A stretch of DNA of 64,000 bases, from contig CBDFLE010000006.1 in NCBI GenBank assembly GCA_965248925.1, positions 480,001 to 544,000 of the forward strand, written 5' to 3'. The notes under the pieces are model-generated. The model did no database searches, was not told the origin of the DNA, and saw only the letters and a list, made by a program, of their open reading frames with translations. Positions 1-64,000 of this stretch are shown piece by piece; position 1 is the first letter of the stretch; each line of letters starts with the position of its first letter. Source of the DNA: Candidatus Multivoradales bacterium (GTDB lineage: Bacteria > Acidobacteriota > Thermoanaerobaculia > Multivoradales > J023). Position numbers and translations under genes: made by a program.

Positions 1-720
1 CAGCCGCGCCTCCTCCTCGAAGGTCGGGCTGGCGATCGGCAGCGGCAGCTTCAGCCGTCGCGCCGCGGTCGGCCGTTCGATGTAGCTCAGCCGCAAGTAG
101 CGCACGATCTCCTCGGACTCCTCGACAAACCTGGCACCGTCGACCGGCACTCCAGCCGCCGCGCCCAGCCCCGGGCTACCTAGAGAGTCATAGAGTTCGA
201 GCCAGCAGAGGCCGAGGCGAACGAACGCCTGATGGTCGCTGAGCCGGATCTCACGCTCGAAAGCGCTCCACAGCTGACGCGCCTCGTCGAGTTCGGCGGC
301 GACCAAGTCGCGGTCCGTCAATGCCCCTCGGGCACGCTCCAAGTGGTGAGACAGCAGGCTGGCAACCGCCCGCGTAGAAGCTTCGAAGATCTCCGCCGCC
401 GCCTGCTGGCGCGCGCCAGATCCGGCCTCGCGCCCCCGCGTCACGGCCCGCTGAACCGCCGCCTCGAAGACCTTCGCCTGGTCCTCGGCAACTCTCCCTA
501 GAGCCTTAGCGATCACTTGGGTATCAGCAATCACAAGGTCCCAAAGAACCGGATTGAGGGCCAGCACGAAGCCGTTACGCCGGTAGCTTTCCGCCACCGG
601 ATGGAGCTGCTCCGGCGGCACGATATGGGCCACCGCGGAACTCGCCACGAGCCAGCAAGCCAGGGTAACCAGCAGCCGCGAGCCCGCGGACTTTCGCGAG
701 TGTCTGTGAGTTTGATTCAT
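1..720 (-). CDS. Secreted/periplasmic protein, 5' part (runs off the window edge)
   Basis: Manually translated open frame from ATG 720 (AGGTG SD upstream): MNQTHRHSRKSAGSRLLVTLACWLVASSAVA|HIVPPEQLHPVAESYRR..., no stop to position 1; signal peptide ending in AVA. Confidence 0.75.
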   Translation of the reverse strand, partial: MNQTHRHSRKSAGSRLLVTLACWLVASSAVAHIVPPEQLHPVAESYRRNGFVLALNPVLWDLVIADTQVIAKALGRVAEDQAKVFEAAVQRAVTRGREAGSGARQQAAAEIFEASTRAVASLLSHHLERARGALTDRDLVAAELDEARQLWSAFEREIRLSDHQAFVRLGLCWLELYDSLGSPGLGAAAGVPVDGARFVEESEEIVRYLRLSYIERPTAARRLKLPLPIASPTFEEEARL

Positions 721-1083
721 GGGCTTCACCTATGGCGCCTGACGAGCAGGCAAAGTTTTATTTTTGACTAATCGAAATTATAGGATCACCCAGCCCTAAA
801 AGTCAAGGCTTTGGAGTGAGATATGCCTCCCAAAAACTCCGTCCACCCATGAAATCAACTACTTGCAGGCGGCCACTAATTTTCGTCTCGGTGCAGATGA
901 GGCCATGAACCAGGCATGCTTCGGTCGGTTCCCCACGCCCGCGCGCCGCCTGAGCGGTGGATCTTCCAGGACAGCTAGCAGGCTTGCCGACCGGGAGTCG
1001 GCTACTGCCCTCGTGCTCACCTTGACCGCACTCAGCCAACCGGAAGGGCGTCCAGGTCGCGCGGATAGACTTCTAGGGAGGCA

Positions 1084-1161
1084 CAGCGGCATCAACTCAC
1101 CCAGAGCGGCTTGATCCCCCTCGCCCCAAGCGACTAGCAGCGCGCTGAGATCTTTGTCCAT
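1084..1161 (-). pseudogene. N-terminal remnant of an ECF-type sigma factor
   Basis: MDKDLSALLVAWGEGDQAALGELMPL resembles the N-terminus of the intact ECF at 37362-37970 (ITGILQAWSRGEDGALDALI); similarity is then lost. Confidence 0.6.
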
Positions 1162-1257
1162 CTCAGTTCCCGGTGGCTCTTGCCCAAAAACACCGAGCTG
1201 ACCGGCGCTCCTCTGCCGCCAGCAATGGGCTCAGAAGGAACGACCGGGGCCTTCAAC

Positions 1258-2760
1258 TCAGCGGCATAGTTCGCCCACCGGCGTCGCCTGATAGCCAACG
1301 CTGAATCTGCCCTCGGCGCTGAGCAGCGTTAGCACCTGGCTTTGGATCGGCTCAATCACCGGCACGCCGATGATCGGGTTGAAGAACTGCGCACTGACTT
1401 CTATCAACCCCGCCTGCTGATCGATGTTCAGGGCTGGATCGTCGATCGGCAAGCGAAACACACAGGCTGCCAGTCCCTGCAAGAAGTCGTAGTTCGGTAG
1501 GTGGCCCTCTTCGTCAGTGGCCCTGAAGTTCAAGTTATTGGAGGGAAAAGGCACCTCGCCGCAGGTCAGTCCGCCATTGCCAAAACAATCCATCCAGACC
1601 AGGAGTTCAGCGCCGCCGGCAAAAGCACCGCCGTTTAGGAAACGACTCTGATAAGTGCTGGGCAACGCTGAACGTGCACTGTAGAGGTTCTTGTAAAACG
1701 ACTGTGCGTTGGCTGGCGCTTCATTGTCGCCCGCCGGCCCGGCGGCCAAGACGATGGCCTCGAAGCCCGAGGCCGATTCTTGACTTGGATCAACCAACAG
1801 AAAATCGCCCCACAGAGCATTGGCGTTTCTGGCCACGCCCGCACCCTCGGCGGCAAAGTAGCCCACTTCGATCGGATAGAGGACTTCCGACGAGCAGTCG
1901 TTCAGCACATCGACGGTCATGAATCCCACCGCGGTGGCTGATTCACCGCGATCGGCCGCGTAACACAGACCATCGTCGAGATCGGGCTGGCCGGTAAGGC
2001 GCGCATGCAAGCGAGCGAGTTCGTCCCCGCCCAGCACGGGGAGAGTCAGCGGGGCCGTGCAGACTGGGAAATTGAGTAGTGAAAGCTCGGCGCCGGTCTG
2101 CGGCAGCTGGCCACGAACCAGTACGTCGTATAGATTGATCGGCACTACATCGTGGCCCTCGAGATAGAGATCGAACGCCAGCAAAGGCCGTCCCCAATCG
2201 CTCCAGATCACCGCTCGGGCCAAAGTCGGCTCGGCTGAAGCGTTGATCACCGAGACCAGAGTGGTGAGCTGACTCGGGTGGTCGAGGTCAACCTCGAGAA
2301 AGGGAAAGAGCAGGGTCGCCCCAGCGCTGCGCCCAACCCTACAGCCGGGTCCCTCGACGTCGAGATCGATGGTGCCCCCCAACTCCGCCGGGCCACCGGG
2401 TTCGAAGTAGAAGATCTCAATGGTGTTGGTTCCAGCCGGCAAGCGGCCGAGGGGAATATCGAGAGTGTAGTCCGCAGTGCCTGATTGTCCATGATCCGGT
2501 GCCTCGAGGAAAACCTGCGTCGCCGCGCCGGCTTGGTGTAGATAGAGGAAACTTGGCCCAGAGTTGAAGAGGTGGCAAATGCCGCTCACCCGCAGAATCA
2601 CGTCGCTAGCGCTGTTCGGCTCGGCCAAGACCCGAGTTTCGGCCTCGTCGACCGTGCAGGGGACCGCGCCGATCACCGGCGTGGCAACAACATATAAGAT
2701 GGCGACGGCGACCCATCTATGCATCAAAGGTAGGCGCAGCGGCTGTCGAAAAATCTTCAT
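1258..2760 (-). CDS. Secreted hypothetical protein (500 aa)
   Basis: GAGG SD, signal peptide, long ORF with ATLLFPFLEVDL...TTLVSVINAS...WSDWG segment. Confidence 0.8.
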   Translation of the reverse strand: MKIFRQPLRLPLMHRWVAVAILYVVATPVIGAVPCTVDEAETRVLAEPNSASDVILRVSGICHLFNSGPSFLYLHQAGAATQVFLEAPDHGQSGTADYTLDIPLGRLPAGTNTIEIFYFEPGGPAELGGTIDLDVEGPGCRVGRSAGATLLFPFLEVDLDHPSQLTTLVSVINASAEPTLARAVIWSDWGRPLLAFDLYLEGHDVVPINLYDVLVRGQLPQTGAELSLLNFPVCTAPLTLPVLGGDELARLHARLTGQPDLDDGLCYAADRGESATAVGFMTVDVLNDCSSEVLYPIEVGYFAAEGAGVARNANALWGDFLLVDPSQESASGFEAIVLAAGPAGDNEAPANAQSFYKNLYSARSALPSTYQSRFLNGGAFAGGAELLVWMDCFGNGGLTCGEVPFPSNNLNFRATDEEGHLPNYDFLQGLAACVFRLPIDDPALNIDQQAGLIEVSAQFFNPIIGVPVIEPIQSQVLTLLSAEGRFSVGYQATPVGELCR

Positions 2761-2846
2761 CGCGGTGTCCTCACAAGTGGGTTGATATCTCAGATAGATG
2801 CTACCGTAGCATTTACAGCCCCCTTTGAGAACCCCGCCTCCTCAGC

Positions 2847-3283
2847 TCACCTCGTGCCGTCGGCCCGCAGGCTGGTTTCGGCCCGGGCCACGATCTCGCA
2901 GATCTCGCGGATCAAATCGAGAGTGGCGAACATCTCCTGACAGCGCCCGCAGAGATCCTCGGACGGTACCTTGAACGGCACCCCCCGATCGAGAGACTCC
3001 TGCTTCGCTTGCAGCAGATCCAGGCAGAGCTGGCGCGAGTGGTCCGCAGCCGGGACATCCTGCGTCGGCGAGTCGCGAGCGAACTCGCGGCGCAGTAACA
3101 AGCGGCCGCGATGCACCCGCGTCTTGACCGTGGCGGGCCGCAGGCCGAGGATCGCAGCCACTTTGGCGATCGGCAACTCGACAATCTCTTTCAACACCAG
3201 AGGCATGCGGAAATGCAACGGCAACTTGGCGATACCCCGCTCGACGGCTTGCTGAGTGTCACGCCGTAGCTGGGAATCCATCG
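2847..3283 (-). pseudogene. 5'-truncated ECF sigma factor (region 4 plus Cys-containing C-terminal extension)
   Basis: IAKLPLHFRMPLVLKEIVELPIAKVAAILGLRPATVKTRVHRGR is a sigma-4 HTH; no region 2 upstream; CGRC in tail. Confidence 0.65.
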
Positions 3284-3432
3284 CAAGAAAGCTCGGTGAG
3301 GGAAACGCGGAGGACCGGCCTCGCCGGGCAACATGATATTCAACGACCCTAAAATCGTAAACCCCGGCCAAGCTGATCCGCCCGCCCCGGATCTTCGTCC
3401 CCGCCGCTAGCGGCGAGATAGAGTGCCGGGCC

Positions 3433-4296
3433 ATGACCGATCCATCAGCCGCCATCACCGCTCTCGACGGCCATCCGCTGGCCTCCACCCTTTTTGAACC
3501 AACGACCGGCAACTGCCGAGCAACCTTGGTGATCGCCAGCGCGACCGGCGTGCGCCGGAGTTACTACCGGCCGTTCGCCGAATTCCTGACCGGCCACGGC
3601 CTGCGGGTGATCACCTTCGACTATCGCGGCATCGGCGGCTCGGCGCCTCCCAGCCTGCGGGGCTTCGAGGCCAGCATGGCAGATTGGGCCCAGCAAGACA
3701 CCGACGGCGTGTTGGCCATGGCACAACAGCGTTGGCCCGAGCAGCCCCTGCTGTATGTGGGCCACAGTTTCGGCGGCCAGGCTCTCGGCCTGCTGCGCCA
3801 TGCAGGCTGCCTACGCGGTGCGGTCCTGGTGGCTTCACAGAGCGGCTACTGGCGCCATTGGAGTGGCCTGGCGCGGCTGCGCATGTTGGCGCTCTGGTAC
3901 GTCGTGATCCCGCTGCTGACCACGGTCTTCGGCTACCTTCCAGCCCGCCGCCTGGGCCTGGGCGAAGACCAACCACGGGGAGTCGCCCGCCAGTGGGCCT
4001 GCTGGGGCCGCCATCGCGATTACATCTTGAGCGCCGATAGTGAGACTCGCCAACGCTTCGCTGAGCTTACCCTACCGATTCGCGCCTACAGCCTGGCCGA
4101 CGACAGCTTCGCTCCCCGGCCAGCGGTCACGGCACTGCTCGCCGCCTTCCGCAATGCTGAGATGGATCACCGCCATCTCGAACCTGGGGCGGTCAGACAG
4201 CAGCGAATCGGCCACTTCGGCTTCTTCCGGGAGCCCCTGCGCGATACGCTGTGGGGAGACGTTGCCAACTGGTTGCTGCGTCGTGTTGGTGGGTAG
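3433..4296 (+). CDS. Alpha/beta hydrolase
   Basis: FDYRGIG, GHSFGG nucleophile elbow, DD...GHFGFF catalytic Asp/His. Confidence 0.9.
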   Translation: MTDPSAAITALDGHPLASTLFEPTTGNCRATLVIASATGVRRSYYRPFAEFLTGHGLRVITFDYRGIGGSAPPSLRGFEASMADWAQQDTDGVLAMAQQRWPEQPLLYVGHSFGGQALGLLRHAGCLRGAVLVASQSGYWRHWSGLARLRMLALWYVVIPLLTTVFGYLPARRLGLGEDQPRGVARQWACWGRHRDYILSADSETRQRFAELTLPIRAYSLADDSFAPRPAVTALLAAFRNAEMDHRHLEPGAVRQQRIGHFGFFREPLRDTLWGDVANWLLRRVGG

Positions 4297-4831
4297 CTCC
4301 CAGTAGTCGGCCAGCCTTCAGAGCAGACCCCAAAACTACAAAGCTGTGGCGCCTCGGCAGGACACAGATGGCCTTGAATGCGGTGTCGAGGTCGCCACTC
4401 AGCTGACCACGGTTGAAAGCTGATCCCAGCGTAAACCGCTGATAACAAGCAGGTACGGGTTGGGTGGCACCTTCTCGGGCGGGTCTGTGTCGTGCATGGC
4501 CAAGCCTCCTGTTTTGAGTGACTTCGGCAGGCTGTTGCCCGTCCGGTGGTCTAGGAGTAAGGCGTGGCACGTCGGATGGTCAACCAGGATCGCGCGGAAA
4601 GCTGCGCGAAATCTTGGGATTCTTGGAAGTCCTCGGGATGGCCAACCGATAGCCGTGGGGAGTGGCTGAGTTGAGCCAACTGCAAGGCCAGCCAGAGGCC
4701 CCAGAATGCCCTCAGAGGGCCGATCTCCGGTCCTCGGCAGCACCACCGACTCGGCGAGATCATGCCTTGAAAGGCCAGTTCAAAGTCGGAGCCAAAGAGG
4801 GGCGGAAACGGTTGGGTGGTACCATCAGGCA

Positions 4832-5080
4832 ATGAGCGAAGGAACATCACAGATCCTCAGCCACGCCTTGAAACTCTCGACGGGCGAGCGGGCAGAACTC
4901 GCGGCAGAACTTCTCGCGAGCCTAGATGGTGAACCCGACGGCAAGATCGAGTCCGCCTGGGCAGCCGAGATCGAGAGCCGTGCAGCTCGTGTCAGGTCCG
5001 GTAAGGCACAAGCCCGACCCTGGAACGAGATTCGCGCTCGGTTTGGTACTGTCAGGTTGAGCCCCGGCGTGCCAGAGTAG
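4832..5080 (+). CDS. Addiction-module antitoxin, 3' end cut by IS6; cognate toxin absent
   Basis: ALKLSTGERAELAAELLASLD...AWAAEIESR...PWNEI pattern; IS6 left IR starts at 5045 inside the last codons. Confidence 0.75.
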   Translation: MSEGTSQILSHALKLSTGERAELAAELLASLDGEPDGKIESAWAAEIESRAARVRSGKAQARPWNEIRARFGTVRLSPGVPE

Positions 5081-5848
5081 GCCCATGAATGAGCCTGCTC
5101 CCAGCTACCGAGGCTACCGTTTTCCGCCCGAGATCATCATCCACGCCGTTTGGCTCTACTACCGCTTCTGCCTGAGCTTCCGCGACGTCGAAGATCTACT
5201 CGCTGAACGTGGCGTCATTGTATCCTACGAGACGATTCGCCAGTGGTGCATGAAGTTTGGCGGCGAGTATGCTCGGCGGCTGAAGCGGAAGCAGGGGCGG
5301 TTCGGTGATTTCTAGTACCTTGACGAAGTGTTCATAAAGATCCAAGGTAAACGGCAGTACCTATGGCGAGCGGTAGATCAGGACGGAAACACTATCGACA
5401 TCTTGGTCCAGTCTCGCCGGGACAGCCGTGCCGCTAAGCGCTTCTTTTGTAAGCTCTTGAAGGGTCAAGGTCGGGAACCGAATCGCTTGGTCACTGACAA
5501 ACTCGGAAGCTACGGGGTCGCTCACCGAGAGCTGCTTTCGTCTGTCCCACATGTGACCCAACGCTGGGTGAACAATCGAGCCGAGGTTTCGCATGAAGCC
5601 GTCCGGTTTCGAGAACGACAGATGAGGAGATTCAAGACGCCTGGGCACTGCCAGAGATTTCTCTCTGTCCACAGCGTAGTTGGGAATCTGTTCCGGGTCG
5701 GTCGTCAGAAGGTCAGTGCAAAGAATTTCAGGCTCCAGCGGGATCGGGCGTTCGGGACCTGGCAGCAGGTGAGCTGCGCCTGACTAGGGCCGGCATAGCT
5801 CGTTCTGGCGGCCAGACTCGCGTTGACCTCGGGTAAGTTGGCAATACC
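5045..5848 (+). mobile_element. IS6-family insertion sequence (inactive)
   Basis: Imperfect terminal IRs GGTACTGTCAGGTT (5045) / AAGTTGGCAATACC (ends 5848) around an IS6 transposase. Confidence 0.8.
5085..5783 (+). pseudogene. IS6-family transposase with an in-frame stop
   Basis: YRGYRFPPEII...SFRDVEDLLAERG, YLWRAVDQDG, LVTDKL, NNRAE motifs; TAG at 5313-5315 where a Trp is expected before YLDEV. Confidence 0.9.
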
Positions 5849-6109
5849 ATTACGAGGCTCTGTCAATCTATCGTTTTCGTGGACACCGGTGTGCTTCCCA
5901 GGGACGGGAACCTCTTTACGGATGTCGAGCAAGTGCTTCATGCCGAGCTAAGGCGCCTTGGCTACTGAAGCGATGACCAAGCGTGAATTGTCACCTGAGC
6001 GCGGTGCCCAGCAATGCACGATCAAGCCGTGATTCGCGAACCCGACGGCCCAGCAGAGTTCGAAATTGGGCTCAAAAAACCACGGGGCTTTGATGAAGCC
6101 GAACGAGCC

Positions 6110-6409
6110 TCACCGTCGCTGTTTCCAGTGACGAGGATCACGAGATAAGTGGCTGATCGACAGAACCCGAATCCGATACCGCTCGATCCGATAGAAGACC
6201 CCGTACGGGAACCGACCGACAGTCGCCCTCCGGACGTCACGATAAATCGCCTGGACAAGACGGGGATTGCCGGCGACCGCTTCGAGCGTACCTTCCACGG
6301 CGTCGATGAATCGACGACCGAGACCTGTTCGCTGCTGCTCGTACCACCCGGAGGCTTCGATAAATTCGTCACGAGCCTCGTCGAGGAGGATCGGCGGCAA
6401 CCGGGTCAT
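6110..6409 (-). CDS. ParE/RelE-family toxin
   Basis: EARDEFIEASGWYEQQRTGLGRRF...RFPYGVFYRI...RDPRHWKQR; start overlaps the antitoxin stop (ATGA). Confidence 0.9.
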   Translation of the reverse strand: MTRLPPILLDEARDEFIEASGWYEQQRTGLGRRFIDAVEGTLEAVAGNPRLVQAIYRDVRRATVGRFPYGVFYRIERYRIRVLSISHLSRDPRHWKQRR

Positions 6410-6627
6410 AGAGCCTTTAGAGCCTGCTTCTTGACCTCCGGCCATGGAGTCCCAGCCTCGGGGTTGAAATCGGCCACAGCAATTCTCTCGTCCAGGAGAT
6501 TTCGCTGCCACTCAGGCAGTGGCGGCTCGACGGATTCGCCCAAGCTCTCCCAGATTGCCTCTACGACTTCAAGCTGATCCTCGACCGGTAGCTCAAGAAT
6601 CTCTTCCTGGAGTTGTGCCTTCGTCAT
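6406..6627 (-). CDS. Addiction-module antitoxin
   Basis: ILELPVEDQLEVVEAIWESL...LPEWQRNLLDER...PWPEVK. Confidence 0.9.
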   Translation of the reverse strand: MTKAQLQEEILELPVEDQLEVVEAIWESLGESVEPPLPEWQRNLLDERIAVADFNPEAGTPWPEVKKQALKAL

Positions 6628-6666
6628 GGTACGCCCAGTCTAACCTACTCATCATCGAGGATCTCG

Positions 6667-7020
6667 TCATTGTCCGGAGAACTCCACCCCCCGCCGCTCC
6701 CACCTCTTCCCCATTGCCAGCTCAAACACCCGAGAAAACGCCCCCGGCTGCGCCAGTCCCTCCTGACTCGCCTCCCTCTCCCACGCCGGCACAGCCCCGA
6801 ACGCCCGACTCACCGCCACCATCGCCAGAACGAGCCCAAGGTCAACGCAGACATCCAACGCACAGAGATCGCAGATCGGCTCATCATCCCGATAGGCCAC
6901 CGGCCCGACCCCCGTCGGGCACTCACAGATCGCACACGGCACCCCGGGTTTCTCGGCAACGCGAATGCTGTAGCGGTGATCAACGGCAGGGCTCTCACTC
7001 GACTTCGACTTGGCAACCAT
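6667..7020 (-). CDS. Small hypothetical protein with two CxxC motifs
   Basis: GAGAGGAGAG SD before ATG (MVAKSKS...); CAIC and CDLC. Confidence 0.55.
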   Translation of the reverse strand: MVAKSKSSESPAVDHRYSIRVAEKPGVPCAICECPTGVGPVAYRDDEPICDLCALDVCVDLGLVLAMVAVSRAFGAVPAWEREASQEGLAQPGAFSRVFELAMGKRWERRGVEFSGQ

Positions 7021-7340
7021 GATGCTCTCTCCTCTCGGTCTGTCTAACCAGCCCAGGCCGCCAACTGGCAACCAGTCCGGTCTGTTGCAGGGAGCCACAC
7101 CAGGGCTCACCAGCTTTCAGAATTGGGAGGAGTAAGTACCTCGGGATCGCCGAGGAAGTCAACGGAGGGGCTGACCTACTGATTCCCAGACCCAACCGGC
7201 CCGGAATCCGACGTCAGGCTATTTCAGGGAGGTGCATCAAGTTGCGGTCGCAGAGGACCCAATATGGACCCAAGTAGCCGTTTTGGGTCATATTACGGAT
7301 TGAGGTAAAATCCGTAAACTCTGATTCTAAAGAGGAAATC

Positions 7341-7388
7341 TGGAGCCGATGAGCGGATTTGAACCGCTGACCTGCTGATTACGAATCA
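7341..7388 (-). repeat. att site: duplicated 3' 48 bp of tRNA-Thr(CGT)
   Basis: TGGAGCCGATGAGCGGATTTGAACCGCTGACCTGCTGATTACGAATCA is identical to 53696-53743. Confidence 0.97.
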
Positions 7389-7495
7389 CAGATTCGATGT
7401 TTCGTCACAGCACTACATGTCGCCTTAAGTGTTGCGATTCAAACAGTTAACTGGCATACTTCGTCTCATGGATTGCGACCAAATACCCCTGAGTT

Positions 7496-7525
7496 TGGTT
7501 ACTTCTGGTTACTCAGTGGTTACTT
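7496..7525 (+). promoter_or_regulatory. Putative integrase arm-type sites (3x TGGTTACT)
   Basis: TGGTTACT at 7496, 7506, 7517; the 20-mer TGGTTACTCAGTGGTTACTT recurs at 53628-53647. Confidence 0.75.
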
Positions 7526-7541
7526 GACGGAGAGGTCTGGC

Positions 7542-8705
7542 ATGAGGCTCACCAAGCGCGGGATCGACGCTGCTGACTACGAGGGCGGGACCGACTACCG
7601 CTGGGATGATGTTGTCTCTGGATTCGGGATGCGGCTCTACCCGAGTGGCAAGAAGGCTTTCGTGGTGGCCTATCGGGTGCTCGGTCGCAAGCGGATCATG
7701 GTGCTTGGTCGCTATGGAGTGCTGACGCTCGATCAGGCGAGAACGCGGGCGCGCAAGGTGCTGGCGCAAGCTTCCGAGGGTCTGGACCCGAGCAGAGACC
7801 GCCAGGCTCTCCTCAAGGCGCCAACGGTGGTCGATCTCGCCACCCGCTTCCTGGCCGATCATGGCCCGAAGAAGAAGGCGAGCAGCATCAGGAATGATCA
7901 GCGGATGTGGAAGCAGAACATTCTTCCCCGCCTTGGTCAGCGGAAGGTCGTCGATGTCACGCGGTCGGATATCGACCGTCTGCACTCTCAGATGCGGAAG
8001 ACCCCTTACGCCGCCAACCGGGTCCTCGCGCTCCTCTCCAAGGCTTTCAATCTCGCCGAGGTCTGGGGCTGGCGGCCAGCTCCCTCGAACCCCTGTCGTC
8101 ACGTCAAGCCGTACAAAGAAGAGAAGCGGGAGCGGTACCTCAGCCCGGCCGAGATCTCCCGGCTCGGTGTCGTTCTCGAAGAAGTCGAGCACGAGCGGGT
8201 CGAACTCCCCGGCGTGGCCACCGCCATCCGTCTCCTCCTCCTCACCGGCTGTCGTCTGAACGAGATCCTCTCGCTTCGGTGGCAGGATGTGGACTTCGAG
8301 AGTGGCTGCCTTCGTCTCGCCGACAGCAAGACCGGGAAGCGCCTGGTGCTTCTCAGTGGCGGAGCCCTGGAGCTGCTCGCGGCCACAGAGCGAGTCGAAG
8401 GGAACCCCTACGTCGTTCCGGGGAAACGAGAGGGCCAGCACCTGGTCAATCTCTCCAAGCCCTGGCGGCGTATCCGCGAGCGGGCTGGCTTCGACGATGT
8501 GAGGCTCCATGATCTGCGGCACACCTTCGGGAGCTTCGGCGCCGGCGCCGGCCTCTCTCTGCCGCTCATCGGCAAGATGCTCGGGCACAGCCAGCCGGCG
8601 ACCACGGCTCGATACGCTCACCTGGCGAACGATCCTCTTCGCCGGGCGGTGGAACTCGTTGGTTCTGAGATCTCCACGGCACTGACCGGCGACTTGCCGG
8701 AATAG
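7542..8705 (+). CDS. Tyrosine integrase (P4-like, N-terminal arm-binding domain)
   Basis: WDDVVSGFGMR arm-binding domain; TGCR, HDLRH, LGHS, TARY catalytic residues; next to att. Confidence 0.95.
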   Translation: MRLTKRGIDAADYEGGTDYRWDDVVSGFGMRLYPSGKKAFVVAYRVLGRKRIMVLGRYGVLTLDQARTRARKVLAQASEGLDPSRDRQALLKAPTVVDLATRFLADHGPKKKASSIRNDQRMWKQNILPRLGQRKVVDVTRSDIDRLHSQMRKTPYAANRVLALLSKAFNLAEVWGWRPAPSNPCRHVKPYKEEKRERYLSPAEISRLGVVLEEVEHERVELPGVATAIRLLLLTGCRLNEILSLRWQDVDFESGCLRLADSKTGKRLVLLSGGALELLAATERVEGNPYVVPGKREGQHLVNLSKPWRRIRERAGFDDVRLHDLRHTFGSFGAGAGLSLPLIGKMLGHSQPATTARYAHLANDPLRRAVELVGSEISTALTGDLPE

Positions 8706-8950
8706 CCGCCTCTCTTCAAAGCCGCCGGCTCTTCCTCCCCACTTTCCGATAGCGCTCAAGCTGAGCCACTTCTTCTTCAAAACTCGCCTTCGTAGATCAG
8801 CAGGTCGATTCTTCGCTTTCGGAGTCTCGATCGAACGTCCTCGGCCTGCCAAGAAGTCCGAGTTGTGGGATGTCCCCGCACTTCATTCAGTCTTTGATTT
8901 CTGGGGCAAACTCCAGCTGAGACCAGCCAAGATTGCCGAAGGGAGAATCC

Positions 8951-11053
8951 ATGCATGAATCTCGTACATACATTCGGTCAGCCATCTCTCTTCTAATCAT
9001 TGCAGTCGTCACTTCACCGACATTGCATGCCGACCAAGAGACTGTCGTAAGGGGTAAGCAGCTTTGGAAGCACTACAGAATGGCGCTCTCAAAACCGGAG
9101 TTGGGACCCTCTCAGATGCTGCATGTAGCGGAACTACTAGAAGCTCCTCTCAATCAGTATGAGACTGCCGCGACGCTTTACTATTCACTCCGAAATAACG
9201 AGGAATCGTCCCAAGAAACAGCTCGTCGAGCAGGAGAAGGGTATAAAAGATGTCTTCAGGGAATATTCAACTCTATCGAGAGCCACAAGTACTCCCTTCG
9301 AGCATTCGTCAAGCAAGGCACGCCCTTCTTCGCTCAGCGAGACGAGAAGAGCATTGGGAAGACAAGAAAGGATGTGGGATTCACGGTTCTTGGCTTCGCT
9401 GGAGGCTTCTGCCATGTCGAGCTGCCCGAAGAGCTTAAAGGTGAAGTCTTCCCGTTCCTGCCCGCGCCTCCACCGAGCAAGCATGAGGACTCCATCATCG
9501 GAGATATCCTCAAGAGAAATCCGACCCTTGCTCCGACTGAAGAAGTACGTGGTTGGATCAAGCTCAAAGGCATTCAAGAAGTACGAGCGGTCGCAAGCGA
9601 TCCCCTCAAGCACTACCCTAAGCTCAATGCGTACCGCGACTTCATAAGGCGTCCAGAGATTGATGCCTATAGAGAAGAAGTAAGGGCTCGACTGGATGAC
9701 CTGGAATTCCAGAAGGCTTCGGAGTTGACCTATCACTCTCTCGAGGCTCTCGATGCATACCTGAACGACTATCCAACTGGACGGCACGTTGACGCAGCGA
9801 GAATAAAGCGGGAGGAGGTATTTTGGCAGAGTTCTACAGGCGGATCTCGACCTTGGGAAGAGTACTTGGAAGAATATCCCAATGGTCGATACGCTCAGGA
9901 GGCGTTGAGGAGAATTGAGGTTAGAGACTTCGCTGTTGCTCGCGAAGATGGGACGGAAGACTCCCTTCAGAAGTTTCTGACTCTTCATCCTGACGGTGCT
10001 CACTCGCAAGAAGGAAGGATAGAGCTTGAGAGGATTCGCTTCGAGTCTGCAATCGACGATGGAAGCAAACGCTCCCTCCAAGGGTTTCTTGATCAATATC
10101 CATCTAGCTCCCGCGCGAATCAAGTTCGAGCTGCGCTTCGCGAGCGTTCCGCGGCAGACGCACTCGCTGTTTCCTCCAGTCATGACGACCTAAGGCGCAT
10201 TGCGAGAATCTATGCTGACACAAGAGCGGGCGACACCGCTTGGCGGAAAATAGAAGCAGAAGACTACCGAAAAGCTAGGCAATCTGAAGGCTTCGATGCT
10301 CTCATGGATTTCGCTAATCGTTATTCTGGAGACTCAAGAGCGTCAACGCACGTAAGTTGGGCAAGGACAAGGGCCAGGTACATCGAAGTGCTTCATTCTG
10401 ACTCCTACGAAGAACTTCGTTCATTCTGGAGACAATATTCGGTCGAGCGCTCTATCCTCTCTGACGACGAGGAGCGCCGATTGGCGGGCTTGCTCCTCTC
10501 AGAGGCCAAATCAAGAAACGACTTTGATGCATTAGTTTCGATTTTCGACGACTACCGAACAGCAAGCATCTTGGACGATCTTAAGAAACTCGTCCAGTCG
10601 AAGCATCAAGAAGCAGCTCTCGTTTCGCGGATGCCGACTTCGTTTTTTAGACTTGGTTCGGGAAAGATGGGTACAGAATACAGTGGCGCCGCCATTTCCT
10701 TGCTGCTCAACCAGACAAAGACGGCAAAGCCCAAGGTCTCTCTACCAGTACGATCGGCAGCTCAGCATGGCACGTACTATGTCGAAGCAGTTATCACGGT
10801 GAAACTTACTTTTCGGAAGGAATATTCTGGCCTACTGGCCCGAGATCGAATTGAATACGAAACAAAAACAGTGACCACTGGCGCTAGCGTTGTACTCGGT
10901 CCAGGTGGATCGGGGACCTTTCATTTCGAACTACCCAAGGTGACTGGATTCGACGAGACTGGTGCCAAGATCGTCGCCAAGGTAGTGACAAGGTTCGTCG
11001 AAGATGACTCAAAGATCGAATCGGTGGAATTTACTAAGGCGTCGTTACGGTGA
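8951..11053 (+). CDS. Secreted protein with tandem helical (Y/F)LxxYPxG repeats
   Basis: Signal peptide; YLNDYPTGRH, YLEEYPNGRY, FLTLHPDGAH, FLDQYPSSSR repeats. Confidence 0.8.
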   Translation: MHESRTYIRSAISLLIIAVVTSPTLHADQETVVRGKQLWKHYRMALSKPELGPSQMLHVAELLEAPLNQYETAATLYYSLRNNEESSQETARRAGEGYKRCLQGIFNSIESHKYSLRAFVKQGTPFFAQRDEKSIGKTRKDVGFTVLGFAGGFCHVELPEELKGEVFPFLPAPPPSKHEDSIIGDILKRNPTLAPTEEVRGWIKLKGIQEVRAVASDPLKHYPKLNAYRDFIRRPEIDAYREEVRARLDDLEFQKASELTYHSLEALDAYLNDYPTGRHVDAARIKREEVFWQSSTGGSRPWEEYLEEYPNGRYAQEALRRIEVRDFAVAREDGTEDSLQKFLTLHPDGAHSQEGRIELERIRFESAIDDGSKRSLQGFLDQYPSSSRANQVRAALRERSAADALAVSSSHDDLRRIARIYADTRAGDTAWRKIEAEDYRKARQSEGFDALMDFANRYSGDSRASTHVSWARTRARYIEVLHSDSYEELRSFWRQYSVERSILSDDEERRLAGLLLSEAKSRNDFDALVSIFDDYRTASILDDLKKLVQSKHQEAALVSRMPTSFFRLGSGKMGTEYSGAAISLLLNQTKTAKPKVSLPVRSAAQHGTYYVEAVITVKLTFRKEYSGLLARDRIEYETKTVTTGASVVLGPGGSGTFHFELPKVTGFDETGAKIVAKVVTRFVEDDSKIESVEFTKASLR

Positions 11054-11417
11054 GAGTGCCCTCATCAACTCAGTGAGTCTAGGCGGATGGATGCCATGTT
11101 TCTCACTTTCCGATCCTCATCTTTGGCAAGAGGCAGCAACAGCAGCCGGCACTTCTTGGCATCAGTACCAGGTACAGCGCCAACAGCAGCCAGCCGAACT
11201 TTCGGGGAAGTATCGGTCAGCAACCTGGCTACTGATTTTGGAAAAAGATCTACAGCTACGCTGTTTTTAACAGCAGACTGGCGAACACTGGGGGCAGTGT
11301 CCCCGAAGAGTTGTTTCATGATTTCAGGAAATAGAAGAGGTATTTCAGGATTCCTAGCCAAGCCAGACCTCACCGCCTTATCTGTATCGGAGTGAGCAGC
11401 GCGTATCCAGTCAGGGT

Positions 11418-12690
11418 CACTGCTGTCCCGTTAACTTCGCAGAAAAATAGGCTCAAACCTCCCTGGTCTTGATAGAATCAGTCATCGCTAAACGGCTGAA
11501 TCAAAGGGAGATCTGAGCCTTGGCACATCATAGCACCGTCTTCGCCCAGCTACTGCAACTGATTTCGAGACATGAATTCGAGGCCCTCGCAAAACGCCAC
11601 CACGCCGGTCGCCAGTTCCGCACTGCGAGCCGCTGGTCGCAGCTGGTGGCTCTGATGATGGCCCAGCTGTCCGGGCGTTCTAGCTTGCGCGACATCGTTG
11701 ACAATCTACGAGCGCAGCGGCACAAGCTCTACCATCTCGGCTGCCGAGTCCTGTCGCGATCTAACTTGGCACGGATCAACGAAGAGAAGCCCTATCTCCT
11801 TTTTGAAGAGCTATTTGGGAGACTTCTGGGGCATGCTCAGGCAGTGGCGCCCAAGCATACGTTCCGGTTCAAGAACCGCTTGTTCTCGCTTGACGCCTCG
11901 GTGATAGACCTCTGTCTGTCGATATTCCCATGGGCGAAGTTTCGTACGACCAAGGGAGCGATCAAGCTGCATGTGGGGTTGGATCACGGTGGCTACTTGC
12001 CTGCCTTCGTTGCGATCTCGGATGGAAAAACAGGTGACATCGCGGGCTGCAAGAGCCTGACGCTGCCACGAGGAAGCATCGTAGCTTGTGATCGTGGTTA
12101 CAACAGCTACAGCTGGTTTCGTCAGCTGAGCGAGAAGGGTCTTTTCTTTGTGACCCGTCTGAAGCGCGGGGCCAAGTACCGCGTGACCGAACGTCGAAGA
12201 GTCAATCGTTCCAAGGGTTTGATGAGCGACCAAACGATCGAATGGACCGGTGTGAAGGCGTGTCGTGACTGCCCGATGCCTCTGCGGAGAGTAGGCTATC
12301 GCGACCCTGAGACCGGCAAGATCTACTATTTCTTGACGAACCTGTTCCGCCTGTCACCTCAGACCATTGCCGATATCTACCACGAACGTTGGCAAATTGA
12401 ACTCTTCTTCAAGTGGATCAAGCAGAATCTGAAGATCAAGACTTTCGTCGGCACCAGCCGCAACGCCGTGCTGACTCAGCTTTGGATCGCCATGTGCGTC
12501 TACCTATTGCTCGCTTTCATCAAGCACAAGCACCGTCTTTCCAGTAGTTTACGGGAGGCCTTGCGCCTCCTTCAATTGAACCTCTTTGAGCGCCGCGACC
12601 TCATGGCCCTCTTGAAACGAGAGCCGCCGCCGATCCCAGGACTAGACGAAAGACAACTGGTAATCGTCGGAAGTTAACGGGACAGCAGTG
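11418..12690 (+). mobile_element. IS4-family element
   Basis: Perfect 21-bp IR CACTGCTGTCCCGTTAACTTC; 9-bp TSD AGTCAGGGT (11409-11417, 12691-12699). Confidence 0.97.
11520..12677 (+). CDS. IS4-family DDE transposase
   Basis: DASVIDL, KLHV, DRGY, YHERWQIELFFKWIKQ (YREK-like motif). Confidence 0.95.
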   Translation: MAHHSTVFAQLLQLISRHEFEALAKRHHAGRQFRTASRWSQLVALMMAQLSGRSSLRDIVDNLRAQRHKLYHLGCRVLSRSNLARINEEKPYLLFEELFGRLLGHAQAVAPKHTFRFKNRLFSLDASVIDLCLSIFPWAKFRTTKGAIKLHVGLDHGGYLPAFVAISDGKTGDIAGCKSLTLPRGSIVACDRGYNSYSWFRQLSEKGLFFVTRLKRGAKYRVTERRRVNRSKGLMSDQTIEWTGVKACRDCPMPLRRVGYRDPETGKIYYFLTNLFRLSPQTIADIYHERWQIELFFKWIKQNLKIKTFVGTSRNAVLTQLWIAMCVYLLLAFIKHKHRLSSSLREALRLLQLNLFERRDLMALLKREPPPIPGLDERQLVIVGS

Positions 12691-13398
12691 AGTCAGGGTA
12701 CAGGCGTGCTACGGCCGGATTCTCGGCGAGAGCCATGCGAATGCGTGGGTCACGATCGTCTTTAAGCATTCGGAACTCAATTGGAAAGAAATAGGGAATG
12801 ACTCTGTTTTTGGCAAGCGCCTGTCGAACTTCTGGACTAGGATCCCTCATCATCTTGTCTACATACGGTTTCCATCCTGAGCCGAATCCGAAGAACACTT
12901 GTTGACAGGCGGCAGCTCGAACTGTGGGCTCCGGATCGTCCAGAAGCCGCGAACAGTGCGGGTGGAATGATGGTGCCGATCTTGCGGCTGTCGCCCGAAC
13001 GACCGGATTGGAGTCAAGATAGAACTGATCCATCAGACGTGGGAAGATGGAATGCCACTCGTACCAGGCAACCTGATGGATTGCCTCCAGCTTGTCGGGT
13101 GGAGCCATACCACTGTAGCGAGATGTAAGTGCGTCTTCAAGGCGTTCTTGGTCGTGGTCTCCGAGATTCATCGCGAACATGAGCACCACAGATAGCCCGT
13201 CGCCTTCATCCAGTCGCTGCATTAGAGATTCAGGAGTGTCGCTTAGTAGAGATTCGTCCACTTCCTCTTGGAGGTTTGCCAAAGAGACGTGAAATTCCGG
13301 CTCGTGCTCTTCCGGAAGGAACACTGGTTCAGGGGTGGTTTCTTGCATTTGGCTAGTGAAAAATCTCACAATTATATCATGATTGACAGCTGAAAGAA

Positions 13399-14706
13399 AT
13401 GGAAAATCCCTGGCTCATCCTCGTCGGCCTGGTCGCCACCTTCCTCGGGTTCTCGAACCTGGAGAATGCGAGGCGTGGATTGATTTTCCGGCCGATGACC
13501 ATCTTCTGGTCACTCGTCGCGGGCTATTTCTGCTACCGCAACTTCCTCGATCTCTACCACGCTGGCGATCTCTACGTCTTGGCAGGGTTCGGTCTGTTGT
13601 TCGCGGCAGTGAGCCCGATCCTCGGCTGGCTCTGGTGGGGTCACGATGGCCAGATCCGCAAACGACTCTTCAGGACTTTTCTATTTCTTGTCCTCACCGC
13701 TGTTGGTTTCGTGGTGTGGCCGCTCTTCCCCGGAGTCGAAGCTGGAACCATCGTGGCAGGCCTTTCGTTGCTCACCGCCAGTCTCCCGTTTCTGGGGATG
13801 CGCAAGCGGCTGCGACTAGCCCGCTGGCAAGCACGGTCACGGCGAGATCGGCGCAGGGAGCGGCAAGAAGCCCGAAGACAGGAGCTTCGGGTTCAACAGC
13901 AGGACCAAGCGGTCGTCCGCGATCAAAACCGGACGGCCCAGTTGGAACGAGATCTGGAGTCGAGAGATCTGAGGATCGCCAAGCTAAAGAGCGGTGAGAA
14001 GAAACGTATCGCTGACCTCGCTCGCCAAAGGAAGGAAATCGCCGAGCAGATCCGCTTACTTCGGGAAGAGGAAGTAGGGCGAATCCGTCAGGGAAGTGGA
14101 AGTCTGCGTTTCCATCCCCACCACGGCTTTCTGATGGCAGAAGCGTGGCGGGTCCTTCGAGCCCAGATCGCTCGTGGCGATCGAATTCCTGCTGCCGAGC
14201 ACGATGCCTTTTTCTTCCAGGTGGTTGAGGAGCTGCTGGGGCCGAACGATTTCGAGGATCGGTACTTCCATACAAAGGGCAGAGCCGCCATTGGTGCGGT
14301 CAATCGGTATCTGGGAGGGCGAGATGCCTTGTCAACCGTTCGGAGTGCCGTCGCCCAGCTGCAACTCGACCCTGACCTCTTGGCGCCAGAACCACTCCCA
14401 GCCTACGACGGCCATGCTCTCCTAGAAGCCTGGCTGGTTCCGCATCGCCGATTCCAGCATCGTCTCTGGGAGGATTTTCAGGGAGGACTCCACCCCCAGC
14501 AGGAGGCAGTCATTCGATACCTCCGCAACCAGAATCTCGGCCTTCCGTCACCAGAGGAGTGGAGGAAACTCTGGGATGAGAATCCGCGGATCTTCGCCGC
14601 CAGCATCGACCCAGGATCGACCCCTACCCCAATTGCCATCGATGGAGCACAGCGGTTATGGAGAAGAGTGGTTTCGAGTATCTGGAACAACGCCAAGGTC
14701 AGATAG
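13399..14706 (+). CDS. Membrane protein with N-terminal TM bundle and coiled coil, overlapping the coupling-protein gene
   Basis: About 5 hydrophobic segments, then an R/E/Q-rich coiled coil. Confidence 0.75.
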   Translation: MENPWLILVGLVATFLGFSNLENARRGLIFRPMTIFWSLVAGYFCYRNFLDLYHAGDLYVLAGFGLLFAAVSPILGWLWWGHDGQIRKRLFRTFLFLVLTAVGFVVWPLFPGVEAGTIVAGLSLLTASLPFLGMRKRLRLARWQARSRRDRRRERQEARRQELRVQQQDQAVVRDQNRTAQLERDLESRDLRIAKLKSGEKKRIADLARQRKEIAEQIRLLREEEVGRIRQGSGSLRFHPHHGFLMAEAWRVLRAQIARGDRIPAAEHDAFFFQVVEELLGPNDFEDRYFHTKGRAAIGAVNRYLGGRDALSTVRSAVAQLQLDPDLLAPEPLPAYDGHALLEAWLVPHRRFQHRLWEDFQGGLHPQQEAVIRYLRNQNLGLPSPEEWRKLWDENPRIFAASIDPGSTPTPIAIDGAQRLWRRVVSSIWNNAKVR

Positions 14707-16586
14707 ACCACGGCGTCCTGGCGGGGCTTGATGAACAGCGAAGGGCCGTCCTCCTGACGGAATCAGATCGCTCCGTCCACACCTACATCTGCGGTGTCTC
14801 CGGATCGGGCAAGAGCCGGTTCCTTCAGAATCTGCTCTTCCAGGACATCAGCAAGGGCCACCCTGTCTGCCTCATCGATCCGATGGGAGATCTCTACCGA
14901 GCATCGTTGGACTTCATCGCCGCTGGGCTTGATCGGGCCAGCGATCACGGATTCCAGCGCCGCGAACTGCTCCAGCGCTACCTCTTCCTGGACGGGACTG
15001 ATGACGACAATCCCCTGCGGATCAATCCGCTGGAACCACACGCCAACGAGAGCAGTGAGCAGCAAGTCGATGACCTCATGCGTGCTCTCGAACGACTTCT
15101 GGGTGGCAACCTCGAAGACCAGCGACGCCTTCGCAACGTCCTTCGAGCCGCCTTCATGATGCTGGCAGAACTCAACCGCCTTCCTCGGGAGGATCGACCT
15201 TCCCTCCCTGGGCTGACAGCAGAGAACTTCCCTCTTCAAATCTCCCACGCTGCCGACCTCCTCAAGATGCCGGATCAACACCGGAAGGTGCTGCTCGATG
15301 CTCTCCCAAAAACGGCGCGGATGCACTTCCACCAGCAGTATTGGGAGTTCCTGGCGCTCAATAGCCAGCGCGACAAGAACCAGCTCATTCAGTCGAGCTG
15401 GAATGTCTTGCAGTACCTTCTCGCCGACGATCTCGTGCTCCGCGTGTTCGACACCAAGCACAGCACCTTCCAACCGAGTGAGGTGCTCCGACAGGGCCAG
15501 AGCCTCTTCTGCTTTCTGCCCAAGAACGAGAACCTGGCGGGCGCTCGATTCCTCGGTAAGTTCCTGACCACCAAGCTCCAGCATGCAGCCTATCGCCGAC
15601 CGGAAGCGGAGTGGAGCCGTCCCTGCTATCTCTACCTCGACGAGTTCCATCAGTTCGTCGATCAGCCATTCGCGGACGCCATGACCAATCTGCGGAAATT
15701 CGGGGTGCGGGTGACCAATGCCCACCAGTCGCAATCCCAGCCGCCATTCGACACGCCGGAGGGGCAATCCCTGCTGCGGACGATCACTGCGAATTCGCGG
15801 GTCAAGGTCTTGTTCCGGCTGGACCGACCCGATGCTGAGCGCATGAGTCGGGAGCTGTTCTCACTCAGCCAGCGGCGACCGAACTTCACTGCTATTGACG
15901 TGACAGTTGGCAAGAATGAGCAGCAGACTTCCAGTGTTGCTCGGTCCTCCGGTCAGACAACCGGGACCGGGCACAGCTCAATGACGTCTCTCGCCTCGGG
16001 GTCCAGCAGCGGGTCGGCCAGTCGGGAGCAAAGCGCTGGGAGCGATCTGGGGAGCGCATCCAGTTCGACCAGCAACACCGTTCGCCGTGATCAAGGCGAG
16101 TCTCGCCAGAGTTCCCATTCGACGGGTGAGCAAACCACCGATGGTCAGTCCCATGGAAAGTCTCGATCGGCCACCCTGCGAGACGTTCACTACACCCTGG
16201 ATGGGGAGCGGGAGCTGCTCATCAACGCCTTGCAGCGTCTGGGAGATCGTCAGTGTCTGCTCTCTACCGTCGCGCTCGAAGCCCGCCTCGTCGAGACGCC
16301 GTACGTCCCGGATTCCTTCTACGCCTACGTCGTCGAGAACCTGCCGGCGGTTCTCCTGGCGATGCAGCGGGATCGACTTTTCAGGTCGGGAGAGCAGGTG
16401 GTGCGTCTCGAACCGGTCCGGCTCTTGCCTGCCGCACCTCCAGCAGTTGCACTCGATCAGGAAGTGATCGATGTTGAACCTGTCGAGCGGGATGGAGAGG
16501 TGGTTTTGCCAGCGAAGGAAGCAGACGAGCGGGAGGTCATCGTCGTCAGGCCCGCGCAGGATGATGACGATCCGTTTTTGGATTGA
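14658..16586 (+). CDS. TraD/TrwB-like type IV coupling-protein ATPase
   Basis: Walker A GVSGSGKS, IDPMGD, Walker B LYLDEFHQF, RKFG...AHQS; Ser/Thr-rich insert. Confidence 0.85.
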   Translation: MEKSGFEYLEQRQGQIDHGVLAGLDEQRRAVLLTESDRSVHTYICGVSGSGKSRFLQNLLFQDISKGHPVCLIDPMGDLYRASLDFIAAGLDRASDHGFQRRELLQRYLFLDGTDDDNPLRINPLEPHANESSEQQVDDLMRALERLLGGNLEDQRRLRNVLRAAFMMLAELNRLPREDRPSLPGLTAENFPLQISHAADLLKMPDQHRKVLLDALPKTARMHFHQQYWEFLALNSQRDKNQLIQSSWNVLQYLLADDLVLRVFDTKHSTFQPSEVLRQGQSLFCFLPKNENLAGARFLGKFLTTKLQHAAYRRPEAEWSRPCYLYLDEFHQFVDQPFADAMTNLRKFGVRVTNAHQSQSQPPFDTPEGQSLLRTITANSRVKVLFRLDRPDAERMSRELFSLSQRRPNFTAIDVTVGKNEQQTSSVARSSGQTTGTGHSSMTSLASGSSSGSASREQSAGSDLGSASSSTSNTVRRDQGESRQSSHSTGEQTTDGQSHGKSRSATLRDVHYTLDGERELLINALQRLGDRQCLLSTVALEARLVETPYVPDSFYAYVVENLPAVLLAMQRDRLFRSGEQVVRLEPVRLLPAAPPAVALDQEVIDVEPVERDGEVVLPAKEADEREVIVVRPAQDDDDPFLD

Positions 16587-16620
16587 TAGGATTCCCACAA
16601 CTTGGATCGCTCATTTTGCC

Positions 16621-16649
16621 TTGCCTCCATATCGCTTCAATGATATAAT
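16621..16649 (+). promoter_or_regulatory. Sigma70-type promoter
   Basis: TTGCCT-17 bp-TATAAT with extended TGn. Confidence 0.7.
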
Positions 16650-16652
16650 GCT

Positions 16653-17318
16653 ATGAACTCTCATCCCCACCTCATGCACCAATCAATCTCCCGTGAGCGA
16701 CGCCTCGTCTTCCAGGAAGTTCCCCGTTCAGAGGAGCAACTCCCGCAGCAGCAGTCTCAGCTTCCCGAGCAAAAAGAGCAGCTTGCAGCCCGATATGGTC
16801 CCCGGTTGCAAGAGGCTATCGACAAGCTGTTGCCCCGCGATGAAGGTCAGCTGAAGGAGTGGAGAGAGCGGACCCATGAGCCGTTCACGTACGATGGTAA
16901 GACGTACCAGATCAAGTTCCTCGACAAGGAGGCTGGCGAAGGGAAAAGGCTCATCGGACTGAATCTTTCCACCGACCATGAGGTTCGCATCCAGAACCAA
17001 AATAGGAGCATAAATATAGTGGTCTCGCGTGATCATTTCATGAAGTCCTTGCTCAACGAGCAGATCTCGATCTACCGAATCGACAGGAATGCCCCAGAAC
17101 GTTCTGGAGGGAGCGACCCCTCGCTCTATCAGGTCGTCTTCGACCCCCTGAAGATCACCGTAGAGTTCGATACGAAAAGTGGCGAACTGTTCGGCGATAC
17201 CAGAGGGAAATCATCGACCGCTGCCGAACTCCAGCAAGTCTTGGCCTTTGTCGAGACAGAGCTACCGAAGATCACTTTGGCGGCGAAGGTTGAGGGAACT
17301 TCGAAGGAAGATCTCTAG
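16653..17318 (+). CDS. Hypothetical protein (true start probably ATG 16674)
   Basis: 221-aa ORF; first ATG lies only 3 nt after the -10 box; N-terminal RERRLVFQ motif. Confidence 0.7.
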   Translation: MNSHPHLMHQSISRERRLVFQEVPRSEEQLPQQQSQLPEQKEQLAARYGPRLQEAIDKLLPRDEGQLKEWRERTHEPFTYDGKTYQIKFLDKEAGEGKRLIGLNLSTDHEVRIQNQNRSINIVVSRDHFMKSLLNEQISIYRIDRNAPERSGGSDPSLYQVVFDPLKITVEFDTKSGELFGDTRGKSSTAAELQQVLAFVETELPKITLAAKVEGTSKEDL

Positions 17319-17351
17319 GACGATGAACCTGCACCGAGGAAATGAGGTTCG

Positions 17352-17993
17352 ATGATGCGAAACTGGAAACGGCATACTCGGCTTGTCGCTCTTTTCTGTG
17401 TCCTGCTCATTCTGGTGCCTGGACAAGCCAGTGCGGGACTGGGGATCTCCTTTGACCTCGTGTCAGTTGGTCCGTTTTCATTGGGGATCGGTATCCCGCT
17501 CAGAGGGGCATTGCCGCTGCTGGGAATCTTGGCAGCAGGAGCAGTTGTTGTCTCATTCTTTTCCGGAAGCGGACACCGCTCCTACAGCACCTCCTATCGC
17601 GGCGGGGAGTCTGTGACGGCTGTTCGCCAGACCATATCTGTGAGTCCGGATGATCATCTTCGGGGACGTTCACTCAGAATGAGACTCAGCGAATACCCAT
17701 GGTTTGAAGGAGAATGGTTCGAAGAAAGACGCATACCGCTTCCAGGCGCAGCGTATCTAGAGATTCAGGAGAACGGTCGGATGACGTTTAGGGAGTGCGG
17801 GTTTGAGGGATACGTCTACTGGCTCTACGATGGTTCCTTCACCGTTTGGGATGAGGCAGGCAAGCCAGTGTTGATACTGAAACCAAACTGGACGGCAGAA
17901 GGCAGCGATGAGCCATTCACCTTACTTCTTCTTGAGCAGTCAACTCGGAGTGCACAGGTCTTGAATTTGCTGTTCGGAAGGGAGGTCTCTTGA
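17352..17993 (+). CDS. Hypothetical membrane/secreted protein
   Basis: GAGG SD, signal peptide plus TM segment. Confidence 0.65.
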   Translation: MMRNWKRHTRLVALFCVLLILVPGQASAGLGISFDLVSVGPFSLGIGIPLRGALPLLGILAAGAVVVSFFSGSGHRSYSTSYRGGESVTAVRQTISVSPDDHLRGRSLRMRLSEYPWFEGEWFEERRIPLPGAAYLEIQENGRMTFRECGFEGYVYWLYDGSFTVWDEAGKPVLILKPNWTAEGSDEPFTLLLLEQSTRSAQVLNLLFGREVS

Positions 17994-18655
17994 TGAAAAC
18001 GATAGCGCAGACTCTAATACTCCTGGCACTTTCCCCGGCAGTCGTCGCGGCGGAGCAGGCGACTACTCCTACTGAGGCTGAACTGCCCTGTAAAAAGCGG
18101 ATCATTGCTGTCTGTTCAGAGACCGAGCAAGGGTCGCCGATCTGCGAGATAATCCGCTCGAAGCGTGAACTTACTCCAGCGAAGTTCAGTGACTTCCTTC
18201 GACATGTCGGTAGCCTCAGCGACGAACAAACAAGAGAGGATCTTTCCTGTGCGAGGCTCATGGGTGTGCAGGAATTCACTGACTTTCCGCTTTCTCACGA
18301 ATACCACCCTTCACCCAACGACGACCATATCGATCTACGCGTAAGATACTCAGACGAGTACATGGACAAGTTCTTCAGCAATATTCGCGAGCTAGACAAT
18401 GTTGGCATGTCAAGGTATCGCCCGAAGTGGGCCGGTGGAAGAGCCTCTTTCAAAGGATTTATTAGCAAGGTAGAGTTTCGGGACGCAGGATATTTATTCT
18501 ATCAGGCGGTAATACATGTTGACATCCTGAGTGTAGACTCCATCTCCATGGATATCCATGGCAGCTCGAAAGAAGCCGTGACGGGAAGCTCCCGAGAGTG
18601 GGCGCGAATTACCAGTGAGTCACTGAAGAAGGCGTACCAGGAACTGATGAACTGA
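17990..18655 (+). CDS. Hypothetical secreted protein
   Basis: GGGAGG SD, overlaps upstream stop, signal peptide ...AVVAA. Confidence 0.7.
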   Translation: MMKTIAQTLILLALSPAVVAAEQATTPTEAELPCKKRIIAVCSETEQGSPICEIIRSKRELTPAKFSDFLRHVGSLSDEQTREDLSCARLMGVQEFTDFPLSHEYHPSPNDDHIDLRVRYSDEYMDKFFSNIRELDNVGMSRYRPKWAGGRASFKGFISKVEFRDAGYLFYQAVIHVDILSVDSISMDIHGSSKEAVTGSSREWARITSESLKKAYQELMN

Positions 18656-19183
18656 AGAATCTACGACGGCGGCAGTCTCCTCGCCAACGCCCTCCCTGCC
18701 CCCATGGCATTGGTCCAAATCGGATCAAACACCAGATTCCGCTCCTTCACTGCTTCGATGGTGGTGATCGCCGCCAACTCGAACCCCAGCTTCTCCGAGA
18801 GTGCTCGAACCAGCGTAGCAGCTCGCCGGTCGTCGGTGGTCACGAGCAGAACGCGGAAGTCGCGCATGTCCCCATAGCGCTGCCAGAGAAATCGCGACGA
18901 ATCGTTGGGGTGTTAGCGGCTACGGGAAAGCGTACGTAGTTGGTGTAGAGCGCAGACCAGCACCATTCTCTAGATCCCGCCCAACGGAATCATCATCCCC
19001 GCCGCAGGCGGGTCCGTGATCTTGCAGAATAGGGCTGTGGACGGAAGAGACGAAGGTCCAGGGGCAATTTGACTAGGCGGTCGAAACCCCTGGACCTCCC
19101 CAAGAAGCGCGACCGATAGGCCGGCTCGCGCTAAGTATCTTCGGAAATCATCGTCTCGTCTACCCTCTGTCCAGCTGGAGACG

Positions 19184-19606
19184 GTGCGCGAGGACTACCG
19201 GTGGTATTTCTGTGCTGGGTGTCGAGCCTCGGTCGAGATCTGCTCGCACTGTGACCGGGGGCAGATTTACTGTGGCCAGGAGTGCTCCAGCGCCGCCCGC
19301 CGCGAGTCCTTGCGAGTTGCTGGTTGGCGCTACTGCCAGACCCCTCAAGGTCGCCGAAATCAGGCCGAGCGGCAGGCCCGATGGCGTCAGCGCCAGCAGG
19401 CCGAAGCGCAGAAAGTAACGCATCAGGGTACCCCACCCCCAGAGCCCCCAGTCATCCTCACTACGCCACCCCCGAGTGGGTCCAAGGACCGCCTTGCCCC
19501 GCTCGGCGAGCCGCGATGCTGCTTCTGTGGCGTTCTCTGCCGTCCATTCGTCCGTCTGGATCCCCTCAGACGACGACGGCGGCGCAAACGGAGAGATCGA
19601 AGATGA
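19184..19606 (+). CDS. IS21-internal Cys-rich accessory ORF
   Basis: CAGC, CSHC, CGQEC, CCFC; stop overlaps istA start. Confidence 0.7.
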   Translation: MREDYRWYFCAGCRASVEICSHCDRGQIYCGQECSSAARRESLRVAGWRYCQTPQGRRNQAERQARWRQRQQAEAQKVTHQGTPPPEPPVILTTPPPSGSKDRLAPLGEPRCCFCGVLCRPFVRLDPLRRRRRRKRRDRR

Positions 19607-21102
19607 TTTCAGAAGAGAAGAAACAGGAGATCCTGCGCTACCACTTCGTGGAGAAATGGCGGCCGGGCACGATCAGCCGGCAGCTCGGAGTTCACTACGA
19701 GACGGTGCAGCGAGCCCTGCGGGATGCCGGGGCGCCGACGGCGATTTCGACCCGCAGCTCGATAGTTGATCCTTACCAGCCCTTCATGCACCAGACCTTG
19801 GAGAAGTTCCCGAGCCTCCCGGCGAGTCGGCTCTACCAGATGGTCAAGGAGCGCGGCTACTCAGGAGGTGAGGATCATTTCCGTCACCTGGTGGCTCGAA
19901 TAAGACCTCGTCGCAAGGCTGAGGCTTACCTGCGCCTGACCACCTTGGCTGGCGAGCAAGGGCAAGTGGATTGGGGCCATTTCGGCTCTATCAAGGTGGG
20001 AGGCGCGGAGCACAGCCTGATGGGCTTCGTTCTGGTAGCGAGCTACTCGCGTCGGATCTTCCTCCGGTTCTTCCTCAACGCGCGGATGGAGAATTTTCTG
20101 CGCGGTCATGTGGCCACCTTCGAGAGATGGCAAGGTGTCTTCAAGATCTTGCTCTACGACAATCTGAAAAGTGTGGTGCTCGAACGCCGGGGCGAGGCGA
20201 TTCGCTACAACCCCAAGTTCCAGGAATTTGCCGGCCACTACCGATTCGAGCCACGGCCAGTAGCGATCGCTCGGGGCAACGAGAAAGGACGTGTAGAGCG
20301 CGCCATTCGCTATATCCGAACTTCGTTCTTCGCCGGTCGGGAGTTCAAGGATCTCGACGATTTGAATCGTCAAGCCGAGGCATGGTGTGAGGGCTGGGCA
20401 GATCGTCGGAAATGGCATCAGGACCCCAGCAGAACGGTCAGCGAAGCCTTCGAGGACGAGAGGTCCTACCTGATCGAGCTGCCCACCGAGCCGTTTCGGA
20501 CCGAGGAGCGCGGCGAGGCTCACATTGGCAAGACGCCGTATGCACGCTTTGATCGCAACGATTACTCGGTGCCGTTCGATCGGGTGCGCCGCACTCTGAC
20601 GGTGCGCGCCAGCCTCTTAGAGGTACGCATCTTCGACGGTCACAAGGTCGTGGCGTGCCATCCCAGATCCTTCGATCGCAGCCAGCAGATCGAGAACCCC
20701 GAGCATATCCAGGAGCTTGTCGATCACAAACACCGGGCGAAGAAACATCGGGGGCTCGATCGTCTCAGGCGCGCGGCTCCAAGGTGCGAGGCGCTGTTGC
20801 AGCGACTCGCCGAGAGAGGGCTGCCTCTGGGAACCGCTACCGCAGCACTCCTGCGTTTGCTCGACCACTACGGCACCGAGGCTCTCACCTCGGCCGTCGA
20901 AGAGGCGCTCGGCAACCACTCCTGCGACGTCCAGGCCGTTCGCCTGGTGCTCGAGCGCCGTGAGCGCGAGCGTCAGGCCACGCCGATGCTTCCTCTCCGC
21001 CTACCCAAAGATCCCAGAATCCGGGATCTCGACGTGCGCCCTCATGATCTCAACGACTACGACCGTCTCAGCCGCCAGGAGGATCCTCATGACGACGACT
21101 GA
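19603..21102 (+). CDS. istA: IS21 transposase
   Basis: GEQGQVDWG, YDNLKS, KGRVER. Confidence 0.95.
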   Translation: MISEEKKQEILRYHFVEKWRPGTISRQLGVHYETVQRALRDAGAPTAISTRSSIVDPYQPFMHQTLEKFPSLPASRLYQMVKERGYSGGEDHFRHLVARIRPRRKAEAYLRLTTLAGEQGQVDWGHFGSIKVGGAEHSLMGFVLVASYSRRIFLRFFLNARMENFLRGHVATFERWQGVFKILLYDNLKSVVLERRGEAIRYNPKFQEFAGHYRFEPRPVAIARGNEKGRVERAIRYIRTSFFAGREFKDLDDLNRQAEAWCEGWADRRKWHQDPSRTVSEAFEDERSYLIELPTEPFRTEERGEAHIGKTPYARFDRNDYSVPFDRVRRTLTVRASLLEVRIFDGHKVVACHPRSFDRSQQIENPEHIQELVDHKHRAKKHRGLDRLRRAAPRCEALLQRLAERGLPLGTATAALLRLLDHYGTEALTSAVEEALGNHSCDVQAVRLVLERRERERQATPMLPLRLPKDPRIRDLDVRPHDLNDYDRLSRQEDPHDDD

Positions 21103-21853
21103 AGATCTGCTCATCCGGGCCAAGAAGCTCGGGCTGCACGGTCTGGTCGAAGATTGGAGTCAACTTCAGAACCAGCCTTGGGTGCTGCCTTTGATCGACC
21201 GAGAGGAGATAGTGCGACACCAGAGGAGCCTCGAGAGGCGAATCCGCAACGCACACATCGGCACCTTCAAGCCGATGGCCGACTTCGACTACAAGTGGCC
21301 ACGAAAGATCGATCGCCTGATGGTGGAAGACCTCTTCAACTTCCAATGGCTCGAAGAAGGAGCCAACGTCATCCTCTTCGGTCCCAACGGCGTCGGCAAG
21401 TCGATGATCGTTCAGAATCTCACCTACCAGGCCTTGTTGCGTGGCGCCACCGGACGCATGCTCACCGCCAGCGAACTGCTCAACGACCTCGCGGCACAAG
21501 AGAGTTCCAGGGCTCTGCAGCGGCGCCTGGCCCTCTACACCCGGCCCGATCTGCTGGCCATTGACGAGCTAGGCTACCTGTCCTACGACCATCGCCACGC
21601 CGACCTCCTCTTCGAGGTGGTAAGCCGGAGGTATCAGAAGAAATCTATTCTGCTGACCACCAACAAACCCTTCTCCGAGTGGCAGAGCGTCTTCGCCTCG
21701 GCCACCTGCGTGGTCACCCTTGTCGATCGGCTCGTACATCACGCCGAGATCGTCACCATCGAAGGCGACTCCTATCGGCGCAAAGAAGCAGAAGAGGAAA
21801 AGAAACGGCGAGCACAAGACCGCGCGCGGCGGCGAAAGGCGAAGGTGTCATGA
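21089..21853 (+). CDS. istB: IS21 helper ATPase
   Basis: GPNGVGKS, LAIDELGY, DRLVHH, GDSYR. Confidence 0.95.
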   Translation: MTTTEDLLIRAKKLGLHGLVEDWSQLQNQPWVLPLIDREEIVRHQRSLERRIRNAHIGTFKPMADFDYKWPRKIDRLMVEDLFNFQWLEEGANVILFGPNGVGKSMIVQNLTYQALLRGATGRMLTASELLNDLAAQESSRALQRRLALYTRPDLLAIDELGYLSYDHRHADLLFEVVSRRYQKKSILLTTNKPFSEWQSVFASATCVVTLVDRLVHHAEIVTIEGDSYRRKEAEEEKKRRAQDRARRRKAKVS

Positions 21854-22191
21854 GCAAGTGCGACTACGTCCAGGCGATTCTCAGAGCTTACCTTGAGCAG
21901 CAGGAGACCCCTGCTCAGGCAAGACCCACTGACCGCGTACTCGCTCTTGATCTCTACCAGCAGCAAGTCTCCATCGATCAGATCAGAGCAGCCATTCTCC
22001 TCGCAGCCGGTCGACGAATCCAGCGATCTCCAGAGGCACCCAAGCTAGCCAAGATCCGATCCCTCGCCTACTTTGCGCCGGTGATTCGAGAACTCGATGG
22101 CCTTGAAGACATCGAGGGGTATCTCAAGTATCTCCAAAGCACCGCTCGGCGCGAGCAGGGGCTGCACACCGGCTCGGATTACACCGAATAG
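21850..22191 (+). CDS. IS21-internal hypothetical ORF
   Basis: ATGA coupling to istB; ends inside the right IR region. Confidence 0.65.
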   Translation: MSKCDYVQAILRAYLEQQETPAQARPTDRVLALDLYQQQVSIDQIRAAILLAAGRRIQRSPEAPKLAKIRSLAYFAPVIRELDGLEDIEGYLKYLQSTARREQGLHTGSDYTE

Positions 22192-23021
22192 ATACGTTCT
22201 TGCTCAGCCGCTAACATGGGGTCGAGGTACTCCGCGTAGTGGTGGTAGGCACGGAGCTTCTCGGCGACCTCGCGTGGACTCTCCGACCCGCGATCAGCCT
22301 CGAGGCAGTAGAGGCGGCTTACCGGACTTCCCATTGAATTCTGGTTCAGTGCGAAAACGAGATCCGGTCGGATGCGGAGCGGCTTGTCGAAGCCAGCGAC
22401 GTCCAGATTCTCTTGGCTCACAAATCGCTCGACGTGCTTCTTCTGGCGGACATCACCAACGGCATGCGTATGGTAGAAGGGCATCCCGAGAGGCGGTAAA
22501 TCGACGAGCTGGATCGCGCTCTTTCTGATGGACTCGGCGACAGTCACGGCGCACTCGCTGACCATGAGCGCGTGGTGGATCTGGCGAAGGGATTGGGCAC
22601 TACCGGCAGGGCGATAGAGCCGTTGTTGTTCGATACCGTAGCGATCACGAAGCGCCGGAAGGGCGGGCTCGTCCAGGAAGTAGATCCGCTCCCGTGTTTC
22701 CAGCAGAGTGTCGCCGGTGATGTACCCCTTCTGCCAGAGTCGCCGTAGGCGCTTGCGGACGTTGTGCAGCGACGAAACGCGGTCTTCTTCCGGCTGGTAG
22801 TAGCCAGCTCTGCGCAGCTGACCGAGGGTGAGAACGCGCAGCATCCAGAGCCAGCGGAACAGCTCGTGATCCGTATCGGTGAGGACCAGCCCTGGTGGTC
22901 TTCGGCTTCCTGATGAGGTGTGGTTTTCCATCGTCGTGCGTACATCCCTGGGGAATCGTTACCAGGCGGCGCTCGCCGATGGCCGATGCGGAGCAAGCTC
23001 CAACTTCGGCGTCCTTCGATG

Positions 23022-23258
23022 CTACTCATGACCGGGATCCGAGGTCGAGGAACGAAGGAGACTCTCGACCCAACTCTCCAGATCTTCTGGTCGGTAGCGC
23101 ACTGCCCGTGCCGATATTTTGACATACCTCGGGCCTCGACCCTGGTATCTCCATGCCTGCAATGCGCGGCGCGTAAGGTTCAGATAGGCAGCGGCATCAA
23201 CCTCTGTCAGGAGGGGGGATCTCGCGGTCAGTTTCCTGGTCTGGCTGTGTCTGTTCAT
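23022..23258 (-). CDS. AlpA/excisionase-like HTH protein
   Basis: LLTEVDAAAYLNLTRRALQAWRYQGRGPRYVK...VRYRPEDL. Confidence 0.9.
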   Translation of the reverse strand: MNRHSQTRKLTARSPLLTEVDAAAYLNLTRRALQAWRYQGRGPRYVKISARAVRYRPEDLESWVESLLRSSTSDPGHE

Positions 23259-23446
23259 GGCTCTGTTGCTCCCTTCATGGCGTGTCTTCCAGATCGTTCG
23301 GCATCGTTGCTCGGCTCCAGAAAACCCTACCGAGGAAGCGCACTCCTGACAATTTACCCGTCGATCCCACCCGCATTCTGGGCGGGGTCATCGGGTAGGG
23401 GGAGCGGGTACTCACTATCGGAGTAAGCCGTTTGTTTGCTTCATCT

Positions 23447-23464
23447 TAAGAATCTCAAGATTCT
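23447..23464. promoter_or_regulatory. Palindromic operator candidate
   Basis: AGAATCT-CA-AGATTCT inverted repeat upstream of the HTH/Replic_Relax unit. Confidence 0.45.
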
Positions 23465-23628
23465 TCTCTAGACACACCGCCGATGCGCAGCAGAATACGG
23501 ATTCCATTAAACGAGCTGAAAATGGCGCTCGCAAGATTCACCAAATCGAGGCGGTCCGCCGCGTCAGCGTCAGGATGGTGGCCGGTGGGGAGGACGGTGG
23601 ATTCAGTCAGCAGCTGTGAGCGCGAGCA

Positions 23629-23668
23629 AGAAAAAAGGCCCCACTCCGCACGAGTGCGAGGCAGGGCC
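23629..23668 (-). terminator. Intrinsic terminator after the MTase
   Basis: GGCCCTGCCTCGCAC...GTGCGGAGTGGGGCC followed by TTTTTTCTT on the minus strand. Confidence 0.7.
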
Positions 23669-23676
23669 AGATCTCG

Positions 23677-24351
23677 CTAGAGCCGCGCCAGTCGCCGAGA
23701 AGCGATGAGGTGGTACTCCTCGTCGAGTTCGATCCCGACGAAATGCCGACCGTGGCGTACAGCCGCTTCACCGGTGGAACCCGAGCCCATAAACGGATCA
23801 AGGACAACTTCCCCAGGATTCGAGAACGCCTCGATCAGAGGCTCCAGTGCCGTCAACGGCTTCTGAGTCGGATGGAGCTTGTTGCCGCTGTAGCTCCACG
23901 GCAGCACGTCGTTCAGCAGGACGTTCGGTCGCATCAGTTTTGCGGACTTCCCTGAAAACCCTGAAGATCCCGAAGAGCCTTTCGTCAAGAGGTAGGCGCA
24001 TTCATGCGTCGAGCGCACCAGCTTCCGCGCCGAAGCGTAGCCCTTGTGCCAGACGAAATGCGCGACCGGATACAGACCGGCGCTCTTCCAGGCTTCCAAG
24101 AAGAGGTCTGCCTTGTTCCAGCCGTAGAAACTGACGCAGTAGCGCCCGGACTTCAAGACGCGAGCGATCTCCTTGAAGGCAGGCGCCAGCCAGTCGGACT
24201 GGCGGTCATTGGCGATCTGGCGGCCATCGCGTGAGCGGTAATTCACCAGATAGGGCGGATCGGTGAGAACGAAATCGACCCGCTCGGCAGGAGCATTCCT
24301 GAGGATGTCGATGCAGTTGCCGTTGATGAGTTTGATTCGCAGTGGATTCAT
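23677..24351 (-). CDS. Orphan N6A/N4C DNA methyltransferase (beta class)
   Basis: TDPPY, HPTQKP, LDPFMGSGST motifs; no neighbouring endonuclease. Confidence 0.93.
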   Translation of the reverse strand: MNPLRIKLINGNCIDILRNAPAERVDFVLTDPPYLVNYRSRDGRQIANDRQSDWLAPAFKEIARVLKSGRYCVSFYGWNKADLFLEAWKSAGLYPVAHFVWHKGYASARKLVRSTHECAYLLTKGSSGSSGFSGKSAKLMRPNVLLNDVLPWSYSGNKLHPTQKPLTALEPLIEAFSNPGEVVLDPFMGSGSTGEAAVRHGRHFVGIELDEEYHLIASRRLARL

Positions 24352-24412
24352 AGGAGTGAAGAAAAAAAAGAGAGCCGATGACCGGAACCATCGACTCTTT
24401 GCTCTTGGAGGA

Positions 24413-24727
24413 TCAGATACTCAAGAGTCTGTCGCACCGAGGACACTCTCCTGCGGTGATCAACAGGGGACGCCATTGCCGACAGCACGACCAGTAGATG
24501 TACGATCGTCTGTCGCCGCCGTCTTCCCGCACAAGATCTTTAGGATCGAGATAGTCGCCACATGATGGGCACTGGATGTCAGTCACGTCAGTCTCGTCGT
24601 CATCGAGTTCGAGGCAATTGCAATCAATATGTCCGCAGCAATACGGGCAGTGCTCGCAATCGGATCCTTCCGGAAACCAGTATTCGGCTTGCAGCTGTTG
24701 GCAGTGTGGGCAGATGTAAGGGTTCAT
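24413..24727 (-). CDS. Small multi-CxxC (zinc-binding) protein
   Basis: MNPYICPHC...CEHCPYCC...CPSC...CPRC behind the repeated leader. Confidence 0.7.
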   Translation of the reverse strand: MNPYICPHCQQLQAEYWFPEGSDCEHCPYCCGHIDCNCLELDDDETDVTDIQCPSCGDYLDPKDLVREDGGDRRSYIYWSCCRQWRPLLITAGECPRCDRLLSI

Positions 24728-25057
24728 AGGATGTGAAGAAAAAAAGAGAGCCCGATGCCGAGAAGACACCAGGCTCCGCTTCGGAAGATCACCGGTCGGA
24801 ACTAGCCGCAGCATTTCGGATCGGCAGCCACGCCATCCAGTTGGGCAAGGTGACAGTCGCAGAGAAAACCGTAACAGTCTGGACACTGATACTCAGTGGT
24901 TGAGACTCCGAGGTAAGTACCGTCGGTAGTGACCGACGCATCGTCCTGCTCTTCCTTGCAATGTGGGCAGATGTAGGAATGAGAGTTCATAGGATGTGAA
25001 GAAAAAAAGAGAGCCCGATGCCGAGAAGACACCAGGCTCCGTTTCGGAGGATCACCG
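24722..25057 (-). repeat. ~73-bp near-identical leader repeat (24722-24794, 24985-25057; diverged copy ~24349-24400)
   Basis: CATAGGATGTGAAGAAAAAAAGAGAGCCCGATGCCGAGAAGACACCAGGCTCCG.TTCGGA.GATCACCG twice with 2 mismatches. Confidence 0.9.
24802..24990 (-). CDS. Small CxxC protein, N-terminus shared with the neighbour
   Basis: MNSHSYICPHC...CPDC...CDC...CC. Confidence 0.65.
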   Translation of the reverse strand: MNSHSYICPHCKEEQDDASVTTDGTYLGVSTTEYQCPDCYGFLCDCHLAQLDGVAADPKCCG

Positions 25058-25264
25058 ATCTGGCAATGCCGCATTGTCGGTCCTGGGCTCCATCAGCACG
25101 AATCGTCCATCTGGTGGCAACAGATCTAGAGAAACCGAGAGACCCTTACCGCTCTTGGTTCTCCAAGCGGCGCCGATCTTGGTCCAGTACTCATCCTTCA
25201 CATGGAAGGCGTGGTAGACCGGAGTGTTCCGGGAAGACCGAGAAGACTCTTTTGCAGAAATCAT
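25052..25264 (-). CDS. Small conserved mobile-element protein (WTKIGAAW; possible ssDNA-binding)
   Basis: YWTKIGAAWRTKSGKGLSVSLDLLPPDGRFVL. Confidence 0.75.
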   Translation of the reverse strand: MISAKESSRSSRNTPVYHAFHVKDEYWTKIGAAWRTKSGKGLSVSLDLLPPDGRFVLMEPRTDNAALPDR

Positions 25265-25306
25265 GGGAATTGGGGAAAAAGGAAAAAATGCCGACCGAGT
25301 CCAATC

Positions 25307-25540
25307 CATCGCTCGACGTCTCGATACCAGCCACAGGGGTCCGCGGGTCACGGAGGAGTCGCGGGCAGGGAGAGGAATAGCCTTGGTCGATGAAGACGCG
25401 GCGTGGCTTCGTTCCATGCTGCTAGAGAAAACATCGAAGCCGTGCCGGGACTTCACCCAAGGATCTGCTCGACTGCCCGCGAAGCTCCTTGACCCGCGGC
25501 GTATTCACCCCGGTGGCTACACTGAAGAGACCTGAGCGAT
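25307..25540. other. Long multi-arm imperfect inverted repeat (ssDNA promoter/ssi-like or structured RNA)
   Basis: Nested pairs AGCCAC/GTGGCT, CCGCGGGTCA/TGACCCGCGG, TCGCGGGCAG/CTGCCCGCGA, CCTTGG/CCAAGG, GGCTTCG/CGAAGCC. Confidence 0.75.
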
Positions 25541-25730
25541 CCCCCTCTCCCGTCCTCATCAGATCCCGACTGCCCGCAGTTACTCGCTGTCCCGGAGCAC
25601 AACTTCGCATTGTGCGAAGTTCACGGCGACAGCCGGAACTCCTTGCACAATGTCCGGTTGTGCCTGGGGCTACTGGCAGATGCGGGATGACCAGCTTGAC
25701 GCTGCCCAACGATCGTCTATCCTTCATGGC

Positions 25731-26003
25731 ATGAAGCGTCGCCACCGCACATTCCGAGTCCATGTCGAGCCCGAGCCAGCGGGTGGCTGCACGGTGACCG
25801 TGCCGGCTCTCCCCGGCTGCATCACCTGGGGCGAGTCCTACGACGATGCCGCGGAGAAAATCCGCGAGTGCATCGAAGGATTCCTCGAAGCCCTCACCAA
25901 GGCTGGTGATCCGATCCCGGCTGGCGAGCCGGTGGAGCCGCCACGGGATGCGCTGATCCAGGTGCCTCTCCCGAGTCGTGGCGAGGACAGGCTGCGATCC
26001 TGA
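25731..26003 (+). CDS. hicB: HicB-family antitoxin (orphan)
   Basis: VTVPALPGCITWGESYDDAAEKIRECI...GDPIP. Confidence 0.85.
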   Translation: MKRRHRTFRVHVEPEPAGGCTVTVPALPGCITWGESYDDAAEKIRECIEGFLEALTKAGDPIPAGEPVEPPRDALIQVPLPSRGEDRLRS

Positions 26004-26029
26004 CTCTCCCGAGTAGGACAGTCGGCGGC

Positions 26030-26335
26030 TCAGCGACGCCGCTTCCAGACTCTGGGGTGTCGAGCTTGGTGGACCACGGCAAGCACGTAGAGAACCTCGC
26101 CGCCGAGCTGTGGGCGAGTGTGGTAGAAGACCGCGTACGGGAATCGGTGCAGATTGGCCCTGCGAATGTCTCCGAGAGCGACAGGAAAGCCAGTCGGGAA
26201 ATCCACCATCTGCTCGAAGACCTGCTCCAACTCCCGCTGAAATCGGAGATCGAGATCAGAAGCGAGCTGGTCGGCGTACCACTCCCTAGTGGCGGCAACA
26301 TCCTTCTGTGCAGCCGAGCTGAGCTGGATTCGCAA
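26030..26335 (-). CDS. ParE/RelE-family toxin
   Basis: AAQKDVAATREWY...RFPYAVFY...HQARHPRVWKRR. Confidence 0.88.
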   Translation of the reverse strand: MRIQLSSAAQKDVAATREWYADQLASDLDLRFQRELEQVFEQMVDFPTGFPVALGDIRRANLHRFPYAVFYHTRPQLGGEVLYVLAVVHQARHPRVWKRRR

Positions 26336-26338
26336 GCG

Positions 26339-26569
26339 TCACGAACCAGTTGGCCAGATTTCCGCCTTGACCTGCTCCCACGGCTTACCGGGATCATTCT
26401 TGCTCTCTTCGAGGCGCTGTTCGAGCAAGTCTCTCTGCCATTGCGGCAGAGAGATGGCGTCAGGATAGGCGTTGGGATCCGCTACGCTCGCCCACAGGTC
26501 TTCAGCAAGGGCAAGCCGTTCTGCCTCTGGGAGTTCGAGAGCTTGGGTCGTTACTTCGGTCTTGGTCAT
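26339..26569 (-). CDS. Addiction-module antitoxin
   Basis: ALELPEAERLALAEDLWAS...LPQWQRDLLEQR...PWEQVK; homologous to 6406-6627. Confidence 0.88.
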   Translation of the reverse strand: MTKTEVTTQALELPEAERLALAEDLWASVADPNAYPDAISLPQWQRDLLEQRLEESKNDPGKPWEQVKAEIWPTGS

Positions 26570-26644
26570 AGCTTCAGTGTATTCCAGTGCGAAGGAAATG
26601 CAAGGCGGCTCCAATCGGCAAGACCGGAGCCGCCTTCATCGTTG

Positions 26645-26872
26645 TTAGGTCGACTCCTTCGGGAGCGTCCGGATCCGTAGCTCTCCGGGAGAGGTCTCGA
26701 CGACGAATCTACGCCCTACTTCGAAGCCCAGCTGCGACAGCCATTTACCGGAAAGCCGAAGACAGGGCCGCGCCACCTCTCCGCGGTAGAGATAATGCAC
26801 CTTGGCCGTCCTGCGGTTGTCCCCTTCGACAGACTGAAGAATTCCAGTACCGGAGGTCGGTTGCTGGCTCAT
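26645..26872 (-). CDS. SymE-family type I toxin-like protein
   Basis: PCLRLSGKWLSQLGFEVGRRFVVETSPGELRI. Confidence 0.8.
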   Translation of the reverse strand: MSQQPTSGTGILQSVEGDNRRTAKVHYLYRGEVARPCLRLSGKWLSQLGFEVGRRFVVETSPGELRIRTLPKEST

Positions 26873-27489
26873 GAGCCCGTCTCCGTGGCAGGGGCCGTTG
26901 GTGTCCCGTTGCCGATCGTCTCCCGGAACCGGAGCTGCCCGTCCTGAATCTCGCCGATCGCCACTTCGATCTGAAGCCGGCCGAACCGCGTGCCCGTGCA
27001 GAGGTGGATTTCAGGCGGCTCAGCAGTTGTCGAATCATCGATCTGGTGCTCCAGGCCTACTTCGGCAACGTGCAGGAACTCCCGCACCGCGACCAGGATC
27101 GAGACACAGGTTCCTGGCAGCATCTGCGCTGCCAAGATACTGGGTGCAGACGAAGCCGGCGTGAGGATGTCCCTGATTCCAGAGGCTGCGACGAGCAAGC
27201 CGCGTAGAGCCTGCTGCATGCGGAGTTGGAGTACGGGATCGGCGGGACGGGTGTCCCCGAGCCCGAGTGCCGGGTCGTCGAGATCCCCGACCAGGGTGGG
27301 CAGACGATCGAACTCGATGGAGTCCAGTGCCTGTCGGCACCCTGAGGAGGTGTCACCCCCGCCTCTGTCAGGAGACAATGTAGGACCGAGGGCGGTGAAG
27401 TTTGCCCTCGTACCGGCAGCGACTTCGGAAAGTTCTCTCAGGACCCGACTTTGGTCCTCAGGAAGAGTAGAATTCGGCTGGTCACTCAT
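26869..27489 (-). CDS. Hypothetical protein coupled to the SymE-like gene
   Basis: GGAGG SD before ATG 27489; ATGA overlap with the SymE-like ORF. Confidence 0.6.
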   Translation of the reverse strand: MSDQPNSTLPEDQSRVLRELSEVAAGTRANFTALGPTLSPDRGGGDTSSGCRQALDSIEFDRLPTLVGDLDDPALGLGDTRPADPVLQLRMQQALRGLLVAASGIRDILTPASSAPSILAAQMLPGTCVSILVAVREFLHVAEVGLEHQIDDSTTAEPPEIHLCTGTRFGRLQIEVAIGEIQDGQLRFRETIGNGTPTAPATETGS

Positions 27490-27649
27490 GGTGCTAATCC
27501 TCCACGGGTGGCTAGGCTCGGCGAGGTGTGACAGCACTCCGTCGGGCCGCTATTGTTTGCGGGGCATCTTCGCCCCATGTTCAAGTCACCATACCAAGCT
27601 GCACGCATACATGCAAGCGTGCACGCCGCTTAGGCTATCCTTAGGACTC

Positions 27650-27841
27650 ATGGCGAAACGGAAGACTGGACCTCGAGGAGGCAGCACGACCGTCACCGCT
27701 GGCGGAATGCTCAAGAAGACGATCTACCTCGATACCGAGGAGTGGGAAGCTCTGCGCCAAAAGAGCTTCGAAGAGAATCGGCCGATCTCGGAGATTGTCC
27801 GAGAGTTAATCAGGAACGGGCTTGAGCTGGATGAGAGCTGA
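27650..27841 (+). CDS. Ribbon-helix-helix (CopG-like) regulator
   Basis: KKTIYLDTEEWEALRQKSFEENRPISEIVRELI; TGCA-type repeats at 27600-27627. Confidence 0.8.
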   Translation: MAKRKTGPRGGSTTVTAGGMLKKTIYLDTEEWEALRQKSFEENRPISEIVRELIRNGLELDES

Positions 27842-28069
27842 TCGAAGAAACTAGGGTGATTGGAGATCGTAGCCGGAGAAGAGCTGAGCAGGACCATCGA
27901 GGATGGGCAGCGCCGCAGCCCTTCCCAATGAGCTTCCGCTTCCACGGCTGCCGTGCTGGTCTTACAGTGAGACGACTCTCTTCCTGTCTTTGTCTTCCCA
28001 AAAAAACTGCGCTCTCTTCCTCACCTGCTGGCACGTCTTCTTGGTTCGCCTTGGCGCTGGCTTCTGGGC

Positions 28070-29464
28070 ATGTTCCGCTCGCGGGTCCATGGCGATGCTC
28101 GATGGATGAGCGGACGGGAGCGGGCTCGGTTCCTGGCGCCAGAGAACAAAGGGCTCATCCTGTCTCCTCGGCATCGATTGCGGCGACAGGACTCCTTCAC
28201 GAACCTGGTGCTGGTGGCGCCAACCGGATCTGGGAAGACGACACGCTACGTGATTCCGAACGTCCTCCACGTCCAGGGATCGGTGGTCGTCACCGATCCT
28301 TCCGGAGAGATCTACCAACGGACCTCGGGACACTTGCAGAGTCGGGGGTTCGGGATACAGGTGCTGGCTCCGGGGGAGGTCGCCAAGAGTGAGCGCTTCA
28401 ACCCGCTCTCGTTCTGGTCGAAACCGCAGGAGCTGCGGCAGCTCGCGACCATTCTCGGAATGAGCGTTCAGGGTCGGAGTGCTGACCCATTTTGGTCCAC
28501 GTCGGCGATCAACTTGCTCTGGCTCGGTTTGGCAGCACTGGTGAATGTCGAGGCGGAGCAGTTCATCAACCTCGGGAATCTTCGCTGGCTGCTCAACCAT
28601 CTTGGCGGAGATCGCGGCGCCCTAGATGCCTTCATGGTTCGCCATCTTGGCGAGCAAGAGGCCGTCCTTGCAGAATACCGCGCCTTCTGCGCTCAGGATC
28701 CGAAGGTTTTGGCGTCTATCTTGTCGAGCGCCCGAGCCGCGCTCGAGATGTGGGCGGACGAAGACATTTGTCGCTTGACGGCGCGGAACACGATCGACAT
28801 CGCCGCTCTCCGCCAGAAACCGACGGCCATCTACATCGTGGTGCCAGAGCACCAGATCCAGTACTTCGGTCAGCTCGTCAACCTCTTCTACTCGGCCTGC
28901 TTCGCTCACTGTCTGACCAGCGGTGGCGATCAGGGTTCGTCCTCCTCCTCCCGAGATCTTCCCGTGTACTTCTTCCTCGACGAGTTCGGGAACCTCGGGT
29001 ACATCCACGACATCGCCTCGGTCATCACCACGCTGCGCAAACGTCGCTGCTCCGTCAGCCTGATCCTCCAAGAGCTGTCCCAGCTCCGCGCAGTCTATGG
29101 TCCCGACGCGGCACGAACGATCTTCTCCGGGGGGTGCGCCAACAAGCTCTTCTTCGCCGGCCTCGATCTGGAAACCGCTCTCTACGTCGAACAAGCACTC
29201 GGTCAGAATACCGAGTACGACACCACGTTCGGCGGGATCGATGATCGCGCGCGGACTCTGGCCGTTCCCCTCCTTCGATCCGATGAAATGCGGAGGCTGC
29301 CTGCCGAGGATGCGGTTTTGATCTCTGGTCGCCAGCGACCGGCAAGAATCGAATTGCCGCCCTATTTCCTGGTGCCTTCGCTACAGCGGCTCGCTAAGAT
29401 CCCGCCAGCACCGTTCCGCAGGTCGGATGAGGGAGAGGCGCTGCCTTTCCTTGATTTGAGCTGA
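28070..29464 (+). CDS. VirD4/TraG-family type IV coupling protein
   Basis: HGDARW, APTGSGKT, VTDPSGE, FNPL, DPFW, FFLDEFGNLG; no obvious N-terminal TM anchor in the called ORF. Confidence 0.9.
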   Translation: MFRSRVHGDARWMSGRERARFLAPENKGLILSPRHRLRRQDSFTNLVLVAPTGSGKTTRYVIPNVLHVQGSVVVTDPSGEIYQRTSGHLQSRGFGIQVLAPGEVAKSERFNPLSFWSKPQELRQLATILGMSVQGRSADPFWSTSAINLLWLGLAALVNVEAEQFINLGNLRWLLNHLGGDRGALDAFMVRHLGEQEAVLAEYRAFCAQDPKVLASILSSARAALEMWADEDICRLTARNTIDIAALRQKPTAIYIVVPEHQIQYFGQLVNLFYSACFAHCLTSGGDQGSSSSSRDLPVYFFLDEFGNLGYIHDIASVITTLRKRRCSVSLILQELSQLRAVYGPDAARTIFSGGCANKLFFAGLDLETALYVEQALGQNTEYDTTFGGIDDRARTLAVPLLRSDEMRRLPAEDAVLISGRQRPARIELPPYFLVPSLQRLAKIPPAPFRRSDEGEALPFLDLS

Positions 29465-29563
29465 TGCATTCTCCGACAAGGGATGTCCGACCATTCAGAA
29501 CAGAACAGAAATAGGAGGACTCGATGAACAGATCGCACGTTCTCGATCGAATTTGCCGCTATC

Positions 29564-30034
29564 TCACTGAGGTTCACGGGCCTGAATGCACGAGGATAGT
29601 TTGCTTCCGACCTCGGAAAAGCCAGACGGTCCGAATTCTACCTGCCCGCTGTACCTACCAAAGCTAGGAAAGCGCCTTCCGAACATCGGCGTATCGACTA
29701 CTCCAACAGCCATTAGGCTCCAACGACCTCCGGGTCGATCGGCAGGGAGTACGATCTCGAGTTCAAAGGGCGGCTTATCGTCAATCTCCAAGAGCCCTGC
29801 TCCCGAGAGCACTACCCGATCAGGTCGAAACCACCAACCTGTTTGTAATCGAACTTGAAACAAGTTACTGGCCTCTTCCGAGCACACCGGAGTGACACTG
29901 CTAATAAGAACCGCAGGTTCATGGAAAAGAACGCCGAGCACCATCGCAAGAGCTAAGAAGAAGACTGCCGTCAAAATCGCATTTGTTCTCTTGGACACAC
30001 GGATAGATTGATATCTTGCCAAGAAAACTACCAC
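29564..30034 (-). CDS. Hypothetical membrane-anchored protein
   Basis: N-terminal TM; directly downstream of the large secreted protein. Confidence 0.55.
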   Translation of the reverse strand: MVVFLARYQSIRVSKRTNAILTAVFFLALAMVLGVLFHEPAVLISSVTPVCSEEASNLFQVRLQTGWWFRPDRVVLSGAGLLEIDDKPPFELEIVLPADRPGGRWSLMAVGVVDTPMFGRRFPSFGRYSGQVEFGPSGFSEVGSKLSSCIQAREPQ

Positions 30035-30049
30035 ATGAAAGGAAAGTAG

Positions 30050-33000
30050 TCAATCCCAACTTCCCAGGTCGCCGGACTCGAAACCGTCCGCAAAAATAAA
30101 TGGCATAGTTTCCACGATGATTCTGATCTCCGAGGTGAACACACCGCTGGTCACTGTGACAAAACTCTCACCGAAAAAGTGGACAGCCAACTCCCCCTCT
30201 CCGTCGACACTCACAACTTCTGGCGCCGAACTCTCGTAGGTAGTGCCGAGAAGGCTAGACCCGACATCACGAATCACCCCGTCCGAGTACTCTCCGAGAA
30301 CATGCAATTGTCTTGGTTGACCAGGAACCACGAGCACCAACGTTTCGGAAAGCAGGCTGATCCCATTTAACTCACTGTTCGGCTGTACTATATAGGACAG
30401 AGACTCCGAACTTGCACCTACTTCCGTCTCGCTATTCCACGCCCAGGCAGTGACTTGCCAGGGGCCTGCTCGTTCTAAGGGAACTTCAGCAAAGAACTGA
30501 AACGTCCCGTTCTCGTCTCGAAGAAATATCCCAGGCCCTACAATTACAGCCTGATCCGCTTCGAGTTCCGGATCCACCACCAGCGTAAATTCGACGACTT
30601 GACCAGGCACTAGAGTCGATCCTTGAGGCGGGCCATTGATGCTCACACTACCCAAAACCACACGCGACTCGATGCCTCTAGAGAAACCTTCTCCCAAAGT
30701 CATGAGAGGCCTCCGACCTACATTCGCTACAGCGGGGAATCTACCAAACCTATTCGATGCCCTTGGGGTATTGAGTAACTCAGCAATCTCTTGACTATAG
30801 AAGGCGCTGCCCGTATTGCCTGGAACTCCTTGGCTTGGCAAACTCAGGTGAACGCCATCAAGACCGGTAATGCGGGGGCTTGCAGCAGAGTCAGCGATTC
30901 CTCCAACCTGACTGTCGATATCTACCAACCCGTCGTTCGCATTCTCCAGGCCCAAGAAAGGTCCTGCGATGCGTACTGCCTTGTACAGGCCCTCAACCGG
31001 GGTTCCTTCAACCTCTTCGGGCGTAACCCGTCCAGACAACGCATGGCCAGGGACAGGTGTGAACTCTATACTTGCCAAAGCGTCACTTCCCTCAGCTAGA
31101 TCCTCAATCGCCCCAAGAATAATTGGTTTGCCAAGTTCGTTTGCCATCTCTACGGCGAACCAGCAAAGATCCGAAAGGCAGTCAGTAAAGAGGAACAGTA
31201 GGTGGTTTGCAAGAGAGGCGCCGAGGTGTGGTGTGTCGAGAGTCACAAGCGAGTTAAAGTCTCCACCTTGATAGTTTGCATCGCGCTGATAGAAGCCTGT
31301 CTGGGCGTAGAGCCGCGCGATCAAACCTCCCATACTGTGCCCGATCACATCGACCTGCGTAACCGCAATCTCTTGCTCTCTGTAATGATTGAATACCTGA
31401 AACAGAGCCGGCACGACTGCATCTGTGTATGTGGAGAAGTGGCCCGCCGCTTGATTATCTCCTGAGTAATCGACGTGCGAGAAGTTCTGAACGAACCTAA
31501 TATCTTCGATCAATGGGAAAGACCATGTTGCCGGACCACTCCAAAGCCCATGAATGAATACGAGTGGAGGTCTCCAGATCTCCAACGGTACAGAGCTTGA
31601 AATCGTCAGCCCTGAAGCAGACTCATAGTTTACGATTACACTCAGAGGGCGCGTTCGAAGAACTTCATCTCCACCTCGATTGAAGTCATCGGGGGCTCTA
31701 TAGTGAGCAAACCCAAAGAAATCACTTTCAACCTCCACAGTAGGCACGAGCAACTCCGTCTCTCTTGCTCCTTGGCCTACGAGAGAGAAACCTCCGTCTT
31801 CAGGAGCCGAGCCGGTGTCAAGTTCGAAGCTCACCTGGCCAACCATTGGAACGCTGACGCGAAACAGGAGGCGGCTGAGGCCATCAGCTGCCACTCCATG
31901 CCTCTCGCTTCCACCATCAATGAGCGCATCTGGGCTCGTCACACCGGCGAATTGCGTCTGAACATCGACTACATCGACGCTGATTGCCGGCGGGCGCACA
32001 GTTGTCTCCTCAAATGCGCTGTTGTTCGAGTGGTCGTCGTCAACCGTGGCCGAGCCTGCGACGAATGACGCGTTAATAATTCCCGAGATTGCAGCGTCTA
32101 TCGCCGCCGTCACTATGCAGGTACCGGACTCGCCGCTGCTCATGTCGCCAATGAAAACTCGAGTCGGGGAACTCGGTTCAAAAAAGCAGTTCGTCGATGA
32201 CTCAACAGCCAGTCCAGGTTCTAAGACCACATCGACGAACGCATCGAGCGCTGAGTCAGGTCCCAGGTTCTTGACCTCGATCGAATATTGGATGGACGAG
32301 TCTGCGACGATTGGGTCAAAGGAGTCGAGAGAAGAAACTATTGCCAAATCGGCGATGGCAGGATCAACGACCTGTGTGTTCTCCTGCGCTGTGTTGTTGA
32401 GTGGATCAGGATCTGCCTCAATCCCGCTCACATCTGCGGCGCTTATGATCGCGCCGGCCTCGTCAGCCGTGACGACGATCTCAATGGACGGATACGTTAA
32501 TCCGCTCGCGAGGTCACCGATGGTACATGTAACCACTCGATCCAATTCACTGCAAATGCTTGGCTGATTCGTTGACACAAACGTCGTCACACTTCCAAGA
32601 ATTGTGTGGGTGAGCGTGATGCCGCTCGCATCATCTGGGCCGAGGTTTTCCGCCATCACCGAATAGGTTAGGTCCCCACCTACCATCACAGGATCAGGGC
32701 TGTCGGCCAGATTCACGCTGAGATCGGCTTCGACGATTGGCGCATCAACAACAGAGAAGGTGAAGTCGGTTGCGTCGAAGACTCCGCTCGACGCATGGCG
32801 AACGTAGAATCTCCAATCGGTCGCGATTGCGGCGCTGACAGGAATCGTGACGACTTCTTCGCCGTCATTGGGAGTATCTTCGGTAAAGCGGATCCAGTCG
32901 ATACCATCTGGCTCGGTTTGACTCGGCGGTACGATGTCGCGTTTCATTGCCAAGGCCATCAACTCGGTTGGGTCAATACCGGTCGTGGTCCATTCGAGAA

Positions 33001-34252
33001 CCTCTGGGTCTCCGTGGCGGTAGGTACTTGGGACAGCTGGCCCAACGATAGTTGCCGTCGGAAGTGCTGGCGTGAATTCGTAAACGTAGGTCGAGCCAGC
33101 GAAGCTAATGCCGCTATGACTGTCAGCTATGGCCCCGACCACAACGAGATCGACGCCTGCCGCCACAGAGTCCCCAAAGCTGTCGAAGGCAGCAGCGTCG
33201 CTTGCAGTCAGCTTCTGCTCCATCCAAGCTCCGCCCACTCTCGTAAACACATAGGCTGCGCCAGAGTCGGTCCCCGCATCGTCGTCTCTGGGAGCTCCGA
33301 CAACAATCCTTTCACCATGAACAGTGACGGATTCTCCGAACCAATCAGCCGCTGAGCCATCGCTCGCGAGGAGCTTTTCCTCCTCGCTCCAACTCGTATC
33401 GCTTCGCACAAAAACATATGCAGAACCAGAGTCTGTCCCAACGTCATCGTCTCTCCGTGCTCCGGCAACGATCGTGTCGGCACTGATCGAGACTGATCGG
33501 CCAAACAGATCGTTCTCGGCTGCATCCCCTGCAATGAGTTTCTGCTGTTGTGACCATGTAGCCCCACCCCGCACAAAGACATAGGCTGCGCCGGCCTGAT
33601 TTCCAGCGTCGCTGTCGTTTGCGGCCCCAACGACGATATCGTCACCGTTGATCCAGACGGAGAGACCGAACCCATTGCCTGTGACATCCCCTGCAATGAG
33701 CTTTTGCTGCTCCACCCACGTCGGCCCGTCCTTCACGAATATATAGACCGCCTCGGAAGCTCCGATAGCAAGAGTTTCACCACTTATTGAGACCGAGAAT
33801 CCCAGGCTGTTGGTCGATGTACCGTCGCTCGTGACAAGTTTTTGATGCTGAATCCAGTTGATCCCATCCCACAAAAAGACATAACCCGAGCCGGAACTAG
33901 CGTTAGTGCGGGGAGCCCCAACTATCAGCGTGTCGCCGGACACTGAGACAGCTGCACCGAACTCCGCGAACGCTTCAGCATCGCTGGCTATCAGCCTCTG
34001 CTGTTCGTCCCACGAGGTCCCATTGTTCGAGAAGACATAGACGGACCCGGAGTCATCTCCAATGTCGTCATCGAATCTCGATCCAATCACTAGATTGTCT
34101 CCGTCTAAGGAAGTGGAGAACCCGAACTGGTCGTTTATTCCAGCATCACTTGCTAGCAATTTCGTCTCTTGAGTAGCTGGCGCTTCTGCGGCACTTCCAG
34201 AGGGTGCTGACAGAATGATGATAGCGGCAATAGAGGTCAAGGTCTGATTCAT
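30050..34252 (-). CDS. Large secreted protein: FG-GAP propeller, 2x DUF11-like Ig domains, alpha/beta hydrolase, Ig domain, IFADGFE tail
   Basis: KLxASD..FGxSV..VGA repeats; ADLSV...DSPDPV; FIHGLWS, GHSMGG; C-terminal IFADGFESGDLGSWD. Confidence 0.9.
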   Translation of the reverse strand: MNQTLTSIAAIIILSAPSGSAAEAPATQETKLLASDAGINDQFGFSTSLDGDNLVIGSRFDDDIGDDSGSVYVFSNNGTSWDEQQRLIASDAEAFAEFGAAVSVSGDTLIVGAPRTNASSGSGYVFLWDGINWIQHQKLVTSDGTSTNSLGFSVSISGETLAIGASEAVYIFVKDGPTWVEQQKLIAGDVTGNGFGLSVWINGDDIVVGAANDSDAGNQAGAAYVFVRGGATWSQQQKLIAGDAAENDLFGRSVSISADTIVAGARRDDDVGTDSGSAYVFVRSDTSWSEEEKLLASDGSAADWFGESVTVHGERIVVGAPRDDDAGTDSGAAYVFTRVGGAWMEQKLTASDAAAFDSFGDSVAAGVDLVVVGAIADSHSGISFAGSTYVYEFTPALPTATIVGPAVPSTYRHGDPEVLEWTTTGIDPTELMALAMKRDIVPPSQTEPDGIDWIRFTEDTPNDGEEVVTIPVSAAIATDWRFYVRHASSGVFDATDFTFSVVDAPIVEADLSVNLADSPDPVMVGGDLTYSVMAENLGPDDASGITLTHTILGSVTTFVSTNQPSICSELDRVVTCTIGDLASGLTYPSIEIVVTADEAGAIISAADVSGIEADPDPLNNTAQENTQVVDPAIADLAIVSSLDSFDPIVADSSIQYSIEVKNLGPDSALDAFVDVVLEPGLAVESSTNCFFEPSSPTRVFIGDMSSGESGTCIVTAAIDAAISGIINASFVAGSATVDDDHSNNSAFEETTVRPPAISVDVVDVQTQFAGVTSPDALIDGGSERHGVAADGLSRLLFRVSVPMVGQVSFELDTGSAPEDGGFSLVGQGARETELLVPTVEVESDFFGFAHYRAPDDFNRGGDEVLRTRPLSVIVNYESASGLTISSSVPLEIWRPPLVFIHGLWSGPATWSFPLIEDIRFVQNFSHVDYSGDNQAAGHFSTYTDAVVPALFQVFNHYREQEIAVTQVDVIGHSMGGLIARLYAQTGFYQRDANYQGGDFNSLVTLDTPHLGASLANHLLFLFTDCLSDLCWFAVEMANELGKPIILGAIEDLAEGSDALASIEFTPVPGHALSGRVTPEEVEGTPVEGLYKAVRIAGPFLGLENANDGLVDIDSQVGGIADSAASPRITGLDGVHLSLPSQGVPGNTGSAFYSQEIAELLNTPRASNRFGRFPAVANVGRRPLMTLGEGFSRGIESRVVLGSVSINGPPQGSTLVPGQVVEFTLVVDPELEADQAVIVGPGIFLRDENGTFQFFAEVPLERAGPWQVTAWAWNSETEVGASSESLSYIVQPNSELNGISLLSETLVLVVPGQPRQLHVLGEYSDGVIRDVGSSLLGTTYESSAPEVVSVDGEGELAVHFFGESFVTVTSGVFTSEIRIIVETMPFIFADGFESGDLGSWD

Positions 34253-34389
34253 GAGACATCCTCAATCTAGCGGAAGAAGCGTCCTGTTTACTCGACCCTG
34301 GAATCTTCCGATGACGTTAAGATAATCCGAGGGGTTGATGGAGGGATCTGAAATCCCTTAGACGAGAACTGTTTTGGAATAGGCATCGC

Positions 34390-37284
34390 CTACTTCCCAT
34401 TCTCGGTGACCGCACTTGGAGGACTTTCTGCCTCCTGACATGTGCCTTGCTGACTGCGAAACCTCCTCGCAAGCTCCTGCTCATGTTCCGCTACCTTCTC
34501 GCGTTGGCCCGATTGGCGATAGAAGTCCAAGACTCGTTGCAATGTGCGAATCGCTGGTGGGCTTGCCCTCCCAGGATTCTTATCTAGCGACCGGAGGCTT
34601 GCCAAAAGAAGCGATTCTGCTGCGGCAGATTCGCCAAGACCCATAAGCGAACAGCCTAGGATGCCTTTCGCATTCCAGTGCTTCCAGTGTCCAGCTGGCA
34701 ACTCTGCAGCAAGCGTGTTGATTGCTTCCTTTGCCAGCTCTTTCGACTTGGCGTAGTTCCCTCGGGCGCACTCCAAAATAGCGATCTGAAGATGGACATC
34801 TGCGACGTGTTCATGGTGCTTACCTAGATCTCGTTCGCGAATCTGAAGCGCACGGTTGAGTACCTCTTGAGACTCGCTAAGTGACCCCTGATCCAGAAGA
34901 ATCGCTCCTAGTTCATGAAGCGCTTGAGCGGCCTTTAGGCTATCCGTCCCGACTAGCTCCGTTTCGATAGATAGCGCTTCTCGCGAATAGAGCTCGGCCC
35001 TATCCAGAGAGCTTCTGGAACGGTGGACCTTCCCGAGGCTGACCAGAATAAATGGCAGTATGGGAGGAGGCTTTGTCGCCTGGCGAACGAGTTGGAGGGC
35101 GGTTTCGAGGTGCTTTTGGGCGTCGCAGTAGTTGCCTTGTAACCAGAGCACTTCTGCAAGATAAACTGCTGTAGTTTGTGTTAGATGATGTTGTTCGCCG
35201 AGTAGCTGGCGTCTTGTTTCAAGAGCTCTCGTTATGAGCTCCGTAGCTTGTTGTAGGTCGCCTTTGTATTGGTGGAGAAACCGTCCGTAGCTTGTGTAGC
35301 TGTAGGCAAGATGTGAGTGTGGATCTTGGAAGAGGCGCTTGCGCATCTCAAGAGCTTCTAGATAAAGCGGCTCGGCCTCGCTCTCTTTGCCGCGATCTCT
35401 GAGCAAAATGGCTAGGTTGTCTATGCTCTTTGCGAGTTCGATGTGGTCGCCTGGATATGCCTGTCTAAGAACTGCCAGAGCTCGGCGGTCGAGCTTTTCT
35501 GTTGCCTCAAGGTTACCTCGTATCCAGAAAATCGTTGCTAGGTTATTCAGGCTATATGCTGTCTCTTCATGTTGCTCTCCCAGCTGCGAGAGCCGGATTT
35601 CAAGTGCCTGTCGGAACATGTCTTCTGCCTCGTCATATTCTCCCAGCTCCTGCTTCAAAGTTGCCAGGTCGTTGAGAGCAGAGGCATGCTGGGCACTTTC
35701 CCGCCCCATAGCCTTCAGCGAGTCACCGACCGATGATTGAAGGTGGCCCTCAGCCTTACCGAACAGGCCTAGGACGCGATAGATTTCTCCGATAACTCCT
35801 TCTACCTCTGCGCGAATAGCGGGTTCTTGGGCCAGCTCTTCGTAGACTTTCTGTGATCCGTTTTCGAGAACCTGGGCTACTGCAATGGCTCCAACATGCG
35901 CTTCGTCGGGCTCGGAGTTCTCGAAGAGGCCAATAAGGAAACGTCGAGTAACATTGGCCTGCCGAAGGCGGTGCTGGGCCAGGTCGCGCTGACGAACGGT
36001 TTCTTGGTACTGTCCCCACAACGCAAATGCCGCGATTCCAATGACAACCAAGAAAAGCCCGGCGATGGCGAGCCCAATCCGGTTCCTCTTGAGGAATTTT
36101 CGAGCCTTGTAGCCAGGGCTCGGCTCGCGAGCGTCGATAGGAAGGCCCGTGAGGTACTTCTCTATATCGTCGGCAAGCTTCTGAACGGTGGGATAACGCC
36201 TACCTGGCTCCTTCCGCAGCGCCATCAAGACGATGGTGTCGAGATCACCTTCGAGCTTCCGTTTGAAGCTGGCGGTCGTGGGATCGGTGGCAGGCGGGTC
36301 TTCCGATGACTCGGATTTGCTCGTCTCCGTCAATACCGTGCTGGGAGGTTCTGGTGTCTGGTCACAGACGATACTCCGGATTTCTTTCTCAGCCTGCGCT
36401 TTCAGACGGTAAGGACGATTGCCAGCGAGTAGTTCGTAGAGCAGGATGCCCAAGGAGTACACGTCGCTGGCAATGTGGATATCCTGACCGGTGATCTGCT
36501 CAGGGCTGGCGTAGTCGGGGGTGAAGAGCTTCTGGTCGCCGCCGGTGAGCACAGTGACGCCGACGTTTACCGCTGCACCCTCTTCCGCGAGCAACTTGGC
36601 CACACCGAAGTCGAGAAGCTTGGGTTCACCGTCGGTGGTTACCAGTACATTGCTTGGCTTGAGATCGCGATGGATGACGAGCTTGGTGTGGGCGTATTGC
36701 ACCGCGTCGCAGACTTTCTGGAAGAGTCGCAATCGGTCTTCCAGGGAGAGCTTCTCATCGCGGCAGTAGGCGTCGATCCTTTTCCCCTCGATGTACTCCA
36801 TTAGGTAGTAGAGGCGGCCGTCTTCGGTTCGGCCACCACTGTGGAGCTGGGCGATATTGGGGTGCTTGAGTTTGGCAAGAATGCCCATTTCCTGAAGAAA
36901 ACGCTGCTCGGCTTCGTCGCTCGTCTGGCCTGCCGGCAGGGTTGCCTGAAGGACTTTCAGGGCAACTTCGTGTTCGAATTCGTCCCCGATTCTGCTCGCC
37001 AGGTAGACGATTCCCATGCCGCCGCTGCCGAGTTTCCGAATGACCCGATACGCACCGACCTCGCTGTCTTTTTCGAGTTCATCCGTCTCACCGAGAATCC
37101 GGATGGGTGACTGCTCCATGAAGTCGACCTTCTCCAAGTCGGCATTCAGGAAGGACTCGACCTCTTGATGCAGCTCGCGGTCGTCGCCGCAGGCTTGATC
37201 CAGGAAGGCACTTCTTTCTTCACCGGAAAGCTCCCGAGCTTCCAAGGCGATGCTTCTGACGATCTTCCAGCGTTCAGAGTCCAT
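34390..37284 (-). CDS. Hanks-type Ser/Thr kinase with TM and TPR repeats
   Basis: LGSGGMGIVY, VALK, HRDLKPSN, DFG, TPDYASPE; SLNNLA TPRs. Confidence 0.95.
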   Translation of the reverse strand: MDSERWKIVRSIALEARELSGEERSAFLDQACGDDRELHQEVESFLNADLEKVDFMEQSPIRILGETDELEKDSEVGAYRVIRKLGSGGMGIVYLASRIGDEFEHEVALKVLQATLPAGQTSDEAEQRFLQEMGILAKLKHPNIAQLHSGGRTEDGRLYYLMEYIEGKRIDAYCRDEKLSLEDRLRLFQKVCDAVQYAHTKLVIHRDLKPSNVLVTTDGEPKLLDFGVAKLLAEEGAAVNVGVTVLTGGDQKLFTPDYASPEQITGQDIHIASDVYSLGILLYELLAGNRPYRLKAQAEKEIRSIVCDQTPEPPSTVLTETSKSESSEDPPATDPTTASFKRKLEGDLDTIVLMALRKEPGRRYPTVQKLADDIEKYLTGLPIDAREPSPGYKARKFLKRNRIGLAIAGLFLVVIGIAAFALWGQYQETVRQRDLAQHRLRQANVTRRFLIGLFENSEPDEAHVGAIAVAQVLENGSQKVYEELAQEPAIRAEVEGVIGEIYRVLGLFGKAEGHLQSSVGDSLKAMGRESAQHASALNDLATLKQELGEYDEAEDMFRQALEIRLSQLGEQHEETAYSLNNLATIFWIRGNLEATEKLDRRALAVLRQAYPGDHIELAKSIDNLAILLRDRGKESEAEPLYLEALEMRKRLFQDPHSHLAYSYTSYGRFLHQYKGDLQQATELITRALETRRQLLGEQHHLTQTTAVYLAEVLWLQGNYCDAQKHLETALQLVRQATKPPPILPFILVSLGKVHRSRSSLDRAELYSREALSIETELVGTDSLKAAQALHELGAILLDQGSLSESQEVLNRALQIRERDLGKHHEHVADVHLQIAILECARGNYAKSKELAKEAINTLAAELPAGHWKHWNAKGILGCSLMGLGESAAAESLLLASLRSLDKNPGRASPPAIRTLQRVLDFYRQSGQREKVAEHEQELARRFRSQQGTCQEAESPPSAVTENGK

Positions 37285-37361
37285 ATTGCTCGATGTCCAT
37301 TCGTTGGCAGGACGATTTGGCCTTCTCGATCTACGAAGGCGAGGTTTGGGGAAGAACTGGC

Positions 37362-37970
37362 TCAGTCGGGCGGAAGTGATCGCTCGACGTCGTCACCCAG
37401 CTCTCGGGCGAGGAACATCTTGGCGGCCGTCCAACGGCGGGTCACCTTGGCGCGGGACCAACCCAAAACCTGAGCGATCTCTTCACCAGTGAGACCCGCG
37501 AAAAACTTCAAATCGACGACCTCCGCAGCCTTGGGATCGACCTCTCTCAGCCGTTCCAGAGCCCGGTCGAGGTCGAGCAGTACGGCAGAGTCGATGTCGG
37601 TCTCTGTCGCTCGGTCCGTCGCGCCGGTCAGGGACACCATGGTGACCTTGCCGGGCCGCTTCGCTCTCTTTTTGTGGTTCGCGTGGTCGATCAGGATGAG
37701 GCGAATGAGCTTCCCCGCGAAAGCGAAAAACTGCTTGCGGGTGTCCCAGTTCGTGCTCGGCCAGCCCATCAAGCGTAGGGTAAGCTCGCTGACGATCGCG
37801 GTCGGCTGAAGAGTATGGTTGCCATCTTCCCGCTGGAAGTAGAACTGAGCGGCTCTTCGCAGCTCGGGCTCGACTTCAGTGATGAGCGCGTCCAGGGCTC
37901 CATCTTCGCCTCGGCTCCAGGCTTGGAGAATGCCCGTAATGTCATCGGACGTCGCGATAGCGGTCGTCAT
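37362..37970 (-). CDS. ECF-type sigma factor (kinase-associated group)
   Basis: HTLQPTAIV, FFAFA, VVDLKFFAGLTGEEIA. Confidence 0.92.
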   Translation of the reverse strand: MTTAIATSDDITGILQAWSRGEDGALDALITEVEPELRRAAQFYFQREDGNHTLQPTAIVSELTLRLMGWPSTNWDTRKQFFAFAGKLIRLILIDHANHKKRAKRPGKVTMVSLTGATDRATETDIDSAVLLDLDRALERLREVDPKAAEVVDLKFFAGLTGEEIAQVLGWSRAKVTRRWTAAKMFLARELGDDVERSLPPD

Positions 37971-38153
37971 ACTGTTCCCCCTCTCGGATCACAGATCCAA
38001 TTCGGCACCCCACCGACGGGTCGCTACCAAGGTCGGTTGGGGCGGGTGTGCAAGGCCAGATTCTTAGCGATCTCACGAGCAGCATATACGTTTTCTCTTT
38101 CTTCCTGCATTCCAGAAGAAGTCAGTCTGGTCGTCATCTGCAGCCTCATGACC

Positions 38154-38663
38154 TCAGTAGGCGAGCTTCCGGCACTGCTCCTCCGTGGCTCGCTGGATTC
38201 GCTCGACGGTTCTCTGGAGCCGCTCCTCTGCCTGCTCGCGGCTCTCTTGGAAGGTCTGCATGGTGATGGATTCGAACGGCGTCTTGCCCTTGATGGTCAG
38301 CCATTCATCACCGCCGTCTACCTGGTTGATGAAGCAGATCTCATCCAGCACGAATGCTTGTCCGAGGCACCAATTTCCGTGGAACAAGCGCTCGGCCAGC
38401 TCTCGGATGTCGCGGCAAAAGGTGAAGCTCAAAACGGTGAAGGGCGGATCGACCGCCTCTTGGATCCAAGGATTCTGGCGGCCAATCGCCACCCACCAGG
38501 CGAGCTGTTCCCGTTGTTCGGTCGTCAGCTCGGCTATCTTGGCTTCACAGCGGCTACGGAATTCCTCGGATGATTCGGAGAGCCCATAGAAATAGGAGTC
38601 AGCGCAGAGATCCTGCGCGAGGATCGGGAGGTCGTCCCGAGATTTGTCGGTGTCAGATGGCAT
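38154..38663 (-). CDS. Hypothetical element protein (HGNWCLGQAF)
   Basis: Long ORF with the element-type C/T-rich leader; start could be 38699 or 38741. Confidence 0.7.
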   Translation of the reverse strand: MPSDTDKSRDDLPILAQDLCADSYFYGLSESSEEFRSRCEAKIAELTTEQREQLAWWVAIGRQNPWIQEAVDPPFTVLSFTFCRDIRELAERLFHGNWCLGQAFVLDEICFINQVDGGDEWLTIKGKTPFESITMQTFQESREQAEERLQRTVERIQRATEEQCRKLAY

Positions 38664-38706
38664 GGTCGGTGGGATGAGAGGCGGGAAAGGTGCAGGCATG
38701 AAGGTG

Positions 38707-38973
38707 TCACGCCGCGAGGGCTTGGTCGTCATTGGCCGCACCGAGGTCGCAAGGGCGAACGTCGGGGGTCTGTTGCCCGGTCCACATGGAAAGGCGGCGG
38801 CGTGCTCTCGATCGGGTGTGGGTCAACCGCGAGCACGGGAAGCGTGCGATCTCGCAGGTTGGCTGCTCGTCGCGATCGGCCTTTGCGCGACTCTGAACCC
38901 GCTCGGATTTCAGGTTCTGGAAATCGACTCGCTCTGGCTTCAGGCATTGAGCCTGGACTCGTTCTGGTTTCAT
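38707..38973 (-). CDS. Small hypothetical protein with 10-aa tandem repeats
   Basis: PERVQAQCLK/PERVDFQNLK/SERVQSRAKA; element-type leader. Confidence 0.45.
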   Translation of the reverse strand: MKPERVQAQCLKPERVDFQNLKSERVQSRAKADRDEQPTCEIARFPCSRLTHTRSRARRRLSMWTGQQTPDVRPCDLGAANDDQALAA

Positions 38974-39032
38974 GGGGAATAGGGGTGAAAGAACAAAAGG
39001 GCAAAAGGGATCAGGAACTGAGAAAGGGCAGA

Positions 39033-39638
39033 TCAGGTGGCCTGCCAGGTTTCCTCCTCGGCGCTCAGGCTTCCGTGTTCAAGCTGTTGCCGGACGTAGA
39101 AGTTGACGCCAGCGACGGTCATCTCGTAGAGATCAATGTGGATACCCTCGCCTTCGATGTTGCGGTACTCGTAGACGCTCCACGGAGGCTCATCGCGCTC
39201 GGCGTAGTGCCGAAAAAGCTCGTAGGGGTTGTCGGCGAGGAGATCTTCGACGGGGAGATCTTTCTCGTCCAAGAGTTCTTCGATCTCCCGGAAAGCGTCA
39301 CGGGCGCGCTCTTCGCCGAGATAGCCGACGACCATCGCCGTCATCGTCTCGATGCGCGAGCGCAGTTCGCCAATCGTGACCGCACCGAGTTCCAGGTCGT
39401 AGTCCTGGGCGTAGTGATCCAGGAGGGTGAGCCGGTGGTCGAGATCCAGATCCAGGATCAGGCATTCATCGACGTACCAATCTTCAGCAGCTTCGCGGCA
39501 TTCTTCGATGGTGGCTTGCTTGTCGAACCGGAGCCGGTCTTGCACCAATTCGAGCTGACGGGCGCAGGCGGTGGCAACGGCTTCCTCAGCTTCAGCGCTG
39601 AGGCGAGAGTGGCCACCGCGAGAAAGGTATTCGGACAT
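39033..39638 (-). CDS. Acidic hypothetical protein
   Basis: 201-aa ORF, element-type leader. Confidence 0.7.
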   Translation of the reverse strand: MSEYLSRGGHSRLSAEAEEAVATACARQLELVQDRLRFDKQATIEECREAAEDWYVDECLILDLDLDHRLTLLDHYAQDYDLELGAVTIGELRSRIETMTAMVVGYLGEERARDAFREIEELLDEKDLPVEDLLADNPYELFRHYAERDEPPWSVYEYRNIEGEGIHIDLYEMTVAGVNFYVRQQLEHGSLSAEEETWQAT

Positions 39639-39676
39639 GGGAAAGGGGGTGAAGGGATGAAAAGCAAAATGAGAGG

Positions 39677-40588
39677 TCAGCGATCCCGCTCAGGAGTCCG
39701 GGAATGCTGTTGTTCGCATTGGGTGCTGTCGGCCAGCGACCTGAGCTGTTCGGGAAGGCGCCGCCAGCCGGCACGAACTCGCTCGAAGGTGTCCGCGAGC
39801 CCGAGAGTCTTGAGGCGGTACTTGCGTCCCTTCACAGACGGGTCGCTGATGCGACATCCTTCGAGGTCTTCGATGCCGATGGTCTTGCCACGCCTGTAGA
39901 GTCTGAGCCCATGGTCCAGCAATCGGCGGTAGCAGTCGGGACCGGAACGGGCGACGGCCAGCTCACTGGCAATCACTTCGCGAATGGTCTCCTTACGGCT
40001 TGGGCTCCGGTCGCCACGCCCAAGGCGACGGCGGCGTTCTTGCTCGGATCTCGTTTCCCGCACTTCCCGGTCGCCTCGTGGCTGCCGTGACCTTCGTGAC
40101 CTCCGGCCTTGCGCCAGGGAGTTGGTGAGGAACGGGTAGCGCTTTTTCTGGTACTGCTCCAGCTCGCGCTGGATCTGGCGGAAATGCTGTTTCGAGAGTC
40201 GGAGCCGCTGGCTGGCGCCGACGTTGTTCGCCGAGATCAACAGATGGACGTGCGGGCAATCGGTGTCGTAGTGCGCCTTGGCGTAGGCGAGGGCGTACGG
40301 AGCCCGGAGATCGAGATAGCGTCGCGTCAGATCTTCCTGAATGGCGGGGGTCAGGGCCGAGCTATCGCCTTCCCCGAAACTCAGGATCTCGTGGTAGAGC
40401 ACGTTCCCGTTCTTACGTGCCGGGAGCAGGTGAGCGTTGGTGTTGAACTCGCCGCGAATGGCGGCAGGGTCGTCTTGGTGGATCTGGAGGTTGTGCAGAA
40501 GCGCGGAGCCGGTCTTCTCCGGTGCGCTGAAATAGTCCAGCAGCTGGCCGAAGGAAACGCTCTTACGCGCCATCGACTTGATCATCAT
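39677..40588 (-). CDS. MOBP-type relaxase
   Basis: LLDYF (catalytic Tyr), YHEILSF, AHYDTDCPHVHLL (HUH). Confidence 0.9.
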   Translation of the reverse strand: MMIKSMARKSVSFGQLLDYFSAPEKTGSALLHNLQIHQDDPAAIRGEFNTNAHLLPARKNGNVLYHEILSFGEGDSSALTPAIQEDLTRRYLDLRAPYALAYAKAHYDTDCPHVHLLISANNVGASQRLRLSKQHFRQIQRELEQYQKKRYPFLTNSLAQGRRSRRSRQPRGDREVRETRSEQERRRRLGRGDRSPSRKETIREVIASELAVARSGPDCYRRLLDHGLRLYRRGKTIGIEDLEGCRISDPSVKGRKYRLKTLGLADTFERVRAGWRRLPEQLRSLADSTQCEQQHSRTPERDR

Positions 40589-41139
40589 GGGGATCTGTTG
40601 AAGAGGAGGAGGAAGACGGGAGAGATTCAAGAACGACGCGGAGCATGGTCACCTGACGCTCCAGCATCACAACCAGTTGGGCACCTTTGCGGAGGTCATC
40701 GTGGGTGAGCCGTTGGTAGGTGCTGGCGCGATCGGCGATCTGGTGGAAGCTGGTACCGACCCGGCGAATCTCCTGGACCATGCCTTGTAGGCGAGATTCC
40801 AGGGATGCTGGTAGGAGCGATTTTCGATCGAGGTACGCCAGCCCTACGTCGCGCAGGAAGGGTGCGACACGGCTATGAAATTGGTTAGCAGCATGCGAGA
40901 TCTTGAAGTACTGATCCGGGTAGAGTGCCTGCACCGACGGAAACCGACCACCGATTCCGATTGAAAGTGACCAGTGATTCCAACGGAATCTGACCATCGA
41001 TTCCGATCGAAAGTGACCACTTTTCCGGGTCGATCGGAATGGGTGGTCAGATTGGATCGGAATCCTGGCCACGGCGGAGTTCGACGGTAGCGCGCTCCTC
41101 ACAATTGGGGTATTCCAGCCTCCTTGAAAGGAGAATTGG

Positions 41140-42714
41140 ATGCCGAGAGTGAGGACATCGATGCGCAAGATACGCGAGGTACTGAGACTGAAATGGCAGC
41201 ATGGCCTGTCGCACCGCCAGATCGGACGGTCGGTTCGGCTGGGCCACGGGACGGTGTGCAACTACCTGCTGCGAGCCAAGGTTGAAGGCCTGAGCTGGGA
41301 GCAAGTAGCAGCTTTGAGCGACGCTGAGCTGGAGCAACGCCTGTACCCTCGGCCGCAGCCGCTTCGGAGGGGTGGTCAGCGAGCCTTGCCCGACTGGACC
41401 AAGGTGCATGGCGAGCTGAAGAAGAAGGGCGTAACCCTGTCGCTGCTGTGGCAAGAGTACCGGGAGGACCATCCTGACGGCTACGGTTTCAGCCGCTTCT
41501 GTCAGCTGTACCGGATCTGGGAAGGGCGCCTGGATGTGTGCCTGCGCCAAGCCTACCGGGCGGGCGAGAAGCTGTTCGTCGACTATGCCGGACAGACCGT
41601 GAGGGTGATCGACCCGGCGACTGGCAAAGCGCGCGAAGCGCAGATCTTCGTGGCGGTGCTGGGGGCGAGCAACTACACCTATGCCGAATCAACGTGGAGC
41701 CAGGGCCTGGAGGACTGGATCGGCTCTCATGTGCGGACCTTCGCGGCTCTGGGCGGGGTGAGCGAGCTGGTGGTGCCGGACAATCTGAAGAGCGGCGTGA
41801 CCAGCCCGTGCCGCTACGAGCCGGAGATCAATCGCACCTACGCGGAGTTGGCCGAGCACTACGGCGTGGCGGTGGTGCCGGCGCGGGTGAGGAAGCCCCA
41901 AGACAAGGCGAAGGTCGAAAACGGTGTATTGCAAGTGGAGCGCTGGATTCTGGCCCGGCTGCGTAACCAGCAGTTCTTCAGCCTGCGAGAGCTCAACGAG
42001 AGCATCGCGAAGCTTCTGGTCGAGCTTAACGACCGTCCGCTGAAGGTGTTGGGCGTCTCGCGCCGAGCGCTGTTCGAGCAGGTCGATCGTCCTGCTCTGG
42101 GTGCTTTGCCGCTCCAGCCCTACGAGCTTGCCGAATGGAAGAAGGTACGCGTTGCCCCGGACTACCACGTCGAGTTCGAGGGCCACTATTACAGTGTGCC
42201 GTACCAGCTGATCAAGAAGCAGCTCGATCTGCGGGCGACGGCGCAACTGGTGGAGGTGCTCGATCGCGGCAAGCGTGTGGCTGCTCATCGTCGCAATCGG
42301 TGTCGGGGTCGGCACACGACCCAGAGCGAGCACATGCCCAAAGCGCACCAGGCGTACCTGGAGTGGACACCGACACGGCTGATCAGCTGGGCGGCGAAAA
42401 CAGGCCAGGCGACGGCCGAACTGGTGGAGACCATCATGCTTAACCGCTCCCATCCTCAGCACGGCTTTCGCTCGTGTCTGGGGCTGATGCGCCTGGGCAA
42501 GACCTATGGTGCCAATCGTTTGGAGGCTGCGTGCCGCCGCGCGCTCGCCATTCACGGCCTGTCCTACAAGAGCGTGAAGTCGATCCTGAAGAGCGGCCTG
42601 GACCAGCAAGCAGCGCCCGAGCCCACCGAAGTGACGGCGCCGATCGAGCACCACAACGTCCGCGGCGCCAGCTACTACAGTGCCGCGCGCCGCGAGGAGA
42701 CGCCGCCATGCTGA
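41140..42714 (+). CDS. istA: IS21 transposase
   Basis: GEKLFVDYAG, VPDNLKSGV, KAKVE. Confidence 0.95.
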   Translation: MPRVRTSMRKIREVLRLKWQHGLSHRQIGRSVRLGHGTVCNYLLRAKVEGLSWEQVAALSDAELEQRLYPRPQPLRRGGQRALPDWTKVHGELKKKGVTLSLLWQEYREDHPDGYGFSRFCQLYRIWEGRLDVCLRQAYRAGEKLFVDYAGQTVRVIDPATGKAREAQIFVAVLGASNYTYAESTWSQGLEDWIGSHVRTFAALGGVSELVVPDNLKSGVTSPCRYEPEINRTYAELAEHYGVAVVPARVRKPQDKAKVENGVLQVERWILARLRNQQFFSLRELNESIAKLLVELNDRPLKVLGVSRRALFEQVDRPALGALPLQPYELAEWKKVRVAPDYHVEFEGHYYSVPYQLIKKQLDLRATAQLVEVLDRGKRVAAHRRNRCRGRHTTQSEHMPKAHQAYLEWTPTRLISWAAKTGQATAELVETIMLNRSHPQHGFRSCLGLMRLGKTYGANRLEAACRRALAIHGLSYKSVKSILKSGLDQQAAPEPTEVTAPIEHHNVRGASYYSAARREETPPC

Positions 42715-43472
42715 GGCACGCGACGCTCGATCAACTCGCCGCGCTCAAGCTCCACGGTATGGCCAAAGCCTTTGAGGAGCAGCTGTCGATGGTCGATGTC
42801 TCAGAGCTCTCCTTCGAAGAGCGCCTCGGGCTGCTGGTCGAGCGCGAAGCGACCGAGCGATCCAGCCGCCGCTTGATAGCGCGGTTGCGAAAAGCCAAGC
42901 TGCGCGAGCAGGCGGCCATCGAAGACATCGACTGGCGAGCCAAGAGGGGCCTGGACAAAGGCCAGATCCTGCGCCTGGCCTCGTGCCAGTGGATCGCCGA
43001 GCATCTCAACGTGCTGATCACCGGCAAGGCCGGGGTGGGCAAGACCTTTCTCGCCTGCGCCTTCGCGCACAAGGCATGTCGGGAGGGTTACACCGCTTTG
43101 TACCTGCGGGTGCCGAGGCTGTTTCGCCAGCTCGCCATCGCGCGGGGTGATGGTAGCTACGAGAAGCTGCTCAAGAGCTATGCTCGCACAGACCTGCTCA
43201 TCCTCGACGACTGGGGGCTGGCGCCGATCGGGGCCAGCGAGCGGCGCGACCTGCTCGAGATTCTTGAGGACCGCTACGGCAACCGCTCCACGCTGGTGAC
43301 CTCCCAGCTACCGGTTGAGAGCTGGTACGAGGTCATCGGCGATCCGACCTTGGCCGACGCCATCCTCGATCGCATTGTCCACGGCGCCTACAAGCTCGCG
43401 GTGGACGGTGACTCCATGCGGGCGAAGAGAGCCGGCGGTATTCGCAAGGCCGCCCAGCGAGAGGCAAGGTGA
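42708..43472 (+). CDS. istB: IS21 helper ATPase
   Basis: GKAGVGKT, LILDDWG, DAILDR, GDSMR. Confidence 0.95.
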   Translation: MLRHATLDQLAALKLHGMAKAFEEQLSMVDVSELSFEERLGLLVEREATERSSRRLIARLRKAKLREQAAIEDIDWRAKRGLDKGQILRLASCQWIAEHLNVLITGKAGVGKTFLACAFAHKACREGYTALYLRVPRLFRQLAIARGDGSYEKLLKSYARTDLLILDDWGLAPIGASERRDLLEILEDRYGNRSTLVTSQLPVESWYEVIGDPTLADAILDRIVHGAYKLAVDGDSMRAKRAGGIRKAAQREAR

Positions 43473-44134
43473 GATCCAAGAGCATGCTGAAGCGATCGCC
43501 GATCCTGACCCATCAGCGGGCCTGCGGCCCGATCCGGACCCGACCCAAGATGGACTGTGGAAGCTGCCGCGGCTGTGGAAATCGCTCTGCGATTCCCACA
43601 GCCGCTTGGAAAACGCCCCCCGGCCACCCACCCGCGTTTCCCACAGCTACGCACAGCCCCGACGACGGGTTATTTGAATACAATCAACCAAGAAGAAGAA
43701 CCGGAAGGAGGGCTCCAGCTACAGCGAAAGTGGACACCTACAACTGAGGAGAGCGCCAGCGTCGCTTCGCTCCGACAAGTGGTCGGTTTCGATCGGAATG
43801 GCTGGTCAGTTTCGTCGGAATAGGCAGGTAGAGATTGCAAGTGATGCGGTGGGTGTAGGTGCCGTGCATATGGAATGAGGGGAAAAAGGACACGCGGCCA
43901 TGAGCGAGCGCCCACGAACACAGCGCACCCTACGTCCCATCGTAGGCTGCTGGAAGAGCCTCGGCTTCTCGGCAGCCGGTTTTCTACGGAAGAGCGGATG
44001 AATTGACGGTGGGAAGCTGACGGGCGGTGGACTGGCGAGCTTCGAGAGACCGCGAAAGAACTACTGTAGCGGCGATCCCGCTTAAGGTTCCATTAATAAT
44101 TCCAGTGCGTCACAGTTCACAGCTGTGTTGTTTC

Positions 44135-44235
44135 GGGGGTCGTGGGGGCAGCGCCCCTACGCAAGATAGGACGCTCTGCGGACGGTGCAATTGGGCGGAC
44201 GAGCTGTGCTCGGCTGCCCAATTGCAATCTTGCCC
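44135..44235. other. Putative oriT
   Basis: Upstream of mobC/relaxase; hairpin CGTGGGGGC..GCCCCTACG next to GCAAGATAG (CTATCTTGC on minus, like MOBP TATCCTG^C), hairpin TGCAATTGGGC..GCCCAATTGCA, second ATCTTGC. Confidence 0.6.
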
Positions 44236-44388
44236 CTGCTTTGCGGGGCCACTGCTCAGTGCTCATTTGCGATTGGGCTGCGCTGCTATGCACGTGCAGT
44301 CCTTGCGCTGTACACTTTCGCTGGCCAGAAGCCGGCAAAGCAGCAGCTATCATTCGAGGCAATCATTCGCTGTCGAGAAGGACGGGCC

Positions 44389-47300
44389 ATGACACCGGAT
44401 TTCACCTACGACGTTTTCTTGAGTCACAGCTCTCAGGACAAGCTCGCCGTGCGCGCTCTGGCAGAGCGATTGCGAGAGGACAGAATAAGAGTCTGGTTCG
44501 ATGAGTGGAAGATTGGCCCCGGCGACAGTATTCCAGCGAAGATCGAAGCAGGACTGGAGCAGTCGCGTGTGCTCGTGCTTTGCATGTCGGACAGTGCGTT
44601 CGGCTCTGACTGGGCGCAGCTAGAGGCCGGCACGTTCCGCTTTCGCGATCCACTGAACAGCGATCGCCGCTTCATCCCGTTGCGGCTCGACGATGCTCCC
44701 ATCAGAGGCTCCCTCGCTCAATTTCTCTACATCGACTGGCGGATTGAGGATCATGAGCAAGCCTACCTCGGATTGCTCAAGGCCTGTCGGGAGACCGAGC
44801 CAGGAAGTGCAACCGACATGCAGGATGAGAAATGGTGGTCGCGCGCGAAGCCACAGGATGTCGCCGCTCATGGGCCATCGAGGGATGACTTCCCTAAGAA
44901 GACCAAAGACACCCTTTCCCGAAGAGTAGGAATGAGGTGCTCCAATCCAGACTGCCGACAAACGACAAGCGGCCCACAATCCGATCCCGACAAAGCCATC
45001 AATATAGGTGTTGCCGCCCACATCACCGCTGCTTCGTCAGGCGGGCCGCGATATGACGGATCGCTTTCAAAGGTAGAGCGTTCTTCGATCCAGAATGGCC
45101 TCTGGCTCTGCCAGAACTGCGCGAAATTGGTGGATAGCGACGTAGGACGATTCACCGTCGAGTTGCTCCAAGAATGGAAGAAGAATGGGGAGAGGTCGGC
45201 TCAACGAGCGTTGGAGACCAGTGCGAGCATTGCTAGCGATATTGGCGATGCCGCCACCGACCGAAAGACGAGTGCTGCGAAAAGGAAGATCGACAAGGCG
45301 CAGGAGCTAGCTCGTTCAGGAAAACTCAGCGAAGCAATAGCGGAGGCTCTTGAGTCCCTCGAGATTGCGCGGAACGAGAACGACGAAGAGCAAGAGGTGG
45401 AAACCTTGCTCGCCTTAGCGCTGCTCTCGTCGGATCGACAAGGGATCGGAGACAGACTTCACTATTTTCAAGAAGCTGAGAAGAAAGTCGACAAGATCAA
45501 GGCACCTGCGGCTAAGGCTATCTACTTGCGCGCGAAGGCAGCAGTTCTGGGTGAGCAAGGCGACACCTCAGGAGCCGAGGCGCTCTACAAAGAGGCGCTC
45601 GACATCTGTTCGAGGGAGGAGGACGACGAGAAAAGAAATCTTGCGACTCAAGCGTGCATCTTGCGGTCAGACTATGTCCATCTCCTTTGCGGTGAGAAGA
45701 GATATGAGGAGGCGGAAGCAGTTCTAAGGGCGTGTGAAGATTATGCGCGCGACAACCGCGATGCTAGGAACACAGAACTCCTTGGGGCGGCGCTGGAGGC
45801 CGGGATACATCTGTACCTCGATACTAAGGACAAGGAAGGAGCCGTGGCCCGAATCGAAGAACTTGAAGCTGCGGCCACCACGATAAGGCTAGCGGATCGT
45901 ATCGGCGGCGAGCTCCTCAATATCGCGAATCACGCGGCCCACAGAAAGATGTATGGCGCTGCCCTTCGCGCGGCAGAAGCGAGCATACGGTTGGGTCACC
46001 GCTGTGATGATGGCAAGTCGCCGGGCTTCCTGATCGGAGCGTTGTATACCGAGGCAATGATCTTGGCGAAATCTGGTGATGAGATGGCGCTAACCAAGGC
46101 CCAAGCAGTACTGAGCGCCTGTTGTAGGCCAGAGGATCAGGCCGTCAGACAAGCGGCCAGCCAGCTGATCGCGGAGATACGACGGACAGCTGGCGATTCA
46201 GAGTCGGCAGTTGATCTCGCGCGCGGGGCCTTAGCGTTGGCCACAGGAGGGCCAGAGAACATCGCTTTCTCGAAGTCTGCGCTGGCCCGAGCGCTGAATG
46301 ACAACGGCCAAACTGAGGAGGCGTTCAATGAGGCGAGCGAGGCGTGGGCGCTACTTGAGCAAGCTAGTATTCCGCCTAAAACGGCACTGGATGTTCTGGC
46401 TCAGGTAACCAACTATGGATCGCAGATCGGCAACGACGCTGGTGTTCGGAGCGCACTCGACACGATCGCTGTGTTACCAGACGAGGAGGGGGAACTCGAG
46501 GAGGAGAAGACCCGTGTCGTCGCGCGGGCGGATGCTAACCGTCAGATTAGAGAGAGGATTCTGGAGATATCAACGCCGTCGAGTTCAGAAGATGGCCCGA
46601 ATATCGAGGCAGGTGTAGCCACTCTCCAGGACGCGAACGCGAGAGTTGTCGAGCAGTTAATCGGCCTTTGGGATGAAGTACCGGAAGCCGCCGGAGGAAT
46701 CTATGACTTCTGGGGTCGGGGCAATTTTGTGCGCCTGCTCGAGAATGCTCGGCGTTACCCAACTAGTTTTAATGTAACAGTCGAGGTGCGCAGTTTAGAG
46801 GACGTGAAACGAGCGATTCGCCTGTGGGGCCTCTACGCTGATTTTCTTCTGCTTCTCTGGAAGGGCGAGTCTCAGAGTGGGCTGGCCATCGTGCCCTTTC
46901 CGCGAGATTTCAAGGGGCCCGGAGGCTGGGGCTACATTGTGGCTATGGGCGACGAAATGAAGGTCGAAGGCTCATCGAAAATATGGCATGGCGCGTTGGC
47001 GCAGATTTCAAGTATCCCGGACGATGTAGCTGCATTTCTTGCAACTGAAGCCCGGCGGTTTGTGGAGACGGGTCGCCTGATTGTCGTGTCGGCTCCAGCT
47101 GTAGGTTGCACCAACCCAGGTCACGGACCGTTTGAGCAGCTGCTCGCTGAGAGTGCAAACGCGATCCCAAGCGTACGCTGGAAGGGCTTTGAAGGTGAGC
47201 CGATTGGTCTTGTGCCGTACTCCCCGAACGCACCGTTGGAACTGCTAGCTGAGCTGACAGAGATCGAGGATGACCGGCTAAGGAAGCTGAGACTTCTTCT

Positions 47301-47709
47301 CGTTGAGCGGAGCAGACAGCTAGTGCCTGGCAATGAAGTGAAGGCCGGTGCAAGAATATTAGCTCTGGAGATTGACGACGCATTGCGTGACCTGACTGAT
47401 AGGACGGATGCCTTCTCTCGTAGGAAGGGACTGGAAAGAGCAGCCGAGCCACTGTGCGCTGGAATCGCCCGCTTTAGACGTGAGGGACTGGCACTGTCTG
47501 ACGAGGCTTCTCACTCCCCATTTGCACCGCTGTTCGTACTCCAGAGCTTAGGATACGGGTGGCGAGTTGACAGCGGGGCGATACCGAAGCCCCCAGGGCG
47601 TTTCCAGCCAGAGTCCGGTGACATCGTTGGGACATGGTTGGCTCCACCAACAGCGGGCTGGACGGTACCTATCATGCGCGCTGTCGATGCCGATGATAGG
47701 GAGACTTGA
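44389..47709 (+). CDS. TIR + HNH-like + TPR + unknown C-terminal domain protein (candidate defence)
   Basis: YDVFLSHS..WFDEW..SDWAQLE (TIR with catalytic Glu); CSNPDC..AAHITAAS.GGPRY..NGLWLCQNCAKLVD; helical repeats. Confidence 0.88.
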   Translation: MTPDFTYDVFLSHSSQDKLAVRALAERLREDRIRVWFDEWKIGPGDSIPAKIEAGLEQSRVLVLCMSDSAFGSDWAQLEAGTFRFRDPLNSDRRFIPLRLDDAPIRGSLAQFLYIDWRIEDHEQAYLGLLKACRETEPGSATDMQDEKWWSRAKPQDVAAHGPSRDDFPKKTKDTLSRRVGMRCSNPDCRQTTSGPQSDPDKAINIGVAAHITAASSGGPRYDGSLSKVERSSIQNGLWLCQNCAKLVDSDVGRFTVELLQEWKKNGERSAQRALETSASIASDIGDAATDRKTSAAKRKIDKAQELARSGKLSEAIAEALESLEIARNENDEEQEVETLLALALLSSDRQGIGDRLHYFQEAEKKVDKIKAPAAKAIYLRAKAAVLGEQGDTSGAEALYKEALDICSREEDDEKRNLATQACILRSDYVHLLCGEKRYEEAEAVLRACEDYARDNRDARNTELLGAALEAGIHLYLDTKDKEGAVARIEELEAAATTIRLADRIGGELLNIANHAAHRKMYGAALRAAEASIRLGHRCDDGKSPGFLIGALYTEAMILAKSGDEMALTKAQAVLSACCRPEDQAVRQAASQLIAEIRRTAGDSESAVDLARGALALATGGPENIAFSKSALARALNDNGQTEEAFNEASEAWALLEQASIPPKTALDVLAQVTNYGSQIGNDAGVRSALDTIAVLPDEEGELEEEKTRVVARADANRQIRERILEISTPSSSEDGPNIEAGVATLQDANARVVEQLIGLWDEVPEAAGGIYDFWGRGNFVRLLENARRYPTSFNVTVEVRSLEDVKRAIRLWGLYADFLLLLWKGESQSGLAIVPFPRDFKGPGGWGYIVAMGDEMKVEGSSKIWHGALAQISSIPDDVAAFLATEARRFVETGRLIVVSAPAVGCTNPGHGPFEQLLAESANAIPSVRWKGFEGEPIGLVPYSPNAPLELLAELTEIEDDRLRKLRLLLVERSRQLVPGNEVKAGARILALEIDDALRDLTDRTDAFSRRKGLERAAEPLCAGIARFRREGLALSDEASHSPFAPLFVLQSLGYGWRVDSGAIPKPPGRFQPESGDIVGTWLAPPTAGWTVPIMRAVDADDRET

Positions 47710-47887
47710 GGGGCGGACAGCGAGTCCTTCTGGAGCGTGTCGAGCCTGGACTCTTCTCTAGCTGGGCGGCGGACGAAGGCTCGATAGTTCAATCTCTGGC
47801 TTCAGGGCTGCCCCTTTTCATGGCGGGTCATTCGACCGGCCGCCGCAGGAGCCCAAAATAGGGAGGTGACTTTCATCCCTACTATCC

Positions 47888-49018
47888 ATGACCTCCGCAT
47901 CACGCCCACGTCTCATCGCCGAGAACCTCACCCAGATCCGCCAAAACACCAACTGGCGCCAGTTCTTCGAAGCCCTGAAGCTCCCCAGAGACCCCAAGAA
48001 ATCCAAAGACCACGACTGGTGGGCCAAGAGCCCCTTTCGACCTGACGAGCGTACTGCCTCGTTCCATATGAACGCTCGCGGCTGGTATTGCCACGCTACA
48101 AGCCAGGGCGGCGGCCCCATCGAATTGGTGCAGCGTCTCCATCCGGGAATGCACTGTTTCGATGCTGGCCGATGGCTTCTGGAGCATGGCGTCAGCCGCG
48201 TTGTATCGGATGTTCGGGAAGATCTTCATCTTCTCGAAGGCGCAGATACCGTTCAGTCCGAGAAGGAGCCCTCGAACGAGCCAGTCCGGCAGGATCTCCG
48301 GAGCCAGCTCTCCGCGAACCACCGGCTCTGCGCCGCTCGGGGCGTCCCTTCCGAGATCTACCGAGAATTGGGTGCTGGCTTCCTGGATCGGCCAATTCGG
48401 AAGAATGGGAGACCCGATCCACTGAACCACCGAATCGTGTTCCAGATCCGGGGACTCAAGGAGAACGAGACCGGAGAGCTTCATGCCGTTGTCCTCGGTC
48501 ATATGGGCCGAGCGACAACAGAAGACCAGGCCGACCGGGATGGCAAATGGTGGACGTATGCAGGATTCAAGAAAAGTCTGGAGCTGTACAACCTCGACCA
48601 CGCGATCCTTGACGATGAGGCCGTTGACCAAGCCAAGGGTACCGAGCATCTTCTCGTCGTGGAGGGACTGTTCGATGTCGCCAGGCTCTACGCCGCCGGC
48701 ATTCGCAACGTGGTCGCTACTTTCGGCGCCAGCCTCAGCACAGCTCAGCTCAGGCGACTCGATCTCATCAGCGAGATGGTCGGTGTCAACCGGTTCATCA
48801 TCTTCTACGATCGAGACCGGGCTGGACACAAGGGTGCCAAGAAGGCTCTTGAGGCGATTACGGCTTCGGGGCTCGGCATTCAGGCTGAAGTCTTCGATTG
48901 GAACCGCGTCTGGGAATCGACCGTCCGAGGTGATGTCGGCATTCCCGCATCGATCACCGATCCCGCCGAGTTCTCCCTCGGGCAGCTTCAATGGCTCCGT
49001 CATGAGGGGATCCTGTAA
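47888..49018 (+). CDS. DnaG-like TOPRIM primase with degenerate Zn-binding domain
   Basis: SPFRPDERTASF..WYCHA; VVEGLFD, YDRDRAG. Confidence 0.85.
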   Translation: MTSASRPRLIAENLTQIRQNTNWRQFFEALKLPRDPKKSKDHDWWAKSPFRPDERTASFHMNARGWYCHATSQGGGPIELVQRLHPGMHCFDAGRWLLEHGVSRVVSDVREDLHLLEGADTVQSEKEPSNEPVRQDLRSQLSANHRLCAARGVPSEIYRELGAGFLDRPIRKNGRPDPLNHRIVFQIRGLKENETGELHAVVLGHMGRATTEDQADRDGKWWTYAGFKKSLELYNLDHAILDDEAVDQAKGTEHLLVVEGLFDVARLYAAGIRNVVATFGASLSTAQLRRLDLISEMVGVNRFIIFYDRDRAGHKGAKKALEAITASGLGIQAEVFDWNRVWESTVRGDVGIPASITDPAEFSLGQLQWLRHEGIL

Positions 49019-49030
49019 CCGTCCTCGCCC

Positions 49031-49918
49031 ATGAAGATCTCCAGCTTCCACCGGGAGTTCAAGCATTACGCGCTTCTAGGGAAAGGCATGACCAACGGCG
49101 TCTACCGCTCAATCGGCTACACCCTTCGGATGCTGTGTCGATATGCGGCGACTGAAGAAATCGGCTCGTTGACGCCGGACATGATTCGCGCTTTTCTCTA
49201 CTACGGACGAAGCGAGCGCGGCTGGGCGGCAAAGACCTACCGAAATCACTGGCAGTACCTCAAGATCTTCTTCGACTTCTGTCAGCGGCAAGGCTACGTC
49301 CGCTCCAATCCCGTCGAAGGAATCGAGAAGCCGAAGCTCCCGGAGCGACTCCCACGTTGCCTTTCTCACGAAGACTCCTTGAAAGTCCTGGCATACTCGT
49401 ACGGCTACGATTGGCGGTACCACCTTGAAGCTGCACGGAATCACGCGATCATCGCGACTCTGATGATGACCGGCCTCCGGCTGCAAGAGCTTCTGAATCT
49501 CGAAGTCCACGATCTCGACCTGTCGGGGTGCGGGATTCTCGTGAGGCGAGGGAAGGGCCGCAAGGATCGGCTCGTTCCTGTTTACCACAAACTTCTGCCC
49601 ATCCTTCGTAACTTCCTGGAAGCGAAGCGCCAGTCTGGGAAAATCTCTCGCTGGCTGTTCACGGGCGTCAAGTCTGACAAGCAGCTCGCGCAAAAGGACG
49701 TTCGTCGGATCTGCCAAAGAATCTCCGTCGCCTGCGGTGTCAAGTTCACTCCTCATGTTCTCCGGCACACCCTCGGCCGCGAGCTGGTAGACAACGGCGT
49801 CGATATCAAGACGGTGCAGCGAATCTTTGGTCACGCTCAGGTGACCACCACCGAGATCTACACTCATCTTTCTACGCGAGCGTTCAATGGGAATTTTCAA
49901 AGGGCGAGAATCTTTTGA
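49031..49918 (+). CDS. XerC/D-like tyrosine recombinase 1
   Basis: TGLR, GKGRKDR, HVLRH, FGHA, TEIY. Confidence 0.93.
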   Translation: MKISSFHREFKHYALLGKGMTNGVYRSIGYTLRMLCRYAATEEIGSLTPDMIRAFLYYGRSERGWAAKTYRNHWQYLKIFFDFCQRQGYVRSNPVEGIEKPKLPERLPRCLSHEDSLKVLAYSYGYDWRYHLEAARNHAIIATLMMTGLRLQELLNLEVHDLDLSGCGILVRRGKGRKDRLVPVYHKLLPILRNFLEAKRQSGKISRWLFTGVKSDKQLAQKDVRRICQRISVACGVKFTPHVLRHTLGRELVDNGVDIKTVQRIFGHAQVTTTEIYTHLSTRAFNGNFQRARIF

Positions 49919-50049
49919 CAGATCGCGAGGAAATCTCTACGGTGTGGATACCTGCCTTCAGGTCGCTGAACATCGGAAGCCCATCTTTGGGTCACCCATC
50001 GGAATGCCGCATAGGAACTTGCATTACGGGACTTGAAAGCCACTGAGCT

Positions 50050-50096
50050 GGCTCATAACCCGAAGGTCGCAGGTTCGAGTCCTGCCCCCGCAACCA
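50050..50096 (+). other. Orphan 3' half of initiator tRNA-Met(CAT), attP-like
   Basis: GGCTCATAACCCGAAGGTCGCAGGTTCGAGTCCTGCCCCCGCAACCA; no D-arm or 5' acceptor strand upstream. Confidence 0.85.
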
Positions 50097-50185
50097 ATAT
50101 CCGCTACAGGAGCGGACTCCGAAGAATCGACAGTCCGACAAAGAAGGTTCAGCGACCACAGGGCAGAGCCCTATGGTCACTGGCT

Positions 50186-51112
50186 ATGTCTGAAATTGAA
50201 CAACTCCATCGGCAATTCTGCGAGTTCTCGCTGACCTTCAAAGCGAATACTCCACGGACGATCAAGTGGCTCCGCGCCACGTTCGCCGATTTTCTGCGCG
50301 GGACTGAGTTGACCAGCGCGACGCAGCTCGACCGAAGAACAATCGAGAACTGGATCGTCCGCAAGAAGCTGGAGAACAGCTGGTCCGCGAAATCGGTGCG
50401 GAACAATCTCCAAGCCTTGAGCCTCTTCTGCGACTGGCTGGTTCGGGAGGAGTATCTGGTCGAGAATCCGACATCCCAAATCCCGAAACCCAAGCTGCCA
50501 CATACAATCCGTCCGCATCTGACGGTAGAGACAGCCCAGGATCTTCTCGACTGGACGCGGAACTTCCCGTTTGGGTATGCCTTCGAGCGAGCGCGAGCCA
50601 CGGCCATTCTCTCCACCTTCCTCCACACCGGCATTCGCCTGGAAGAGCTGAGAAACCTCCACTGCGTCCATGTCGACCTCGAAAACCGCTCCCTATTCGT
50701 GGAGAAGGGAAAATGCCAGAAGGATCGAATCGTTCCGTTCGGCCTACCGCTAGTGGAGGCGCTTCAGGAGTACTTGCGCCATAGAACCAGATTGAAGAAG
50801 AGCTGCCCCTATTTCTTTGCGGCGATGCGGCAAGACAGCCAGATGGGAGACTCGGTGATCAAGCGGCTCGTTTCCAGGCTGCGCGACAAGAGCGGGATCT
50901 ACTTCTATCCACACATGCTGAGGCACACCTACGCCACATTGATGTTGCAGGGCGGGGCCGACATCAGGGCGGTGCAAGAACTGTTGGGCCACGCCTCGAT
51001 CCTTTCGACACTGCCGTACCTGCATACGACGACGGCGCATCTCCAGGCGCAGATCCAAAAGTATCCGCTCAATGTAGATTGGCAGGGGCCTCACGGCATC
51101 AAGGGCCTCTGA
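50186..51112 (+). CDS. XerC/D-like tyrosine recombinase 2
   Basis: TGIR, GKCQKDR, HMLRH, LGHA, TLPY. Confidence 0.93.
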   Translation: MSEIEQLHRQFCEFSLTFKANTPRTIKWLRATFADFLRGTELTSATQLDRRTIENWIVRKKLENSWSAKSVRNNLQALSLFCDWLVREEYLVENPTSQIPKPKLPHTIRPHLTVETAQDLLDWTRNFPFGYAFERARATAILSTFLHTGIRLEELRNLHCVHVDLENRSLFVEKGKCQKDRIVPFGLPLVEALQEYLRHRTRLKKSCPYFFAAMRQDSQMGDSVIKRLVSRLRDKSGIYFYPHMLRHTYATLMLQGGADIRAVQELLGHASILSTLPYLHTTTAHLQAQIQKYPLNVDWQGPHGIKGL

Positions 51113-51161
51113 ATGAATGAAATCTCAGACTTCGCCGGTTCGCCTCTGGCCAGACAGCCAG

Positions 51162-51992
51162 CTAGCGGTCGACTTTCAAACGAGCGCGGAGTTCGGCGAG
51201 GTTCTCCTCGATGTGGCTCGGGATAGGCACTTGCCGGTTAAGGGTTTCACGAAGAACCTGATACTTCTCATGCCATTGCCGGAAGTCCCGAAGTTCTTCT
51301 TTAAGCGAAAAGGCAAGAGCCTCGACGCAGGTGACGGCAACCATGGTGTACAAGTTGCAGAGGTTTCGAAGCACCTCTTCGTCGAGAGGACCACCGAATC
51401 TTCCCGCGAAGGCAAGCCCTCTGCCTATCTGCCCGCCATCCTGAAAGCTAGTGAACGCTGACGTCACCGGGAGGACGCTAGCATGCCCAAGAGGAGCCGT
51501 AATCAACCATGCCGTCCTGAGTCTTTGGAAAAGTTCACTCGGTATTGAGTCGAGTCTCCGTAGAACCGAACCCCCGGTGCCCTGTCGTGAATTCCAGACC
51601 TTCTGAAAGTCTGCCGGTGAGTGGACGCTGAAAACTTGGAAGATCGAGGCTTCTGCGGCCCCTCGCGAAAGCGTTAGGCTCACACGCGGATGAGCAATAA
51701 CGCTGCTGAACCAGCCCCATAAGAGATGATCGGCGGCGAAGCAGGCGAGGGCGACAGAGAGTCTGGGTGTCTCCGAAAAGTCCTGGCCGGAGAGAACATT
51801 GAGCCCACCAAGGTGAAGCTCGAACGCGGGTTTCAGTACAACGGCTTCAAGCTCGCGTACGATCTCTTTCGATTCAGGATGGGCATTGGCCGTGATCCAT
51901 TGATTGTAGGTCTTCTCGGCACTCTCAAATGCCTCAGCCTCCGTGAGCGTGGGGGCAACCTCCTCGCGAGAGGGCAGTTTCTGATGAGTCAT
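51162..51992 (-). CDS. Hypothetical helical protein, possibly HEPN/DUF5677-like
   Basis: LSRGAAE and AWLITAPLGH resemble the RxxxE ... Yxx(L)SxxxH pattern (tentative). Confidence 0.65.
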   Translation of the reverse strand: MTHQKLPSREEVAPTLTEAEAFESAEKTYNQWITANAHPESKEIVRELEAVVLKPAFELHLGGLNVLSGQDFSETPRLSVALACFAADHLLWGWFSSVIAHPRVSLTLSRGAAEASIFQVFSVHSPADFQKVWNSRQGTGGSVLRRLDSIPSELFQRLRTAWLITAPLGHASVLPVTSAFTSFQDGGQIGRGLAFAGRFGGPLDEEVLRNLCNLYTMVAVTCVEALAFSLKEELRDFRQWHEKYQVLRETLNRQVPIPSHIEENLAELRARLKVDR

Positions 51993-52051
51993 TGTCTTGC
52001 CTCAGAATTCGCGTAAGCGCCTTTGTAGTATGTTTGTTGTCGCGGCGTATT

Positions 52052-53377
52052 CTACTGGGCCGAGGACTTGACGAACAGGAAGCCGACTCCACAAGAGGGT
52101 GGGGACAACCAGTGGAAATGACCATCCTCCAGTGAATCCGGAGCAGTCTTCCTTCGTTGGAGTTTGTGTCGACGAAGAGGCATTCGACGACGCCGAAACG
52201 GCTTTCTCCGCCCCAAATCCCAAAGCAAGTACAAGGGATTCCGGCGAAGCTCCAGGCCGCTGTCAGAGGCCTGTCGAAGACACTCGCAAAGTCCTGCCGC
52301 GGCAACTCCTCCGGCAGCCGCCACGAGAGCTGTCCCAACTGCTCCAGTTGCTCCAGCCGCACTTCCTAGCGCGGCTGCGGTGGTGCCAACAATGCCTCCC
52401 AGCCCCGTTACTGTTGCTCTGAACCGACGAGCCCGATCTGAAAGAGCCAGCTCCGAGACCTCGTAGTTGAGTTCCGAAACAAATTCCTCTAAGCGGTCAT
52501 GAGGAGAGGCCTCAGCAAGTCGGCGAAACGCGACTCGTAGGCGTTCAAGTTCAACAGGGGAATCCGCCATCATGCTGTCGAACTCTGCGGGTGCCATCCC
52601 GTCCAACACCGGAAGATCAAGTGATAGCAGCTTTTCCTCGGTTTGACTCAGCATCGCGCTATCCCGGAGAGGGAGCGCTCCCACAAGATTCTCGAAGCCA
52701 GTGCGAACATCGTCGGCGGCGGACGACAGTCCAATCAGCTCTTCCGGCGCAACAAAGACATCACCGCGTGAGAACGCGAGTGGTCCTTCTTCGACGATCC
52801 AATCCCCGACGACTTCTGGTAGCAAGCGAGCGTAGCCAAAGATCTCAGACCAGAGTCGACCGCGCATCTTTATCTCGTTGGTGATCGCTAAGTATCCCCA
52901 CCCAGCATCCCAGAGGCTGTCGGGTTCGCCCGGATGGAGATGCGACACTCGCACTGGTCTACTGAGTGCTCCTCGCCATAGGAATTCAATTGGAACCCCA
53001 AGCAACGCTAGTCGGCGATATGTCCAACGCATCTCGTCGACGAATTGAACTGAGACTTGGAGTGGACGGACTGCGTTTAGGTTGTTGTGGATCAGCCGCC
53101 GCGCATAGTTTCCGCGAGCCCAGAAGTCCAAAGACGCCGAGCGGCCCCTAGCTGACTTCATCCAATCCAGCAGCAGATCGTATTTCGGCGCTGGTGGTTT
53201 ACCAGAGGGGTAAGACGAGAGATCGAATGGCGTCGCTGGGTACGCATATAGCTCCGCCGAGCGGGGGTCTTTACCATCGATCGTGATCCTAGCTTTCGGT
53301 TCCAATTTGGCAGGATCCCTTTCCTGATGTCGTGGTCTCTGACCTTGGTTGCGTCGACTTTGGCAATCAGATTGCAC
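52052..53377 (-). CDS. Hypothetical protein homologous to the C-terminal domain of the TIR protein
   Basis: Colinear DFWxRGN, LWxG, GWGY, PLxxLxxLG, WLxPP motifs; start uncertain. Confidence 0.75.
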   Translation of the reverse strand: MQSDCQSRRNQGQRPRHQERDPAKLEPKARITIDGKDPRSAELYAYPATPFDLSSYPSGKPPAPKYDLLLDWMKSARGRSASLDFWARGNYARRLIHNNLNAVRPLQVSVQFVDEMRWTYRRLALLGVPIEFLWRGALSRPVRVSHLHPGEPDSLWDAGWGYLAITNEIKMRGRLWSEIFGYARLLPEVVGDWIVEEGPLAFSRGDVFVAPEELIGLSSAADDVRTGFENLVGALPLRDSAMLSQTEEKLLSLDLPVLDGMAPAEFDSMMADSPVELERLRVAFRRLAEASPHDRLEEFVSELNYEVSELALSDRARRFRATVTGLGGIVGTTAAALGSAAGATGAVGTALVAAAGGVAAAGLCECLRQASDSGLELRRNPLYLLWDLGRRKPFRRRRMPLRRHKLQRRKTAPDSLEDGHFHWLSPPSCGVGFLFVKSSAQ

Positions 53378-53391
53378 GATCCGCTCCCACA

Positions 53392-53480
53392 GCAGATCAT
53401 GAAATGTAGGCCCTTTAGCTTGGCCTCCCCACAGATTCTACGCCATGGAACCTTCAGCTTGGATAAGTGCGTTTTGGGAA
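53392..53480 (-). pseudogene. Short relic of a tyrosine integrase
   Basis: HLSKLKVPWRRICGEAKLKGLH then frameshifted HDL, versus HLVNLSKPWRRIRERAGFDDVRLHDL in the intact integrase. Confidence 0.6.
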
Positions 53481-53695
53481 CATAGCCCTCCACGACTCAT
53501 GGATTGCCCACTCGTCCGAGGAATCGGTGCGACCGATTCCGGCGCGATGGTCACCAGGAAGAAGGTCTTTGCGGCAGCCTTGAGGTCCGACCAAGTTCGT
53601 CAAAGCGCCACAGATTACTCTCTACGGTGGTTACTCAGTGGTTACTTTGTCGATCGCGGCGAGAGGGGGAATCTGTCGTAAGTTATTGAATCTAA

Positions 53696-53770
53696 TGGAG
53701 CCGATGAGCGGATTTGAACCGCTGACCTGCTGATTACGAATCAGCTGCTCTACCCCTGAGCTACATCGGC
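53696..53770 (-). tRNA. tRNA-Thr(CGT)
   Basis: GCCGATGTAGCTCAGGGGTAGAGCAGCTGATTCGTAATCAGCAGGTCAGCGGTTCAAATCCGCTCATCGGCTCCA; cloverleaf, encoded CCA. Confidence 0.97.
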
Positions 53771-53888
53771 CTGGAAGGCGAGCGGGTGCTGCCGCTGGAG
53801 GCGAGATTGTAGGGGATTCTCGCTGGGGCTGCAATGCTGAGGCGGTCAGCTCCGTGTTGTAGGCGGCTCCGGTTAGCAGCCCCTTGGC

Positions 53889-55730
53889 TTAGGGGTCGGA
53901 GGCCGCGTGCTCGATTACTAGCCAATGGCGATCTAGGGCTCGTATCCAGCGCAGCCGCACTGGGCCGAGAAGCTCGCGATCTAGCTCTTCTGCAAGAGCC
54001 ATTTGCTGGCGGATCTGTGGCTCTGCCCGCGGCAGCGGCACAATGGGCTCTCTGGCTGAGAGGAGAAAGGGCAACCAACGGCGCCAGGGAGCGGCGATGG
54101 GACCTAGTATCACCGGCGTGGCGGAAGCCGCCCGGCGCGCTAAGCGGCGAGCTCGGGCGAGATCGCTGGGCTTGGGCTGCCGACCACCGGCGGGCCAAGC
54201 TTCTAGCTGACGGCGGCCGGCGCCGGCTCGGTCGACGGCAATTAGCCAGCTGCCACCAAGCCCCGGAGGACGGGTGCGGAAAAGCTGCCAACGATCTATA
54301 ACTCCGGCGGGCTCGAGAGCCAGGTCGTAGCCCGCCAGGGAGGTCAGAAGAGCCTCGGTGGGCAAGCTGGAGACCCGCCGCTGGAGGTGGGTCGCCAGCC
54401 GGCCCGCTTCACGGTAGGCCCTGGATTGCGCGGCTGGGTGGTCGAGCAGGAGCAGGAGGTCACCCCTACCCACACTCGCCGAAGTCAGGTGCCGGGCAGC
54501 CAATGGCCGCAGCCGGGCTCGCAGCACGCGATTCTCGAAGCTGGTCCGCCACAGGTCTCGTAGGGGACGGATCTGCCAGCGGCTTGGCTCGCTGGGCTGC
54601 GCGGATAGATCGAGGTAAATCGGCGGTAGGGGCCATAGTGCGACCTGCCGACCACCGGCGACCGTGTCGCCAGGCTGAGGCAGGCAGAGACCGACCAGGA
54701 GAAACAGAGCGGCAAGCCGTCGGAGCAGCGGTGGGCGCAGATGGCTCAGGCCGGCAGCCACCAGGAAGGCGGTGGGCAGGTAGGCATAGGTCATGAACCG
54801 CTGGCTGCTGTAGCCGTAAAACAGGACGAAGAACAACAGTTGAGCAACCAACAACAGCAGCAGGGTGCCTTCCCAGGACCGCGTCCGCGCTCGACGAAGC
54901 ATGACCGGCAGACCAAGAACAGCGAGTATCAGAGCCGGCAAACCGAGCAAGCGCAAGCCGGCAATCAGGTAGAAACCCACCGCATCGCCGCTCACCCTCA
55001 ATAGGCCCCAATGCCGCACCTCGACATCGATCAGCTCAACTAGCAGCCCCTGGCGAATCAACCACCAGATCGCCGTCGGTCCGAGAAACGCCACCATGGC
55101 CAAGTAGTGCCGCCGACTCGGCCGACGCCGCTGTAGCACCCCGATCGCAGCTGCTGACAAGGGCAGCAACCAAGCCAACGGCTGGGTGATGGTGCTGAGC
55201 CCGCCGCAGAAGCCTGCCACTAGCAGCAACTTGGGGCGGCATTCTGCCCAGCGAGCAAAGAATAGAGCCCAGGCCAACAAGCAGGCGGCCAACATGTCGG
55301 CCATCAACTCTAGCGAGCGACAACGCCAGACAAAACCCATTAGCCAAGCCAACGAAACTAGCAACGACAACTGCCAGGGATGCTGCCGCCGCAAGACTGC
55401 GTACAACGCTAGAATGGTGCCCTGCGCTACCAGCTGCAAGGCGAGCGGCAGCCAAGGCAGCAGATTTGCCCTCTCGGCTAAAGCAACTAACAAGGGCAAC
55501 AATGGCAATCGCGCTGAATAGCGCACTTCCGCTCCGACCCAACGCAGGCCGTTGGCCAACCAATCGTAAGTGTCACCGCCGACGAAGGGGTAGTCTAGCG
55601 CTAGGCTCGGATAGAGCAACTTCGGCAGCAACCAGACGAGCTGACAAAGCACCACCAGCAAGAGACAGCGGAATCCAAGGTCGTGGGCGAGGCTCCGCGG
55701 TAAGCGGTGGGTTGCAACGAATCTAGACAC
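53889..55730 (-). CDS. Polytopic membrane protein, GT-C (ArnT/PMT-like) glycosyltransferase
   Basis: Many TM segments, acidic first loop GGDTYDW, RLPLLP, SQRF motif. Confidence 0.65.
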   Translation of the reverse strand: MSRFVATHRLPRSLAHDLGFRCLLLVVLCQLVWLLPKLLYPSLALDYPFVGGDTYDWLANGLRWVGAEVRYSARLPLLPLLVALAERANLLPWLPLALQLVAQGTILALYAVLRRQHPWQLSLLVSLAWLMGFVWRCRSLELMADMLAACLLAWALFFARWAECRPKLLLVAGFCGGLSTITQPLAWLLPLSAAAIGVLQRRRPSRRHYLAMVAFLGPTAIWWLIRQGLLVELIDVEVRHWGLLRVSGDAVGFYLIAGLRLLGLPALILAVLGLPVMLRRARTRSWEGTLLLLLVAQLLFFVLFYGYSSQRFMTYAYLPTAFLVAAGLSHLRPPLLRRLAALFLLVGLCLPQPGDTVAGGRQVALWPLPPIYLDLSAQPSEPSRWQIRPLRDLWRTSFENRVLRARLRPLAARHLTSASVGRGDLLLLLDHPAAQSRAYREAGRLATHLQRRVSSLPTEALLTSLAGYDLALEPAGVIDRWQLFRTRPPGLGGSWLIAVDRAGAGRRQLEAWPAGGRQPKPSDLARARRLARRAASATPVILGPIAAPWRRWLPFLLSAREPIVPLPRAEPQIRQQMALAEELDRELLGPVRLRWIRALDRHWLVIEHAASDP

Positions 55731-55987
55731 TGCGGCAGCATACCCTCATGGGTAGACCTGCATGAGTGAGAGCCGAAAATTGCCGGCAGCCCGGCAGCGG
55801 ATTCAACTGACCGGTCTGCCGGCGGCTGTCACTCAGGCTTTCAATGATCCACCCCCCTCTCCCAGACAAACGCTGCCTCACAAAAATCACTGCTGCCCAA
55901 GATAACTCTGACTGAAGCCTGAATGGCCCGTGAAATGGGTCTTGAGGGGCACTGAAGGGCACTGAGTGAGGTCAAGGTCTCCATTTC

Positions 55988-57187
55988 TCAAGAAACCAGC
56001 TGTCCAAGACCCGGCAGGTCTAGCTGGAAATGCTCCGGTGCTGTGTTCTCTGGTGGTGTCCCGAACGGTTCATCGAGCCAATCGCGCAAGTCCCGATAAG
56101 TGAAGAGGTTCAGTCGTAGCATCGATGCAAGATTCGAGAATGACCACCCCGCCTTGGAGAGGAAGTGAAGCCAGCGGAGCAGCAGCAGCGCGATCAAGGC
56201 TGTCCAGATCTGGATCCGCAGGGCATTCTCACTGGTCCCGACGAAGGTCTTGACCTTCAGGTTCTGCTTCAGCGTCTTGAAGAAAAGTTCGATCTGCCAG
56301 CGGTCTCGATAGATCGCGGAGATCGTCGTGGCTCCGAACGTCAGATGATTGGTCAGCAAAACGATCTCTCGCTTCTTCTCAGCATCCCAGACTACGACAC
56401 GGCGCAGCAGATAAGGACAGGCCTTGCGCGCCTTCGGCGTCTCGAACTCGATGATTTGGTCGGAAAGGATCGAGCGATTCTGCGGCACCTCCCGGATCTC
56501 GACGATAGAGTAGGCGGTAGCCTCCTTCATGCGGGTAACGAAGAAGACCCCCTGCTCGGTCCAATCGGCAAAGAGCCGAAAGTCGTTGTAGGCAGGGTCC
56601 ATTGCAACGATGGAGCCCGGGTTGAGCTGCAGCCCTCGGGCGCTGCGCACGTCGGCCTGCCTGGCGTCGGTCAGTAGCGCGTAGGAAGGCATGTAGTCGC
56701 CGTGGTCGAGCAGCACATGGAGCTTGACGCCGCCTTTGGAGCGGCGGAAATCGGCCCAAGGAAACAGTGCGAGGCACAGCGAGATGGTCGTGGAGTCGAG
56801 TGAGAGAAGCTTGTTCTTGAACCGGAACTTCTGCTGGCCGAGCGTGCCCAGGGAGCCCTGCCCACGGAAACGCTGGAGGGCGGACCAGAAGAGACTCTCG
56901 AAAAGAGCAGCGGGTCGATGCTGGTTGGCGTAGGAGAGGGTGGATTTATTGGGAGCCTTGTCGATGCCAAGGTGGGCAAGCTTGCCCACGCAGCAGGCAA
57001 GGCCGTTGCAGATCTCGCGCAGAGAGTCGGCGCGAGCGGTCTGGCAGAAAAGCATGGCGACGAACTGAGACCAACAGGTGAAGCCCTTGGCGGAGCGCTC
57101 AGCCTGATGATCACGGACCAAGGCGGCGAACTCGAGGCGTGGGAAGTGTTGAAGCAGTTGACTGAAGAGGCTGGCGCTGCGTACCAT
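55988..57187 (-). CDS. IS4-family DDE transposase
   Basis: DSTTISL, KLHVLLD, MDPAY, YRDRWQIELFFKTLKQ. Confidence 0.95.
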   Translation of the reverse strand: MVRSASLFSQLLQHFPRLEFAALVRDHQAERSAKGFTCWSQFVAMLFCQTARADSLREICNGLACCVGKLAHLGIDKAPNKSTLSYANQHRPAALFESLFWSALQRFRGQGSLGTLGQQKFRFKNKLLSLDSTTISLCLALFPWADFRRSKGGVKLHVLLDHGDYMPSYALLTDARQADVRSARGLQLNPGSIVAMDPAYNDFRLFADWTEQGVFFVTRMKEATAYSIVEIREVPQNRSILSDQIIEFETPKARKACPYLLRRVVVWDAEKKREIVLLTNHLTFGATTISAIYRDRWQIELFFKTLKQNLKVKTFVGTSENALRIQIWTALIALLLLRWLHFLSKAGWSFSNLASMLRLNLFTYRDLRDWLDEPFGTPPENTAPEHFQLDLPGLGQLVS

Positions 57188-57291
57188 GGGTCGACCCTCC
57201 GTGTGCTGCCCAGTGCGTATGGGCAGTAGTTTTTGCTTGACGGCAACGGAGGGTCATCCTACCCAAGCAGCTCAGAGGTCGCCAGCGACTC

Positions 57292-59820
57292 CAGACCTCC
57301 TGACCTACCCCTCCTAACCCTCTGAAAACACAGGACCGCCCCTCAGAGGTGGTGCGGACCCAAAACTGTCCGCTTTTTTCGGTGCCGAGGCATGATCGAG
57401 CATGGCACTGACGAGCGAGCACACCGTCCTGTTCCCAGACCACGCCGGGGTCCCCGATGGGGTTGTGGTGATCAACGACCGCTGCCGCCTCCAGCAGAGG
57501 GGCGGCTATCGGGTGGTGGTGGTCAGCGGCATGCCGCTCGCTCACTTCGCTGCCGGCGACAGGACAGGCGAGGCCCACGCGATGGTGAGTCTCGTTGAAT
57601 TGGGCTGGGCACAGCAACGCGAGGTGGCCCTTGCGTTCGCTTGTGATGTGCGGACTGTGCGCCGGAATCAGCGCCGCTTCGAAGAAGGTGGGCTGGCTGC
57701 TCTGGGCCGGCCGCGCGGTTTTCCCCGGGGTCAGTCTCGGGTAGCGCAGGGCCGCCTGGACGCGGTCAACGGCTGGAAGGCCGAGGGTGTGTCGAATCGC
57801 GAGATTGGCCGGCGGCTGGGCATCGATGAGAAGGCCGTTCGCAAGCTCGCCAAGCGCCTGGGCTGGAAAGAGCGGTCGGTAGTGCAGATGACGATGCCCT
57901 TCGAGAGTGCGGACCCAAAACTGTCCGCCTCTGATGAGCAGCAGGTCGACGGCCCCCTGAAAACTGCGGATCTTGCGCTCGACGCTGAGGGTGGCGGTGA
58001 CCCAGCGGCTGCGGACCCAAAACTGTCCGCTTCTGCGTCCGAGCAAGATCAGGTTCCCCTCTCGCTGGACCTCGATCCAGCGGATCGCGCCAGCGATCGG
58101 CTGCTGGCGAGGCTGGGATTCCTCGATGATGCGGCGCCGATCTTCGGAGCGGCGACCCAGCTACCGGGCGCCGGTGCTCTGCTGGCGATTCCCGCCCTGG
58201 TGGACAGCGGCGTGCTCTCCATCGCGCAGGAGCTGTACGGCAGCATCGGGCCGGCCTTCTATGGGCTGCGCACCACTCTGGTAACCCTGCTGCTGATGGC
58301 ACTGTTGCGGGTCAAGCGACCCGAAGGGCTCAAGGAGCGCTCACCCCGGCATTTGGGTCAGCTTCTCGGGCTCGACCGAGCGCCGGAAGTGAAAACCTTG
58401 CGCAACAAGCTCGCTCGGCTGGCCGCGCATGGCCTGGCCGCGGATCTCGGTCGCGCCCTCGCTCAGCGCCGGGTCGCCACCAGGGGCCATGCCATGGGCT
58501 TCCTCTACGTGGACGGGCATGTGCGCGCCTACCACGGTGGCCGAGAGATTCCCAAGACACACGTAGCGCGGATGCGGATCGCGATGCCGGCCACCACCGA
58601 CTACTGGGTCAACGATGCTGAGAGCGAGCCTCTCTTCGTGGTTCCCACCGAGGCCAACAAGGGGCTTGCGACGATGCTTCCCCTCATTCTCGAAGAGGTA
58701 CGAAAGCTACTCGGAGACCGGCGAGTCACCGTCGTCTTCGACCGTGGGGGTTGGAGCCCGAAGCTGTTTGCGAAGCTCATCGCCAAGAAGTTCGACATCC
58801 TCACATACCGAAAGGCCCCCTTTCGTCCGGTGCCGTTGAGCAAGTTCGGGCAGATCAAGGACACGATCCACGGGCGGAAGCTCGAGTACCTCCTCGCCGA
58901 TCAGCGTATCTACCTCGAGTATGGCCCGAGGAAGAAGCGCAAGCGGCTGTACCTGCGCCAGGTCACCCGCCTCTGCGACAACGGCCACCAGACGTCCATC
59001 ATCACCTCCCGCCGCGACCTCTCCACACTCGAGGTCGCCTACCGCATGTTCGATCGTTGGAGGCAAGAGAACTTCTTCAAATACCTGCGCGAAGAATTCG
59101 CACTCGATGCCCTGGTGGACTATGGCACCGAGCCAGCGGACGCCGCCCGCGATGTGCCGAATCCCGAGCGCGGCAAGATCAATGCAGAGCTGCGCAAAGC
59201 TCACGCACATCTCGAGCAGCTCCGGGCCCACATCGGGATCGCTGCTCTTGAAAACCGCGAGGATCGGCGGCGCACGATGCGCGGATTCAAGATCGCCAAC
59301 GCCGCCATCTCCGCCAGGGTCCGGGCAGCGATAGAGCAGATCACCGAACTCGAGAACCAGCGCGCGACCCTCCCCGTCCGCGTCCCCGTCCAAGAGGTCG
59401 TCGAAGCGGATGTCATCAAGCTGTCCGTCGAGCGCAAGCACCTCACCGATATTCTCAAGATGGTCGCCTACCAGGCCGAAGGTGATCTTCTCCGGCTCCT
59501 ATCACCCCACTACCGCCGCACCGAGCAGGAGGGACGCACCCTGATCCAAAGCGCTTTCGCGGCCGGCGGCGATATGGAGGTTACCGACACCGTGCTGCTC
59601 CTTTCCATCGACCCGCTCAGCTCTCCCCACAAGACGGCGGCGATCGCCGCCGTCTGCGAAGAACTCAACGCTACCGCCACCCACTTCCCCGGCACCGAGC
59701 TACGGATGCGGTTCGCGATCAAGAAGGCGCCACCCCGGAGCCTGGCCTTCCCAGGGCCTCGGAACACCTCCGGAGAGGCTCAACCGGACATTTGAGAAAA
59801 AGGGTATGTCAGGAGTTCTG
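57292..59820 (+). mobile_element. Large single-ORF IS (family unassigned) nested in IS4
   Basis: IRs CAGACCTCCTGACCTACCC / CAGAACTCCTGACATACCC; 5-bp TSD GACTC (57287-57291, 59821-59825). Confidence 0.9.
57402..59795 (+). CDS. Putative DDE transposase with two N-terminal HTHs
   Basis: YVDGH, VFDRGG, RWRQENFFK; fills the IR-bounded element. Confidence 0.9.
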   Translation: MALTSEHTVLFPDHAGVPDGVVVINDRCRLQQRGGYRVVVVSGMPLAHFAAGDRTGEAHAMVSLVELGWAQQREVALAFACDVRTVRRNQRRFEEGGLAALGRPRGFPRGQSRVAQGRLDAVNGWKAEGVSNREIGRRLGIDEKAVRKLAKRLGWKERSVVQMTMPFESADPKLSASDEQQVDGPLKTADLALDAEGGGDPAAADPKLSASASEQDQVPLSLDLDPADRASDRLLARLGFLDDAAPIFGAATQLPGAGALLAIPALVDSGVLSIAQELYGSIGPAFYGLRTTLVTLLLMALLRVKRPEGLKERSPRHLGQLLGLDRAPEVKTLRNKLARLAAHGLAADLGRALAQRRVATRGHAMGFLYVDGHVRAYHGGREIPKTHVARMRIAMPATTDYWVNDAESEPLFVVPTEANKGLATMLPLILEEVRKLLGDRRVTVVFDRGGWSPKLFAKLIAKKFDILTYRKAPFRPVPLSKFGQIKDTIHGRKLEYLLADQRIYLEYGPRKKRKRLYLRQVTRLCDNGHQTSIITSRRDLSTLEVAYRMFDRWRQENFFKYLREEFALDALVDYGTEPADAARDVPNPERGKINAELRKAHAHLEQLRAHIGIAALENREDRRRTMRGFKIANAAISARVRAAIEQITELENQRATLPVRVPVQEVVEADVIKLSVERKHLTDILKMVAYQAEGDLLRLLSPHYRRTEQEGRTLIQSAFAAGGDMEVTDTVLLLSIDPLSSPHKTAAIAAVCEELNATATHFPGTELRMRFAIKKAPPRSLAFPGPRNTSGEAQPDI

Positions 59821-60215
59821 GACTCAGCTCACCCGAGACTGGGCCTTGTGCTTCGAGGAAAACTCAAGAGGCGGCAGCCAAGGGATGCCGTAAACTCACA
59901 ACATCAAACATTTTTGAGCTTTTGTTTTGGACAAGAGTGACAAAAAATAGTCCAGGTGAAACGGCGAGATGACAGCTCCTGCGAGACCCGACTGTAATGG
60001 AGCCCGTAACCTCCTTGCCCTATTCTCGCATTTGTCAGCAATAAATCGCTCTCAGATTTCAGGCCGACAGGGACTGGACGCCCGAGTTTGATTCCGAATT
60101 CGGCACCGACGACTCATCGCTGACAGTCTTGTACTACGTTGCTTTCCGTCCCGCGGAGAGCTGTCAGAGGAGTAGCAGAGAATTGGGATTTGCCAACAAC
60201 GAAAGGACGCTGCAG

Positions 60216-61964
60216 ATGCATTCTTCCAGAAGGGCAACGCGTATCTGGGCGGGGGCGACGGGGTGGGTTTCTAGATCAGGATCGAGGGCGCACCTCAGGG
60301 GAATTACCTGCGCTGTCATTGCCGCTTGCGCGGCGACCGCTATCATTCTCTTGCCAAGTACCAGTTACCTAGGCACAGCACAGCCAGCAGCCACGACGCC
60401 GCTAGTCCGGGTGATCGTCCAGGCCGACAATGCCGATAAGGCAGCTGAGCAGGTGTTGGCGGTCGGTGGTCTGCCAAGCCACCAGCTCAAGCTGATCGGA
60501 GCCGTCGCCGCTGAACTCAGCGAACAGCAGGTAGCGACTTTGCGCCGTTTGCCAAAAGTGTTGAGAATCTACTCTGACCGAGCGGTGCATTCGAGCTCTC
60601 AACACGGCAACTCGGATGGACTTGAACAACCCACCGAGGGGCTGGCTGACTTATATACGGACTTTCCGGCCCAGATCGGCGCCGACACCCTACACGTCGC
60701 AGGCATCACCGGCCGGGGAATCACCCTAGCTGTAATCGACAGTGGTCACACCAAGCTCCCCGGATTGAAGTTTAACCTAGACGCCGAGCGCCGAGTGCTG
60801 GCGCAATACGATGCCATCAATGATCGCGAGCTGGGTGACACCCCCAGAGACCCTCATGGCCACGGTAGTCATGTCTCGTCGGTCAGCCTGAATAGCGATC
60901 GCGACTCGACCTCACAGCGCTACAATGGCATCGCTCCGGGCGCCGACCTGGTTGTCGTCTGCGCCTTTGACGAAGCCGGCCAAGGCACTTACTCTGATGT
61001 CATCCGCGGCCTTGACTGGGTAGTGGAAAACAAGGCTGCCTACGGTATTCGAGTGCTGAATCTTTCCTTCAGCTCACCGCCGCAGTCATTCTACTGGGAA
61101 GACCCACTCAACCAAGCGGTGATGAAAGCCTGGCAATCAGGATTGGTGGTGGTGACCTCGGCCGGCAACAGGGGGCCTGAGGCTATGACCGTCGGTGTCC
61201 CCGGCAATGTCCCCTATGTGATCACGGTCGGAGCCATGAGCGACAACTTCACCCCTGAAGATGGCCGCGACGATCGACTGGCGAGTTTCTCTTCGTCCGG
61301 CCCCTCCATCGAGGGATTCGTCAAACCTGAGCTGCTGGCTCCCGGCGGACACCTGAAGGGATTGCTGAACGGCAGCTCCGAGCTGCGGCATGACTACCCC
61401 GAATGGCGGGATGGAATTTACTTCGCTATGTCTGGAACTTCGCAAGCGACAGCGGTGGTTTCTGGTGCCGCTTTGCTGTTGCTCGAAAGAGAGCCTTGGT
61501 TGACCCCTGACGACGTCAAGTGCCGACTGATGCGCACCGCTAGGCTGGCGATCGACAACCAGGGCGAGCTAATCTACAGTGTCTTCCAACAGGGCGCCGG
61601 ATTGATCGATGTCGCCGCGGCTTCTGTCTCCGCAGCTAGGGGCTGCGCCAACACAGGACTGTCGCTGGAGAAGGATCTCGCCAACCTGGAACACTACGCC
61701 GGCCCGGCAAGGCAAGACGAGAACGGAAACTTCTACCTCGAGGGCCACGAAGAGATAGTGTGGGACGGTGAGTACCTCTACGATGATGTTTTCGTCTGGA
61801 ATGACGTATTCGTTTGGAATGACGTATTCGTTTGGAATGATGTCTTTGTTTGGAATGATGTCTTCGTCTGGAATGACGTATTCGTTTGGAATGATGCCTT
61901 TATTTGGAACGACTGTGAGGACGAGGAGGGGTTCGACGTCGACACCTGGATCGACCAAGAGTAA
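60216..61964 (+). CDS. Secreted S8 subtilase (AprX-like) with C-terminal hexapeptide repeats
   Basis: VIDSG, HGHGSHV, SAGN, SGTSQA catalytic motifs; signal/pro region. Confidence 0.93.
   Translation: MHSSRRATRIWAGATGWVSRSGSRAHLRGITCAVIAACAATAIILLPSTSYLGTAQPAATTPLVRVIVQADNADKAAEQVLAVGGLPSHQLKLIGAVAAELSEQQVATLRRLPKVLRIYSDRAVHSSSQHGNSDGLEQPTEGLADLYTDFPAQIGADTLHVAGITGRGITLAVIDSGHTKLPGLKFNLDAERRVLAQYDAINDRELGDTPRDPHGHGSHVSSVSLNSDRDSTSQRYNGIAPGADLVVVCAFDEAGQGTYSDVIRGLDWVVENKAAYGIRVLNLSFSSPPQSFYWEDPLNQAVMKAWQSGLVVVTSAGNRGPEAMTVGVPGNVPYVITVGAMSDNFTPEDGRDDRLASFSSSGPSIEGFVKPELLAPGGHLKGLLNGSSELRHDYPEWRDGIYFAMSGTSQATAVVSGAALLLLEREPWLTPDDVKCRLMRTARLAIDNQGELIYSVFQQGAGLIDVAAASVSAARGCANTGLSLEKDLANLEHYAGPARQDENGNFYLEGHEEIVWDGEYLYDDVFVWNDVFVWNDVFVWNDVFVWNDVFVWNDVFVWNDAFIWNDCEDEEGFDVDTWIDQE
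61785..61910 (+). repeat. 7 x 18-bp coding tandem repeat, (DVFVWN)6-DAFIWN
   Basis: GAYGTNTTYGTYTGGAAT units; the first six differ only at synonymous positions. Confidence 0.95.
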
Positions 61965-61990
61965 CTCTCGGCGTCTATTCCAAAAGCAGA

Positions 61991-64000
61991 ATGTCTAGAT
62001 TCATCCGGATTTGGCAACCACCAGCACTGCGCCGGTGGTTGTTCTCCTGTGCTATCGCTGGCGCCGCGGTGCTGTGCTGCGGACCGGCGGCGGCAGATCC
62101 TAACATTCGTTTCCAACGCCTTTCGGTACGCCAGGGCCTGCCGCAAGCGCAGGTCAGTTGCAGCTTGCAAGATAAGCAGGGTTTCATGTGGTTTGGCACC
62201 GAAGAGGGACTGAGCCGTTACGATGGACACCGCTTCGTCAATTTTTCCCACGATCCCCGCGAGTCAAGCTCGCTGTCACACAACACGGTCAAGGCGATGC
62301 TCGAGGACCGCACCGGCAACCTGTGGATCGGGACCGATGGCGGTGGCTTGAATCTGTTTCGACAAGCCGACCAGAGCTTCGCCCATTACCGCCATTCACC
62401 GACCCATCCGGCCAGCCTGTCGAACGACGACATTCGCTCATTGCTCGAAGATTCAAACGGGCGGCTGTGGGTCGGCACCGATGGTGGCGGCCTCGACCGC
62501 TTCGACCCCAACAGCGGCACTTTCGAGCATTTCAAACACCATCCGCAACGCCCAGACAGCTTGGCCAGCAACGCCGTGCGCGGCCTGGCGGCAAGTCGGG
62601 ATGGCAAGCTGTGGGTCGCCACAGATGGCGGCGGTCTCGATCTACTCGACCCGGCGACCCAGCAGGCTGTGCACTACCGCCACCACCCTGAAGATCCCAC
62701 CAGCCTCTCAAGCGATCGTGCTCGCCAGCCTTTCGTCGACCGCGCGGGCACTCTCTGGGTAGGTACTTACGATGGTGGGCTAAATCGCCTCGATGGGGAC
62801 CATTTCAAGCAATTCCACCAGCAGCGAGACGATCCAGACAGCCTCGCCTCAGATAGCGTGTGGACGCTGTTCGAGGATATGAGTGGCACCCTCTGGGTAG
62901 GCACTGACGCCGGCCTCGAGATCTACCGCCCTAGCGTGGAGAACTTCGCCCACTACCGCCATCGGGCGACCGACCCGGCCAGCTTGAGCAACGATCGGGT
63001 GACCTCGATCTTCCAGGATAGGGGCGCCGTGCTGTGGGTCGGCACCTACGACGGCCTAAACTCCTGGAATGCCACCACTGGCGCCTTCGCTCACTATCGC
63101 CGAGGCGACAAGAGCAGCGATCAGCTGAGTAACGATTTCATCACTTCCTTCGCCGAAGGTGAGCCGGGTGTGCTGTGGGTCGGCACCTATGGCGGCGGCA
63201 TCAATCGCTTCGACCGACAGCGCGGGACTTTCCGCCCCTTCCGCCACCACCCCGACGATCGGCGCAGCTTGAGCGACGACCGGGCCATGTCCCTGGTCTA
63301 CTCCGCAGCCGGTGAGCTGTGGGTCGGCACCCTCGGCGGCGGTCTCAACCGGATGTCCGCGGACGGCCGATTCGAACGCTTTCTACACCATCCGGAAGAA
63401 GACCGCAGCCTGGCATGGAACGGCGTTACGACTCTGTTGGAGAGCAGCCAGGGCAAGCTGTGGGTGGGCACCTACCGCGGCGGTCTGGACCGGTTCGACG
63501 CCATCAAGGGAAGCTTTGTCCACCACCGTCACGACCCGGACCAATCGGCTAGCCTGTCGAGCAACCTAGTGCTCGATATCGCCGAAAGCAGCGATGGTCT
63601 GCTGTGGATCGGTACCGACGGCGGTGGGCTCAACCGCTTCGACCCGCAGACCGGCAGCTTCGAGCATTTCCGTCACGACCCCAACGACCCCTCCAGCCTA
63701 TCGAGCGATCATGCCTGGTGGGTGCTCGAAGATCCCCGCGGCAACCTGTGGATCGGCACCCAGAATGGTGGCCTCAATCGCTGGCGGGCAGAGGACCGTC
63801 GCGCCGGAAGAGCGGTTTTCGAACGCTTCGGCAAGAGCAACGGCCTGCCCAGCAACATGATCTATGGCGTGCTACAGGATGACTTGGGCAACCTCTGGCT
63901 GTCGAGCAACCGTGGCATTGCCAGCCTCGATCCCAGCAATGGCAACATCCGGATTTTCGGCTCGCACCACGGACTGCAAGGGGAGGAATTTAACTTCGGC
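61991..64000 (+). CDS. Two-component regulator propeller (ligand-binding sensor) protein, partial
   Basis: MSRFIR... signal peptide, then RFQRLSVRQGL..QDKQGFMWFGTEEGLSRYDG and many LWxGTxxGGL / SLSxxxV repeats; runs off the window edge. Confidence 0.9.
   Translation, partial: MSRFIRIWQPPALRRWLFSCAIAGAAVLCCGPAAADPNIRFQRLSVRQGLPQAQVSCSLQDKQGFMWFGTEEGLSRYDGHRFVNFSHDPRESSSLSHNTVKAMLEDRTGNLWIGTDGGGLNLFRQADQSFAHYRHSPTHPASLSNDDIRSLLEDSNGRLWVGTDGGGLDRFDPNSGTFEHFKHHPQRPDSLASNAVRGLAASRDGKLWVATDGGGLDLLDPATQQAVHYRHHPEDPTSLSSDRARQPFVDRAGTLWVGTYDGGLNRLDGDHFKQFHQQRDDPDSLASDSVWTLFEDMSGTLWVGTDAGLEIYRPSVENFAHYRHRATDPASLSNDRVTSIFQDRGAVLWVGTYDGLNSWNATTGAFAHYRRGDKSSDQLSNDFITSFAEGEPGVLWVGTYGGGINRFDRQRGTFRPFRHHPDDRRSLSDDRAMSLVYSAAGELWVGTLGGGLNRMSADGRFERFLHHPEEDRSLAWNGVTTLLESSQGKLWVGTYRGGLDRFDAIKGSFVHHRHDPDQSASLSSNLVLDIAESSDGLLWIGTDGGGLNRFDPQTGSFEHFRHDPNDPSSLSSDHAWWVLEDPRGNLWIGTQNGGLNRWRAEDRRAGRAVFERFGKSNGLPSNMIYGVLQDDLGNLWLSSNRGIASLDPSNGNIRIFGSHHGLQGEEFNFG

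Follow-up and report, generated by a model that had tools for sequence, protein, structure and literature searches.

The stretch of DNA analysed here (64,000 nucleotides from a Candidatus Multivoradales bacterium; hereafter, the window) encodes two copies of a protein domain, denoted X, that is real, ancient and as yet without a name. One copy comprises the C-terminal ~345 aa of a TIR-HNH-TPR protein, and the homologous second copy is encoded as a stand-alone protein by an ORF on the opposite strand. Because X is joined, across its family, to swappable enzymes or to a membrane-type hairpin, it appears to be the constant core of a probable new bacterial immune family. Specifically, judging from the sequences, we lean towards the view that X is the constant module of sporadic, horizontally moving single-gene conflict proteins, most likely mediating anti-phage abortive infection, in which the effector varies. 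The two genes and their parts are the following.

44389..47709, + strand: TIR-HNH-TPR-X protein, 1106 aa (ORF and translation; start at the ATG at 44389)
44413..44763, + strand: TIR domain, residues 9-125 (Pfam TIR_2, E=3e-26; PDB TIR chains, E=1e-11)
44881..45243, + strand: HNH (His-Me finger) nuclease domain, residues 165-285 (CSNPDC, AHI and CQNC motifs; PADLOC HNH effector models)
45316..46677, + strand: TPR or helical repeat array (Pfam TPR_12, NCBIfam NsdA-like TPR, consensus of alignment A3)
46678..47706, + strand: domain X, fused copy (BLASTP, HMM, alignments, AlphaFold2 model)
52052..53377, - strand: stand-alone domain X protein, 441 aa from the GTG at 53377, with an alternative TTG at 53305 (417-441 aa)
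52289..52405, - strand: Gly/Ala-rich, uncharged hydrophobic insert, residues ~325-363 (alignment and hydropathy), a predicted helical hairpin

The homology of the two copies is supported by several lines of evidence. A BLASTP comparison of the C-terminal 369 aa of the fused protein with the stand-alone ORF gives a significant alignment (E=1e-7, 24% identity across 154 aa) and, in addition, a terminal WLxPP match. An HMM derived exclusively from 17 stand-alone relatives, with the TIR protein of the window left out, matches 86 of 87 fused-family proteins; it detects the TIR protein of the window itself with E=2.8e-11 (Z set to 1e6), and in other members the match spans model positions ~38-402. 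An earlier reading of this DNA from the sequence only had proposed the shared region, and these searches bear it out. That reading also listed 9 colinear motif pairs, of which 8 occupy the same columns of the MAFFT alignment A1, the pair NAIP/GALP being the one that does not. The columns of this alignment that are invariant in all 18 rows include D-W-RGN-R, GWGY, E197, LG and WLxPPxxG. The hallmarks of the domain are D-F/Y-W-x-R-G-N, GWGY and W-L-x-P-P, and its conserved polar residues are mainly Arg, Asp, Asn and Glu. The two copies, which are the only ones in this genome, share ~20% identity and are separated by the deepest split with good support in the domain tree, and so do not stem from a recent duplication, as had been surmised.

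The family went unrecognized in the sequence-only reading, and the searches agree: no model of Pfam, NCBIfam, PADLOC or PHROGs matches X, PDB sequence searches gave nothing and the ESM Atlas no usable match. Neither the domain nor the architecture is described in the full-text literature searched; the supplementary tables of the bioRxiv preprints on Thoeris and DUF4062, which lay outside this search, may list such proteins. An AlphaFold2 model of the fused copy (pLDDT 90, pTM 0.89) predicts a helix bearing the DFWGRGN motif, an alpha/beta core, a helical hairpin and an extended tail that contains WLAPP. A structure search with this model yielded no convincing neighbour; the modelled core weakly resembles nucleotide-binding Rossmann-like folds. 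The predicted complex of two X copies has a score of 0.00, which speaks neither for nor against self-association.

The family at large shows what X is combined with. A profile search of 1.84 billion representatives gave 482 matches at E<=1e-3, of which 174 reach E<=1e-30; the proteins are ~400, 500-700 or ~1000-1300 aa long. There are two architectures, separated by one split on the domain tree: a variable N-terminal effector-type domain followed by TPR and X, and X by itself, one loop of which has acquired a hydrophobic helical hairpin rich in Gly and Ala as an insert. The N-terminal regions of the first architecture form 18 BLAST clusters among 79 proteins (78 relatives and the protein of the window; 7 more are too short to class). 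Pfam and PADLOC name TIR, HNH, Pkinase, PNP_UDP_1, Mrr_cat, DUF4062 and DUF676 among them, and by PADLOC the HNH class is CBASS endonuclease-like, Pkinase PD-T4-6/mad6-like and PNP_UDP_1 CBASS PN effector-like. Thus, at least 7 N-terminal domain types (TIR+HNH, HNH, kinase, PNP, Mrr, DUF4062 and esterase) occur on a single TPR+X chassis. The protein P0024 is 78-81% identical in X to that of the window and has an unrelated N-terminus; P0082 is 64% identical in TIR-HNH and only 48% in X. In the most populous N-terminal class (32 members, e.g., P0033) no domain is recognizable, so that here the term effector is only assumed.

In the window, the TIR domain contains an SDWAQLE motif, the glutamate of which we take to be at the catalytic position, and the HNH domain matches PADLOC PDC-M68A (1.6e-25), CBASS endonuclease effector models and, in the PDB, HNH chains as well as Cap5-like SAVED-HNH chains. 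The TPR array is conserved throughout the fused family.

The stand-alone protein, which has no Pfam match at E<=0.01, carries the additional Gly/Ala hydrophobic hairpin noticed in the sequence-only reading, and alignment and hydropathy establish it as an insert relative to the fused form. It comprises a 44-residue uncharged run with a maximum 19-residue Kyte-Doolittle mean of 1.83; the equivalent segment of the fused protein is modelled as a short strand and a disordered loop. Rich in Gly and Ala, the hairpin is of no more than moderate hydrophobicity; its insertion into a membrane is a prediction from composition alone, and composition is also all that likens it to SLATT and Gly-zipper families, the models of which it does not match. 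In the segment aligned with the insert, the maximum hydropathy reaches at least 1.6 in 33 of 74 stand-alone-like proteins (median 1.57) vs none of the 146 fused or mid-length ones (median 0.005), and in the tree the 27 short forms with a hairpin all fall to the same side of a single branch (SH-like support of 100). Hairpin and N-terminal effector are thus mutually exclusive, which fits alternative effectors on a common regulator, in line with the earlier suggestion that X is used with swapped effectors.

This exclusivity also argues against X itself being the active, toxic or enzymatic part, with the N-terminal domains and the hairpin as accessories, which we regard as quite unlikely. X is the sole part found in every member, some forms of 500-700 aa apparently consist of TPR and X only, with no recognizable effector, and the invariant D, R, N, R and E could make an active site. 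However, X lacks an invariant catalytic pattern of Cys, His or Ser/Lys and shows no similarity to any enzyme family, and the short forms either are truncated gene calls or indicate that X can itself be the active part.

If X is instead the constant module of conflict proteins with varying effectors, the following mechanism can be envisaged. In the fused form, the N-terminal enzyme, here a TIR of the NADase type together with an HNH nuclease, is linked to X via the conserved TPR array; in the stand-alone clade the hairpin, inserted in a loop at the surface of X, would have the membrane as its target. Either by itself or together with the TPR array, X would keep the effector inactive until a trigger produced by infection causes X to change state or to assemble. 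The activated fused protein would then destroy NAD+ and DNA, and the activated stand-alone protein would drive its hairpin into the membrane. We infer the role in defence, and that of X as a regulatory or assembly module (a sensor or oligomerisation module in the sequence-only reading), from the architectures together with the gene neighbourhoods; that the hairpin acts on membranes is predicted from its composition.

In the window, both X genes are cargo of an element of ~46.4 kb integrated in tRNA-Thr, delimited and accompanied by the following features.

53696..53770, - strand: tRNA-Thr (CGT), the 3' 48 nt of which (53696-53743) are one direct-repeat copy of the island
7341..7388, - strand: distal repeat, an exact 48-bp copy of the 3' part of tRNA-Thr, marking the other end of the integrated element
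7473..8705, + strand: island integrase, a tyrosine recombinase with an Arm-DNA-binding domain, adjoining the distal repeat
47888..49018, + strand: Toprim/DnaG-like primase-related gene between the two X copies (Pfam, PADLOC, NCBIfam)
49031-49918 and 50033-51112, + strand: two tandem tyrosine recombinase genes (Pfam)
51162..51992, - strand: orphan gene of 276 aa, downstream of the stand-alone copy (ORF, family searches)

The 48-bp repeat, with two matches in 0 of 100 shuffles, and the integrase next to it corroborate the tRNA-integrated island that had been proposed, which also holds coupling-protein and relaxase genes. A kinase-TPR protein and an ECF sigma factor are encoded as a pair in the same island. 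The X genes lie 4.3 kb apart on opposite strands, with the primase-like and the two recombinase genes between them. Two members of so rare a family at this distance are hard to explain under full independence.

The proximity of the two homologues on one island, in a phylum where X is absent from all 400 other genomes searched (as it is from 400 genomes of the phylum of another holder), could indicate that their products form an obligate heteromeric pair through the X domains, as the sequence-only reading had suggested, and two tandem stand-alone paralogues in one metagenome locus (L053) indicate that paralogue pairs can occur. Nevertheless, such an obligate pair is highly improbable, and a conserved pair is unlikely because no other examined locus or genome holds both forms: the 55 other loci never combine them, and a fused copy is missing from all 10 other genomes in which a stand-alone copy was found. 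The opposite orientation and the intervening genes also speak against it.

The 276-aa gene, previously taken for a HEPN-like neighbour, is a rare orphan family that is neither HEPN by any test run nor a conserved partner. Searches of Pfam, PADLOC, NCBIfam and PHROGs with it gave no match. Within its RDFRQWH string only W240 is invariant in the 8 members of the family, so that neither Rx4-6H nor the RxxxxxH form is conserved; the invariant residues are DH88-89, R103, R110, E114, GTGG and GHAS. The family was found in none of the 56 X loci by tblastn and HMM. Its look-alike clusters in the ESM Atlas are hypothetical proteins; DUF5677, annotated in 25% of one cluster, was rejected after Pfam scans of the 8 members at E<=10 failed to confirm it. 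Under the view of X as a constant module with varying effectors, the two X genes of the window would be independent island cargo rather than a conserved pair, and the 276-aa gene would lie outside the system.

The wider context was surveyed in 56 loci, each found by one peptide pattern that favours canonical D[FY]W[AG]RGN members. No neighbour is conserved: in an all-against-all comparison no cluster is common to more than 4 of the 56 loci, the top one being integrases. Defence, toxin-antitoxin or mobile genes are found near X in ~17 of the 56 loci, a raw tally with no background control in which many loci are shorter than 3 kb; they include TIR, RM genes, CHAT, SLATT with PDC-S54, Cas1, AbiE, MazF, PIN, a Macro domain, AEP-TOTE and Peptidase_U49. 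A pattern search of IMG/VR gave 0 confirmed X matches, and tblastn against 50,697 phage and 72,556 plasmid records found none.

Several of these observations would also fit a family that is not immune and serves signalling or regulation in complex soil bacteria, a mobile-element addiction module or inter-bacterial conflict, an alternative that we deem unlikely. X is found mostly in uncultured Acidobacteriota, Gemmatimonadota, Planctomycetota and Bacteroidota that have large genomes, the neighbours at several loci are ordinary metabolic genes, and kinase-TPR proteins and ECF sigma factors, such as the pair in the island, are frequent regulators; furthermore, an integrative element carrying both X genes would gain from addiction. 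However, the models matched by the N-terminal domains are those of effectors in known defence systems and not of housekeeping enzymes, no antitoxin-like neighbour is conserved in the 56 loci, and the effector swapping on a fixed chassis combined with extreme patchiness that is seen in the X family is typical of immune genes.

Within immunity, X might be a receptor for a NAD+-derived nucleotide signal made by TIR, so that a TIR gene and X with two transmembrane helices would make up a new Thoeris-like two-gene system, and the signal of the fused TIR would switch on HNH in cis and the stand-alone protein in trans. To this we assign a small but appreciable probability. TIR genes lie directly upstream of the stand-alone gene, on the same strand, in L059 (gap of 137 bp) and L060 (158 bp), where the X proteins are 75% identical and the TIR partners divergent. 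TIR genes are also near L007 (adjacency loose) and L022, and L037 contains a weak TIR-like stretch, altogether 5 of the 56 loci. The L059 TIR resembles the fused TIRs (34.5-37% identity, E from 9e-19 to 8e-23), and PDC-S66 is the best PADLOC match of four TIRs (the window, L059, L007 and L022), the L060 TIR gene having no PADLOC match. A Macro-domain gene is directly upstream in L006, and the weak Rossmann-like resemblance of the modelled core together with the conserved Arg, Asp, Asn and Glu would suit a nucleotide receptor. The presence of two members of a rare family 4.3 kb apart, one of them with TIR, is unexpected by chance. The published Thoeris effectors, so far as the available part of the preprint describes them, include TM proteins and a TPR-containing effector (bioRxiv 10.64898/2025.12.03.692087).

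Against this interpretation, 28 of the 33 stand-alone-type loci with flanks have no TIR gene, most fused proteins have non-TIR N-termini and no TIR neighbour, and the 10 other genomes with a stand-alone copy, as noted above, lack the fused one. TIR genes are, in any case, common in defence islands. SLOG, SAVED, Macro and STING are absent among the best 50 structural matches to X, which leaves room for a distant relation, and the strand arrangement and the recombinase genes in the window argue against a two-gene system.

Should X be the switch of a defence protein, it would represent a new sensor or assembly principle in bacterial immunity that dispenses with an NTPase; several hundred orphan proteins from bacteria in soil and sediment would receive a domain name, and the enzymatic and membrane versions would be a natural pair for studying how one fold drives unrelated modes of killing. 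The TIR adjacency in a subclade makes the ligand-receptor hypothesis directly testable; if it is true, one signal would elicit two kill mechanisms on a conjugative-type element and, in a wider sense, the combination of TPR and X would give immune receptors a chassis that replaces the NLR/STAND one and needs no NTPase.

Immune proteins of modular build with exchangeable effectors have been described before, their base being either STAND NTPases or SAVED, SLOG and Macro sensors; here, the same effector repertoire is found on a different constant module that the domain, defence and structure libraries used do not recognize. The X family resembles Avs and other STAND proteins in consisting of single large proteins with a TPR array and swappable N-terminal effectors (TIR, HNH/nuclease, PNP, DUF4062, kinase, Mrr), and in being patchy and island-borne; the STAND-type combination of a variable effector and a repeat region is present, with TIR+HNH and at least 6 other types. 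However, the X-family protein has no P-loop NTPase: the 1106-aa protein matches no NTPase family in Pfam or NCBIfam and has no Walker A motif (GxxxxGK[ST]), a string found in only 4 of 87 fused relatives. The order also differs, Avs being effector-NTPase-TPR and the X family effector-TPR-X, with X last and matching neither NACHT, NB-ARC nor any other Pfam family.

The CBASS and Thoeris effectors (HNH-SAVED Cap5, TIR-SAVED, TM-SAVED, Macro-TM ThsC and SLATT ThsH) combine, like the X proteins, a constant non-catalytic module with an enzyme or TM helices; the HNH of the window matches Cap5-type models, and the TIR genes of L059 and L060 that adjoin the stand-alone form recall Thoeris. In contrast to these effectors, X is not recognized by any SAVED, SLOG, Macro, STING or SLATT model, the X loci share no conserved cyclase or TIR partner, and in the fused form effector and X are separated by a long TPR array. 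The PADLOC models SAVED_HNH and SAVED_TIR match only the HNH and TIR parts of the window protein, and the best PADLOC matches to its domains, PDC-S66 (TIR) and PDC-M68A (HNH), cover only residues 6-80 and 167-279, neither reaching the TPR array or X. ThsI/BcTpr of type VIII Thoeris, in the part of its description that is available, has a nucleosidase-like N-terminus and a TPR region that is proposed to perceive a TIR signal; its NAD/nucleotide-degrading domain followed by TPR is reminiscent of P0089 and P0095, which consist of DUF4062, TPR and X. In that same part it is described as ending in TPR, with no X-like C-terminus mentioned, and it is by this description only that ThsI/BcTpr is set apart from proteins in which X follows the repeats.

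X, the domain common to a TIR-HNH-TPR-X fusion protein and a stand-alone protein, is encoded exactly twice in the genome that contains the window. The relevant genes and domains are as follows.

44389-47709, + strand: TIR-HNH-TPR-X ORF, 1106 aa from the ATG at 44389
Residues 9-125 of the fused protein: TIR domain (Pfam TIR_2, E=3e-26; PDB TIR chains, ~1e-11)
Residues 165-285 of the fused protein: HNH His-Me-finger domain (PADLOC PDC-M68A, 1.6e-25, and CBASS endonuclease effector models; Cap5-type PDB chains)
Between the HNH and C-terminal domains: TPR array (Pfam and NCBIfam matches)
C-terminal ~345 aa of the 1106-aa protein (residues 764-1106): fused copy of X
52052-53377, - strand: stand-alone X ORF, 441 aa, or 417 aa if the TTG at 53305 is the start
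51162-51992, - strand: 276-aa gene, after the stand-alone X ORF

The C-terminal ~345 aa of the fused protein match nothing in Pfam, NCBIfam, PADLOC or PHROGs, and the stand-alone protein has no family matches. The homology of the two, proposed in the sequence-only reading, is borne out by direct comparison of the C-terminal 369 aa with the stand-alone ORF (BLASTP, E=1e-7 across 154 residues, plus a terminal WLxPP match), by a profile and by common invariant columns. An HMM built from stand-alone proteins alone (n=17) recovers 86 of 87 fused proteins, many across the whole domain, with E=2.8e-11 for the window's fused protein (nominal database of a million). In a MAFFT alignment of the stand-alone relatives with the window's fused X, the invariant positions of both forms are D, W, RGN, R, GWGY, E, LG and WLxPPxxG; eight of the nine colinear motif pairs originally noted occupy the same columns, and the remaining one does not. 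Among 5.8 billion clusters, 18 others, of ~400 aa, are related to the stand-alone protein, and 86 others, nearly all ~900-1100 aa, to the fused C-terminal domain. A mixed profile of 448 positions, scored against 1.84 billion representatives, retrieves 482 proteins at E<=1e-3, 174 of them at E<=1e-30.

The AlphaFold2 model of X, obtained with 103 aligned sequences, is confident (pLDDT 90, pTM 0.89). It consists of a long helix that carries DFWGRGN and a mixed alpha/beta core with about eight strands, together with a helical hairpin at domain residues ~213-276, a short strand and disordered loop at residues 281-305, and a well-packed extended tail bearing WLAPP. Because PDB sequence searches, with profiles and single sequences, matched family members only in their TIR, HNH and DUF4062 parts, X is best described as a predicted alpha/beta domain of unassigned fold.

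The two forms differ in the segment equivalent to the Gly/Ala stretch of the stand-alone copy, as compared by hmmalign across family proteins, 246 of which carry X. Hydropathy over 19 residues reaches at least 1.6 in 33 of 74 stand-alone-like proteins (median 1.57) vs none of 146 fused or mid-length proteins (median 0.005), in agreement with the original impression that this stretch is an addition specific to the stand-alone copy. By eye, ~60 of the 74 have two ~18-residue stretches rich in Gly, Ala, Thr and Val that flank a short polar turn; the fused and mid-length equivalent is a short charged loop, namely, the strand and disordered loop of the model. In a FastTree phylogeny of 140 of the 246 domain rows, with rows less than 85% filled dropped and the hairpin columns removed, one branch (SH-like support 100) has all 27 hairpin-bearing short forms on the same side. 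This branch also separates the two copies in the window, as anticipated from the divergence that had argued against a recent duplication; they are old paralogues.

By their N-terminal regions, 79 fused proteins (the window's and 78 relatives) form 18 BLAST clusters, with another 7 relatives left out as too short; Pfam and PADLOC name several types. TIR+HNH occurs in the window protein and P0082. Other fused relatives carry HNH alone, a protein kinase (PD-T4-6/mad6-like), PNP_UDP_1 (CBASS PN-effector-like), Mrr_cat, a DUF676 esterase (retron type VIII effector-like) or DUF4062, which two 2026 preprints describe as a TIR-like NADase. The largest class, with 32 members, has no domain recognisable by Pfam or PADLOC. 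This diversity upholds the proposal that the shared domain is used with swapped effectors. Module boundaries are discordant across the fused proteins: P0024 is 78-81% identical to the window's fused protein in X with an unrelated N-terminus, and P0082 is 64% identical in TIR-HNH but just 48% in X. The TPR region is conserved throughout the fused-family alignment consensus and none of the PADLOC matches on fused proteins reaches into X, which makes TPR+X the constant chassis. Two relatives, P0042 and P0112, have a SEC-C zinc-binding motif at the C-terminal end, straight after X.

The genomic context was sampled at 56 loci (12 from GTDB genomes and 44 from metagenomes), 33 with stand-alone and 23 with fused genes. 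An HMM scan of the ORFs found no locus among the 56, besides the window's, with both forms. One locus, L053 (1706-4182), carries two tandem stand-alone X genes, the sole paralogue pair besides the window's, and the upstream gene is highly divergent (profile E=2e-20 vs 5e-98 for its neighbour). In L020/L021 (1582-4682), the N-terminus and TPR are in one ORF and X in another, and in L013, L054 and L055 an interruption leaves the stand-alone gene as two ORFs; such split or frameshifted members are possibly pseudogenes or assembly errors.

Among all neighbours at the 56 loci, no gene cluster is common to more than 4, and the cluster that reaches this number consists of integrases. The 276-aa gene was considered as a conserved partner of X and rejected, its family being found at none of the 56 loci by tblastn and HMM. 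This family comprises just 7 other clusters (P0250-P0256), with the invariants FAADHLLWG (including DH), R-x6-R-x3-E (R103, R110, E114), GTGG and GHAS. Its suggested HEPN-like identity did not hold up: only W240 of the RDFRQWH string is conserved, and neither HEPN nor any other model in Pfam, PADLOC, NCBIfam or PHROGs matches.

Defence, toxin-antitoxin or mobile neighbours occur at about 17 of the 56 loci, a tally that, taken without a background control and in part from short contigs, is only suggestive of defence-rich neighbourhoods. They include TIR genes, type I, type IIG and Dcm/Vsr restriction-modification, CHAT, SLATT with PDC-S54, and Cas1, as well as AbiEi/AbiEii, MazF, PIN, a Macro domain, AEP-TOTE, Peptidase_U49 and AAA_13. 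The TIR genes leave room for X as the receptor of a signal made by TIR. In both L059 and L060, the gene directly upstream of stand-alone X, in the same orientation, is a TIR gene; the X proteins of these loci share 75% identity, and each has ~36% with the window's. L007 and L022 likewise have TIR genes nearby, and in L037 a weak TIR-like stretch is found ahead of the fused gene. PADLOC PDC-S66 is the best match of the window, L059, L007 and L022 TIRs (that of L060 has no PADLOC match), the L059 TIR and the fused TIRs share 34.5-37% identity, and two members of this rare family, one with TIR, are 4.3 kb apart in the window. However, TIR is missing from most loci, the majority of fused proteins bear other effectors, and islands of this kind commonly hold TIR genes, so that we consider a receptor role unlikely. 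Separately, the stand-alone X gene in L006 has immediately upstream, in the same orientation, a Macro-domain gene (3858-4544, with a weak DarG-like match) that may bear on an ADP-ribose-related signal.

In the window, both X genes lie between exact repeats.

53696-53743: 3' 48 nt of tRNA-Thr(CGT), repeated exactly at 7341-7388
7473-8705: Arm-type tyrosine integrase gene, adjoining the distal repeat
14658-16586 and 28070-29464: coupling-protein-like genes, inside the repeats
22179-22931 and 39677-40630: relaxase-type genes, inside the repeats
23677-24351: N6/N4 DNA methylase gene, inside the repeats
30050-34252: FG-GAP/DUF11/esterase protein, 1400 aa, island cargo
34390-37970: Ser/Thr kinase-TPR gene (964 aa, no X domain) and adjoining ECF sigma factor gene, island cargo
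47888-51112: DnaG/Toprim primase-like gene, then two tandem tyrosine recombinase genes, separating the X genes
11520-12677, 19282-21853, 41140-43472, 55988-57187 and 57402-59795: insertion sequences

Given the repeats, the integrase and the coupling and relaxase genes around them, both X genes are cargo of a ~46.4-kb integrative element (7341-53743), which is probably mobilisable or conjugative. The segment at 47888-51112 is distant from the integrase of the island itself and could be a second integrative module, either nested or captured. The island holds three insertion sequence copies (two IS21-type istA/istB pairs and an IS4-like DUF4372-DDE copy), and just beyond it are another IS4-like copy and a Transposase_29 gene. 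Also just outside, 53889-55730 encodes a Leu-rich polytopic membrane protein (613 aa) without family match, in a stretch of unusually high AT skew (0.28).

The named holders of X are MAGs of Gemmatimonadota, Acidobacteriota (Thermoanaerobaculia), Planctomycetota, Bacteroidota, Nitrospirota and one Sphingomonadaceae. Searches for X found no match in 400 other genomes from the window's phylum, in 400 genomes from the phylum of a Gemmatimonadaceae holder, in IMG/VR (pattern search), or in 50,697 phage and 72,556 plasmid records; the fused copy is absent from all 10 of the other stand-alone-bearing genomes that were searched.

A constant module combined with interchangeable toxic enzymes or a membrane hairpin, no fixed partner gene, an extremely patchy distribution and location in variable regions form a pattern that matches known modular immune proteins. 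For this reason, we lean towards X as a regulatory or assembly module that, jointly with the TPR array of fused proteins, would hold the effector inactive in the absence of a trigger; the hairpin of the stand-alone form would be an alternative effector aimed at the membrane. The fused protein is not an NLR/STAND protein: the NTPase that defines these is absent, and a motif search of the 1106 aa found no P-loop. Nor are X proteins recognised CBASS or Thoeris effectors, whose sensor models fail to match X. Full-text searches, covering main texts, found no description of the domain. The nearest published proteins are the effector-TPR proteins of TIR systems, BcTpr and ThsI (the latter in a Thoeris preprint, bioRxiv 10.64898/2025.12.03.692087), along with PNP effectors; the passages covered mention no C-terminal domain resembling X.

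Follow-up and report, generated by a model that had tools for sequence, protein, structure and literature searches.

Why should half of an initiator tRNA gene lie between two recombinase genes, inside an island that is anchored in a different tRNA gene? Mobile islands are usually described with one integrase and one target. The window, the whole 64,000-nt stretch of Candidatus Multivoradales DNA analyzed here, carries a DnaG-like primase gene, a tyrosine recombinase gene (rec1), a 47-nt 3′ half of tRNA-fMet and a second recombinase gene (rec2), in that order and all co-oriented (Table 1). ORF calls and alignments confirmed this array as the first-pass annotation had described it, with a correction to the start of rec2. 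We give a probability of about 0.68 to the reading that the half is the intact, unrecombined attP core of a second integration module (primase, rec1, attP and rec2) within a conjugative island anchored in tRNA-Thr, with rec2 as the integrase for the tRNA site and rec1 as its partner.

Table 1. Features of the island and of the module within it (window positions).
Feature	Position	Strand	Description
Displaced tRNA-Thr 3′ half, far-end att site	7341..7388	-	exact 48-bp repeat of 53696-53743
P4-type tyrosine integrase	7473..8705	+	Pfam Arm-DNA-bind_3, Phage_int_SAM_3, Phage_integrase
20-bp repeat, candidate arm-type site of the P4-type integrase (function inferred)	7506..7525	.	partner at 53628-53647
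TIR-TPR protein, defence-like cargo	44185..47709	+	1174 aa; Pfam TIR_2 (E 3e-26), TPR_12
DnaG-like (Toprim) primase	47888..49018	+	Toprim_4 (E 1e-13); TIGR01391, 84.6 bits; phrog_47 (E 5e-35)
rec1, Xer-like tyrosine recombinase	49031..49918	+	295 aa; partner clade R1
Upstream (P-arm) site	49953..49970	-	inverted copy of the palindrome's left arm (50148-50165)
tRNA-fMet 3′ half, probable attP core	50050..50096	+	starts with the final two bases of the anticodon stem 5′ strand and runs to CCA
Palindrome	50148..50182	.	15-nt arms, 2 mismatches, 3-nt spacer; ends 4 nt before the rec2 start codon
rec2, Xer-like tyrosine recombinase	50186..51112	+	308 aa; clade R2a (members beside tRNA-fMet)
Two ORFs, variable cargo	51162..53377	-	276 and 441 aa; between rec2 and the tRNA-Thr junction
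tRNA-Thr(CGT)	53696..53770	-	near-end att site in its 3′ 48 nt (53696-53743)

The outer island spans 46.4 kb between exact 48-bp direct repeats of tRNA-Thr sequence. Together with the P4-type integrase, it encodes a TraG-type coupling protein, a match to VirB4-like ATPases and two relaxase-family proteins, and these repeats, integrase and transfer genes place it among the integrative conjugative or mobilizable elements. It also bears two IS21 copies and an IS4-like transposase, which are compatible with decay. The proposal that the island entered through a tRNA-Thr integrase was upheld by the exact repeat and by the P4-type integrase, but that enzyme is encoded at the island end far from tRNA-Thr rather than beside the tRNA. 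The ORF that adjoins tRNA-Thr (52052-53377) matches no integrase family. Neither of the two ORFs between rec2 and the tRNA-Thr junction yielded a Pfam, NCBIfam or PHROG match. The P4-type integrase probably starts downstream of the listed TTG, and an exact 20-bp repeat lies on both sides of its tRNA-Thr core. The TIR-TPR gene is directly 5′ of the module.

Within the module, the primase gene stops 12 nt before rec1. Its product retains a Toprim domain, but its TIGR01391 score is far under the cutoff of 283.6 and no CHC2 zinc finger (PF01807) was detected; on these profile matches, it is a primase-like protein and not the housekeeping DnaG. The rec1 and rec2 proteins align without gaps over 290 aa at 31% identity, and both match Phage_integrase (PF00589; E 1e-33 and 8e-33, respectively). 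Their N-domains are SAM-like (Phage_int_SAM_4, SAM_5 and SAM_1 matches), and no Arm-DNA-bind match, which would denote an arm-binding domain, was found in either. Having only a SAM-like core-binding N-domain and a length of ∼300 aa, both are simple Xer-like recombinases. They had been called catalytically complete, and the R-K-H-R-H-Y set is indeed invariant in a 30-sequence alignment of each family (R150, K175, H242, R245, H268 and Y277 in rec1; R151, K176, H243, R246, H269 and Y278 in rec2). The rec2 gene most likely starts at the ATG at 50186 and not at the listed TTG at 50033, as the longer ORF runs through the tRNA half and family members begin at the equivalent methionine. Although the best NCBIfam matches of both proteins are XerC, XerA and XerD models, their scores remain below the equivalog level (172.4 and 177.1 against a cutoff of 335 for TIGR02224; 162.4 and 154.7 against 330 for TIGR02225), and in a tree neither the rec1 nor the rec2 clade groups with the Xer-like genes of the host. 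A role as the XerC/XerD chromosome-dimer resolvases was rejected on both grounds. Integron integrases were likewise dismissed (TIGR02249 scores of 97.8 and 77.3 against a cutoff of 265).

The last base of the tRNA half lies 89 nt upstream of the rec2 start. It is identical to the host initiator tRNA at 43 of 47 positions, aligned to tRNA positions 31-77, and one of the four mismatches adjoins the anticodon loop. A search of Rfam with window positions 49700-50400 gave no match at E≤1, because half a tRNA is too little for the model, and the identification therefore rests on direct alignment. No promoter-like site was found in 47600-51300, which counts against the favored reading. Having a tRNA 3′ part that runs from the anticodon loop and lies directly beside an integrase gene, the site has the make-up of an attP.

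A half tRNA gene is also the usual scar at the far end of a tRNA-inserted island, and the inner junction of a tandem array would read as end of element, half and integrase. On this view the half would mark an insertion in tRNA-fMet, either as an element's displaced end or as an inner array junction, yet this explanation is largely refuted and we regard it as highly improbable. As the first reading of the sequence held, the window contains neither a full tRNA-Met nor a second half: ARAGORN reported tRNA-Thr as its single tRNA. A complete tRNA-Met just outside the window would have made the half a simple attR, but the three CAT tRNAs of the genome each lie >2 Mb from the module, and the sole initiator tRNA lies 2.5 Mb from the half, in inverted orientation relative to it. 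Neither a second copy of the half nor a stray 5′ half occurs in the 7.98-Mb assembly, and no recombinase-like genes were found within 25 kb of the host tRNA-fMet. Against a scar there is also the position of the module inside an island bounded by tRNA-Thr repeats. The exact half was not found in 400 other genomes of the phylum, two of which match with 2 mismatches; this weighs against the favored attP reading and not against a scar.

A second island provides further evidence against a scar. G685, a genome of the same order, came from a class sample in which the primase was found in one of 400 other genomes (E≤1e-60), and it has a syntenic island inserted in tRNA-Phe. This island holds TraG, a relaxase, the primase directly before rec1, an orphan tRNA half in the same layout, the palindrome, rec2 and, at its end, the P4-type integrase. 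Identity to the window proteins is 59% for the primase, 42% for rec1, 42% for rec2 and 58% for the P4-type integrase, and both islands are anchored via this last enzyme. The module had been thought a separate element nested in another island; given the synteny, it looks instead like conserved island backbone. The TIR-TPR gene has no counterpart in G685, and the two ORFs beyond rec2 are absent from its island. An opposite-strand AAA_13 gene lies between rec1 and the site in G685, and a single operon across attP was accordingly dropped as a general rule.

The arrangement of the site itself bears on whether it has recombined. Measured from the rec2 start, the window, G685 and a third locus, L083, have an upstream site near -225 to -240, the core near -135 to -90 and the palindrome near -45 to -10. 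At two insertion junctions, L004 and L005, where a complete initiator tRNA-fMet directly precedes the rec2 relative, the upstream site is missing. Across this comparison of three unrecombined loci with two junctions, the window thus has both attP arms, and the presence of the upstream site is what a scar would not predict. The suggestion that the site is in its circular-junction form is supported by this shared layout, and the suggestion that rec2 homologues would adjoin complete tRNA-fMet genes by L004 and L005, the window half being identical to the L005 tRNA-fMet at 44 of 46 positions. The palindrome arms are similar to a GGTCGC stretch within the half. A clear palindrome at about -35 to -45 was present in six of nine scanned loci (the window, L083, L007, L005, L262 and L003) and also in G685 (L277); L004 has the left arm only, and L006 and L014 have just a weak 9-10-nt stem of different sequence.

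Both the half and the palindrome are under constraint while the spacer varies. This is seen in P0003, a protein 89% identical to rec2 whose N-terminal extension translates the same tRNA half: 17 of 17 residues are identical across the half and 9 of 9 across the palindrome, while 8 of 19 spacer residues differ from the rec2 reading. P0003, P0076 and P0181 are close relatives on one 46,180-bp record.

Constraint of this kind is difficult to reconcile with a module that was inherited from a tRNA-fMet-using ancestor and is now inert, leaving the island to move only by its P4-type integrase. Such a passenger would fit the differences between the half and the host tRNA-fMet at 4 of 47 positions, the lack of any second copy of the G685 half within 3 mismatches in its own assembly (of ∼400 contigs, in which the tRNA gene could be unassembled), the anchoring by the P4-type integrase in both genomes and the IS elements on the island. 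It fits poorly with the invariance of half and palindrome around a variable spacer, and with rec1 and rec2 genes that are intact and have all their catalytic residues in both the window and G685 despite only 42% identity. The unrecombined layout moreover recurs in three Bacteroidota elements, and we consider an inert module unlikely.

A survey covered 41 rec2-family loci, 36 of which had at least 150 nt of upstream sequence. A complete tRNA was present within 330 nt upstream at 14 of the 36, only a tRNA 3′ part at 10 and nothing at 12. Direct repeats of the tRNA bound L022 (43 nt) and L028 (37 nt), and the family thus includes relatives in the inserted state, marked by a complete tRNA on the gene side and a direct repeat at the other end. 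At the Bacteroidota loci L024, L025 and L038, an orphan tRNA half stands between a recombinase gene and a rec2-like gene, and after the latter comes a gene for a large serine recombinase. All three are taken to be comM insertions made by the serine enzyme, demonstrably so in L024 and L025, where its gene is followed by a truncated comM. A search of the L024 genome for a tRNA-Lys matching the L024 half returned only the half itself. Since unused sites of this type are also seen in islands from other bacterial groups, such islands may hold two insertion routes.

The survey also weighs on a different function, in which rec1, rec2 and their site would resolve multimers or maintain an excised, replicating island, with the tRNA likeness a matter of ancestry. 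This would account for the primase and its linkage to rec1, for Xer-like enzymes with no arm-binding domain and for a module that always adjoins another integrase already anchoring the element; the inverted arms that bracket the site can also pair in single-stranded DNA (z = -2.86). Relatives, however, are demonstrably tRNA-gene insertions bounded by direct repeats, and a resolution-type arrangement was seen in no relative. Conservation extends over the entire half, including the T arm, the acceptor strand and CCA; this is required only for restoring a functional tRNA and therefore counts against this function. We think it quite improbable.

If the half is instead a second attP, as we favor, the following picture would apply. 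The island would be anchored in tRNA-Thr through its own P4-type integrase, and because that enzyme provides the anchor, the tRNA-fMet site would never have been used here and would have kept its circular-junction form. The integrase for the tRNA site would be rec2, with rec1 as a conserved partner recombinase, and a putative rec2 motif of GGTCRC type would occur four times: upstream of the half, inside it immediately beyond the anticodon stem, and two times in the palindrome before the rec2 start codon. Crossing over with a tRNA-fMet gene within the anticodon loop would let the element's half complete a functional initiator tRNA, and the same event would part rec1 from rec2. The module may still be active and may give the island a second target.

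Parts of this arrangement are familiar. Among islands and prophages that target tRNA genes through P4-like and related tyrosine integrases, some attP sites begin at the anticodon loop. The site described here similarly runs from the anticodon loop to CCA beside an integrase gene, with relatives that have a complete tRNA and a far-end repeat. Unlike P4-like islands, it is served by short Xer-like enzymes without an arm-binding domain, has a second paralogous recombinase and extra putative binding sites that resemble copies of the core-type site, and lies unrecombined inside an island anchored elsewhere. XerC and XerD act at dif, and some mobile elements exploit Xer. These are likewise two short, paralogous, catalytically complete tyrosine recombinases with one site, but rec1 and rec2 are element-encoded, score far below the XerC/XerD cutoffs and flank a tRNA half rather than a dif-like 28-mer. 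TnpA and TnpB of Tn554 and staphylococcal CcrA and CcrB are related, element-encoded recombinases jointly needed for site-specific insertion; they resemble the present pair in being related and element-encoded, with joint action here hypothetical, but belong to other families and have other targets. Integron attI sites carry extra IntI-binding repeats; the integrase there is likewise Xer-like and free of an arm domain, and its site likewise has additional core-like motifs on the upstream side. The module differs in having no cassettes, a tRNA half as its core and a best integron-integrase score of 97.8 against 265.

Primases are known companions of tRNA-targeting integrases. NBU1 of Bacteroides targets a tRNA with a single integrase, IntN1, and encodes a primase homologue, PrmN1. 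In tycheposons, which also target tRNAs, a primase gene travels with a single integrase (bioRxiv 10.1101/2020.12.28.424599). The module shares with both the tRNA target and a primase accompanying the integrase, but their halves are scars or array junctions, while here an unused attP lies inside another island. The tripartite ICE3 of Mesorhizobium is alike in having several tyrosine integrases on one conjugative element, each with its own attP and one of them targeting a tRNA gene; there the sites of IntS, IntG and IntM are all recombined at rest and each integrase has its own directionality factor (PMC5882170). Here the second site is unused, two recombinases flank it and no directionality factor was recognized. 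A literature search found no description of two tyrosine recombinases at a tRNA attP in such a layout. What sets the present case apart is that a complete second docking system (site, tRNA-site integrase, partner recombinase and often a primase) is kept unused beside the first. The layout is common to the window and G685 islands, each in its own tRNA gene, and to the three Bacteroidota elements. A working spare system would open further hosts and sites to the island and would explain the origin of multi-part islands. Annotators should accordingly not take every half tRNA beside a recombinase for an insertion scar.

Among 400 other genomes of the phylum, rec2 was found in none (E≤1e-40) and the primase in one (G353; E≤1e-50), at 41% identity within a 957-aa frame. 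A scan of viral contigs gave no close relatives (best match 33%), and neither did tblastn against plasmids, where all matches were <60% and the best among the matches listed ∼30-34%. Of 80 loci kept from a metagenome scan with the rec1 alignment, L083 was the sole true family member, the rest being generic recombinase patterns. At G403:C60, no tRNA half was found upstream of rec1.

The co-occurrence of two recombinase clades suggests that rec1 and rec2 may act together, and it is only on this basis that dual specificity and heteromeric action are put forward as hypotheses. In a quick tree, with SH-aLRT support only, R2, R1 and RU form separate clades, and R2a co-occurs with R1 and R2b with RU; catalytically complete paralogues thus accompany one another across lineages. 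Nine records of matching size were common to the rec1 and rec2 match lists. An upstream, co-oriented recombinase within 1.5 kb was present at 5 of the 10 orphan-half loci as compared to 1 of the 14 full-tRNA loci. One might tentatively extend this to a class of two-recombinase tRNA-integration modules across several phyla, each with a tRNA-site integrase and its own partner clade, kept unrecombined by conjugative elements beside their primary integrase as a second anchor and forming an element-encoded, XerC/XerD-like heterotetramer whose two genes integration could separate; such a class is possible, although we are doubtful of it. On that reading, one island could choose between two chromosomal targets, and were the spare site to recombine with the host tRNA-fMet, inverted and 2.5 Mb away on the same chromosome, a large inversion would split the island in two, as in tripartite ICEs. 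The layout in any case lends itself, as a clean natural system, to the question whether Xer-like pairs encoded by mobile elements function as heteromers. The first-pass annotation proposed looking for homologues of the two genes at opposite ends of elements in tRNA-Met. Such a placement at opposite ends was seen directly only in L028, a more distant relative whose partner recombinase lies at the far end beside a tRNA fragment, while in five close relatives rec1 is downstream of rec2 and convergent with it, and the two genes thus do not always flank the site in this subfamily. L022 looks like a 1.9-kb element that has a rec2-like gene by itself, and this speaks against the two recombinases being obligately paired.

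The first-pass annotation described a primase gene, a Xer-like tyrosine recombinase (rec1), an orphan 3′ half of tRNA-fMet (the half) and a second recombinase (rec2), in that order. Open reading frames, domain matches and tRNA alignment bear this out, with all four features co-oriented; the window is C6:480001-544000 in an assembly of 7.98 Mb and 62% G+C. The top named models for both recombinases are XerC, XerA and XerD, at about half of the cutoff scores, and a domain search returned an arm-binding domain in neither. Alignments of 30 sequences from each family show no variation at the catalytic R-K-H-R-H-Y positions, and rec1 and rec2 share 31% identity across 290 residues, gap-free. A TTG start for rec2 at 50033 was rejected, as that frame merely runs through the tRNA piece; relatives start at the equivalent of ATG 50186, which is most likely the true start. 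No promoter-like site was found in 47600-51300.

Features of the module, its island and related elements (window coordinates unless a contig or locus is named)
Feature	Position	Strand	Remarks
Toprim protein (primase), 376 aa, DnaG-like	47888-49018	+	score far under DnaG cutoff
rec1	49031-49918	+	Phage_integrase + SAM-like N-domain
Upstream site	49953-49970
tRNA-fMet 3′ half, 47 nt	50050-50096	+	alignment to initiator tRNAs
Left palindrome arm	50148-50165
rec2	50186-51112	+	Phage_integrase + SAM-like N-domain
Host initiator tRNA, sole copy in genome	C6:3054153-3054229	-	43/47 to half
tRNA-Thr(CGT) 3′ 48 nt and exact repeat	53696-53743 and 7341-7388
P4-type integrase	7473-8705		Arm-DNA-bind_3 + Phage_integrase
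20-bp repeat bracketing tRNA-Thr core	7506-7525 and 53628-53647
IS21-type pairs (transposase + IstB)	19282-21853, 41140-43472
IS4-like DUF4372 transposase	11520-12677
Second DUF4372 transposase	55988-57187		just outside island
TIR-TPR protein	44185-47709		directly beside module
114-aa ORF	51117-51461	+	overlaps 276-aa ORF
276-aa ORF	51162-51992	-	no Pfam/NCBIfam/PHROG match
441-aa ORF	52052-53377	-	no Pfam/NCBIfam/PHROG match
Bacteroidota elements with three recombinases in a row	L024 5629-13576; L025 6593-12859; L038 6348-13084

The exact tRNA-Thr repeat bounds a 46.4-kb island around the module. A tRNA-Thr integrase is indeed present, as had been proposed, but at the far end of the island and not beside the tRNA gene: the 441-aa ORF adjoining tRNA-Thr was rejected for want of an integrase match in any of three libraries, and the far-end P4-type gene is therefore assigned this role. 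The 20-bp repeat looks like an arm-type site. Transfer genes comprise a TraG-type coupling protein, a VirB4-like ATPase match and two relaxase-family genes, and the island also holds a DNA methylase, an ECF sigma factor, a Ser/Thr kinase-TPR protein, a 1400-aa FG-GAP protein, two IS21 copies and an IS4-like transposase. Between 43.7 and 53.6 kb, G+C is uniformly 55-60%, under the genome mean. The TIR-TPR protein is defence-like cargo, and both minus-strand ORFs lie between rec2 and the tRNA-Thr junction.

The half spans the last two bases of the anticodon-stem 5′ strand, the CAT loop, variable region, T arm, acceptor strand and ACCA. Because Rfam does not score it, its tRNA identity rests on alignment, to positions 31-77 of the host initiator tRNA and to the tRNA-fMet of a Peribacteria locus, L005 (44/46). 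ARAGORN found no tRNA-Met in the window, and the genome's three CAT tRNAs each lie more than 2 Mb from the half. Neither a second copy nor a tRNA 5′ half was found in the genome, nor was a recombinase-like gene found near the host tRNA-fMet. The exact half was not found in 400 other sampled genomes of the phylum, two of which match with 2 mismatches.

Relatives of rec2 form a distinct family, which at E<=1e-30 counts 72 proteins. Scanning a single genome for each species retained 80 loci, of which the 41 best (L003-L043) were used; L044-L082 were dropped as generic Xer-like matches at E>=1e-29. Counting the 36 loci with at least 150 nt of upstream sequence, and using a T-arm pattern of our own, a complete co-oriented tRNA lies within 330 nt upstream of the rec2-like gene at 14, the 3′ portion of a tRNA alone, with T arm and acceptor strand, at 10, and neither at 12. 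Among loci with sequence context, L004 and L005 are closest (46-49% identity) and sit behind complete initiator tRNAs, and tRNA-Lys direct repeats close L022 (43 nt) and L028 (37 nt). By these counts, tRNAs and repeats, the rec2 family is a tRNA-site integrase family, seen in inserted and unrecombined forms. No second copy of the half was found within 8 kb at the half-only loci L007, L024, L025, L030, L033 and L038. L022 is a 1.9-kb mini-element (6488-8440) whose sole gene is rec2-like. At L262, on G401:C127, a 149-bp inverted repeat of 97% identity (1179-1327 / 4627-4775), consisting of the tRNA-fMet 5′ half and upstream flank, encloses two genes, one rec2-like and one rec1-like, and a 294-aa ORF. 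One of the copies belongs to a complete tRNA; the other stops in the anticodon loop and, lacking a 3′ half, leads straight into the rec2 leader. An inversion may have produced this arrangement, or it may represent a second tRNA locus or an artefact of the metagenome-assembled genome.

Layout of the site was compared at three unrecombined close-clade loci: the window, a metagenome contig with a tRNA-fMet half (L083) and the rec2 locus (L277) of G685, a genome of the same order. All three share an upstream site, the tRNA half and a palindrome, which relative to the rec2 start codon lie at about -225 to -240, -135 to -90 and -45 to -10, respectively; the upstream site and palindrome arms are similar to a GGTCGC stretch of the half that follows its anticodon stem directly. 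A motif written from the upstream site and left palindrome arm of the window matches only those two places in 64 kb, a partly circular test, and the shared position at three loci is the stronger argument for the upstream site. In the window the arms can pair in single-stranded DNA (z = -2.86). At the junction forms L004 and L005 the upstream site is missing, replaced by host flank. What tells an attP from a scar or insertion junction is that the upstream arm is intact. A simple scar is very unlikely here. P0003, a database protein 89% identical to rec2, comes from a record of 46,180 bp, and its call includes an N-terminal extension translating the site region. That translation is identical to the window's in the half (17/17 residues) and palindrome (9/9) and differs at 8 of 19 spacer residues. 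Because the residues just before the half differ from those expected of a complete tRNA, this record also carries a half. On L083, three tandem 75-nt units (3081-3245) that begin at the 5′ terminus of a tRNA-Lys(CTT) gene lie 700 nt from the tRNA-fMet half.

At E<=1e-30 the rec1 family numbers 101 proteins, a total that takes in unrelated XerC-like tails; some 70 have 38% identity or more, and most are exactly 295 aa long. Judged indirectly, by equal record sizes in bp, the rec1 and rec2 match lists share nine records (46180, 26911, 79642, 2305, 236374, 14778, 27383, 247593, 8884), as do the primase and rec1 lists (46180, 15988, 11907, 247593, 29680, 110585, 6851, 5886, 4424). In a quick-search tree (67 rows, SH-aLRT support only), rec1/rec2-type proteins separate from three host Xer-like genes. 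Clade R2 (support 96) comprises R2a (100), with window rec2, L004, L005 and L083, and R2b, of tRNA-Thr, -Lys and -Val types; R1 (96) holds window rec1 and convergent partners, and RU (100) the partners of R2b. R2a co-occurs with R1 and R2b with RU. The window order is not the only one, since rec1 lies downstream of and convergent to rec2 in five accessible close pairs (L007, L029, L083, G401:C127 and L005, the last with a 1.5-kb gene between). A co-oriented recombinase lies within 1.5 kb upstream at 5 of 10 half-only loci (L024, L025, L030, L033, L038) and 1 of 14 full-tRNA loci (L019). In L028 (Saccharibacteria), a rec2-like gene stands behind a complete tRNA-Lys, a co-oriented RU partner ends 181 nt before the far-end half, and housekeeping genes lie outside both ends; closing this 7.6-kb element to a circle would give partner, attP, integrase, the window's order. 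Its cargo (element 7796-15452) is a defence-like pair, a UvrD-like helicase and an AAA_15/AAA_21 ATPase. Elsewhere in the source genome, runs of near-identical Xer-like paralogues at about 8-12 kb spacing (C5:923-976 kb, with seven, and C6:3.50-3.52 Mb), 28-30% identical to rec1, suggest a repeated element array.

A close primase was found in 1 of 400 other genomes of the class sample at E<=1e-60, that of G685, on a contig with a syntenic island that has tRNA-Phe and a 115-bp repeat (91% identity) as its boundaries. Homologues of the TraG and relaxase region and a primase (59%) directly followed by rec1 (42%) precede an opposite-strand AAA_13 ATPase gene (L277 11550-13832; defence-like cargo), an orphan tRNA half, the palindrome, rec2 (42%), two unknown ORFs and, at the island end, a P4-type integrase (58%). 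By our reading this half is Pro-like; no other copy within 3 mismatches was found in the fragmented G685 assembly. The module thus looks like part of the island backbone. In Bacteroidota, L024, L025 and L038 carry a T4CP-like gene, either ArdC or RadC, and a Dam methylase. Behind these come an RU recombinase, an orphan tRNA half, a rec2-like gene, small ORFs (three) and then a large serine recombinase, which a truncated comM adjoins in L024 and L025. Conjugative-type elements of two phyla, each anchored by one integrase, thus retain beside that integrase a tRNA attP with two recombinases in unrecombined form. Islands with several integrases and tRNA attP sites are already known; a literature search, supplements aside, found no description of a tRNA attP with a tRNA-site integrase and own-clade partner, unused in islands anchored elsewhere. 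In G353, of the same phylum, four copies of a 957-aa frame (C4, C5 and C6; L268-L271), 41% identical to the primase in the N-terminal part, are probably the primase-helicase of a repeated element.

In the scheme we infer from sequence comparison, rec2 would bind GGTCRC-type sites and, with or without rec1, carry out strand exchange with a tRNA-fMet gene at the anticodon loop, whereupon the element's half would complete the host 5′ half. By our sequence reading, the predicted hybrid tRNA retains both the acceptor strand and the three G-C pairs in its anticodon stem, and pairing to the host 5′ strand includes a single U-G wobble. The island would instead have entered tRNA-Thr in this chromosome, leaving the tRNA-fMet site as attP for that reason. 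Weighing against this reading are the four host mismatches, the failure to find the exact half in 400 genomes of the phylum, the lack of a promoter-like site, the rec2-like gene standing alone at L022, and the variable position of rec1 relative to the site. That the module is a dead, inert passenger is a less likely reading, and another function, for example resolving multimers of the replicating circle, is less likely still. If the tRNA-fMet attP is functional, recombination with the host gene, which lies 2.5 Mb away and is inverted relative to the half, would because of that orientation invert the 2.5-Mb segment and split the island in two. This predicted inversion and splitting resembles steps dispersing tripartite ICEs (PMC5882170).
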